From: Dickeya solani IPO 2222
Lineage (GTDB): Bacteria > Pseudomonadota > Gammaproteobacteria > Enterobacterales > Enterobacteriaceae
Reading direction: 5' to 3'
Assembly: GCF_001644705.1 (NCBI RefSeq)
Contig: NZ_CP015137.1
Coordinates: 2,310,001-2,342,000, forward strand
Length of the DNA stretch: 32,000 nucleotides
Of this stretch, positions 1 through 32,000 are shown piece by piece. A program made the position numbers and the translations under genes. The notes below the pieces were generated by a model. The model did no database searches, was not told where the DNA came from, and worked only from the letters and a program-made list of their open reading frames with translations. Within the stretch, counting starts at the first letter, position 1; each line of letters begins with the position of its first letter.

Positions 1-79
1 GGTCAGGATGGTGAATTGATTGATCGTAAAATCAGAATAAGAGCGAGGCAGTGTTAAGCTGGTTCCGCTTTGTCTCCGG

Positions 80-418
80 TTATTTATTTTCTAACGATGC
101 AAGCAATTCGGTTTGCTGTTCCTTGGGCAAGTCGGCAAACAGCAGGATCATTTTTGCCAGATTGTCATCGTCAGCGTAGAAATAAGCCAGAGGGACATTG
201 AGCGCTTCTGCGAGACGCTTCGCCGTCACGATATTCGCTTCATGCACACCCTTTTCATAGCGATTAATGCGTGCGCTGGCAACAAACTCATCAATCCCGG
301 CTGCGATACCCAGCCCTTTCTGGGACAGCCCACGCAGTAAGCGAGCATCCTTGAGGCGTTGACTGAAAATATCATGGCGTTGCTGACGGGTGTTCATAGC
401 TACGATATTCGTAGTCAT
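80..418 (-). CDS. XRE-family helix-turn-helix transcriptional regulator (112 aa)
   Basis: Intact ORF with ATG at 416-418. The segment LSQKGLGIAAGIDEFVASARINRYEKG fits the Cro/C1 HTH pattern. No ligand domain is recognisable. Paired palindromes lie over and upstream of its start. Confidence 0.75.
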   Translation of the reverse strand: MTTNIVAMNTRQQRHDIFSQRLKDARLLRGLSQKGLGIAAGIDEFVASARINRYEKGVHEANIVTAKRLAEALNVPLAYFYADDDNLAKMILLFADLPKEQQTELLASLENK

Positions 419-448
419 GGTGGGGTTTAGATACTACGATTATCGTAG
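400..448. promoter_or_regulatory. Two copies of the palindrome CTACGA-N3-TCGTAG (400-414 and 434-448; the second extends to a 17-bp perfect palindrome at 433-449). Candidate autoregulatory operators of the XRE gene.
   Basis: Read directly: ctacgaTATtcgtag and ctacgaTTAtcgtag, centres 34 bp apart. The first abuts the start codon and the second lies in the putative promoter. Confidence 0.4.
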
Positions 449-507
449 TTATAGTCGATGCTTCTGTTTAGTGCCGATGCGATCAGGCGGAAAACGGAGT
501 ATAATAA

Positions 508-537
508 GCAACAAAAACGCCCTGAAAACAGGGCGTT
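508..537 (-). terminator. Rho-independent terminator downstream of yicC
   Basis: 9-bp stem aacgccctg/cagggcgtt (516-524 / 529-537) with loop aaaa. An A-run on the plus strand at 513-517 gives a U-tract on the minus strand. It lies 28 bp after the yicC stop. Confidence 0.6.
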
Positions 538-564
538 GTAATAGTCAGTGGAACGGTGCGGAAA

Positions 565-1428
565 TTATTCGATATTTTGAATCTGCTCGCGCATCTGCTC
601 AATCAGCACTTTCAGTTCGATGGCGGAGGTGGTGACGTCGGTGTTGATGGATTTGGAACCCAGCGTGTTCGATTCACGGTTGAATTCCTGCATCATGAAG
701 TCCAGACGGCGACCGACGGCTTCCTGCTTGTTGAGGATTTTGTAGGTTTCCCGCACGTGGGCTTCCAGCCGGTCGAGCTCTTCGGCTACGTCGATGCGTT
801 GCGCCAGCAGTACCAGTTCCTGCTCCAGCCGGTTGCCGTCGAGCTGCACCTGCGCCTCGTCCAGCTTGCTTTGCAGTTTTTCACGCTGCCATTGCAGAAT
901 ATTCGGCATATGGGCGCGAACCTTGGCGACTTCGGCGCTGACGCCCACCAGCCGCTGTTCAATCAGCGCTTTGAGCGCGTTGCCTTCGCTTTCGCGGGCG
1001 ATAATAAAGTCGTCCAGCGCGGCTTCCAGCGCCTGCATCAATTCGGCGCTGATGGCGTCCAGATCCTGCTCCTGCGCCGACATCACCCCCGGCCAGCGCA
1101 GAATGTCGAGTGGGTTGACCTCGCCTTCGTCGCTTTGCATTTTCACCCAGTTCGCCGCGGTTACCAGCTGTTTGGCCAGTTGCTCGTTGAGGATGAGTTG
1201 CCCCTGCGCGCGCGGGTCCAGCTCAAAACGCAGGCCGCACTCGATTTTGCCGCGGGTCAGGCGGTTACGGATGCGTTCGCGGATTACCGGCTCTAAGCTG
1301 CGGAACTGCTCGGGTAAACGGATATAGGTTTCCAGATAACGCTGGTTTACGGAGCGGAGCTCCCAAGCGGCGCTACCCCAGTCACCCTTGATTTCTCGCC
1401 GGGCGTAAGCGGTCATGCTACGAATCAT
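565..1428 (-). CDS. yicC: YicC-family stress-induced protein (287 aa)
   Basis: The ORF track gives 565-1512. The internal ATG at 1428 (MIRSMTAYARREIKGDWGSAAWELRSVNQRYLE...) gives the canonical 287-aa YicC length and N-terminus. C-terminal LIEQMREQIQNIE is typical of the family. Confidence 0.9.
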   Translation of the reverse strand: MIRSMTAYARREIKGDWGSAAWELRSVNQRYLETYIRLPEQFRSLEPVIRERIRNRLTRGKIECGLRFELDPRAQGQLILNEQLAKQLVTAANWVKMQSDEGEVNPLDILRWPGVMSAQEQDLDAISAELMQALEAALDDFIIARESEGNALKALIEQRLVGVSAEVAKVRAHMPNILQWQREKLQSKLDEAQVQLDGNRLEQELVLLAQRIDVAEELDRLEAHVRETYKILNKQEAVGRRLDFMMQEFNRESNTLGSKSINTDVTTSAIELKVLIEQMREQIQNIE

Positions 1429-1515
1429 CGGTGCATACCTGTTAAGAAGTGATGGGGTAATTATAACGGGCGGTTTGCCAAAAGCGACAGCGGTAACGGA
1501 CTGACAAATCACAGC

Positions 1516-1543
1516 TTCCGGCCGAACTGCGCGGTGGCCGGAA
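1516..1543 (-). terminator. Hairpin downstream of the LysR gene (weak terminator candidate)
   Basis: 8-bp stem ttccggcc/ggccggaa with a 12-nt loop, 15 bp after the stop at 1558. The trailing U-tract is poor. Confidence 0.3.
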
Positions 1544-1557
1544 ACCGGTGGAAGCGT

Positions 1558-2466
1558 TTACGCCGCTTCCAGCAGCGGCAGGCACTGACTGGCGAGTTCG
1601 CGGCACTTGCTTTTCAGCACCTGTTTGAGTTGCAGGATCTCGTGGGATTGCGGGATGTCGCGGCGGCTGATCAGCATCACCTCAAACGGCAACGGCTGGC
1701 TGATGGGCACGATTTTGAGCTGATCGGCATAGCGGCGGGCGGTAAACAGGTCGACGATGCCGGTGCCGCCACCTGCCAGCACCATATCGGCGATCACCGA
1801 GTAGGTCTTGATGTACAGCGAGGCCGCCGGTTTGAGGCGACGGTCGCGCAGGGCGCGGTGGACGACCTGGCCCAGTGGGTCCTGCTGCTGCATCATCAGC
1901 AGGTTGTTATGGCACAGCCATTCCAGCGACACCGGCCCCTGTTGCGGGCTGTCTTTCGGCAGAATCGCCACCATACGTGACTGGCACAACGGCTCGGCCA
2001 GCAAATCCGGCGGCACCTGTTGGCCGAACACCAGCGCCAGGTCGAGCTGATGCTGCTGAATGTTCTGGCACAGGGTGTTGAAGTGCTCGGTGACCAGTTC
2101 CATGTTCACCAGCGGTGCCTGTTGCTGAAACTCCACCATCGCCGGGGCGACAATCATCTGACCAAACGCGTGGGCGGCGCCGAGCCGTACCGTTTCACGC
2201 TGGCCTTTGCGGATCTGTTCGGTCAGGCGGGAAATACTCTGCAATTGGCTGTAGAGCTGTTCAATCTCCGGCATCAGTTGCTGTCCTTCCACCGTTGGCA
2301 CCAATCCTTGTGAACGGCGTTCGAACAGCGCGAAGCCCAGTTGCTGTTCGGCGTGATTCAGCACCCGGCTGACGTTGGGCTGGGAAACGTTGAGTAACCG
2401 CGCCGCGCCGCTGATGGTGCCGGCCTGAACAATCGCCTGAAAGACTTCGATGTGGCGTAAACGCAT
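1558..2466 (-). CDS. LysR-type transcriptional regulator (302 aa)
   Basis: N-terminal LTTR HTH from the ATG at 2466: MRLRHIEVFQAIVQAGTISGAARLLNVSQPNVSRVLNHAEQQLGFALFERR. A LysR substrate-binding-like C-terminal part follows. The longer track ORF (to 2544) adds a non-homologous leader. Confidence 0.85.
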   Translation of the reverse strand: MRLRHIEVFQAIVQAGTISGAARLLNVSQPNVSRVLNHAEQQLGFALFERRSQGLVPTVEGQQLMPEIEQLYSQLQSISRLTEQIRKGQRETVRLGAAHAFGQMIVAPAMVEFQQQAPLVNMELVTEHFNTLCQNIQQHQLDLALVFGQQVPPDLLAEPLCQSRMVAILPKDSPQQGPVSLEWLCHNNLLMMQQQDPLGQVVHRALRDRRLKPAASLYIKTYSVIADMVLAGGGTGIVDLFTARRYADQLKIVPISQPLPFEVMLISRRDIPQSHEILQLKQVLKSKCRELASQCLPLLEAA

Positions 2467-2556
2467 AACCTGAGTCCTGTTGTGTGATGTGTGCCCGACC
2501 GGCCCGACGGAGCACGATCCAACGCATAAACAAGCAAGATCCACGCCATGTTATTG

Positions 2557-2578
2557 AAAAACGCCGCCGAATGGCGGC
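2557..2578 (-). terminator. Rho-independent terminator downstream of the M19 dipeptidase gene
   Basis: Stem gccgcc/ggcggc (2563-2568 / 2573-2578) with loop gaat. The plus-strand A-run 2557-2561 gives a U-tract on the minus strand. It lies 17 bp after the stop at 2595. Confidence 0.6.
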
Positions 2579-2594
2579 AGGCCGCGTCCGCTGG

Positions 2595-3677
2595 CTATTC
2601 GCCCCAGGTGGCTTCCAATACCCGCAGCCAGTTGCCGTAACAGATTTTCTCCAACAGAGTGCGAGAGTAGCCGCGATCGGCCAGCGCCTGCACCAAAATG
2701 GGGAAACCCGCCACGTCTTTCAGGTCGCCAGGGATAGTGGTGCCGTCCAGATCGGAACCGAAGCCGACGCCGTTTTCGCCCAGTTTTTCCAGCAGATACT
2801 CCACATGACGCACGATCTCCTGCACCGTGGCGGACGGGTCTTTCTGGCCGTCGGCGCGCAGGAAGGCGGTGCCGAAATTGACGCCGACAAAGCCGTCGCG
2901 CTCGCCGATCGCCGCCAGCTGGCGGTCGGTGAGGTTGCGCGACTGGGCGCACAGTGCGTGGGCGTTGGAGTGGCTGGCCACCAGCGGCGCGTCGGAAACC
3001 GCTGCTGTCTGCCAGAAGCCTTTTTCATCCATGTGGGAGAGATCCACCAGAATGCGTTTGGCGTTGCAAGCGCGCACCAGCCGCAGCCCGGCCTCGGTCA
3101 GGCCATCGCCGGTGTTGGGCGAGGAGGGGAAGCGAAACGGTACCCCGTGGCCGAAGATATTCGGCCGGCTCCACAGCGGCCCCAGGCTGCGCAACCCGGC
3201 GGCGTAGAGAATATCCAGCAGGTCCAGGGAGGCATCCAGCATCTCGGCGCCTTCAATGTGCATCACCGCCGCCACCACGCCGTCTGCCATGCAGCGACGG
3301 ATATCCGCCGCGCTGCGGCATACCCGCAGTTGCCCGGCGGACTCCGCTTCAAGGCGCAGCAGGGTAGAGAGCATCCAGAAGCTGATGTCGCGTGCCTGCG
3401 CCACTGACGGGGTGGTTAATAAAACGTTGCCATCTGGTATGGATGTTGCATCGCTTCGGGGCGATGGAACGTAGGTGGCGAACAGGCCGCCGGCGAATCC
3501 GCCCTGCCGGATCCGGGGCAGGTCAATGTGACCCTGCGCCGGCCCGTTCAGAAAAGCATCGGTTGGATTATCGCGATGAAGTCGCCACAGGCGTGACAGC
3601 ACGTCGTTGTGGCCATCAAAGACAGGGACAGAAACATGATGTGCAAGCGGCTTGTCTGACACGGGCGAATTTGACAT
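2595..3677 (-). CDS. Membrane (renal-type) dipeptidase, peptidase family M19 (360 aa)
   Basis: Family hallmarks seen in translation: VFDGHNDVLSRL near the N-terminus, VDLSHMDEKGFW, ASHSNAHALC, RNLTDRQL and GSDLDG. Confidence 0.85.
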   Translation of the reverse strand: MSNSPVSDKPLAHHVSVPVFDGHNDVLSRLWRLHRDNPTDAFLNGPAQGHIDLPRIRQGGFAGGLFATYVPSPRSDATSIPDGNVLLTTPSVAQARDISFWMLSTLLRLEAESAGQLRVCRSAADIRRCMADGVVAAVMHIEGAEMLDASLDLLDILYAAGLRSLGPLWSRPNIFGHGVPFRFPSSPNTGDGLTEAGLRLVRACNAKRILVDLSHMDEKGFWQTAAVSDAPLVASHSNAHALCAQSRNLTDRQLAAIGERDGFVGVNFGTAFLRADGQKDPSATVQEIVRHVEYLLEKLGENGVGFGSDLDGTTIPGDLKDVAGFPILVQALADRGYSRTLLEKICYGNWLRVLEATWGE

Positions 3678-3728
3678 GGACGAAGTACCGATCTGGATTG
3701 AAAGAAAATGACTTTCTGAAATGGAAAC

Positions 3729-3755
3729 TGATTTGCACCCTATTGGTGCAGATCA
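3729..3755. promoter_or_regulatory. Interrupted dyad TGATTTGCACC-N5-GGTGCAGATCA in the divergent dipeptidase / ABC-operon promoter region
   Basis: 11-bp arms with one mismatch, read directly. It sits in the 199-bp divergent intergenic region 3678-3876. Candidate operator, possibly for the nearby LysR protein. Confidence 0.4.
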
Positions 3756-3876
3756 TTCAGGCGGAGAAATTTTGTTCACCGCGCCACCATTTAAGCCAGT
3801 GCCTGTGATGTCTGTCAAGCCGCAGACAGAAAAAATATATTTTATTCTATTTTAAAATCAGACACTTGGGGGATTA

Positions 3877-5472
3877 ATGGTCACCAGAAGACGTTTTCTT
3901 GCCGGTTGCGCTACCGTGCCTTTGCTGTCCTGGCTTAACCTGAACACCGCGTTCGCCGATACGCCGCCATCCATGCTGGTGATGGCGATGCAGCTTGATA
4001 ATATGACCAGTCTCGACCCGCAGGAAGGGTTCGAGGCGGTGGGTACCGAAATCATCGGTAACCTGTACCAGCGCCTGGTGATGCCGAACCCGGCCAACCC
4101 GCAAGAGGTGATTGGCGATCTGGCCGTCAGTTGGGAAGTGGGCAACGACAGCAAAACCTTCACTTTCCACCTCAACCCGAAAGCCAAATTCGCCGATGGT
4201 TCACCGGTTACCGCCGACGACGCCGCTTTCTCGCTGCAGCGCGCGGTGAAGCTGGATAAAAGCCCGGCGTTCATCATCAACCAGTTCGGTTTTACCAAAG
4301 ACAACGTGGAACAGCACATCACCGCGCCGGATGAAAAAACGCTGGTGATCAATCTCGACAAGCCGGCGGCGGAAACTTTCCTGCTGTATTGCCTGTCGGC
4401 GCCGGTAGGCAGCATCGTGCAGAAAAAGGCGGCGCTGGCTAATCAGCAAAACAACGATCTGGGCAACCAGTGGCTGAAGCAGAACAGCGCCGGTTCCGGT
4501 CCGTTCTCGCTGGTGAGCTGGAAAGCCAGCGAAAGCATCATCCTGCAGAAAAACGATCACTTCCCGGCGGATAACGCCTTTAAGCGTGTATTGATCAAGC
4601 ACATTGTCGACCCGTCTGCCCAGTTGCTGATGCTGCAAAAAGGGGACGTGGATATCGCCCGCAACCTGACCACCGAGCAGATCCGCCCGCTGGTGAACGA
4701 CAGCAACTACCATCTGGTGCGTCAGAGCATCGCCAGCGTGATGCTGCTGTCCTGCAATACCGGCAACGAATTCCTGAAAAAACCGCAGGTGTGGCAGGCT
4801 ATCAAGTGGGCGCTGGACTACGACAGCATCCAGAAAAACATTCTGCCGCTGACGCACAAGGTGCATCAGAGCTTCCTGCCGGGCGGTTTCCCGGCGGCGC
4901 TGGACGACACCCCGTTCCATCTGGATGTCGCCAAAGCCAAAGCATTGCTGAAAGACGCCGGTTATCCGGACGGCTTCGACATTACGCTGGATCACTACTC
5001 CGCCCAGCCGTACCCGGATATCGCGCAGGCGGTCCAGACCCAGCTCGGCGCCATCGGCATCAGGGTGAAGCTGATCGCGGCGGAAAACCGTCAGGTGCTG
5101 ACCAAAATGCGTGCCCGCCAGCAGCAACTGGCGCTGACGGCGTGGGGCGCGGACTACTTCGACCCGAACTCCAATGCCGAAGCCTTCTGCATCAACACCG
5201 ACAACAGCGACGGCGCCCGCAACCGCACGCTGGCCTGGCGTTGCAACTGGTCGGATGAAAAATTCAATCAGTTGACCGAACAGGCACTGCACGAGCAGGA
5301 CCCGGCTAAACGCATCGCGTTGTACGAAACTCTGCAACGCAACCACCGCGAGCAAAGCCCGTTCACGCTGATGATGCAGGACGAGAAAACGCTGGCCTGT
5401 CGTAAGAACCTCAGCGGCGTCACCATGACGGTATTGAGCAAAGTGCCTTATCAGCAGGTGAAGAAAGCCTGA
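3877..5472 (+). CDS. ABC transporter periplasmic substrate-binding protein, family 5 (peptide/nickel type), 531 aa
   Basis: SBP_bac_5-like length and sequence. The N-terminus MVTRRRFLAGCATVPLLSWLNLNTAFA looks like a twin-arginine signal peptide. SD GGGGGA lies upstream of the ATG. Confidence 0.9.
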   Translation: MVTRRRFLAGCATVPLLSWLNLNTAFADTPPSMLVMAMQLDNMTSLDPQEGFEAVGTEIIGNLYQRLVMPNPANPQEVIGDLAVSWEVGNDSKTFTFHLNPKAKFADGSPVTADDAAFSLQRAVKLDKSPAFIINQFGFTKDNVEQHITAPDEKTLVINLDKPAAETFLLYCLSAPVGSIVQKKAALANQQNNDLGNQWLKQNSAGSGPFSLVSWKASESIILQKNDHFPADNAFKRVLIKHIVDPSAQLLMLQKGDVDIARNLTTEQIRPLVNDSNYHLVRQSIASVMLLSCNTGNEFLKKPQVWQAIKWALDYDSIQKNILPLTHKVHQSFLPGGFPAALDDTPFHLDVAKAKALLKDAGYPDGFDITLDHYSAQPYPDIAQAVQTQLGAIGIRVKLIAAENRQVLTKMRARQQQLALTAWGADYFDPNSNAEAFCINTDNSDGARNRTLAWRCNWSDEKFNQLTEQALHEQDPAKRIALYETLQRNHREQSPFTLMMQDEKTLACRKNLSGVTMTVLSKVPYQQVKKA

Positions 5473-6482
5473 TGCAGATACTGATCCGTTTTTGCAGTAC
5501 GCTCGGCAGCCTGTTGTTGACCCTGTTGGGGTTATCGGTACTGACTTTCTTCATCGGCCGTATCATGCCGACCGACCCGGTGCTCGCCGCCGTCGGAGAC
5601 AACGCGCCCCAGGCGGTAGTGGAGCGGGTCCGTCAGGAAATGGGGCTGGACCAGCCCCTGTGGATGCAGTACGGCCACTACCTGAATCAACTGCTGCACG
5701 GCGATTTGGGGCGCTCGGTGCTGACCTCCAATCCGGTGACCACCGACATCGCCCGCTACTTCCCCGCCACGCTGGAACTGGCGACCGCCGCGATCGTCGT
5801 CGCGGCGTTGGTCGGTATTCCGCTCGGGGTATGGGCGGCGGTGCGGCAGGGGCGCTGGGTGGATCAGGTGATTCGCGTCACCTGTCTGGCCGGCCATTCG
5901 CTGCCGGTGTTTGTGCTGGCGCTGCTCAGCCTGCTGATTTTCTACGCGGTGCTGGGCATCGCGCCGGGGCCGGGGCGACAGGACATCATCTTTCAGGACA
6001 TGGTGCCGCATGTCACCGGGTTGCTGACGGTGGACTCACTGCTGGCCGGCGACTATGACGCACTGCGCGACGCGCTGGCGCACATGGTGCAGCCGGTGCT
6101 GATTCTGGCGTATTTCAGCATGGCCTACATCACCCGTATGACCCGCACTTTCATGCTCAACGCGCTCAGCGGCGAGTTCGTGATCACCGCCCGCGCCAAG
6201 GGGTTATCATTGCGCCGGGTGGTCTGGCGGCACGCGTTTCCCACGGTGGCGGTGCAACTGGTGACCGTGCTAGCGCTGACCTACGCCGGGCTGCTGGAAG
6301 GGGCGGTAGTCACGGAAAACGTCTTCTCCTGGCCGGGGCTGGGTCAGTACCTCACCACCGCCCTGCTCAATGCGGATATGAACCCGGTGGTGGGCGCCAC
6401 GTTGCTGGTGGGCGCGGTCTATGTGCTGCTGAACCTGCTGGCTGATATTTTCTATCGACTTTTGGATCCCCGCGTAACATGA
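5472..6482 (+). CDS. ABC peptide transporter permease (DppB/OppB-like), 336 aa
   Basis: Multi-pass hydrophobic protein with a BPD_transp_1-type EAA loop region (YITRMTRTFMLNALSGEFVITARAKGL). Its start overlaps the upstream stop (TGATG). Confidence 0.9.
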   Translation: MQILIRFCSTLGSLLLTLLGLSVLTFFIGRIMPTDPVLAAVGDNAPQAVVERVRQEMGLDQPLWMQYGHYLNQLLHGDLGRSVLTSNPVTTDIARYFPATLELATAAIVVAALVGIPLGVWAAVRQGRWVDQVIRVTCLAGHSLPVFVLALLSLLIFYAVLGIAPGPGRQDIIFQDMVPHVTGLLTVDSLLAGDYDALRDALAHMVQPVLILAYFSMAYITRMTRTFMLNALSGEFVITARAKGLSLRRVVWRHAFPTVAVQLVTVLALTYAGLLEGAVVTENVFSWPGLGQYLTTALLNADMNPVVGATLLVGAVYVLLNLLADIFYRLLDPRVT

Positions 6483-7381
6483 GTTTTTATGTCTCACGAG
6501 CCTGGTTGCTCGACGAAACGCCCACCACGCGCCGTCAGGCGGTGTGGGGGCAGCGCTACCGCCTGTGGTTGGGGTTTCGCACTAATCCGCTGGCGATGCT
6601 GGGGCTGTTTATCATCGTGGCCGTGTTGCTGTTGTCGCTGGCCGCGCCCTGGCTGACGCCGTACGACCCCGGTTTTCAGGAGCTGTCCAACCGGCTGGCG
6701 GCGCCGTCCGCCGGACACTGGCTGGGCACGGATGAACTGGGGCGCGATGTGTTCAGCCGTATTTTATTCGGCGGCCGCACCACGCTGGGCATGGTGATTA
6801 CGGTGGTGGCGCTGACCGCGCCTATCGGCCTGCTGGTCGGCTGTATCGCCGGTTACGCCGGCGGTATTCTCGACAAAATCCTGATGCGGCTGACCGATAT
6901 CTTTCTGGCGTTTCCGCGGCTGGTGCTGGCACTGGCGTTTGTAGCGGCGCTGAAACCGGGGGTGGAGAGCGCTATTCTGGCGATTGCGCTTACCGCCTGG
7001 CCGCCGTATGCGCGGCTGGCGCGGGCGGAGACGCTACAGTTTCGCCATACCGATTTCATCGCCGCCTGCCGCCTGACCGGCGCCGCGCCGCTGCGTATCA
7101 TTCTGCGTCACATCATGCCGCTGTGCGTGCCGAGCCTGATTGTGCGGGTGACGCTGGACATGAGCTCCATCATCATTACCGCCGCCAGCCTTGGTTTTCT
7201 GGGCATGGGCGCGCAGCCGCCGTCGCCGGAATGGGGCACCATGATCGCCACCGCGCGTCGTTTCCTGTTCAACGCCTGGTGGGTGCCGTTGGTGCCCTGT
7301 ATCGCCATTTTCCTCACCTCGCTGGCCTTCAACTTTCTTGGTGACGGCCTGCGCGATCTGCTGGACCCGAAGGAGCGTTAA
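6479..7381 (+). CDS. ABC peptide transporter permease (DppC/OppC-like), 300 aa
   Basis: The N-terminal OppC_N-like segment has GHWLGTDELGRDVFSRILFGGR, followed by a permease core. ATGA overlap with the upstream gene. Confidence 0.9.
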   Translation: MSFYVSRAWLLDETPTTRRQAVWGQRYRLWLGFRTNPLAMLGLFIIVAVLLLSLAAPWLTPYDPGFQELSNRLAAPSAGHWLGTDELGRDVFSRILFGGRTTLGMVITVVALTAPIGLLVGCIAGYAGGILDKILMRLTDIFLAFPRLVLALAFVAALKPGVESAILAIALTAWPPYARLARAETLQFRHTDFIAACRLTGAAPLRIILRHIMPLCVPSLIVRVTLDMSSIIITAASLGFLGMGAQPPSPEWGTMIATARRFLFNAWWVPLVPCIAIFLTSLAFNFLGDGLRDLLDPKER

Positions 7382-8209
7382 ATGTTGGTGGAAATTGAAA
7401 ACCTCCGTATCGCGTTCGCCAGCCGGACGGAAACGTTTGAGGCGGTGCGCGGCGTCAGCTTCAGCGTCGGTAAGGAAAAATTCGCCATCGTCGGCGAAAG
7501 CGGTTCCGGCAAGTCCCTGACCGCCCGCTGCCTGATGCAGCTGCTGCCGGGCAGCGCCCGCGTTCAGGCCGATAAACTGAGTTTTGACGGCATCGACCTG
7601 CGCGGCGCCAGTGAAAAGACGCTGCGGCAAATTCGCGGCAAACGGGTCGGCTTTATCCTGCAGGACCCGAAATATTCGCTGAACCCGGTGATGACCATCG
7701 GCCAGCAGGTGGCGGAAGCCTGGCGCGAGCACAAAGGCGGCAGCCGCCGTGCGGCGATGGACGCCGCCATCGATCTGCTGAATCAGGTACGCATTCGCGA
7801 CCCGCAGCGGGTCGCGAAATGTTATCCGCATGAAGTGTCGGGCGGCATGGGGCAACGGGTGATGATCGCCATGATGCTGGCGCCCGACCCGGAACTGCTG
7901 ATTGCCGATGAACCGACCTCGGCGCTGGACGCCACCGTGCAGGCGGAGATCCTGTGCCTGATCGACGATCTGGTGTCGCAGCGCGGCATGGGGTTGATCC
8001 TGATCAGTCACGATCTGCCGCTGGTGTCGCATTTCTGCGATCGGGTAGCGGTGATGTACGCCGGGCGGATCGTCGAAATGCTGCAGGCCAGCGAACTGCT
8101 ACAGGCGCAGCATCCGTATACGCAAGGGCTGCTGGCCTGCCTGCCGTCGCTGAAACACCCGCGCGATCGGCTGCCGGTGTTGCAGCGCGACCCATCCTGG
8201 AGAACCTGA
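7382..8209 (+). CDS. ABC peptide transporter ATP-binding protein (DppD/OppD-like), 275 aa
   Basis: Walker A GESGSGKS, signature VSGGMGQRV and Walker [13 protein letters not shown]. It starts immediately after the upstream TAA. Confidence 0.9.
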
Positions 8210-8949
8210 TGATTAACGTTGAAAACCTGCGCATCGCCTTTGGCGGCGTCGAGGTGGTGAAAGGGGTGTCCTTCGCGCTGGAGAGCGGCGACAGCTTCGG
8301 CATGGTGGGCGAAAGCGGCTCCGGCAAGTCCACCATTTTGCGCGCGCTGGCCGGGTTGAACACCCAGTGGCGGGGCCGCATCGAATTTGGCGGCATGGCA
8401 CAGTTGGCGCGGCGGGATCGCAGCTTTTTCCGACAGGTGCAGATGGTGTTTCAGGACCCGTACGGATCGCTGCATCCGCGCCAGACCATCGATCGTATTT
8501 TGCATGAACCGCTGCTGGTGCACCGGTTTGATCGTGCCGAGCAGCGCATAACCCAGGCGCTGGAGGAAGTGGGCTTGCCCGCGGCGGCGCGCTTTCGCTT
8601 TCCCCATCAGCTCTCCGGCGGCCAGCGCCAGCGGGTGGCGATTGCCCGCGCGCTGATCGCCGAGCCGGAAGTGCTGCTGCTGGATGAACCGACCTCGGCT
8701 CTGGATGTGTCGGTGCAGGCGGAAATCCTCAACCTGCTGACAGACCTGCGTCAGGAGCGTAGGCTCACCTATATCATGGTCAGCCATAATCTGGCGGTGG
8801 TGTCCCATCTGTGCCAGCGCGTCGGCGTGATGCAGCATGGCGAAATGGTGGAACAGCTCAGCGTGGAACATTTGCGTGCGCGCAATCTGCATCATCCACA
8901 CACCGCGGAACTGTACGATTTAAGCATGACGCTGGAGGAACCGGCATGA
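8209..8949 (+). CDS. ABC peptide transporter ATP-binding protein (DppF/OppF-like), 246 aa
   Basis: Walker A GESGSGKS, signature LSGGQRQRV and Walker [12 protein letters not shown]. The true start is [13 protein letters not shown] at the TGATG overlap (8209). The track ORF from 7954 is an out-of-context extension. Confidence 0.9.
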   Translation: MINVENLRIAFGGVEVVKGVSFALESGDSFGMVGESGSGKSTILRALAGLNTQWRGRIEFGGMAQLARRDRSFFRQVQMVFQDPYGSLHPRQTIDRILHEPLLVHRFDRAEQRITQALEEVGLPAAARFRFPHQLSGGQRQRVAIARALIAEPEVLLLDEPTSALDVSVQAEILNLLTDLRQERRLTYIMVSHNLAVVSHLCQRVGVMQHGEMVEQLSVEHLRARNLHHPHTAELYDLSMTLEEPA

Positions 8950-10457
8950 CATTACACTGGCAGCGCGCCATTGATGAGGCGCGTGCGATCGCTCAATCCT
9001 GGAATCAGCCCGGCGAGCCGGGCGGCGCCATGACGTTGTTCGACGGCGAGCAGATCCGTGCCGCCTGCTGCGGCGGGCTGGCGGATTTGGCGCAGAATAC
9101 CCCATTCACCACCCAGAGCGTGGTGCGTTTCGCCTCGGTGACTAAACACCTGTTTGCTTCACAGGTGACGGGAGCCGCCAGCCATGCGCTGGCATTGACC
9201 GACCGTCTCGATCAACACCTGCCGCAGTTGACCGGCGAAAACGGCAAGGTGACGGTCGGACAGGCGCTGGACATGACCTCCGGCCTGCCGGACGTGCGCG
9301 AAAGCCTGTCGCTGCTGGGGTTGTCGGTGTACAACGCCACCTCGGCCGACAGCTTGCTGGCGTTTCTGGCGGACAACGGCGACCTGAATTACCCGGCGGG
9401 CAGCGAGATCTCCTACACCAATACCGGTTACCGGCTGGTGGAAGAAGCGCTGAAAGCCAAAGGTATCTATTTCGCCGACCTGCTGCGCCAGCACGTAAAC
9501 CAGCCGCTGGAGATCGCGCTCAGCGCGCCGGAAACCTGGTTTAATATCGTGCCCGGACTGGTGCCGGGCTATTGGCCATCGCCGCAGGGCTGGCAGTTGT
9601 CCTGCGCCGGGCTGCATCTGTCCACCTCCGGCTGCGTCACCGGCAGCGTGCGCGATCTGACGGTCTGGCTGCAATCGCTGCTGAACAATCAGGGGCCGGG
9701 CGAAGGCGTGCTGGCGCGTCTGTCCCAGCCGCGTTACCTGCGCGACGGTCGCATCACCGGTTACGGGCTGGGCGTGGCGCACAGCCGCCTCGGTGATGCG
9801 CTGCTGGTAGGGCACGGCGGTTCTCACGCGGGTTATAAGAGTTATTTTCTGCTCGACCCGGTATTGCAGGTCGGGGTGGCGCTGGTCGCCAACCGGGAAG
9901 ATGTCGCTACTTACGACAGCGTGCTGCGGGTGATGTCCGTCTTGCTGGATCAGCCGCTGCCGGCGCGCGGGCATAACCTGACGCCGGGTCTGTACGCGGC
10001 GGAGCAGGGCGGTCACTGGCTGGAAGTGAAAGGACCGGGCGCCTGCTGGCTGGGCGCGACCGAAACCCTGTACCGCAGCGATGAGCCGGGCGTGGCGGTG
10101 TCGTTGTCCAGTCATCTGCCGATGACGCTGCGGCAAAACGGCATGGCGATCGAAGGGGAAATCGGTCACGCGCCATGCCGCTTTCTGCCGGTGGAAGCAG
10201 ACAACAGCGTGACGCAGCTGCAAGGCCGCTGGTACTGGCCGGATACCCGTAGCGAACTGGTGATTGACGGCGATCGTATCGTGATGGGGCTTGGCCCGGC
10301 GGCGATCGCCGGTTCTCTGCAATCACTCGGCAACGGCCGCGCGCTCGCCACGGTGCAGGACGGCCCGTGGGAGAAACGCTTCTCGCTGCAGGTACAAGAC
10401 GGTCAACTGACGCTGCTGCTGAATCGCAGCCGGGTGGTGCGCTATCGGCGCGGGTGA
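8946..10457 (+). CDS. D-aminopeptidase-like serine hydrolase (peptidase S12, beta-lactamase fold plus C-terminal barrel domains), 503 aa
   Basis: SxxK motif (FASVTKH), YxN motif (SYTNTGY) and HGG motif (VGHGGSHAG), spaced as in class C / DAP-type enzymes. About 170 extra C-terminal residues resemble those of Ochrobactrum DAP. ATGA overlap with the upstream ATPase gene. Confidence 0.75.
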   Translation: MTLHWQRAIDEARAIAQSWNQPGEPGGAMTLFDGEQIRAACCGGLADLAQNTPFTTQSVVRFASVTKHLFASQVTGAASHALALTDRLDQHLPQLTGENGKVTVGQALDMTSGLPDVRESLSLLGLSVYNATSADSLLAFLADNGDLNYPAGSEISYTNTGYRLVEEALKAKGIYFADLLRQHVNQPLEIALSAPETWFNIVPGLVPGYWPSPQGWQLSCAGLHLSTSGCVTGSVRDLTVWLQSLLNNQGPGEGVLARLSQPRYLRDGRITGYGLGVAHSRLGDALLVGHGGSHAGYKSYFLLDPVLQVGVALVANREDVATYDSVLRVMSVLLDQPLPARGHNLTPGLYAAEQGGHWLEVKGPGACWLGATETLYRSDEPGVAVSLSSHLPMTLRQNGMAIEGEIGHAPCRFLPVEADNSVTQLQGRWYWPDTRSELVIDGDRIVMGLGPAAIAGSLQSLGNGRALATVQDGPWEKRFSLQVQDGQLTLLLNRSRVVRYRRG

Positions 10458-10604
10458 GGTGCGTTTGTATTGCTATTTAGCCATCGCCGGGTCTTCTTGT
10501 TGCGACCAACTCTAAGTCAGCAAAGGCTATGGCTAGCCTATGCTTCAAGGCAGGGGAGGAGGTATCTCCCCTCTGCCATGATCATTAGTGAAGGTGTTAT
10601 TACA

Positions 10605-11924
10605 TCAATCGTTCCTGCTGGATGAGACTCCCCGCAGGCCGCGCGCGGTCGCAGGCGTACCCGGTGACTGGAGTATGAAGGCATCCGATGGGCCGACTTC
10701 AATCTCACAGATCTCAAGGCCGAGCTGACGACCATCGTTTGACGCGGTCATGGTAATCGTTTCGGCACAATCGATCGTCAGCCGCAGAATGTCGCTGGAT
10801 TGGTTTAGCTCTTGATGCGGTATGAGCGCATCAAAAACCACAACGAACGTGCTTTCTGACCAGCGGTTTAGGGTGGCGGGGTACTCATCAACTTTCAATG
10901 TGAGCTCATCAACCTGGCGTGTCGACAGTATGTTGGTAACTCTAAACCGTATCAGAATATCCCGGTCTTTCCTGAATGGAATATCGATGGTTGCTGTCGG
11001 CGTCGGACCCATCCAACGGCTGAACTTGTGTTCGTTGCGTTCACGGCAATGCCACCCTGTGCCGTTCAATGGTTGTGACATATCCACAACAGTCCAGCCG
11101 GCCGGGCGAATCAAAGCCTTGCGGTAGTTATCCTCCGCGGCGCTCGCAAAATCCACACCATAGGTCGCCTGGAAACGCGCCATTTGCTCGTCGTAGAGTT
11201 CACGGGCAATGGCAACGATTTCCTGGTCGAGATCAATCAGCTGATTGGCCGCTGCTATCGCCTCTTCGCTTAAGCTCGGCTTTTGCTGTTTACTGGCGTG
11301 TATATTGAGCGGCTGTGGCTGGTCTGGAGGGAGCGATAGCCATAATTGCAGCGCGGATAGCGACCGTCCAAAATCCTCCTGGAAGCCGATAAAAGACAGC
11401 GAGCGCAGCGTTTTCTCCGCCCGTTGCCGAACGAAAGCCCGGAAGTCCTGATTATTGGGGGAGCCGTTTCGCCAGGCTTGGCGGTATTCCCCCGGTGCAC
11501 AGGCCAATTGGCAGGTGATTTGGTTCCAGTTAATGTATTGGGATTGCGGATGGCTAAAAAATGCTACCTGATCATTGCGGGCCAAATCGCGAATCAGTTC
11601 ACCACCAGGTATAACGGCAACTTCATCGTCAGTCCAACGGTGCACCATCCACCAGTTAGACACCACCCTGTCCAGCGGGTCTCGTAAAAAGCACATGGTC
11701 GCGACGTTCGATATTTTTTCAGGCCAGTACCAACTGCCGAATGGGTCATGAATAAAACGCGCCCGTGCCAGCCGGTTCGGCTCAAGTTCAACATCGCCGG
11801 AATTCATCTCACTGTAGTGTTCTTCTAAGTGAATACACTCATCGGACGGAAAAAAGTTTTGCAAATACTTTAGCAGCGATGTGCCTGCGCACTTATTAAT
11901 ATGGTGAAAAACAATACGAGGCAT
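10605..11924 (-). CDS. Sulfotransferase-family protein with an unassigned C-terminal domain (439 aa)
   Basis: 5-prime-PSB-like motif HHINKCAGTSLL at residues 7-18. 3-prime-PB-like motif FLRDPLDRVVSNW. The C-terminal ~170 aa (GWHCRERNEHKFSRWMGPT...) resembles the GW..E....RW accessory domain seen on some polysaccharide-modifying enzymes. The gene and flanks have visibly lower G+C than neighbours. SD AAGG lies upstream of the ATG. Confidence 0.65.
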   Translation of the reverse strand: MPRIVFHHINKCAGTSLLKYLQNFFPSDECIHLEEHYSEMNSGDVELEPNRLARARFIHDPFGSWYWPEKISNVATMCFLRDPLDRVVSNWWMVHRWTDDEVAVIPGGELIRDLARNDQVAFFSHPQSQYINWNQITCQLACAPGEYRQAWRNGSPNNQDFRAFVRQRAEKTLRSLSFIGFQEDFGRSLSALQLWLSLPPDQPQPLNIHASKQQKPSLSEEAIAAANQLIDLDQEIVAIARELYDEQMARFQATYGVDFASAAEDNYRKALIRPAGWTVVDMSQPLNGTGWHCRERNEHKFSRWMGPTPTATIDIPFRKDRDILIRFRVTNILSTRQVDELTLKVDEYPATLNRWSESTFVVVFDALIPHQELNQSSDILRLTIDCAETITMTASNDGRQLGLEICEIEVGPSDAFILQSPGTPATARGLRGVSSSRND

Positions 11925-12140
11925 ACCTGACCTTTACTTCCCGTAATAACATACATTAGAAGGAATTGTATTTTAATTATTCATTTAATCATAGTAACAA
12001 CGTGTTACATATTGTGGACTTAATCATTTGTTGCGAGCTGGATCGCTGCTATCGTCTGCTGTCCGGTTGGTTATCGTTACTGCCATCCGTTCGTGAAGAT
12101 GCATGGTGTGGGATTCCGCTTGGCTACCTGGTGACGGATG

Positions 12141-12177
12141 GCGCCAACTATATACGCCAACTATTACGCCAACTATT
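12141..12177. repeat. Tandem repeat, 3 copies of (A/G)CGCCAACTAT(T/AT), 12-13 bp unit
   Basis: Read directly: gcgccaactatat / acgccaactatt / acgccaactatt, 44 bp downstream of the iaaA stop. Confidence 0.8.
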
Positions 12178-12220
12178 AACTGTGCAAACACGAACTATGC
12201 AGACACGGCCGGGATCATTT

Positions 12221-13180
12221 TTACCGATAAATCCCCACGACCGCGTCTTCACCGACGTAACCATAGCCGCGGTACATGCCTTCGCTGTTGAACGGCAGTG
12301 CGATATTGCCCTGATGGTCAACGGCGATCAGTCCGCCGCTGCCGCCCAGCGCCAGTACTTTTTCCATGACGACGTTGTCGGCGGCTTGCGACAGCGGCAG
12401 GTTACCGTATTCCATCAACGCCGAAACGTCGTACGCCGCGACGGTGCGCATGAACACCTCGCCGGTGCCGGTGCAGGAGACGGCGACGGTGCGGTTGTTG
12501 GCGTAACAGCCTGCGCCGACGATCGGTGAGTCGCCGACGCGTCCGGCGCGTTTGTTGGTCATGCCGCCGGTGGAGGTCGCCGCCGCCAGATTACCGCCTG
12601 CGTCCAGCGCTACCGCGCCGACCGTGCCGAACTTGCGATCCGGATCGAGCGGATCGGAGCCCTGCGCCTGACGTTCGCCATCGTGATCCAGCAGGATCTT
12701 GCCGTCGCCTGTCTGCGCTTTCAGCAACTGCTGGTAGCGCTCATCGGTGGAGAAAAAGTCCGGTTCGACCATCTCCAGCCCCTGCTCGCGGGCGAACGTT
12801 TCAGCGCCTTCCGCCGTAAACATCACGTGCGGGCTGCGCTCCAGTACCGCGCGCGCCGCCAGAATCGGGTTGCGGATGTGGTTAACACCGGCGATGGCGC
12901 CCGCTTCCAGCGAACGGCCGTCCATGATGCTGGCGTCCAGTTCGTGGGTGCCGCGGTGGGTAAACACCGCCCCTTTGCCCGCATTGAACAGCGGACACTC
13001 TTCCAGCAGGCGCACCGCTTCGGTGACCGCATCCAGCGCGCTGCCGTTGGCCGCCAGGATTTCCTGACCGCGGGCGACGATGCTTTGCAACGCGGCGCGA
13101 TAGCGCTGTTCTTTCTCGCTGTCCATCGCCGTGCGACTGAGCGCACCCGCGCCGCCATGAATCACAATGACCGGTTTCAT
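12221..13180 (-). CDS. iaaA: Isoaspartyl peptidase / L-asparaginase (Ntn-hydrolase, IaaA/YbiK type), 319 aa
   Basis: MKPVIVIHGGAGALSR N-terminus and autoprocessing region DRKFGTVGAVALD (nucleophile Thr). Length matches E. coli IaaA. ATG at 13180 is preceded by GGAGAG. The track ORF start at 13198 is a GTG inside the repeat array. Confidence 0.85.
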   Translation of the reverse strand: MKPVIVIHGGAGALSRTAMDSEKEQRYRAALQSIVARGQEILAANGSALDAVTEAVRLLEECPLFNAGKGAVFTHRGTHELDASIMDGRSLEAGAIAGVNHIRNPILAARAVLERSPHVMFTAEGAETFAREQGLEMVEPDFFSTDERYQQLLKAQTGDGKILLDHDGERQAQGSDPLDPDRKFGTVGAVALDAGGNLAAATSTGGMTNKRAGRVGDSPIVGAGCYANNRTVAVSCTGTGEVFMRTVAAYDVSALMEYGNLPLSQAADNVVMEKVLALGGSGGLIAVDHQGNIALPFNSEGMYRGYGYVGEDAVVGIYR

Positions 13181-13191
13181 CGTCTCTCCGT

Positions 13192-13271
13192 TATTCACGA
13201 TACTGTTTTTTCACAATACTGTTTATTCACAATACTGTTTATTCACAATACTGTTTATTCACAATACGGTT
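13192..13271. repeat. Tandem repeat array, 5 x 16 bp (consensus TATTCACAATACTGTT)
   Basis: Read directly. Units are at 13192, 13208, 13224, 13240 and 13256. The three central copies are nearly identical and the outer ones have 1-2 changes. The array fills 80 of the 108 bp between the M55 gene stop and the iaaA start. Confidence 0.95.
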
Positions 13272-13288
13272 GATGTTCGCCATACCGC

Positions 13289-14110
13289 TTAGTTCTGCGT
13301 GGTTGCCAGATAGGAAAATGCCCCCAGCAGGCTGACGATCGGCGCGATGGTCGGGGATTGATAACCCACGGTGACGGCGTCTTTGCGGGTGACGCCCGGA
13401 ATCAGGCAGAACAGGTCCGCCAACACCGGTTTGGCGACCATCAGCTCCAGCTCATACGGTGGTTGCAAACGGGTGGTCGTCTCTTTATGCGCCTGTTGCA
13501 CTGCCTGAGTCGCCGCCAGCCGGATGGCGTTGCGCGCCGCTTCGGGACTCAGCGACTCCGCCGCGGTCTGGGAAATGGCGCGTTTCACGCAGGCGTAGTG
13601 GGCGGCCGGGTAGTAGCGGTTGATCCAGCTTTGCAGCGTGTCGTCGCCGCTCACCAGCCACAGCGGGGTGTTCAGCTCCGCGCCGGCGGCGGCGTAGATA
13701 TCGCTTTCGCCCATCACTTCGCCGTTGATGCGCACCCGGTAAAACGCCCGGCCGTTGATGGTGTGCGCCAGCACGCCGTGTTCTCCGGCGGCGCTGTGGT
13801 AGCCGATGAACATCAGGCCATCGAACTGTTGCTGTTGCAAGCCTTCCACCATCGACAGACCGCGCGGTTTGCCCTGTACCAGCCGGGCGCGCGGGTCGAT
13901 ATTTTCAGCGCGCAGGTTGGTCATGGCGGCGTGGCTGTCGGCCACCACCACTTCGCTGGCGCCGCCGGCGAACGCGCCTTCAATGGCGGCGTTCACTTCC
14001 TGCTCCATCAGCCCACGGGCTAACTGGTATTCCGGCGTGCCGGGGCTGCACTGTTCCGGGCGCATCACGCCCGCGATGCCTTCGATATCCGCAGAAATAA
14101 ATACTTTCAT
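13289..14110 (-). CDS. D-aminopeptidase DppA family (peptidase M55), 273 aa
   Basis: MKVFISADIEGIAGV N-terminus, plus VVADSHAAMTNL, SMVEGL, FIGYHS and LVSGDD. These align with Bacillus DppA (M55) as I recall it. Confidence 0.85.
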   Translation of the reverse strand: MKVFISADIEGIAGVMRPEQCSPGTPEYQLARGLMEQEVNAAIEGAFAGGASEVVVADSHAAMTNLRAENIDPRARLVQGKPRGLSMVEGLQQQQFDGLMFIGYHSAAGEHGVLAHTINGRAFYRVRINGEVMGESDIYAAAGAELNTPLWLVSGDDTLQSWINRYYPAAHYACVKRAISQTAAESLSPEAARNAIRLAATQAVQQAHKETTTRLQPPYELELMVAKPVLADLFCLIPGVTRKDAVTVGYQSPTIAPIVSLLGAFSYLATTQN

Positions 14111-14142
14111 GTCAGCGTCCTTATCGCCTGTTCATCAGGCGG

Positions 14143-15201
14143 TTATGCGGGAAAATCCTGTGCCAGACGGTCCAGCACCTGCGTCAGCGCCGGGCGATGG
14201 TGGCCGCGAAAACCGGTGACGGCCTCTGCCTGCAGCAGGGCATCCAGCACCGCGTGTTCGGTGGCGTCGGCCGCCGCGTTGAGCAGTGGTTCCAACTGCG
14301 CGTCTTCCGGCGGTTGGGGTGTCGGTTGCGTGGAAAAGGCCACCGCGATATCGCCGGAGCCGTGTCCCCAGTAGCTGCCGAGCCGCCCAAGTCCGGCGCC
14401 GGCGCGGCGAGCGATGCGGGTCAGCTGGCGGGCATCCAGCGCGGCGTCGGTGGCCATGATGATGATGATGGAGCCGGCGTCTCGTTGGGGCGCCAGTTCC
14501 GGTAACAGCGGCGCAATCGCCTCGCCGACCTGCACGCCGTCCAGCGTCAGGGCGGGAAGGGCGCCGAAATTGGCCAGCACCAGCACGCCGAGGGTGGCGT
14601 TCAGTTCCGGAATCAGCCGGGAAGCGGTGCCGATGCCGCCTTTGAGCGCAAAGCAGCTCATGCCGCGCCCGGCGCCGACGCTGCCGCGGGCAAAATCGGC
14701 GGTAGCGTTGTCCAGCGCCGCGCGCGCCATCGCGTCGGTTACCGCCAGCGCCTGAATATCGTTGAGCCAGCCGTCGTTGCACTCCAGCGCCAGCGGGTTG
14801 ACGGTCGGCAAACTGCGCCCCAGTTCTGGGTTGCGGCCAATGGCGTCGCGCACCAGCGTGGTAAACAACGTGCCGACCGACAGGGTATTACTGAGCAGGA
14901 CAGGCGTCTGCAAGCGTCCCAGCTCTTCAATTTGCACCAGCCCCACCGGTTTGGCGAAGCCGTTAAGCACCGCCGCGCCGCAGGGCAACGGTTGTGTAAA
15001 CAGGTTATCGCCGGGCGGTACGATGGCGGTGACGCCGGTCTGAATCTCACCCTGCGCCAGCGTATGGTGACCGACCCGCACGCCGGGCACGTCGCTCAGG
15101 CGATTGTGCGGGCCGGGAGACATGCGCGGCGTGCCGAGCTGGCGTTCCGCGCGCCAGCGTTGCAGCAGCGGCGCCAGTCGTGCCTGTTGATAAGGAGTCA
15201 T
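14143..15201 (-). CDS. DmpA/P1-family aminopeptidase (peptidase S58, Ntn-type, L-aminopeptidase/D-esterase or beta-aminopeptidase-like), 352 aa
   Basis: NRLSDVPGVRVGHHTL, TGVTAIV, GAGRG and KGGIGTAS are present. A self-cleavage-type site DAG|SIIIIMATDAAL and GSGDIAVAFST are also seen. ATG at 15201 (MTPYQQ) lies 11 nt after the upstream stop. The track ORF to 15369 overlaps the permease gene. Confidence 0.85.
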   Translation of the reverse strand: MTPYQQARLAPLLQRWRAERQLGTPRMSPGPHNRLSDVPGVRVGHHTLAQGEIQTGVTAIVPPGDNLFTQPLPCGAAVLNGFAKPVGLVQIEELGRLQTPVLLSNTLSVGTLFTTLVRDAIGRNPELGRSLPTVNPLALECNDGWLNDIQALAVTDAMARAALDNATADFARGSVGAGRGMSCFALKGGIGTASRLIPELNATLGVLVLANFGALPALTLDGVQVGEAIAPLLPELAPQRDAGSIIIIMATDAALDARQLTRIARRAGAGLGRLGSYWGHGSGDIAVAFSTQPTPQPPEDAQLEPLLNAAADATEHAVLDALLQAEAVTGFRGHHRPALTQVLDRLAQDFPA

Positions 15202-15212
15202 GGTGTCTTCGC

Positions 15213-16115
15213 TCAGCTTTTCAGTTTCGGGTCCAGCGTGTCGCGCAGCGCGTCGCCCAGCAGGTTGAACGCCAGCACGGTGCAGAAGATAGCCAGACCG
15301 GGGAACACGCTCACGTGCCATTGTCCCGCCATCATCATGCTGCGGCTCATCGCCAGAATGTTGCCCCATTCGGGTACGTCAGGCTCCGGTCCCAGGCCGA
15401 TGAAACTCAGGCCGGCCGCGGTCAGGATACTGGTGCCGATGCGCATGGTGAAATAAACAATCACGTTCGACAGGGTGCCCGGCAGAATATGGCGCAGCAG
15501 AATCACCCGGTCCGGCGCGCCGGCGCAGCGCACCGCTTCGACGTAGGCCGCTTGCTTGAGCGACAGCGTGGAGGCACGCACGATGCGGGCGAATACCGGC
15601 ACGCTGAACACCGCCACCGCGATAATCACGTTATTGAGACCGGGGCCGAGGATCGCCACCACCGCGATCGCCAGCAGCATACCGGGAAAAGCAAACAAGA
15701 CGTCGCAGCCGCGCATGATCAGCATATCGATGCTGCGGCCATAATAGCCCGCCAGCAAGCCGAGAGCGATGCCCGCCAACATACCGAGCGAGACCGAGAC
15801 GATGCCGATGTAGAGCGAAATGCGCGCGCCGTAAATAATGCGGCTCATCACGTCGCGGCCCAGATCGTCGGTGCCCATCCAGTGGCTGGCGGAAGGCGCT
15901 GCGCCGAGCGACATCCAGTCCGGATCCATTGGGCTCCGGGGCGCCAGCCAGGGGGCGAACACCGCCACCAGCACCAGCAGCAGTACGAAACCGCCGGAGG
16001 CCAGCGCCATCGGGTTACGGATGAACGCATGCAGAAAATCGCGCCACGGTGAACGAATCGTACTGTTGTTCAGGGCGGATGGGCTCGCCACGGTCGGCTC
16101 TTGAGAAGTGTTCAT
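15213..16115 (-). CDS. ABC peptide transporter permease (GsiD/DppC-like), 300 aa
   Basis: OppC_N-like SHWMGTDDLGRDVMSRIIYGAR followed by a permease core. Confidence 0.9.
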   Translation of the reverse strand: MNTSQEPTVASPSALNNSTIRSPWRDFLHAFIRNPMALASGGFVLLLVLVAVFAPWLAPRSPMDPDWMSLGAAPSASHWMGTDDLGRDVMSRIIYGARISLYIGIVSVSLGMLAGIALGLLAGYYGRSIDMLIMRGCDVLFAFPGMLLAIAVVAILGPGLNNVIIAVAVFSVPVFARIVRASTLSLKQAAYVEAVRCAGAPDRVILLRHILPGTLSNVIVYFTMRIGTSILTAAGLSFIGLGPEPDVPEWGNILAMSRSMMMAGQWHVSVFPGLAIFCTVLAFNLLGDALRDTLDPKLKS

Positions 16116-16123
16116 CGCAGCTC

Positions 16124-17044
16124 CTAACGCAGACGAATGGCCGGGTTCACCACCGCGTACAGCAGGTCGACCAGCAGGTTAATCAGGATAAATTCAAACA
16201 CGAACAGCATCACCAGCGCCTGAATCACCGGCTGATCCTGCGTCTTGATGGATTCGATCAACAACCAGCCAAGCCCCGGCCAGTTGAACACGCTTTCCAC
16301 CACAATAGAGCCGCCCAGCAGAAAACCGAACTGCAACCCAAGCATGGTGATCACCGGAATCAGCGCATTGCGCATAACGTGTTTCCAGACGATCAGCCGC
16401 TGGCGCAGCCCTTTGGCGCGGGCGGTACGCACATAATCTTCCTGCATCACTTCCAGAAACGCGGAGCGGGTAAAGCGCGCCATGACGGCGGCCACCGAGG
16501 CGCCCAACGTTAGCGCGGGCAGAATAATGTCAGCCGGTTTGTTGTAACCGCTGACCGAAAAAATGCCGAACGGCATGGCGACGAATTGGATCAGCAGCAG
16601 ACCAAGCCAGAACGGCGGCATCGAGATACCGCCCACCGCCAGACTCATTAGCGACCAATCCTGCCATTTGCCGCGTTTGAGCGCGGCAAACACGCCGATC
16701 AGCAAGCCGAGCAGCACCGACCAGGCGAAGCCGGCCAGCGCCAGCCACAGCGTCGGCATAAAACTTTTCTGGATGACGGTCAGCACCGGCTGTTGGGTGC
16801 GGTAGGTGATGCCGAGATCACCGTGCGCTAGCCCGTCCAGCCAGTTGAGGTATTGCTGCGGCAGCGGATCGTTCAACCCCAGACGCTCACGGGCGGCTTC
16901 CACCGCCTCGATGGGGGCGTCGGGGCCGGCGTAGATCCGCGCCGGGTCACCCGGTAACAGCTTGATAAAACCGAACACCAACAGGGAGATCACCAGCAAA
17001 ACCGGGATCATTTCCAGCAAACGTCGGACGATATAAGCAAACAT
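16124..17044 (-). CDS. ABC peptide transporter permease (GsiC/DppB-like), 306 aa
   Basis: Same length as E. coli GsiC, with long recalled identities (LPGDPAR, TLGASVAAVMARFTRS, DYVRTARAKG, MLGLQFGFLLGGSIVVE.VFNWPGLG, INPAIR). Confidence 0.9.
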   Translation of the reverse strand: MFAYIVRRLLEMIPVLLVISLLVFGFIKLLPGDPARIYAGPDAPIEAVEAARERLGLNDPLPQQYLNWLDGLAHGDLGITYRTQQPVLTVIQKSFMPTLWLALAGFAWSVLLGLLIGVFAALKRGKWQDWSLMSLAVGGISMPPFWLGLLLIQFVAMPFGIFSVSGYNKPADIILPALTLGASVAAVMARFTRSAFLEVMQEDYVRTARAKGLRQRLIVWKHVMRNALIPVITMLGLQFGFLLGGSIVVESVFNWPGLGWLLIESIKTQDQPVIQALVMLFVFEFILINLLVDLLYAVVNPAIRLR

Positions 17045-17061
17045 GGCGATCCCCTGTGTGA

Positions 17062-18618
17062 TTACTTGAACTCAGCCTGATCGAAGATCAGCGAACCGTC
17101 AGCCAGCATGTAAACGCCGGACAGATTTTTCACTTTGCCTACCAGGTTGTCCGGCACGCCCAGGAACACCACCGGCGCGTCTTTCCAGATCAACTTCTGG
17201 GCATCGGCGTAAGCAGCGGCGCGTTTGTCGTTATCCGCGGTCGCCAGGCCGGCCATGATGGCTTTATCCACATCCGGGTTGCTGTAGTAAGAGACGTTGT
17301 AGGCTTTCGGTACCCAGGACTCGGTGGCGAACAGTGGACGCAGCGCCCAGTCGGCGTCGCCGGTGGACGGCGACCAGCCGCCGTAGTACAGGTCAAACTC
17401 AGCCTGTTTCGGGTCTTTCACGCCCCACAATTTTTCGTTGCGCGCGCCGGAATCCATCGGGGTTACGGTCGCCTTGATGCCGACCTGCTCCAGTTGCTGT
17501 TTGAAGAACTGCGCACTGCGCACCGCGGCGGTGGTGTTGGTGGTCCACAGTTTCAGTTCCAGCCCGTTCTCGTAGCCGGCTTCTTTCAACAGTTCTTTGG
17601 CCTTGGCCGGGCTGTAGGTGTAGTTCGGTTCGCTCTGGCTGGCGAAGAACTGTACGCGCGGCGCCATCGCAGACGCGGCAGGCAGGCCCATGCCGGCAAA
17701 ACCGACTTTCAACCAGATGGTACGGTTGATGGCGTAGTTCAGCGCCTGGCGTACACGCACGTCGTTCAGTGGCGCATGCTGGGTGTTGATCGCCATATAG
17801 TACAGATAGATGCTGGGGTCGCGTTGGATCGCCAGCTTGGTGTCATCTTCAATGGTTTTTACCAGATCGGACGGCAGCGGGTAGATGGCGTCGGACTGGC
17901 CGGATTTCAGCGCGGCGACGCGGGTAGCGTCTTCCGGCGACGGGTAGAAGGTCACGCTGTCGACTTTCGGCCAGCCTTTCTGCCAGTAGTTGTCATATTT
18001 CACCAGCTTGACGTCTTTGCCCTGCTGCCATTCGGAGAACTTGAACGGGCCGGTGCCGACCGGGTGCACGCGCAGTTGGGTTTCGTCCGGGTACTGTTTC
18101 AGCGCCGCCGGGCTGTGCATGACCGCCGACGGATGGGCCAGCGTGTTGACGAAGGCGCCGAAGGATTTGTTCAGCTCGATTTTTACTTGCGTCGGCGACA
18201 GTACCGTCACGGTTTTGATCATGTTGAACAGGCTGTTGCGTTTGAGCCCTTTGGTCTGATCGGCCAGACGGTCAAGGTTGGCTTTCACCGCATCGGCGTT
18301 GAACGGCGTGCCGTCCTGGAAGGTGACGCCTTCGCGCAGGGTGATGGTGAATTCGGTGGCGTCGGCGTTGCCGGTATAGCCGGTAGCCAGCCGCGGCACC
18401 AGTTTCATCTGGTTGTCGAACTGGAACAAACGCTCGAAGATCCCGCTCTGGATGGAGTAGCTCAGGGTGTCTGAGGTGTCGTGCGGGTCCAGCCCGGTGA
18501 TATCGGCATACATGGAAATACGCAGATCCTGCGCCTGAGCCGCAGCGGCCAGACACAATGACAGCCCAAGAGCGACGGCGGAACGACGTGAAGTTACTGT
18601 GGATAGTAACGATTTCAT
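17062..18618 (-). CDS. ABC transporter periplasmic peptide-binding protein (GsiB-like, SBP family 5), 518 aa
   Basis: Sec signal peptide MKSLLSTVTSRRSAVALGLSLCLAAAAQA. SBP_bac_5-like body. Strong SD AGGAG (complement of 18624-18628). Confidence 0.9.
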   Translation of the reverse strand: MKSLLSTVTSRRSAVALGLSLCLAAAAQAQDLRISMYADITGLDPHDTSDTLSYSIQSGIFERLFQFDNQMKLVPRLATGYTGNADATEFTITLREGVTFQDGTPFNADAVKANLDRLADQTKGLKRNSLFNMIKTVTVLSPTQVKIELNKSFGAFVNTLAHPSAVMHSPAALKQYPDETQLRVHPVGTGPFKFSEWQQGKDVKLVKYDNYWQKGWPKVDSVTFYPSPEDATRVAALKSGQSDAIYPLPSDLVKTIEDDTKLAIQRDPSIYLYYMAINTQHAPLNDVRVRQALNYAINRTIWLKVGFAGMGLPAASAMAPRVQFFASQSEPNYTYSPAKAKELLKEAGYENGLELKLWTTNTTAAVRSAQFFKQQLEQVGIKATVTPMDSGARNEKLWGVKDPKQAEFDLYYGGWSPSTGDADWALRPLFATESWVPKAYNVSYYSNPDVDKAIMAGLATADNDKRAAAYADAQKLIWKDAPVVFLGVPDNLVGKVKNLSGVYMLADGSLIFDQAEFK

Positions 18619-18634
18619 GGTGTCTCCTGTAAAT

Positions 18635-18660
18635 GGTGTGTGTTGCTGGTTGTGTTGCTG
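18635..18660 (-). promoter_or_regulatory. C/A-rich element in the 5-prime leader of the binding-protein gene (mRNA sense CAGCAACACAACCAGCAACACACACC)
   Basis: Read directly, with an internal near-duplication of a 11-12 nt unit. It lies just upstream of the SD. It resembles the C/A-rich targets of the G/U-rich R1 region of GcvB sRNA on peptide-transporter mRNAs. Confidence 0.3.
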
Positions 18661-18769
18661 CTTTCGATTATTGTTTGTTTTTATTACTGTTTAATTTTCC
18701 CGCTATCAGTACATTGCTGATGCGGTGATAACCCACAGACAGTGGGGTGTCCCTGGTGTTGGACGATAC

Positions 18770-18857
18770 TATTGTTCACTACTGACTATTGTTCACTACT
18801 GACTATTGTTCACTACTGACTACTGTTCACTACTGACTACGGTTTACTGCTACTGAC
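18770..18857. repeat. Tandem repeat array, 4 x 17 bp (TATTGTTCACTACTGAC) plus a degenerate 20-bp fifth copy that runs into the 3-prime end of the ATPase gene
   Basis: Read directly. Units are at 18770, 18787, 18804 and 18821 (one change), with a degenerate copy at 18838-18857. The stop codon of the upstream ATPase gene (18837-18839) and its last codons (SVSSSKP) lie in the degenerate copy. Confidence 0.9.
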
Positions 18858-20735
18858 GGACGGCTCAAGTCCGGCCTCGCTCACCCAATGGTGCGGGGCG
18901 ACTTCGCGGTAGCGGGCTTTTTCCACCACCTCGTTCGCCTTGCGCAGCGGCGAGGGGATTTCGCTGTCGTCCAGCTCGCGTGCATAGCGGCGGCTGGGGT
19001 CGGCAATCGGCACCGAGGCCAGCAGGCGTTGGGTATACGGATGCTGCGGGTTGTTGAATACCGACTGACGCGGGCCGATTTCCACGATCTGACCGAGGTA
19101 CATCACCGCTACGCGGTTGGCGATGCGTTCCACCACCGCCATATCGTGGGAGATGAAAATCCACGACACGCCGGTTTTCTGCTGTAAATCCATCATCAGG
19201 TTGACCACCTGCGCCTGAATCGACACGTCCAGCGCCGACACCGCCTCGTCGGCGATGATGACTTGCGGTTGCAGCGCCATGGCACGGGCGATGGCGATAC
19301 GCTGGCGCTGGCCGCCGGAGAACTCGTGCGGGTAGCGTTGGGCGTGTTCCGGTTGCAGGCCGACGCTTTTCAGCAGCGCCTGTACCTGCGGCGTGGCGTC
19401 TTCCAGCGATTTCACCAGCCCGTGCAGCAGCAGCGGTTCGGCGATGGTGAAACCGACGGTCAGGCGTGGGTTGAGCGACGCGTACGGGTCCTGAAACACC
19501 ATCTGCATTTTGCGGCGCAGCGGCTGGAAGTCGCGGTCGCGCAGACTGGCGATTTCCTGCCCGTCGAACAGCAGGCTGTCGGTCTGGCTTTCCACCAGAC
19601 GCAGCAGTGCCCGCCCGGTGGTGGATTTGCCGCAGCCGGATTCGCCGACAATCGCCAGCGTTTCGCCCGGCCACACGGCGAAATCGATCTGTTCCACCGC
19701 ATGTACCCGGTGGGTAACGGAGGAGAGAATGCCGCTGCGTATCGGGTAATAGACTTTCAGGCCGCGGATGTCGAGCAGCGGCGGCGCGTCATAACGCGCG
19801 GTGGTATGGTCTTGTTCGGGCGCGGCGTTTTGCTGCCCCAGCAGCGGGAAGCGTTTAGGCCAGGCGCTGTCGCGCATGTCGCCCAAGCGCGGTACCGCCG
19901 CCAGCAGCGCTTTGGTGTAGTCGTGCTGCGGGCGGTTGAAAATGGCGTCCACAGTCCCGTGTTCCACCACCTCGCCGCGGTACATCACCACTACGCGGTC
20001 GGCGATTTCCGCCACCACGCCCATGTCGTGGGTGATGAATAACACCGACATGTTGCTCTGGCGCTGCAGGTCGCGCAGGATTTGCAGGATGCGCGCCTGC
20101 ACGGTTACATCCAGCGCGGTGGTGGGTTCGTCGGCGATCAGCAACTGTGGGTCGCACGCCAGCGCCTGAGCGATCATCACCCGCTGGCGCATGCCGCCGG
20201 ACAGCGAGTGCGGGTAGCTGTTCATCACCCGGTCGATGTCGGCGATGCGCACCTTACGCAGCAGCTCGCGCGCCTTGCGGTCAGCGCTGGCGGCGTCGCA
20301 CATCTGGTGGTCCAGCAACGCTTCGGTGAGCTGGTCGCCTACTTTCAGCACTGGGTTGAGCGAGGTCATCGGCTCCTGAAAGATCATCGCCATATCGCGG
20401 CCGCGCAGCCGACGGCGGGCGTCGTCCTTCATGGTCAGCAGATCGTGGCGGCGGCCGGCGTTATCGATAAAACGGATGCCGCCGCGTTCAATGCGGGCGG
20501 ACGCGGCCAGCAGCCCCATCACCGTCAGAGAGGTGACCGACTTGCCGGAACCACTCTCGCCGACCACGGCCACCACTTCCCCTTTATTGAGGCTGAAAGA
20601 GACGCCCTTGAGCGCCTGATGGGTGCCGGAGCGGCCGCTGAAGCTAACGCTCAGGTCATCGATCTCCAGCACCGGTTGCGGCACCGGGTCGGACGCGATC
20701 GCAGCAGGGATTGCGGTTGAGGTGGTATCCGTCAT
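18837..20735 (-). CDS. Fused double-ATPase ABC transporter protein (GsiA-like), about 632 aa
   Basis: Two complete NBDs: Walker A GESGSGKS and GESGCGKS; signatures LSGGMRQRV and FSGGQRQRI; Walker [13 protein letters not shown] and VIIADEAVSALD. ATG at 20735 is preceded by GGAG (5-nt spacer). The track start (GTG at 20759) overlaps the epimerase stop and remains possible. Confidence 0.9.
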   Translation of the reverse strand: MTDTTSTAIPAAIASDPVPQPVLEIDDLSVSFSGRSGTHQALKGVSFSLNKGEVVAVVGESGSGKSVTSLTVMGLLAASARIERGGIRFIDNAGRRHDLLTMKDDARRRLRGRDMAMIFQEPMTSLNPVLKVGDQLTEALLDHQMCDAASADRKARELLRKVRIADIDRVMNSYPHSLSGGMRQRVMIAQALACDPQLLIADEPTTALDVTVQARILQILRDLQRQSNMSVLFITHDMGVVAEIADRVVVMYRGEVVEHGTVDAIFNRPQHDYTKALLAAVPRLGDMRDSAWPKRFPLLGQQNAAPEQDHTTARYDAPPLLDIRGLKVYYPIRSGILSSVTHRVHAVEQIDFAVWPGETLAIVGESGCGKSTTGRALLRLVESQTDSLLFDGQEIASLRDRDFQPLRRKMQMVFQDPYASLNPRLTVGFTIAEPLLLHGLVKSLEDATPQVQALLKSVGLQPEHAQRYPHEFSGGQRQRIAIARAMALQPQVIIADEAVSALDVSIQAQVVNLMMDLQQKTGVSWIFISHDMAVVERIANRVAVMYLGQIVEIGPRQSVFNNPQHPYTQRLLASVPIADPSRRYARELDDSEIPSPLRKANEVVEKARYREVAPHHWVSEAGLEPSVSSSKP

Positions 20736-20755
20736 CGTCACTCCGGTAGGTTCTG

Positions 20756-21721
20756 TCACAGCCAGATGCGGCCGAGGTTATACGTCAGGTACGGCGAGCT
20801 GTCCGCCGCCAGCCAGATCGGGCCGTCCAGATCCACGTGTTCGGCGGCCAGCGCCGCCGGCATGGCGGCTTCCATCGCCAGCGAGGAGCCGAGCATGCAG
20901 CCCACCATGATGCGCATGTCGTACTGGCGCGCTTCGGCTACCATCGCCAGCGCTTCGGTCAGCCCGCCGCACTTGTCCAGTTTGATGTTGATCATCTCGT
21001 AGCGGTCACGCAGAGCGGCAATGTCGCCACGGTGGTGGCAGCTTTCGTCGGCGCACACCGGAATGGCGTGTTTAAACGTCGCCAGCTCGCTGTCCTGCCC
21101 GGCGGGCAACGGTTGTTCCACCATCGCGATGCGATGCGCGGCCAACTGGCGCAACAGCGGCTCCAGTTCCAGCCCGCTCCAGGCTTCGTTGGCGTCCACA
21201 ATCAGCGTCACGTTGGGCGCGGACTGGCGAATCGCCGCCACCTTTTCCAGAATCTGTTCCCGGTCGAGTTTGATTTTCAGCAGTAGCGCACCGCGGGAGA
21301 CCGCGTCTCTGGCGGCGTTCGCCATGTTTTCCACACTGTCGAGACTCAGGGTTTCAGCGGTGACGATCGACTGCGGCGGTGCGATGGCGAGGTGCTGCCA
21401 CAGCGTCTGTCTGGCAAGCGCGGCGTTCAGCCGCCATAAGGCGCAGTCCAGCGCGTTGCGGGCGGAACCCGGCGGCAGCAACTGCTGCAGTTCTTCCAGA
21501 CCGATGTCGTTTTCCACCGCCTGACGCACGGTTTCCAACTGGTGGGTCACGCTGTCGGCGGTTTCCTGATAGTGGACGGTGGGGGTGCATTCCCCCCGGC
21601 CGATAAAGCCGCGCTCTTCCAGCGTCACGCGCACCACCGTGACCGCGGTGCGGGTGCCGCGGGAAATGGCGAAAGGCCGGGCCAGCGGCAGTTCCACGGT
21701 TTCGATTTGCATCTGTCGCAT
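20756..21721 (-). CDS. Enolase-superfamily dipeptide epimerase (L-Ala-D/L-Glu epimerase YcjG-like), 321 aa
   Basis: Same length as E. coli YcjG, with many recalled identical blocks: ARNALDCALW, LLKIKLD, TLIVDANEAW, MVEQPLPA, CADESCH, YEMINIKLDKCGGLTEALA and DLDGPIWLA. Confidence 0.85.
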   Translation of the reverse strand: MRQMQIETVELPLARPFAISRGTRTAVTVVRVTLEERGFIGRGECTPTVHYQETADSVTHQLETVRQAVENDIGLEELQQLLPPGSARNALDCALWRLNAALARQTLWQHLAIAPPQSIVTAETLSLDSVENMANAARDAVSRGALLLKIKLDREQILEKVAAIRQSAPNVTLIVDANEAWSGLELEPLLRQLAAHRIAMVEQPLPAGQDSELATFKHAIPVCADESCHHRGDIAALRDRYEMINIKLDKCGGLTEALAMVAEARQYDMRIMVGCMLGSSLAMEAAMPAALAAEHVDLDGPIWLAADSSPYLTYNLGRIWL

Positions 21722-21725
21722 GGGC

Positions 21726-22733
21726 TTACCCCTGGGTTTTCAGCAGCGTTGCAATGTCATCAATACCGAAACGGATCGGGTCGGTGGCGGGCACGCCGAA
21801 ACGTTCGCTCAGTTCGCGGCAGTAATCGCGCGCTGCCTGTTCGCCATAGTTGGAGGTATTGATGGCGAAACCGGCCAACTGTACATCCGGGTTGGTGACG
21901 CGCGCAGCGCGCAGGTTGGCGTCCACGCAGTCGCCCAGTTCCACCATCGGTTGATGGGGCAGGTGACGCATGTGCGGGCGGCCCATTTCGTGGCACATCA
22001 CCAGCCAGTGCGGTTGTGCGCCGTGGATAAGACCGGTAGTCACCCCAGCGTAGGACGGATGAAACAGCGAACCCTGACCTTCGACGATATCCCAGTGGTC
22101 GTCGTCGTTGGCCGGAGACAGTGCTTCCGCCGCGCCGGCGATGAAGTCGGCGATCACCGCGTCAATGGCGATACCGTCGCCGGCGACCAGCACCCCGGTC
22201 TGTCCGGTGGCGCGGAAGTCGGCTTTCAGACCCTGCGCGCGCATGGCGGATTCCAGCGCCAGCGAGGTGTACATCTTACCGACCGAACAGTCGGTGCCGA
22301 CGGTCAGCACGCGTTTACCGCTGCGTTTTTTGCCGCTGCCGACGGTCAGTTCCGGGCGCATATGTCGAATATCGAACAGTTGTACCTGATGCTGTTCCGC
22401 CAGCTCCTGCAAACCGGGGACGTCGATCAGGCGCTGATGCAGGCCGTTGGCGACGTTCATGCCGGCTTCGATCGCGGCGCGCACGGTATCCAGCCAGTGC
22501 GGCGGCAGGAAACCGCCGGCGTTGGCGGTACCCAGTACCAGCGTTTTGGCGCCGCGCGCCACGGCGGACGGAATATCCAGATCATCGAGCCCCAGCGACA
22601 CCGTGCTGCCCGGCAGGCGCAGCTGTCCTACGCACTGTTCGGGGCGCCAGGTGTGAATGCCGCGCGCCGTTTTCACCGCCAGCGGGTCGGTCACGTCGCC
22701 AAGAAAAAGCAGGTAAGGTTGTGGAATCAGCAT
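21726..22733 (-). CDS. DUF1611-family protein (DgcN-like putative N-acetyltransferase), 335 aa
   Basis: Family-typical blocks: PYLLFLGD, the P-loop-like VGTDCSVGKMYTSL and EGQGSLFHPSYAG. First gene of the minus-strand operon, 4 nt upstream of the epimerase gene. Confidence 0.75.
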   Translation of the reverse strand: MLIPQPYLLFLGDVTDPLAVKTARGIHTWRPEQCVGQLRLPGSTVSLGLDDLDIPSAVARGAKTLVLGTANAGGFLPPHWLDTVRAAIEAGMNVANGLHQRLIDVPGLQELAEQHQVQLFDIRHMRPELTVGSGKKRSGKRVLTVGTDCSVGKMYTSLALESAMRAQGLKADFRATGQTGVLVAGDGIAIDAVIADFIAGAAEALSPANDDDHWDIVEGQGSLFHPSYAGVTTGLIHGAQPHWLVMCHEMGRPHMRHLPHQPMVELGDCVDANLRAARVTNPDVQLAGFAINTSNYGEQAARDYCRELSERFGVPATDPIRFGIDDIATLLKTQG

Positions 22734-22745
22734 GATGTCTTATCC

Positions 22746-22767
22746 GTGGTTGCATAGTGGTTGCATA
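22746..22767. repeat. Perfect tandem duplication 2 x 11 bp (GTGGTTGCATA) in the 5-prime leader of the DUF1611 gene
   Basis: Read directly, 13 bp from the start codon at 22733. mRNA sense is UAUGCAACCAC x2. Confidence 0.85.
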
Positions 22768-22832
22768 AAAAGAGATATCTAAGACTATTCCACGATGCTT
22801 TTTTTCTGACGAATGCTTGTTTATAGGTAGGG

Positions 22833-22849
22833 TATAACCTGAGGTTATA
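22833..22849. promoter_or_regulatory. Perfect 17-bp palindrome TATAACC-TGA-GGTTATA upstream of the locus B operon (candidate operator with an ATA-N9-TAT, LTTR-box-like core)
   Basis: Read directly, about 100-115 bp upstream of the DUF1611 start, inside the AT-rich intergenic region 22734-22984. Confidence 0.4.
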
Positions 22850-22984
22850 GAGCTGATTTTATTTAATTTATTGTTATTTAAGGATTACTGTTTCCAAATG
22901 CCCGCGGGGTATAGCGTCGGGTTATGCTGAAACAGGCAGATCAAAATCTTTTGTATTGATGAAAAATACGCGCGGCGATCGTGT

Positions 22985-23317
22985 TTAACCGTTGATGAAA
23001 CCCACCAGCAAGCTTGACGCGGTCACCATGACCGTTAACACCAGCAGCCGCAGCATCCACATCGATTGTCGGGTACAGGGGTAGCCGCTGCGCAATAGGG
23101 CGCGCAACCGCAGACGCGACCAGATATAGGTAATCAGCGTCATCAGCAGCAGAAACAGCCCGGCGGCCAGCATCAGCGGCTGGCTTTTCATCGTTCCGGC
23201 TTTCAACAGCAACACGCTGTTGACCAGCAGCACAAACGCGGTCCGCGACCAGGCAAGCCGCGTGCGTTCCGGCTGCAAGCCCGGATCGCGCGGTGGGTTA
23301 TCGGCAGAGGGAATCAT
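22985..23317 (-). CDS. yidG: DUF202 inner-membrane protein YidG-like (110 aa)
   Basis: The DPGLQPERTRLAWSRT motif is shared with E. coli YidG. Three hydrophobic helices follow. Confidence 0.75.
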   Translation of the reverse strand: MIPSADNPPRDPGLQPERTRLAWSRTAFVLLVNSVLLLKAGTMKSQPLMLAAGLFLLLMTLITYIWSRLRLRALLRSGYPCTRQSMWMLRLLVLTVMVTASSLLVGFING

Positions 23318-23323
23318 GGCGGC

Positions 23324-23710
23324 CTACAGCAGCAGGATAACCAAAGCCAGCGCAACGGAAATGGCGCTCACGCAACTGGCGATGATAATCAGCAGGCGGG
23401 TATAAGGCAGCGCTTGCCCGGTGCGCATCGCCTGCTCGTTGTCGGCCCAGCGCCGATAAGCCATCCACGCCAGCAGCGCCGCCGCCAGCGACAGAAACAC
23501 CGCAATGCCGCCCCAGACGGCGGGCGGCGCCAGCGTGGGCGCAAACTGGTCAATGGCGACCGCGCCTGCCAGAAACGCCAGCGCGGTGCGAATCCACGCC
23601 AGAAACGTGCGCTCGTTGGCCAGCGAAAAGCGGTAATCCGGCGTCGAACCCTGCTGCTGCCACGGGGTTTTCTTGTTGGACGACGTCGGTGAAGAAGCTG
23701 GGTCACTCAT
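23324..23710 (-). CDS. yidH: DUF202 inner-membrane protein YidH-like (about 128 aa)
   Basis: PDYRFSLANERTFLAWIRTALAFLAGAVAIDQF closely matches E. coli YidH. The start is at ATG 23710 (or 23716). The track ORF to 23926 runs across the rph promoter and start and is not credible. Confidence 0.8.
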   Translation of the reverse strand: MSDPASSPTSSNKKTPWQQQGSTPDYRFSLANERTFLAWIRTALAFLAGAVAIDQFAPTLAPPAVWGGIAVFLSLAAALLAWMAYRRWADNEQAMRTGQALPYTRLLIIIASCVSAISVALALVILLL

Positions 23711-23831
23711 GGGCATCAACGGCCTGCGGATGGACAATGCCCGCATTCTACATGGCTGGGCGGCGGCTCTCCAGTCAGCGAATCGGGCGACAGCGGAAAA
23801 AAATTGATGAAATTTTAATCCCGCCTGGCGG

Positions 23832-23860
23832 TAGGCAGGACAAGGGGAAGACCGTATAAT
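23832..23860 (+). promoter_or_regulatory. Candidate sigma-70 promoter for rph-pyrE (TAGGCA-N17-TATAAT)
   Basis: Perfect -10 hexamer at 23855-23860. The -35 at 23832-23837 is a 4/6 match with 17-bp spacing. It lies 37 bp upstream of the rph ATG. Confidence 0.45.
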
Positions 23861-23896
23861 GCGCGCCAGTTTAATGAACCTGCCCGGAGACGAGCC

Positions 23897-24613
23897 ATGC
23901 GCCCAACAGGCCGAAATGCCCAGCAAATCCGCCCTCTCACATTAACCCGTCGCTACACCAAGCATGCCGAAGGATCGGTGCTGGTGGAGTTCGGCGATAC
24001 CAAAGTGCTGTGCAACGCCACGGTGGAAGACGGGGTGCCGCGTTTCCTGAAAGGTCAGGGACAAGGCTGGATTACCGCCGAATACGGTATGTTGCCGCGT
24101 TCCACCCACAGCCGTAATGCCCGCGAAGCGGCAAAAGGCAAACAGGGTGGCCGCACGCTGGAAATTCAGCGTCTGATTGCCCGTTCGCTGCGCGCTGCGG
24201 TCGATCTGAAGAAACTGGGTGAATACACCATTACGCTGGATTGCGATGTACTGCAGGCCGATGGCGGCACCCGCACCGCGTCCATCACCGGCGCTTGTGT
24301 GGCATTGGCCGACGCGCTCAACGGCATGGTCGCCAGCGGCAAGCTGAAAACCAGCCCGCTGAAAGGCATGGTGGCGGCAGTATCAGTCGGGATTGTCAAC
24401 GGCGAAGCGGTGTGCGACCTGGAATACGTGGAAGACTCCGCGGCGGAAACCGACATGAACGTGGTGATGACCGAAGATGGTCGTATGATCGAGGTGCAGG
24501 GCACCGCAGAGGGCGAGCCGTTCAGCCACGACGAGTTGCTGTCGTTGTTGGCGCTGGCGCGTCAGGGCATCGAAGACATTGTCCGAGCGCAGAAGGCCGC
24601 ACTGGCCGATTAA
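23897..24613 (+). CDS. rph: Ribonuclease PH (238 aa, intact)
   Basis: [39 protein letters not shown]... Full-length, without the K-12 frameshift. Confidence 0.97.
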
Positions 24614-24622
24614 ATTTTTTAA

Positions 24623-24646
24623 AGCGACCCCAGTGGTCGCTTTTTT
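24623..24646 (+). terminator. rph-pyrE intercistronic attenuator/terminator hairpin
   Basis: Stem agcgacc/ggtcgct (24623-24629 / 24635-24641) with a 5-nt loop, then T6 (24641-24646), 10 bp after the rph stop. The position matches the UTP-sensitive pyrE attenuator known in E. coli/Salmonella. Confidence 0.7.
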
Positions 24647-24723
24647 ATGCCATCGTTTTTTATGCTATGTCGTCAGGATAGTGGGGCGCCCCGCTATCCG
24701 CCATCGTTACAGGAGAGGGAGTC

Positions 24724-25365
24724 ATGAAAGCCTACCAGCGTCAGTTTATCGAATTCGCACTCAGCAAACAGGTACTGAAGTTCGGCGAATTTACCCTGAA
24801 ATCCGGGCGTATCAGTCCCTATTTCTTTAACGCCGGGCTGTTCAACACCGGGCGCGATCTGGCGTTGCTGGGGCGCTTTTATGCTGAGGCGCTGGTGGAT
24901 GCCGCCGTTGAATTCGACGTATTGTTCGGGCCGGCCTATAAGGGCATTCCGATCGCCACCACCACTGCGGTAGCGCTGGCGGAGCACCACGACCGCGACG
25001 TGCCGTACTGCTTCAATCGTAAGGAAGCCAAAGATCACGGCGAGGGCGGCAATCTGGTCGGCAGCCCGCTCAAGGGGCGCATCATGCTGGTGGACGATGT
25101 GATTACCGCCGGCACCGCCATTCGCGAGTCGATGGAGATCATCGCCGCGCAGGGCGCCTCGCTGGCGGGCGTGCTGATCGCGCTGGACAGGCAGGAACGT
25201 GGCCGTGGCGAGCTGTCTGCCATTCAGGAAGTAGAACGCGATTTCCAGTGCAAGGTCACCTCGATCATCACCCTGCAGGAGCTGATTACCTATCTGGCGG
25301 AAAAACCGGAGATGGCTGCGCATCTGGAGGCGGTGAAAGCCTATCGCGCACAGTTCGGCGTGTAA
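24724..25365 (+). CDS. pyrE: Orotate phosphoribosyltransferase (213 aa)
   Basis: [40 protein letters not shown] and the PRPP loop [11 protein letters not shown]. Confidence 0.97.
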
Positions 25366-25384
25366 AACAGTTCGGCGTGTAAAA
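25351..25384. repeat. Perfect tandem duplication 2 x 17 bp (CAGTTCGGCGTGTAAAA) spanning the pyrE stop codon
   Basis: Read directly. Copy 1 (25351-25367) encodes QFGV-stop. Copy 2 (25368-25384) repeats it immediately downstream. Confidence 0.9.
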
Positions 25385-25430
25385 TAGCGGGCGTGAAGTA
25401 AGCGGCGTGGCGATGTGCCACGCAGTGCGT

Positions 25431-26027
25431 TTACTGAAGCTGGGCGGCCAGCAGCGGCCAGCGGGTATCGAAATCCTGCGTGGGCAGAGTGCGAAACTCG
25501 GAGCGGGTAAAGCGGGACAGCATGCCTTCGCAGAACGCCAGCAACTGGCTGGCCAGCAATGTTTCATCATGACGAAACGCTTCGCCGCTGCGCAGCTTGT
25601 GTTCGCGTAGCACCTGACGTAGCTGGGATTCAATGCGGTCAAACAGCTGGTTGATGCGACCCTGCAAGCGGTCCTGCTCGAACATCAGCGCATGGCCGGT
25701 GAGAATGCGCGTCAGACCAGGGTTTTTCTCCGCAAAGCCGAGAATCAGCAACAAAATCAGCCGCAGCCGGTTAAAGGTGTCTTTTTCATCCTGCAGAATC
25801 AGGTTGATGCGGGTGGTCAGGCTGTCTTCAATAAATTCGATCAGGCTGTCAAACATTCGCGTTTTGCTGGGAAAGTGCCGGTAAAGCGCGGCTTCCGAAA
25901 CGCCGACGGTGGCGGCCAGCTTGGCGGTGGTAATGCGTTGACTACCGTCGCTGGATTCCAGCATCTGCGCCAGCGCCTGCAGAATTTCTTCGCGCCGATT
26001 CCTTTTCGTATTTTCTTTCTCTGCCAT
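25431..26027 (-). CDS. slmA: Nucleoid occlusion factor SlmA (TetR family), 198 aa
   Basis: [70 protein letters not shown] is near-identical to E. coli SlmA. ATG at 26027 gives the canonical 198 aa. Confidence 0.95.
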
Positions 26028-26075
26028 GTCAGAAAAGACCCTTGATAAAAATGTGACGGACAAACACCAGATAGC

Positions 26076-26111
26076 GCCACAGTCGCATTAACGCTGTGGC
26101 TTTATAGTTTT
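26076..26111 (+). terminator. Terminator-like hairpin in the dut-slmA spacer (orientation ambiguous)
   Basis: 7-bp stem gccacag/ctgtggc (26076-26082 / 26094-26100) with an 11-nt loop. TTTATAGTTTT follows on the plus strand, but there is no plus-strand gene to terminate. It may act bidirectionally or modulate dut-slmA read-through. Confidence 0.3.
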
Positions 26112-26135
26112 CCTGGGAGGCAGGGATATGGCGTG

Positions 26136-26594
26136 TCAGTGCCGGCCGGAATGGCCGAAACCACCTTCTCCCCGTTCGCTGCCGGCGAAATCGTTAACCA
26201 GATTGAATTCGGCCTGCACCACCGGCACGAATACCATCTGGGCAATGCGTTCACCGGGTTCGATACTGAAAGACTGGCTGCCGCGGTTCCAGACCGACAC
26301 CATCAGCTGACCCTGGTAGTCGGAATCGATCAGGCCCACCAGATTGCCCAACACCACGCCATGTTTGTGACCAAGACCCGAACGCGGCAGGATCACCGCG
26401 GCCAGCGACGGGTCGGCGATGTGGATAGCCAGACCGGTCGGCACCAGCGTGGTTGCGCCTGCAGCCAGTTCCACCGCGCTGTCCAGACAGGCGCGCAGGT
26501 CCAGCCCGGCAGAACCCGGCGTAGCATAGGTCGGCAACGGGAACTGTTGCCCGATACGCGCATCAAGAATTTTTACGTCGATTTTTTTCATCAT
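26136..26594 (-). CDS. dut: dUTP diphosphatase (152 aa)
   Basis: [37 protein letters not shown]... is near-identical to E. coli Dut. ATGATG start at 26594 overlaps the coaBC 3-prime end, as in E. coli. Confidence 0.95.
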
Positions 26595-27849
26595 AACGGC
26601 TGACAATCTCGTCGATTAACTGTTGGCCCAGCAGGTGCTTGCTGCCGTGCGGCAGACGCTTATCCCCGTCCGGCCAGAAAAGATGCAATGCATTATTTTC
26701 CGAATTAAACCCCTGATCGGAAAGGGATACATCATTCGCACAAATCAGGTCCAACTGTTTGCGGGCCAGTTTCTGGCGCGCGTATTCTTCCACATTACTG
26801 GTTTCGGCGGCAAACCCGACAACATAAGGCCGGTTTTCGCTCATGGCGGCCACATCGGCGATGATATCCGGATTTTTGACCAGAGTGACACTGATTTCAT
26901 CGCCCTGCTTTTTGATCTTTTCGCCGGCGATCACCTGCGCCCGGTAGTCCGCCACGGCGGCGCAGCCCACCACGATATGCTGCTGCGGCGCTTCACGCAT
27001 CACCGTTTGGTGCATTTCCTGTGCGCTGATCACATCAATACGGGTGACATTATCCGGCGTCGGCAAATTAACCGGGCCTGCCACCAGCGTCACGCGCGCC
27101 CCGCGCGCAGCAGCGGCGGCGGCGATGGCAAATCCCATTTTTCCGGAACTGTGGTTGCTGATGAAACGTACCGGGTCCAGCGCTTCACGCGTCGGCCCTG
27201 CCGTGACCATAACACTGAGGTGTTGCAGATCATTGACACAGGAGAAGTGCGCGTCAGCGTTCGCCACAATCTCCAGCGGATCAATCATCCGGCCGGGGCC
27301 GACATCGCCGCAGGCCTGACTGCCGCTGTCCGGACCCCAGATCAACACGCCGCGGGCAGCCAGTACACCCAGGTTGTGCTGTGTGGCGGCGGCGCGGTAC
27401 ATCTGCTGGTTCATGGCCGGTGCGATGGCGACAGGCGCCGCCGTCGCCAGACAGACGGTAGTCAGCAGATCGTTGGCCATACCTGCCGCCATTCGGGCGA
27501 TCAGGTCTGCTGAAGCGGGAGCCAGAATCACCAGGTCCGCCCATTTTCCCAGCTCAATATGGCCCATAGCGGCCTCGGCGGCGGGATCCAGCAGATCGGT
27601 CGATACCGGATGACCGGATACCGCCTGCAACGTCAAAGGCGTAATGAACGCGCTGGCAGCGGGCGTCATCACCACGCGCACCTCGGCGCCCCTGTCGCGC
27701 AGGCGTCGAACCAGTTCCGGGCATTTATAGGCGGCAATGCCGCCGCTGATGCCCAGAACAATATGTTTCCCTGCGATACGTTTCCCCGCCAGAGGTTTGC
27801 CCGCAAGCGGTGTGCCGGAAAGCCCGTGCAGACTGGAAGAATCTGTCAT
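26563..27849 (-). CDS. coaBC: Bifunctional phosphopantothenoylcysteine decarboxylase / synthetase (428 aa)
   Basis: [13 protein letters not shown] flavoprotein N-domain, the CoaB domain and a C-terminus ending RYDEKNRR. The N-terminal extension carries a triplicated (P/R)(L/I)AGK motif. Confidence 0.95.
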
Positions 27850-28038
27850 CGTTATATCCGTTTGTCAGCCGAAAAGAGCCTGCATTTTATCATAAGCTGC
27901 CACAGGTCGAGGAATCTTAGGTATCGCATTTCCTGATACAGAAAAAATTGCGGGACGTCTCGCAACCCGCAAACTGGCCCGTCGTCCCTCTGACAGACGC
28001 ATGGGATGATAGGCCACCGTTCGGGGAGGAGAGTGGCA

Positions 28039-28704
28039 ATGGCATGGAATGACGGGTGTGCGCCGCGTGAAAAATTGATGGAACTGGGCGCCGGGGCGCT
28101 GAGCGATACGGAACTGCTGGCGATTTTTCTGCGTACCGGCGTCGCGGGTACGCATGTGATGCAACTGGCGGAAAGTCTGCTGGTGCAATTCGGGTCGTTG
28201 TATCAGCTCATGATGGCGGACAAGGACACCTTTTGCACCGCACGGGGCGTGGGGGTGTCTAAATACACACAGTTGCAGGCGGTGGCGGAACTGGCCCGAC
28301 GGCTGTTTTCTTCCCACCTGGCGCGGGAAGACGCCATGCTCAACCCGGAAATGACGCAGCAGTATCTGCAATTGCTGCTGGCGCATCATGAGCGGGAGGT
28401 CTTTCTGGTGATGTTTCTGGATAACCAGCATCGGGTGATTCGTCATCAGGAAATGTTCGCCGGCACGATCAGTTGCGTGGAGGTGCATCCGCGTGAAATT
28501 GTGCGCGAGGCCCTCAAAGCTAACGCCGCCGCGCTAATTCTGGCGCATAACCATCCGTCCGGCCGGGCGGAGCCAAGTCAGGCTGACCGTTCCATCACCG
28601 GAAAAATCGTGCAGGCCTGCCAGTTGCTGGATATTCGGGTGCTTGACCATCTGGTTATCGGGCGCGGTGAGTACGTTTCTTTTGCCGAGCGAGGGTGGAT
28701 TTGA
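28039..28704 (+). CDS. yicR: UPF0758/JAMM-motif protein YicR (formerly RadC), 221 aa
   Basis: [26 protein letters not shown] and the JAMM motif [17 protein letters not shown] at 28039 is preceded by GGAGGAGAG. Confidence 0.9.
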
Positions 28705-28747
28705 AAGATATTTCCGCGATCCTGGGGGATCTTTAGCTGTTCGGGAC

Positions 28748-28776
28748 TTGAGCGCATACGCTTCAAAGCGTATACT
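28748..28776 (+). promoter_or_regulatory. Candidate sigma-70 promoter of rpmB-rpmG (TTGAGC-N17-TATACT)
   Basis: Read directly: -35 at 28748-28753 and -10 at 28771-28776. The spacer contains the inverted repeat atacgctt/aagcgtat. Confidence 0.55.
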
Positions 28777-28921
28777 ACGCCACCTTTGAGAATCTTGGGT
28801 GTGGCGTTAAGAGCCTATCTCAGCAGGTTTATCCTGATGACAGAGTCTTTTCAGTGAAGTTGCTGAGATGGGCTCTAGAGCCTGACGAGGCGGCCAACAC
28901 CCTCTACGAAGCTCGAGCTGA

Positions 28922-29179
<258 letters not shown>

Positions 29180-29187
29180 GGAACTGA

Positions 29188-29358
<171 letters not shown>

Positions 29359-29372
29359 TTTTAGTGGATCTG

Positions 29373-29400
29373 AAAAACCCGGCTTCGGCCGGGTTTTTTT
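29373..29400 (+). terminator. Rho-independent terminator of rpmBG
   Basis: Stem cccggc/gccggg (29378-29383 / 29388-29393) with loop ttcg, then T7 (29394-29400). A flanking A-run makes it potentially bidirectional. Confidence 0.85.
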
Positions 29401-29433
29401 ATCGCTTCAGCAGGACGTTTCGCCGGAGGACGC

Positions 29434-30243
29434 ATGCCAGAATTACCCGAAGTGGAAACCAGTCGCCGGGGCATTTCACCCTGGCTGGTCGGTCATACCA
29501 TTTTGTATGCCGAGGTGCGTAACGCGCGCCTGCGCTGGCCGGTCTCTCCTGAAATTCTGTCGCTGAGCGATACGCCGGTGCTGAGTGTGCAGCGGCGCGC
29601 CAAATACCTGCTGATTGAGCTGCCGACTGGCTGGATAATCGTACATCTGGGCATGTCCGGCAGTCTGCGGGTGTTGCCGGAATACAGCGAGCCGGATAAG
29701 CATGACCATGTCGATCTGGTAATGGACAGCGGTAAGGTGCTGCGTTATACCGACCCGCGTCGTTTCGGTGCCTGGCTGTGGTGCGATGATCTGGCGACCA
29801 GTTCGGTGCTGGCGCATCTGGGGCCGGAACCGCTGAGCGACGATTTTTCCGACCGCTATCTGTTCGCCCAATCTCGCGGGCGTAAAACGCCGGTCAAGCT
29901 GTGGATTATGGACAACAAGCTGGTGGTGGGCGTCGGCAACATCTACGCCAGCGAGTCGCTGTTTAATGCCGGTATTCTGCCGAACCGACCGGCGGGTTCG
30001 TTGTCTGAGGTTGAAGCGGACCAACTGGTACGTTCCATCAAACAGGTATTGCAACGCTCGATTGAGCAAGGCGGCACCACGCTGCGGGATTTCCTGCAGT
30101 CCGATGGCAAACCGGGTTATTTTGCGCAGGAGTTACAGGTCTATGGCCGCAGCGGCGAGCCCTGTCACCATTGCGGCACGCCGATTGAGAGCATCAAGCA
30201 GGGCCAGCGCAGCACTTTTTTCTGTAAATGTTGTCAGCATTAA
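29434..30243 (+). CDS. mutM: Formamidopyrimidine-DNA glycosylase (269 aa)
   Basis: [15 protein letters not shown]-terminus (catalytic Pro2) and a C-terminal zinc finger [24 protein letters not shown]. Confidence 0.97.
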
Positions 30244-30294
30244 ATCTGTATGTCGCAGCCAATCGCTTCTCCAACCGTTATTAAGGAACATCCC

Positions 30295-31275
30295 ATGGGT
30301 CAGGTGGACCTGAGTATCATTATTCCTGTTTATAACTGTGAAGACTATATTCCGGGATTGTTTGCATCGCTGTTGAGTCAGAATACGCTGGCGATAGAAG
30401 TGATTGTGGTGAATGACGGCTCGACGGACAACAGCCTGGCGCTATTGCAGACGATCGCCAGCGCCGATCCGCGGGTGATTCTGCTCGACCAACCTAATCA
30501 GGGATCCTCTGCCGCGCGCAATGCCGGTATGGATCGCGCCCGCGGCGAGTGGATCGGATTTGTGGATGCGGATGACTGGATCCCTGACGATCTGCTGTCA
30601 GTCTGGCTGGCGCAGGCCCGAGAGCAACAGGTTGATGTACTGATCGGTAATGCCTTCGGTTTCAAACAGGAACCACACCAAGAGGCTGACAACCGGTTAC
30701 TGCGTAAGCAACCTTGGGGGCAGGTTATTAGCGGTGAGCAGTGGATTATTCATTGTGTGAATAATCATGAATGGCCGCATTTTTCCTGGCTGCAGCTGAT
30801 TAGGAAATCGATGATTGATGCCAACAGGCTGCGTTTTGTACAAGGTATAACCCATGAAGACATTGTGTGGACAACTGAGGTTGCTCTGTCTGCGAAACGG
30901 ATGGGTTTTTGCGACTTCCCCTGCTATGGCTATCGCCGGAATTTGAACTCTGTCACTCAGTCCCAGTCAATGGACAAACTGGTGTTCAGGGCACACAGCT
31001 ACGTCTATGTGGTTAACTGGCTTGTGAGTATGGCTGGCAGGCAAAGTGTGAATCCCTTGCTGAGTGAAGCGTTGCTGCGGCACGCGAAATCCGAGAGTCG
31101 CAATCTGTTCGGATTACTCAGAAAGAAGATTTCCCATTCCACGGTCCGGCGTGAATTGGCGCGTCGTGTGTTCGATAACCGCCTTCATCGGGCGCTGTTT
31201 CGACGCAATGGCAATTTTAGGTCATGGTGGTACGCAATGCGTTTCACCACCTTGATGTTCCTGTATGCCAGATGA
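30295..31275 (+). CDS. Family 2 glycosyltransferase (about 326 aa), probable LPS/core or surface-glycan modifying enzyme
   Basis: GT2 N-terminal signature LSIIIPVYNCEDYIPGLFASLLSQ...VIVVNDGSTDNS and DxD (FVDADD). ATG at 30295 has SD AAGGA. The track start at 30250 lacks an SD. The 3-prime half is visibly lower in G+C. Confidence 0.8.
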   Translation: MGQVDLSIIIPVYNCEDYIPGLFASLLSQNTLAIEVIVVNDGSTDNSLALLQTIASADPRVILLDQPNQGSSAARNAGMDRARGEWIGFVDADDWIPDDLLSVWLAQAREQQVDVLIGNAFGFKQEPHQEADNRLLRKQPWGQVISGEQWIIHCVNNHEWPHFSWLQLIRKSMIDANRLRFVQGITHEDIVWTTEVALSAKRMGFCDFPCYGYRRNLNSVTQSQSMDKLVFRAHSYVYVVNWLVSMAGRQSVNPLLSEALLRHAKSESRNLFGLLRKKISHSTVRRELARRVFDNRLHRALFRRNGNFRSWWYAMRFTTLMFLYAR

Positions 31276-31318
31276 TGGTTATCGCGGGAAGATAAACACA
31301 TGGGCCCTATGGGGGCGT

Positions 31319-32000
<682 letters not shown>

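Follow-up and report, generated by a model that had tools for sequence, protein, structure and literature searches.

A conserved dgcN-dgcA cassette joined to a peptide importer and unusual peptidases in Dickeya solani

In the 32,000-nt stretch of Dickeya solani IPO 2222 analyzed here (contig NZ_CP015137.1, positions 2,310,001 to 2,342,000; hereafter the window), a peptide ABC importer is encoded in one array with five enzymes, which raises the question of what these proteins might import and degrade together.

The nine-gene array

ORF calling in the window found nine co-directional ORFs on the minus strand, occupying positions 12221-22733, and a Pfam scan of the nine proteins matched every family named by the original prediction over its full length. 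In order of transcription, these are as follows:

21726-22733, minus: dgcN, predicted D-glutamate N-acetyltransferase (DUF1611_N and DUF1611; NCBIfam DgcN equivalog, PDB 7XRJ, RefSeq name)
20756-21721, minus: dgcA, predicted enolase-superfamily N-acetyl-D-Glu racemase of the DgcA/YcjG family (MR_MLE_N/C; NCBIfam, linkage to dgcN)
18837-20735, minus: fused double ATPase of a Gsi-like peptide ABC importer (two ABC_tran and two oligo_HPY domains)
17062-18618, minus: periplasmic family-5 substrate-binding protein (SBP_bac_5, E = 2e-95, Pfam)
16124-17044, minus: GsiC-like permease (BPD_transp_1, Pfam; 53% identical to GsiC)
15213-16115, minus: GsiD-like permease (BPD_transp_1, Pfam; 55% identical to GsiD)
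14143-15201, minus: cytoplasmic S58/P1-family (DmpA-like) Ntn-hydrolase aminopeptidase (PF03576, Peptidase_S58, E = 1e-102)
13289-14110, minus: M55-family (DppA-like) D-aminopeptidase (PF04951 over its full length, Peptidase_M55, E = 5e-96)
12221-13180, minus: iaaA-like isoaspartyl (beta-aspartyl) peptidase/L-asparaginase (PF01112, Asparaginase_2, E = 5e-119)

The predicted minus-strand array is thus borne out, including its M55, S58, DUF1611, and epimerase assignments. With the gene starts of the public annotation (20735 for the ATPase, 15201 for S58, and 13180 for iaaA), the junctions measure 4, 20, 218, 17, 8, 11, 32, and 108 nt. They are mostly short, the genes have ribosome-binding sites, and none of the operon junctions contains a terminator-like site; we infer that the nine genes are cotranscribed. 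The 218- and 108-nt spacers could harbor internal promoters, which counts against a single transcription unit. The lengths and tandem repeats predicted for these two spacers were both recovered:

18768-18839, minus: 17-nt tandem repeat, 4.2 copies (VNTR), starting the 218-nt ATPase-binding protein spacer
13191-13271, minus: 16-nt tandem repeat, 5.1 copies (VNTR), within the 108-nt M55-iaaA spacer

At locus L003 of another genome, the 17-nt repeat has three copies and the 16-nt repeat two, and both have zero copies in Lonsdalea and Agarivorans. Rather than being conserved signals, these repeats are VNTRs that differ between strains.

The importer and the gene order in other genomes

Eight of the nine genes (dgcN-dgcA, the four ABC transporter genes, S58, and M55) form a core whose order is kept in Dickeya, Lonsdalea, Rahnella, Rouxiella, Pantoea, Klebsiella indica, Vibrio tritonius, and Agarivorans, with iaaA joined to it in Dickeya, Lonsdalea, and Agarivorans. 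Wherever comparison was possible, the flanks of the core differ between genera. Since the order recurs in eight genera, the arrangement is not due to chance; it is found in Enterobacterales and also outside them, in Vibrio and Agarivorans. In the tree, DgcA from these loci falls into a single clade. In our sampled set, dgcN and dgcA are neighbors in about 75 of roughly 85 genomes, dgcA directly following dgcN. The pair lies beside an amino acid ABC transporter in Phytohalomonas and beside a TRAP transporter, GGT, and PGA_cap in Emcibacter; at other dgcN-dgcA loci, D-amino-acid aminotransferases (11 of 122 flanking ORFs scanned) and alanine racemases (5 of 120) were found. Hence, dgcN-dgcA is a conserved cassette whose neighboring supply module varies with the taxon, and in the clade of the window this module is the peptide ABC transporter with S58 and M55.

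The fused ATPase is 56% identical to GsiA, and of the two permeases one carries OppC_N and the other BPD_transp_1_N. The binding protein, which RefSeq labels as a glutathione binding protein, has E. coli GsiB/YliB (1UQW, E = 4.8e-125) as its closest solved relative, but at only 41% identity to GsiB it is the transporter component most diverged from Gsi. All four transporter proteins missed the NCBIfam Gsi equivalog cutoffs, the ATPase with 821 bits against 1077 on the GsiA model and the binding protein with 495.6 bits against 594 on the GsiB model. These values, together with the short operon junctions and the joint conservation of eight genes between changing flanks, make it very unlikely that we are looking at an ordinary Gsi-type importer of glutathione, GSSG, or gamma-glutamyl/isoaspartyl peptides, placed beside independent D-amino-acid genes with no common substrate, even though the A-B-C-D gene order, the 53 to 56% identity to GsiA, GsiC, and GsiD, the RefSeq label, and the gsi linkage of iaaA in E. 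coli would all agree with one.

Enzymes of the array and the proposed pathway

The product of dgcN scored 525.6 bits on the NCBIfam DgcN equivalog model (cutoff, 480) and is closely related to the solved structure 7XRJ (E = 4.6e-106), and that of dgcA scored 432 bits on the DgcA model (cutoff, 400). The original prediction of a DUF1611 protein followed by a YcjG-like dipeptide epimerase holds for the families, but the two genes match the recently characterized DgcN-DgcA pair, whose names the RefSeq annotation already carries. Because this match is at the equivalog level, a role in L-Ala-D-Glu epimerization is not the default reading. The DgcN-DgcA route leads from D-Glu through N-acetyl-D-Glu to N-acetyl-L-Glu (EC 2.3.1.312 and 5.1.1.25; PMC11747546, PMC12363236). 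E. coli YcjG, to which the window DgcA is 48% identical, itself exceeds the DgcA cutoff with 424 bits and clusters with gammaproteobacterial DgcN-linked sequences in the tree; therefore, the window enzyme may yet have L-Ala-D-Glu epimerase activity, and DgcA and YcjG are not separable from sequence alone. The DxD motif is invariant among all DgcN-linked DgcAs. Dipeptide epimerases use it to bind the substrate ammonium group; an N-acetylated substrate would not obviously require it, a point against the proposed D-Glu route.

These observations bear on whether the operon salvages murein peptides. Stem peptides (such as L-Ala-gamma-D-Glu-mDAP, L-Ala-D-Glu, or D-Ala-D-Ala) would be imported, a YcjG-like enzyme would convert L-Ala-D-Glu to L-Ala-L-Glu, and the peptidases would finish the degradation. 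The window enzyme does exceed the YcjG cutoff (357.5 bits against 343) and retains DxD and all YcjG catalytic residues, and YcjG falls among the DgcN-linked sequences. The B. subtilis dpp-ykf cluster is a precedent for the scavenging of cell wall D-peptides, as is the Pyrococcus Pab87 locus (PMC2651629). However, genuine YcjG reaches 677 bits on its own model, and the window-type gene always comes with a dgcN, for which such a scheme has no use. Moreover, among the 19 window ORFs scanned there was no MpaA, LdcA/LD-carboxypeptidase, or YkfC-type NlpC/P60 gamma-D-Glu endopeptidase, and the binding protein is GsiB-like, not MppA/OppA-like. We regard murein salvage as unlikely; of the proposed salvage of murein-derived or environmental D-/iso-peptides, the scavenging of D-peptides is retained and the murein-peptide enzymes are what is missing.

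The remaining enzymes are peptidases with intact catalytic motifs, and none of the three (S58, M55, and the IaaA type) has a signal peptide. The S58 protein matches 2DRH (5e-74), DmpA (1B65, 3.7e-45), and BapA (2e-40), and its Gly-Ser self-cleavage site and Ser-Gly-Asp triplet align with G249/S250 and S288-D290 of DmpA. In the M55 protein, D8, E10, H60, H104, and E133 of B. subtilis DppA (1HI9, E = 6e-33) align to identical residues, and its score on the DppA equivalog model is 163 bits against a cutoff of 430. The iaaA product is 66% identical to E. coli IaaA and has an intact Gly-Thr autoprocessing site (KFGTVGAVA), with 496.6 bits on the equivalog model (cutoff, 567). Since BapA (142 bits) is a more distant relative of S58 than Pyrococcus PH0078 (253 bits) and DmpA are, the predicted activity on beta-amino-acid bonds is not specifically indicated, while its DmpA-family membership stands. 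The same bit scores make us doubt strongly that the operon takes up and hydrolyzes D- or L-amino-acid amides or esters, or beta-peptides, with S58 as a DmpA/BapA-type amidase. Such a role would fit homologs that are an amidase/esterase (DmpA) or a beta-peptidase (BapA), and family-5 proteins that bind amino acid amides exist (bioRxiv 10.1101/2024.02.22.581678), but it leaves the joint presence of M55, IaaA, and DgcN-DgcA unexplained.

Considering that the importer and three unusual peptidases are joined to DgcN-DgcA, we favor, with a probability of roughly 55%, a route in which the operon scavenges small D-amino-acid peptides, above all of D-Glu and possibly of D-Asp, probably under LysR control. 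For the ligand and the order of steps, we infer the following. Peptides would enter via the periplasmic binding protein and the Gsi-like transporter, and S58, M55, and, in Dickeya, also the IaaA-type enzyme would cleave in the cytoplasm bonds that ordinary peptidases spare. DgcN would N-acetylate the released D-Glu, and DgcA would racemize the product to N-acetyl-L-Glu, which could be deacetylated to L-Glu or pass straight into arginine synthesis. No N-acetyl-L-Glu deacetylase was found in the operon, which counts against this D-peptide route.

Leader, neighboring genes, and related systems

Upstream of dgcN we found a leader with motifs kept across nine genera, and elsewhere in the window a possible regulator gene:

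22734-22984, minus: noncoding leader/promoter region, a 251-bp AT-rich gap between a yidG-like gene and the dgcN ATG
22830-22848, minus: palindromic LysR-type box ATAACCTCAGGTTATACCC (T-N11-A motif), candidate regulator site, from its single copy and conservation
22783-22822, minus: AAACAAGCATTCGTC (22808-22822), candidate activator site, then cgTGGAATAGTC (22783-22794), candidate extended -10
22746-22767, minus: 11-nt tandem duplication, two copies of TATGCAACCAC, just upstream of the dgcN start (tandem-repeat finding and sequence)
1558-2544, minus: LysR-family gene, candidate operon regulator (Pfam HTH_1 and LysR_substrate)

The window holds a single copy of the box ATAACCTCAGGTTATACCC, where shuffles predict 0. 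The box is found upstream of the dgcN ATG, 100 to 125 nt away at most module loci and 236 nt away in Lonsdalea, and also at several nonmodule gammaproteobacterial loci. AAACAAGCATTCGTC and cgTGGAATAGTC are kept in most module loci and are divergent in Agarivorans and K. indica. A consensus sigma-70 scan of the leader gave no site, and the TATGCAACCAC duplication was not found in the other genera compared. The window LysR is 60 to 66% identical to the LysR adjoining the module in Rouxiella, Rahnella, Agarivorans, and V. tritonius, and in the same range to the one beside a lone dgcN in Ewingella. The operon is probably under a LysR-type regulator, and the window gene is a candidate for it, against which counts its position about 19 kb from the operator, adjoining another cluster. 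Neither this gene nor the candidate operator, nor the nearby cluster of M19, S12, and a second transporter, figured in the original prediction. That cluster comprises the following (Pfam):

2595-10457, both strands: neighboring cluster (M19, second ABC importer, S12)
2595-3677, minus: M19 dipeptidase (3LY0/3FDG match at 2e-118)
3877-5472, plus: binding protein of a second peptide ABC importer
5472-7381, plus: permeases of the second importer
7382-8209 and about 8209-8949, plus: ATPases of the second importer
about 8946-10457, plus: S12/beta-lactamase-fold D-peptidase-like gene

Among solved structures, the S12 protein is closest to the O. anthropi D-aminopeptidase 1EI5 and the alkaline D-peptidase 4Y7P, and in K. 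indica an S12 homolog (62% identical) is convergent to the M55 gene of the module. The neighboring genes are likewise from D-stereospecific families, and the position of the LysR gene beside the second importer, M19, and S12 suggests that the operon may belong to a D-peptide island of about 21 kb. The conserved order and these neighbors fit the predicted single module for bonds beyond the reach of ordinary peptidases.

Among known systems, the B. subtilis dppA-dppBCDE-ykfABCD array, read as serving cell wall peptide use, has an M55 D-aminopeptidase, a dipeptide ABC transporter, and the L-Ala-D/L-Glu epimerase YkfB. It resembles the window in combining M55, a peptide importer, and an enolase-superfamily epimerase/racemase; however, the window lacks homologs of YkfA (LD-carboxypeptidase) and YkfC (NlpC/P60), and to our knowledge the B. 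subtilis cluster has no DgcN, S58, or IaaA. The DgcR-DgcN-DgcA D-glutamate catabolic pathway of Pseudoalteromonas sp. CF6-2 (Yu et al. 2023, ISME J 17:537, as related in PMC12363236 and PMC10845958) shares the adjacent, equivalog-level dgcN-dgcA pair in the same order, accompanied by a LysR-type gene and a palindromic box. In contrast, the window cassette shares its array with a peptide importer and two or three peptidases, the Dickeya regulator gene is not adjacent, and the window LysR is just 31 to 37% identical to the dgcN-adjacent LysR of Pseudoalteromonas, Vibrio, and Photobacterium.

The E. coli iaaA-gsiABCD glutathione/GSSG importer (PMC11719327, PMC6236770) has the same succession of fused ATPase, family-5 binding protein, and two permeases, and an IaaA homolog (66% identical) within the operon; as correctly predicted, its iaaA comes first, whereas in the window iaaA is last and four enzymes are added. 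The Pyrococcus abyssi Pab87 locus, with an S12 CubicO D-peptidase, a D-aminoacylase, and a dipeptide ABC transporter, has been proposed to scavenge environmental D-peptides (PMC2651629). It likewise clusters D-stereospecific peptidases with a dipeptide transporter, and the best solved relative of the window S58 (2DRH) is a Pyrococcus protein, but the locus is archaeal, has another enzyme set, and uses D-aminoacylase instead of N-acetylation and racemization. With the E. coli YcjG-MpaA breakdown of murein tripeptide, the window shares one enzyme family with common catalytic residues and DxD, but has no mpaA neighbor and a gene always paired with dgcN. A literature search found no paper describing the module, in line with the prediction of an undescribed import and catabolism system, although its DgcN-DgcA part is already characterized; the novelty lies in how known parts are combined and not in the kind of system.

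Architecture and conservation of the predicted operon

The nine minus-strand ORFs that the original prediction had read as one array do run from 22733 down to 12221, with junctions of 4, 20, 218, 17, 8, 11, 32 and 108 nt (computed from the gene starts of the public annotation) and Shine-Dalgarno sequences visible ahead of the ATPase, binding protein and iaaA genes. The terminator scan returned 12 terminator-like sites in the region, as many as expected from shuffles, and none of them falls within an operon junction. A sigma-70 consensus scan gave no promoter-like sites, and a search of 11000-24500 for structured RNAs or riboswitches gave no Rfam match at E <= 1. Every family named from the sequence alone was borne out by a full-length Pfam match (DUF1611, MR_MLE, a fused double ABC ATPase, SBP_bac_5, two permeases, Peptidase_S58, Peptidase_M55 and Asparaginase_2). 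All nine proteins are present with identical sequence in D. solani genomes; the gene names are already in RefSeq and every family is known.

The 218-nt and 108-nt spacers carry tandem repeats, as had been noticed, with units of 17 and 16 nt, respectively. These were considered as regulatory elements and rejected, since their copy number varies between Dickeya strains (4 versus 3 for the 17-nt unit, 5 versus 2 for the 16-nt unit) and neither Lonsdalea nor Agarivorans has them. We class them as VNTRs rather than conserved signals. Stop-codon-rich intergenic tandem repeats of 11-17 nt were found at 13191-13271, 18768-18839, 12142-12178, 22746-22767 and 25350-25395. The 17-mer and 16-mer share the core CAGTA..TGAAyAA, and such short intergenic repeats are VNTR-like across Dickeya strains and do not occur in other genera.

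The order of the first eight genes (dgcN, dgcA, ATPase, binding protein, two permeases, S58 and M55) is identical in Lonsdalea, Rouxiella, Rahnella, Pantoea, Klebsiella indica, Agarivorans and Vibrio tritonius, where the proteins are 63-91% identical to those of the window. The flanks differ wherever they can be compared, and the DgcA sequences of the module loci form a single clade in a neighbor-joining (NJ) tree. The module is thus conserved and travels as one block. A ninth gene, iaaA, follows in Dickeya, Lonsdalea and Agarivorans. Its product in the window is closer to the Agarivorans copy (70% identity) than to E. coli IaaA (66%), so nine genes may be the older state.

Scanning a DgcN alignment against one genome per species returned 80 loci, and a dgcA homologue lies directly downstream of dgcN in about 75 of the approximately 85 genomes sampled. 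Among the ORFs flanking the other dgcN-dgcA loci, we found class-IV (D-amino-acid) aminotransferases (11/122), alanine racemases (5/120) and LysR proteins (11/120). None of these loci (about 61) has an S58 or M55 peptidase or a peptide ABC transporter; hence, the peptide module is one lineage-specific way to feed a general D-Glu cassette. In Phytohalomonas, dgcN-dgcA accompanies an amino-acid ABC transporter. In Emcibacter (7878-17361 of comparison locus L087), it is flanked on one side by a PGA_cap-domain protein and on the other by a TRAP transporter with a gamma-glutamyltranspeptidase, an arrangement that suggests a variant feeding on gamma-glutamyl or poly-gamma-glutamate compounds. The Ewingella locus (10001-11978 of L008) has a LysR gene directly after dgcN, with neither dgcA nor a transporter, and appears to be a degenerate leftover of the module.

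Enzymes and importer

The product of dgcN has the DUF1611_N plus DUF1611 P-loop architecture, scores 525.6 bits against the NCBIfam DgcN equivalog NF041892 (cut-off 480) and has a close solved relative in 7XRJ (E = 4.6e-106). DgcN is a D-glutamate N-acetyltransferase (EC 2.3.1.312) and DgcA an N-acetyl-D-glutamate racemase (EC 5.1.1.25); between them the two enzymes turn D-Glu into N-acetyl-L-Glu, as reported in PMC11747546, PMC12363236 and PMC10845958, all citing Yu et al. (2023, ISME J 17:537). The window protein is predicted to carry out the same acetyl-CoA-dependent N-acetylation. A DgcN homologue with 72% identity (comparison protein P0046, annotated as "dithiobiotin synthetase") is kept by the reduced-genome insect endosymbiont Candidatus Gullanella endobia. 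DDA3937_RS07110, a DUF1611 gene reported to be induced in filamentous D. dadantii cells, could not be placed at the window locus.

The second gene, 4 nt after dgcN, had been called YcjG-like, which is fair as a family-level name: the product is 48% identical to E. coli YcjG, its KxK and Lys acid/base residues, Asp/Glu/Asp metal ligands and DxD motif (roles established for the enolase superfamily) all align with 1JPD, and it narrowly passes the YcjG model (357.5 bits, cut-off 343; E. coli YcjG scores 677 on its own model). The gene pairs with dgcN and has no mpaA-type neighbour. Three possible discriminators between DgcA and YcjG failed. The NCBIfam DgcA model (NF042940, cut-off 400) gives the window protein 432 bits, but it also accepts E. 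coli YcjG (comparison locus L090, 3931-4896) at 424 and so cannot discriminate between the two functions. The DxD motif (DLDGP, residues 297-301 of the window protein) is uninformative, since YcjG and all 75 DgcN-linked sequences have it without variation. The NJ tree, built with no outgroup, places YcjG beside the gammaproteobacterial DgcN-linked clade and not outside the family, with no clean split. The assignment as DgcA consequently relies on dgcN being the constant partner of the gene and on the lack of an mpaA-type murein-peptide enzyme among the 19 window ORFs scanned with Pfam, such a gene being part of the E. coli ycjG locus.

In dipeptide epimerases, the DxD motif binds the ammonium group of the substrate. 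It is invariant in the DgcN-linked enzymes too, though their stated substrate, N-acetyl-D-Glu, has no free ammonium group. The window protein may have L-Ala-D-Glu activity. This would fit a YcjG-style salvage of murein peptides, as would the narrow pass on the YcjG model. Neither a YkfA-type LD-carboxypeptidase nor a YkfC-type NlpC/P60 gamma-D-Glu endopeptidase family was found in the same 19 ORFs, and, mpaA being missing as well, we regard murein-peptide salvage as unlikely. In an otherwise identical locus (CP051459; L002, 11013-11977), dgcA is called as two ORFs of 57 and 264 aa. The same happens to several unrelated genes nearby, and a frameshift or assembly errors are possible.

The importer genes (fused ATPase, family-5 binding protein and two permeases) follow the A-B-C-D order of GsiABCD, and their products are 56, 41, 53 and 55% identical to GsiA, GsiB, GsiC and GsiD, respectively. 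All four miss the corresponding equivalog cut-offs (821 versus 1077, 495.6 versus 594, 400.7 versus 463 and 396.9 versus 484 bits for GsiA to GsiD). The best solved relative of the binding protein is GsiB (1UQW), and this protein is the part of the importer most diverged from Gsi. The RefSeq label "glutathione" on it has no equivalog support and is an annotation problem. A plain Gsi importer with incidental neighbours, which the gene order and identities might suggest, is very unlikely when set beside the missed cut-offs and the eight-gene order kept across genera.

The S58 protein matches PF03576 over its full length. Its Gly-Ser aligns with G249/S250 of DmpA and its Ser-Gly-Asp with DmpA S288-D290 (residue numbers counted on the alignment); in S58/DmpA enzymes, self-cleavage occurs at Gly-Ser. 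Among solved relatives, Pyrococcus PH0078 (2DRH, 5e-74) comes ahead of DmpA (3.7e-45) and BapA (2e-40). The match to the last two might point to amide, ester or beta-peptide substrates; with PH0078 closer, and with the joint presence of the M55, IaaA and DgcN-DgcA genes left unaccounted for, these are the least probable of the readings. The M55 protein is a full-length PF04951 match in which the metal ligands of B. subtilis DppA (D8, E10, H60, H104 and E133 of 1HI9) align with identical residues, and it scores 163.2 bits against the NCBIfam DppA equivalog, under the cut-off of 430. The iaaA product matches PF01112, keeps the Gly-Thr autoprocessing site (KFGTVGAVA) and reaches 496.6 bits on the NCBIfam IaaA equivalog, also under the cut-off (567). 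From these residues and matches, the S58, M55 and IaaA proteins look functional. On inspection of the N-termini, a signal peptide was found on the binding protein and on none of the enzymes; hence, hydrolysis should follow import.

Leader, candidate regulator and possible surrounding island

The dgcN leader contains a perfect palindrome of the T-N11-A type, ATAACCTCAGGTTAT(ACCC), at 22830-22848. It is present as a single copy in the window and absent from shuffles, with no second copy in the window, for instance ahead of the second transporter. The elements that come next are AAACAAGCATTCGTC and, after some 13 nt, TGGAATAGTC, the whole forming a putative LysR-type activator site of typical layout beside a weak -35 and an extended -10. 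The palindrome lies upstream of dgcN in all module loci, 100-125 nt before the ATG in most and 236 nt in Lonsdalea, and AAACAAGCATTCGTC and TGGAATAGTC also recur there in the module-bearing genera, with Agarivorans and K. indica diverging. The box is also present in Photobacterium, Cognaticolwellia, Phytohalomonas and Hyphomonas.

There is no regulator gene within the nine-gene operon. A LysR gene is found at the far end of a second cluster in the window (1558-10457), which is convergent with the operon and made up as follows.

1558-2544, minus strand: LysR protein, candidate regulator of the operon
2595-3677, minus strand: M19 dipeptidase (Pfam; closest solved relatives 3LY0 and 3FDG)
3877-8949, plus strand: second peptide ABC importer, five genes (Pfam)
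~8946-10457, plus strand: S12 beta-lactamase-fold protein (Pfam)

The LysR protein is 60-66% identical to those adjoining the module in Rouxiella, Rahnella, Agarivorans and V. tritonius and the lone dgcN in Ewingella, but only 31-37% identical to the dgcN-adjacent LysR proteins of Pseudoalteromonas, Vibrio and Photobacterium, which leaves orthology with the published DgcR undemonstrated. Palindrome, candidate weak -35, conservation and a syntenic LysR gene, as would be expected under DgcR-like control, are all seen here and make such control a plausible prediction.

For the S12 protein, every one of the best solved relatives is D-stereospecific (O. anthropi D-aminopeptidase, alkaline D-peptidase and R61 DD-peptidase), and L-Xaa-D-Xaa dipeptides are the preferred substrates of bacterial M19 enzymes. 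The K. indica locus has an S12 homologue with 62% identity that is convergent to the M55 gene of the module, and Pantoea has the S12 family at the corresponding position. Considering these relatives, the S12 genes beside the module and the M19 enzyme, the nine-gene operon may be one arm of an island of about 21 kb devoted to D-peptides, bounded by yicC (565-1512) and yidH/yidG-like genes (22985-23926). The divergent promoter region of the M19 and second binding protein genes holds a different perfect palindrome, TGCACC-N5-GGTGCA (3734-3750); since it is unlike the dgcN box, the second cluster may be under another regulator. Between the clusters, at 10605-11924, is a sulfotransferase-2-like gene of 439 aa (weak Pfam match; WcbF-like in UniRef) with a low local GC of 0.51. 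Shorter versions of the protein (400 and 192 aa) exist in public D. solani records, and the gene may be a separate insertion.

Proposed function and comparison with known systems

We propose that the operon would be induced through LysR and that its importer would take up small peptides carrying D-Glu, perhaps D-Asp. S58, M55 and IaaA would release the D-residue in the cytoplasm, DgcN would N-acetylate it, DgcA would racemise the product, and the resulting N-acetyl-L-Glu would enter arginine or glutamate metabolism. For the six steps as a whole, we put the probability at roughly 0.55.

A dedicated route for side-chain-carboxyl isopeptides, gamma-D-glutamyl-X and beta-(D-)aspartyl-X, seems to us doubtful, more so than murein-peptide salvage. 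The reading supposes that a free alpha-amino-acid head group, such as the gamma-Glu of glutathione, is what Gsi-type binding proteins recognise; the iaaA-gsiABCD genes of E. coli would be a cut-down relative of the larger module, with DgcN-DgcA as its last, stereo-inverting step. Such isopeptides could come from peptidoglycan stems and cross-bridges, from poly-gamma-glutamate or from plant D-amino-acid conjugates. From the invariance of the DxD motif, enzymes of the DgcA family might also accept dipeptidyl D-Glu besides N-acetyl-D-Glu.

The proposed supply of D-Glu from imported peptides matters in several respects. The D-amino acids of bacterial cell walls are a large, poorly degradable nitrogen pool, and, to our knowledge, the DgcN-DgcA route has so far been tied to free D-Glu in marine bacteria. 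The module suggests that plant-associated Enterobacterales (Dickeya, Lonsdalea, Pantoea and Rahnella) feed DgcN-DgcA from imported peptides, and the same is suggested for some Vibrio and Agarivorans. It also offers a concrete and easily tested gene set, with one binding protein, three peptidases, one regulator and one operator. As the DgcA "equivalog" accepts the biochemically characterised YcjG, automatic names in this family may be unreliable.

The view that no such module had been described agrees with the searchable literature (the figures of the original DgcN-DgcA paper aside), where we did not find DgcN-DgcA together with a Gsi-like importer, S58, M55 and IaaA. What appears to be undescribed is this union, along with the predicted conserved operator and candidate LysR partner of the module and its distribution over plant-associated Enterobacterales and certain marine gammaproteobacteria. 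The idea of an importer clustered with D-stereospecific peptidases is not new, and B. subtilis dpp-ykf is one precedent for it. In the Pyrococcus Pab87 locus, a peptide ABC importer is likewise clustered with D-stereospecific peptidases (PMC2651629). Our finding is a combination of known families and known ideas.

Follow-up and report, generated by a model that had tools for sequence, protein, structure and literature searches.

A DgcN/DgcA-type gene pair at the head of a peptide importer and peptidase operon in Dickeya solani

Described routes of D-glutamate inversion

D-Glutamate is a major and hard-to-use part of bacterial cell-wall debris. Its catabolism by DgcN and DgcA in marine bacteria was reportedly described by Yu et al. 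in 2023 (ISME J 17:537), with D-glutamate being turned into usable N-acetyl-L-glutamate. The DgcN/DgcA pathway is now established and its enzymes are classified as EC 2.3.1.312 and EC 5.1.1.25 (PMC11747546). A preprint identifies 7XRJ as the structure of the D-glutamate acetyltransferase from Yu et al. 2023 (bioRxiv 10.1101/2024.10.14.618325), and its sequence could be traced to Tritonibacter/Ruegeria TM1040. In the marine systems, the gene of the DUF1611 acetyltransferase lies directly upstream of that of a YcjG-like racemase, and in Ruegeria TM1040 and Vibrio tritonius a D-amino-acid transaminase gene comes next after the pair, pointing to free D-amino acids.

Peptide-bound D-Glu is handled by other described systems. 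In Escherichia coli, the murein tripeptide is imported through MppA/Opp and processed by MpaA, YcjG and PepD (PMC2954226). The ycjG gene of E. coli and Klebsiella sits between mpaA and tpx, adjoining mpaA in E. coli K-12, and the E. coli locus has neither a DUF1611 gene nor a transporter operon. A separate E. coli cluster, iaaA-gsiABCD (ybiK-yliABCD), begins with iaaA. The dppABCDE-ykfABCD cluster of Bacillus subtilis joins DppA (M55), a Dpp-type importer and the YkfB epimerase in the use of murein peptides (PMC2954226); it also contains an LD-carboxypeptidase and an NlpC/P60 endopeptidase, and it lacks a DUF1611 gene.

Gene content and conservation of the Dickeya operon

The window, that is the whole stretch of 32,000 nucleotides of Dickeya solani IPO 2222 analyzed here, contains a related gene pair that opens a nine-gene operon on the minus strand. 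Its features, from the upstream region onwards, are as follows.

22779..22849, minus strand: conserved upstream block, candidate operator/promoter, bearing the perfect dyad TATAACC-TCA-GGTTATA at 22849-22833
21726..22733, minus strand: dgcN, predicted DUF1611-family D-glutamate N-acetyltransferase (335 aa; Pfam, NCBIfam and 7XRJ matches)
20756..21721, minus strand: DgcA-type enolase-superfamily epimerase (321 aa; 4 nt downstream of dgcN; MR_MLE_N and MR_MLE_C)
18837..20735, minus strand: fused double ABC ATPase of the peptide (Gsi/Dpp) type (two ABC_tran and oligo_HPY domains)
17062..18618, minus strand: periplasmic family-5 (peptide/glutathione-type) substrate-binding protein (SBP_bac_5, E 1.7e-95)
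16124..17044, minus strand: GsiC-like ABC permease (BPD_transp_1; GsiC model 400.7 bits, below the cutoff of 463)
15213..16115, minus strand: GsiD-like ABC permease (OppC_N and BPD_transp_1; GsiD model 396.9 bits, below the cutoff of 484)
14143..15201, minus strand: S58 (DmpA/BapA-type, "P1 family") aminopeptidase (Peptidase_S58, E 1.2e-102)
13289..14110, minus strand: M55 (DppA-type) D-aminopeptidase (Peptidase_M55, E 4.8e-96)
12221..13198, minus strand: IaaA-like Ntn hydrolase of the isoaspartyl/beta-aspartyl peptidase family (Asparaginase_2, E 4.9e-119)

The initial annotation had placed two reading frames 4 nt apart at the head of a transporter operon, and this is borne out. Both lie on the minus strand, where direct reading of the sequence shows the dgcN stop TAA (21728-21726) separated by GCCC from the epimerase ATG (21721-21719), a gap of 4 nt; the ABC ATPase, the SBP_bac_5 protein and two permeases follow downstream on the same strand. 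The first gene product had been called DUF1611, with an HMM scan as the check, and Pfam does place it there (DUF1611_N, E 1.8e-23; DUF1611, E 4.2e-76). Two points need correction. The pair is already annotated: RefSeq/PGAP names dgcN/dgcA in Dickeya, Pantoea, Erwinia, Klebsiella and rare E. coli strains; as the Dickeya orthologues already carry these names, the pair itself is not new. D-Glu handling after peptide import had been thought uncharacterized in enterobacteria, but the MppA/Opp-MpaA-YcjG-PepD route of E. coli is known and follows the same logic of importing a D-Glu peptide and then inverting its D-Glu (PMC2954226).

The DUF1611 protein scores 525.6 bits against the NCBIfam DgcN equivalog model NF041892 (cutoff 480), covering profile positions 1-324 of 326, where the 7XRJ sequence itself scores 543.2 bits. 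It matches PDB 7XRJ over its full length (residues 3-327, E 4.6e-106) and is 51% identical over 322 aa to DgcN of Ruegeria TM1040, and can by these matches be considered a clear DgcN. The dgcN and epimerase genes are adjacent in 82 loci. Of the 80 loci retrieved through DgcN, which range from Enterobacterales to Alphaproteobacteria, 77 have the epimerase gene within approximately 30 nt of dgcN; it likewise adjoins dgcN at the source locus of the crystallized enzyme. Both Dickeya proteins pass their NCBIfam equivalog models, although the DgcA model also accepts YcjG. Judged from sequence, the pair is a recognizable copy of the known DgcN/DgcA route.

Unlike its marine counterparts, the Dickeya pair stands before the genes of a peptide ABC importer and of S58, M55 and IaaA-like peptidases, and the cassette is carried mostly by plant-associated Enterobacterales, not by marine bacteria. 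The best NCBIfam match of the ABC ATPase is GsiA (821 bits, below the cutoff of 1077) and that of the substrate-binding protein is GsiB (495.6 bits, below the cutoff of 594), while the IaaA-like protein reaches 496.6 bits on the beta-aspartyl-peptidase model, below its cutoff of 567. The operon resembles E. coli iaaA-gsiABCD in having GsiA/B/C/D as best matches together with an IaaA-type homologue, but these five proteins do not reach the Gsi/IaaA equivalog cutoffs and are accordingly paralogues. The order also differs, with the iaaA-like gene last in Dickeya instead of first, and the Dickeya operon adds the dgcN, dgcA, S58 and M55 genes. In contrast to the E. coli ycjG locus, it has no MpaA-type amidase. 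It shares with the Bacillus cluster an M55 enzyme, a Dpp-type importer and an epimerase, although YkfB is distant from the Dickeya epimerase (PDB 1JPM, E 5.3e-22). Two gene starts depart from a mechanical reading or were set by comparison: the ABC ATPase likely begins at ATG 20735 behind a GGAG, where the mechanical ORF starts at GTG 20759, and the S58 enzyme likely begins at ATG 15201, giving 352 aa, as inferred from its translation and from orthologue lengths of 352-360 aa.

The order of the eight genes from dgcN to M55 is kept in most of the 67 closest loci, found in Dickeya, Lonsdalea, Pantoea, Erwinia, Tatumella, Rahnella, Rouxiella, Agarivorans and Celerinatantimonas. The IaaA-like gene, the last of the cassette in Pectobacteriaceae, follows M55 in Dickeya, Lonsdalea, Pectobacterium, Prodigiosinella, Brenneria, Agarivorans and Celerinatantimonas. 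Which genes are present and in what order, the families they belong to and the conservation of both the pair and the cassette are matters of direct observation, and the comparison of loci indicates that the operon arrangement is not due to chance. The link between the pair and these importer and peptidase genes is, as far as a literature search shows, experimentally unstudied; the search found no literature on this operon and no experiments on any enterobacterial member of the pair.

Upstream of dgcN is an AT-rich spacer of 250 nt that contains the conserved dyad. The block around it is invariant across Dickeya, Prodigiosinella and Lonsdalea, and its core, AGGYTATACCC-N7-AAACAAG, recurs in 31 loci about 70-230 nt (usually about 65-120) before the first operon gene, including operons of Pectobacterium and Symbiopectobacterium that have no dgcN. 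The block has a LysR-type shape and is a candidate operator/promoter for the operon; a LysR protein is encoded nearby, at 1558-2544. A direct repeat, ATGCAACCAC-T-ATGCAACCAC (22766-22746), just upstream of the dgcN start, was not taken as a functional element, as it occurs in no other locus.

Family membership and specificity residues of the epimerase

The assignment of the epimerase is less straightforward. Beyond its Pfam MR_MLE_N and MR_MLE_C domains, it scores 432 bits on the NCBIfam DgcA model NF042940 (cutoff 400), on which the Agrobacterium 4GFI protein reaches 458.7 bits; the model is non-discriminating, however, because YcjG of E. coli K-12, a proven dipeptide epimerase, also passes with 424.1 bits. 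On the YcjG model NF011708 (cutoff 343) the Dickeya protein passes marginally with 357.5 bits, compared to 677.2 bits for genuine YcjG. This overlap of curated models presents a practical annotation problem, and the public names of orthologues within a single clade alternate between DgcA and YcjG functions on account of it. The Dickeya epimerase has the same length as E. coli YcjG (321 aa) and is slightly closer to it (47.7% identity) than to a marine DgcA (42.9%), with 43-47% identity across the marine racemases. In a neighbor-joining tree it groups with YcjG, in a clade that is sister to the YcjG clade and not inside it (79/100 bootstrap).

The window contains neither mpaA nor tpx, and so no ycjG synteny, and in five E. 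coli genomes the cassette lies on an acquired island flanked by IS elements, where PGAP gives the names dgcN/dgcA. Given an island cassette in E. coli and ycjG beside mpaA in K-12, the epimerase is therefore a separate paralogue and not the ycjG orthologue.

In dipeptide epimerases, structures from the Gerlt group place the N-terminal ammonium of the dipeptide at a DxD motif; in the YkfB/L-Ala-L-Glu structure, the DxD after the eighth strand and an Arg of the 20s loop bind the ammonium group and the Glu side chain. The full catalytic set of the MLE subgroup is present in the Dickeya epimerase (K149/K151/D176/E202/D225/K247), as are R21/R24 and the DxD motif (D297-L-D299), both of them likewise invariant in all DgcN-linked proteins and so not discriminating. 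An alignment of specificity residues against YcjG and DgcA had been put forward in the initial annotation as a means of choosing between its readings, and does not decide between them, because neither the catalytic residues nor the 20s-loop Arg nor the DxD varies in either group: the Dickeya protein, YcjG, TM1040 DgcA and 4GFI share the KxK, the D/E/D set, K247, R21/R24 and the DxD. Close solved structures for the pair are 1JPD, 4GFI and 7XRJ.

Finer differences emerge from the 82 DgcN-linked epimerases, over which 55 invariant columns were defined. The Dickeya epimerase keeps all 55, and YcjG keeps 54, the DxD and R21 among them. At 13 well-conserved positions YcjG departs from the consensus of the DgcN-linked epimerases, and at every one of these (13/13) the Dickeya protein carries the DgcN-linked residue; they include the segment G278/L281/M283, common to the Dickeya epimerase and TM1040 DgcA. 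Among relatives of 4GFI, a Sinorhizobium homologue (63% identical) is not DgcN-linked, so that outside the enterics, too, there are unlinked members that keep every invariant residue. Taken together, the epimerase is predicted to be an N-acetyl-D/L-Glu racemase, with L-Ala-D/L-Glu epimerase activity also possible.

Relatives without dgcN and the role of the pair

Pectobacterium, Symbiopectobacterium and Brenneria have the same rph-adjacent operon without dgcN, such that the epimerase gene comes first. All 11 epimerases compared from such operons (4 Pectobacterium, 1 Symbiopectobacterium, 6 Brenneria) are changed at the 55 invariant columns, with 1-7 changes each, whereas 72 of the 82 DgcN-linked epimerases have none and the maximum among them is 3 (p = 7e-13, a value that overstates the evidence, since the dgcN-less lineages are related to one another and as few as one to three losses may underlie them). 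The changed columns are F17, I19 and R21 of the 20s loop, Y51, D92, N178/E179, which adjoin the metal ligand D176, and M276, and the replacement residues differ between lineages. This pattern indicates that the epimerase is evolutionarily dependent on dgcN, and it gives the predicted racemization of N-acetyl-D-Glu its sole indirect backing. The dgcN-less lineages nonetheless retain an intact epimerase ORF, so the enzyme does something without DgcN. No Pectobacterium or Brenneria protein appears among the best 120 DgcN homologues, and ORFs of 48-52 aa before the Brenneria epimerase are unconvincing as dgcN remnants (best tblastn E 0.044 over 23 residues).

Of the two readings first offered for the pair, a YcjG-like epimerase with a DUF1611 partner or an analogue of the DgcN/DgcA route, which are the right two, the latter is the better supported. 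The pair is probably a DgcN/DgcA module for the stereo-inversion of D-glutamate that fronts an operon for importing and dismantling unusual peptides. The Gsi/Dpp-type ABC importer would take up small peptides that ordinary peptidases leave unfinished, bearing D-amino acids or iso-linkages as in peptidoglycan stem-peptide fragments, and the S58 aminopeptidase, M55 D-aminopeptidase and IaaA-like hydrolase would free their residues, including D-Glu. DgcN would then use acetyl-CoA to convert D-Glu to N-acetyl-D-Glu, which the epimerase would turn into N-acetyl-L-Glu, the first intermediate of arginine synthesis, or a compound that may be deacetylated to L-Glu. In this proposed pathway, all of the substrates, the sequence of reactions and the regulator are inferences. 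Several points weigh against it. The operon has no deacetylase gene, and we know of no D-Glu release by any of the three peptidases; the identity of the epimerase is slightly on the side of YcjG; and N-acetyl-Glu has no ammonium group, yet the DxD is invariant in the DgcN-linked proteins.

If the DgcN/DgcA reading holds, this route would extend beyond marine bacteria, and the plant pathogens and epiphytes of Dickeya, Pantoea, Erwinia, Rahnella and Lonsdalea would have wired it to peptide uptake as a means of scavenging nutrients in rotting tissue and the rhizosphere. A wider proposal, which can be advanced only tentatively, is that the nine-gene cassette represents a self-contained and uncharacterized salvage pathway of plant-associated Enterobacterales. 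It would import D-amino-acid or gamma/beta-linked peptides, for example peptidoglycan stem fragments or plant gamma-glutamyl/D-amino-acid conjugates, which the three non-canonical peptidases would strip before DgcN/DgcA inverts the D-Glu. YcjG and DgcA would then form one promiscuous class, in which the gene neighbor (DgcN or MpaA) sets the in vivo substrate, and Pectobacterium and Brenneria, having lost dgcN, would be adapting their epimerases to a different substrate; their operons are ready-made natural mutants of the pathway.

A dual use of the epimerase is conceivable, if somewhat doubtful, whereby one enzyme would invert both imported L-Ala-D-Glu and the N-acetyl-D-Glu made by DgcN without distinguishing an N-acetyl from an L-Ala cap. 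Only the alpha-amino group of the cap distinguishes the two substrates, and such a breadth is consistent with the invariance of catalytic and substrate-loop residues across DgcN-linked proteins and YcjG, with the retained DxD, with the acceptance of both kinds of protein by both curated models and with the alternating names within one clade. Against this, the 13 derived positions of YcjG near an active-site segment suggest some specialization, the decay that follows dgcN loss argues that a DgcN-dependent activity is under selection in this operon, and the literature yielded no kinetics of either enzyme on the substrate of the other.

It is unlikely that the epimerase acts as a YcjG-like L-Ala-D/L-Glu (or other X-D/L-Glu) dipeptide epimerase to which DgcN is a separate accessory, with imported dipeptides inverted directly and thereby opened to cleavage by ordinary L,L-dipeptidases. 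The marginal pass on the YcjG model, the identity to YcjG and the sister position of the clades are in keeping with such a role, as are the 54 shared invariant columns and the intact epimerase ORFs of the 11 dgcN-less operons, and 4GFI was reportedly deposited with L-Ala-L-Glu bound. The peptide-importer context also recalls B. subtilis ykfB beside dppB-E (PMC2954226). However, the near-universal adjacency of dgcN would be left unexplained, and the loss of dgcN should not relax substrate-loop residues, yet does so in every dgcN-less lineage; the DgcN-linked residues at all 13 YcjG-differing positions and the absence of mpaA and tpx nearby likewise argue against a ycjG-type function. Least probable is a non-catabolic DgcN that detoxifies D-Glu/D-Asp from imported peptides or supplies N-acetylglutamate with no need of the epimerase, as might be read from locus L047, where dgcN is followed directly by the ABC ATPase gene without an epimerase gene, and from the 938-kb endosymbiont Candidatus Gullanella endobia, which keeps an intact dgcN ORF and no other cassette gene, since these are only two exceptions among 80 loci, N-acetyl-D-Glu is a dead end without a racemase, and the dgcN ORF in the gene-poor Gullanella region may simply not have decayed yet.

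DgcN and its operon

At its flanks the window shows a gene neighbourhood that is usual for enterobacteria, yicC ... rph-pyrE-slmA-dut-dfp, with approximately 21 kb of extra genes separating yicC from rph. These include the following operon:

Genes of the operon headed by dgcN (window positions)
22733-21726, - strand, dgcN-like gene (Pfam DUF1611_N and DUF1611)
21721-20756, - strand, epimerase (Pfam MR_MLE_N and MR_MLE_C)
20735/20759-18837, - strand, fused double ABC ATPase
18618-17062, - strand, family-5 binding protein
17044-16124, - strand, permease 1
16115-15213, - strand, permease 2
15201-14143, - strand, S58 peptidase (DmpA/BapA type)
14110-13289, - strand, M55 D-aminopeptidase (DppA type)
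13198-12221, - strand, Asparaginase_2/IaaA-like hydrolase

The coupling of the first two genes was described correctly in every detail by the initial annotation, the sequence GCCC forming the 4-nt gap between the DUF1611 stop codon TAA (21728-21726) and the epimerase ATG (21721), and the Pfam domains bear out its placement of 21726-22733 in DUF1611 and of the partner in the enolase superfamily. The DUF1611 protein, 98% identical to its D. undicola counterpart and 96% to that of D. oryzae, scores 525.6 bits against the NCBIfam DgcN model (cutoff 480) and matches PDB entry 7XRJ (E 4.6e-106), which a preprint (bioRxiv 10.1101/2024.10.14.618325) gives as the D-glutamate acetyltransferase structure solved by Yu et al. 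2023. The source of 7XRJ was traced to Tritonibacter/Ruegeria TM1040, whose protein is 51% identical to that of the window; the PDB sequences used throughout were reconstructed from HMMER alignments. As a kind, the gene pair is already known: the DgcN/DgcA pathway has EC numbers (2.3.1.312 and 5.1.1.25; PMC11747546), Dickeya orthologues are named 'N-acetyltransferase DgcN' and 'N-acetyl-D-Glu racemase DgcA' in public records, and an older SEED-style name of the TM1040 protein, 'Protein often near L-alanine-DL-glutamate epimerase (cell wall recycling)', indicates that the adjacency was noticed long ago. The parts worth experiment are the peptide-import context and the lineages that lack dgcN.

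The four importer proteins find their best NCBIfam matches in GsiA/B/C/D, each under its cutoff. The ATPase and binding-protein genes are separated by a 218-nt non-coding gap (18619-18836), compared to 22 nt in E. coli AH04 and approximately 100 nt in Pectobacterium.

Function of the epimerase

Two readings had been offered for the epimerase, a YcjG-type L-Ala-D/L-Glu epimerase or a DgcA partner of DgcN, with a comparison of YcjG and DgcA residues proposed as one check. E. coli YcjG is a biochemically proven dipeptide epimerase. The Dickeya enzyme passes both NCBIfam models, with 432 bits for DgcA (cutoff 400) and 357.5 bits for the YcjG type (cutoff 343), while E. coli K-12 ycjG (L081:4931-5896) reaches 424.1 bits on the DgcA model NF042940, above its cutoff of 400 and close to the Dickeya score, and DgcN-linked proteins pass the YcjG model at 357-377 bits (cutoff 343). 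Because each model accepts the other's proteins, orthologues of one clade are named either way in public records, an annotation hazard. The Dickeya epimerase is 47.7% and 48.3% identical to the YcjG of E. coli and Klebsiella, and 42.9%, 45.1% and 44.9% identical to TM1040 DgcA, V. tritonius DgcA and the Agrobacterium protein 4GFI, respectively. In a tree built by neighbour-joining only (172 members, including 144 representatives from an exhaustive search), the Enterobacterales operon-head epimerases are monophyletic (100/100) with YcjG as their sister (79/100), both lying inside a large DgcA-like family. A set of 82 DgcN-linked epimerases agrees without exception at 55 alignment columns, among them K149, K151, D176, E202, D225, K247, R21 and D297-x-D299 (Dickeya numbering), and YcjG retains 54 of these. 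The proposed residue check therefore yields no discriminating motif, and sequence cannot resolve DgcA from YcjG function.

We lean towards the DgcN/DgcA reading, the YcjG type being less favoured, on the grounds of adjacency, signature positions and the lineages without dgcN. Of the 80 loci to which DgcN led, in Enterobacterales, Alteromonadales, Vibrio and Alphaproteobacteria, 77 have an epimerase gene adjoining dgcN, within approximately 30 nt; an epimerase gene likewise adjoins the gene of the crystallised DgcN of TM1040. At all 13 signature positions, defined as at least 80% conserved in DgcN-linked proteins with the YcjG residue never seen among them, the Dickeya epimerase carries the DgcN-linked residue; nine of these residues recur in TM1040 DgcA, among them those of the segment GCML-G-SS-L-A-M, in which YcjG shows C, R and I. 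Promiscuous dual use of the epimerase is a live alternative.

In both Ruegeria TM1040 and V. tritonius a gene for a D-amino-acid transaminase comes after the pair, a setting of free D-amino acids, whereas in Dickeya the pair precedes the importer and then the S58, M55 and IaaA-like genes. These three families are known for cleaving bonds that standard peptidases leave: N-terminal D-Ala, L-Ala or β-amino acids (S58), D-Ala-D-Ala (M55) and β-aspartyl bonds (IaaA). We therefore propose that the importer would take up D-containing or iso-linked peptides, whose dismantling would release D-Glu for conversion by DgcN and DgcA into N-acetyl-L-Glu, which in turn might enter arginine synthesis or be deacetylated. 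How D-Glu stereochemistry is dealt with once peptides have been imported, initially thought uncharacterised in enterobacteria, has already been described for the murein tripeptide, with MpaA, YcjG and PepD (PMC2954226).

Lineages without dgcN

The operon also occurs in Pectobacterium, Symbiopectobacterium and six Brenneria species, at the same site beside rph; there it starts with the epimerase gene and lacks dgcN, and none of these genera is represented among the 120 best DgcN homologues. Each of the 11 dgcN-less epimerases departs from the 55 otherwise invariant columns by 1-7 substitutions, compared to none in 72 of the 82 DgcN-linked epimerases and a maximum of 3 in a leave-one-out control over those 82 (Mann-Whitney p = 7e-13). 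The hotspots are F17, I19 and R21 (the 20s specificity loop), Y51, D92, N178/E179 (beside the metal ligand D176) and M276, and replacements vary by lineage (R21 to N, Q or S; N178 to R, Q, T or D). Were the selected substrate an imported dipeptide, loss of dgcN should be irrelevant; that it matters indicates, from sequence comparison, that the selected function of the epimerase depends on the product of DgcN. As the genera are related, there may have been only one to three independent losses, and since the reading frames are intact the dgcN-less enzyme may be gaining a new substrate rather than decaying.

Four dgcN-less Brenneria operons have a 48-52-residue reading frame directly before the epimerase gene, a possible though unconvincing deletion scar that resembles the N-terminus of DgcN marginally at best (E 0.044 over 23 residues):

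Short reading frames in Brenneria loci (local coordinates)
L092:9840-9998
L094:3837-3983
L096:3849-3998
L098:2840-2998

Upstream elements, island and unusual carriers

A conserved dyad, TATAACC-TCA-GGTTATA (22849-22833), lies inside an invariant block of approximately 70 nt that was found in 31 loci, usually ~65-120 nt 5' of the first operon gene and, through an insertion, ~205-230 nt upstream in Lonsdalea; the Pectobacterium and Symbiopectobacterium operons are among those that carry this dyad element. This block is a candidate operator. LysR genes lie nearby in Pectobacterium and E. coli AH04, and farther off in the window. Upstream of the dgcN start codon, and 12 nt away from it, lies a direct repeat in tandem, ATGCAACCAC-T-ATGCAACCAC (22746-22766, - strand); the exact repeat is absent from all 98 loci examined, the first copy being degenerate in D. 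undicola and D. oryzae.

The same yicC-rph island holds a second peptide-type ABC cluster (1558-10457), in which an SBP_bac_5 protein, two permeases and two ATPases are divergent from the LysR and M19 genes:

Further genes of the island (window positions)
1558-2544, - strand, LysR regulator (second cluster)
2595-3677, - strand, M19 dipeptidase (second cluster)
8811-10457, 548-residue β-lactamase-fold protein at the end of the second cluster (best NCBIfam match D-aminopeptidase, far under cutoff)
10605-11924, - strand, 439-residue reading frame (weak Sulfotransfer_2 match only, E 7.8e-06; no NCBIfam match)

A β-lactamase-fold gene also lies 3' of the cassette in Symbiopectobacterium and Brenneria goodwinii, and the cluster may provide a second route of uptake for peptides with D-amino acids. 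The 439-residue frame, which lies in the island's lowest-GC stretch (0.507 vs ~0.6 around it), has the look of having been inserted separately between the two peptide clusters.

The eight genes from dgcN to M55, the first two named dgcN/dgcA, occur on an IS-flanked island in 5 of 5426 complete E. coli genomes, among them that of strain AH04 (L082, chromosome 2455593-2481565). The flanks of the island are IS1, ISKpn26, Tn3 and IS4321 elements, which together with the adjoining mrk type 3 fimbrial genes point to recent acquisition, probably from Klebsiella. The 938-kb endosymbiont Candidatus Gullanella endobia retains an intact 335-residue dgcN reading frame (L049:10001-11008; 72% identical to the window protein), recorded as 'dithiobiotin synthetase', in a gene-poor region, where it survives alone, with no epimerase, transporter or peptidase genes. 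The reverse of the Pectobacterium case is seen in a record named Martelella alba BGMRC 2031 (L047:10001-13008), where dgcN (ending at 11008) is followed after approximately 120 nt directly by the ABC ATPase gene (from 11128) and the epimerase gene is absent; its proteins are 72-83% identical to those of Dickeya, a level of identity unexpected under an alphaproteobacterial name and suggestive of transfer or of mislabelling of the assembly.
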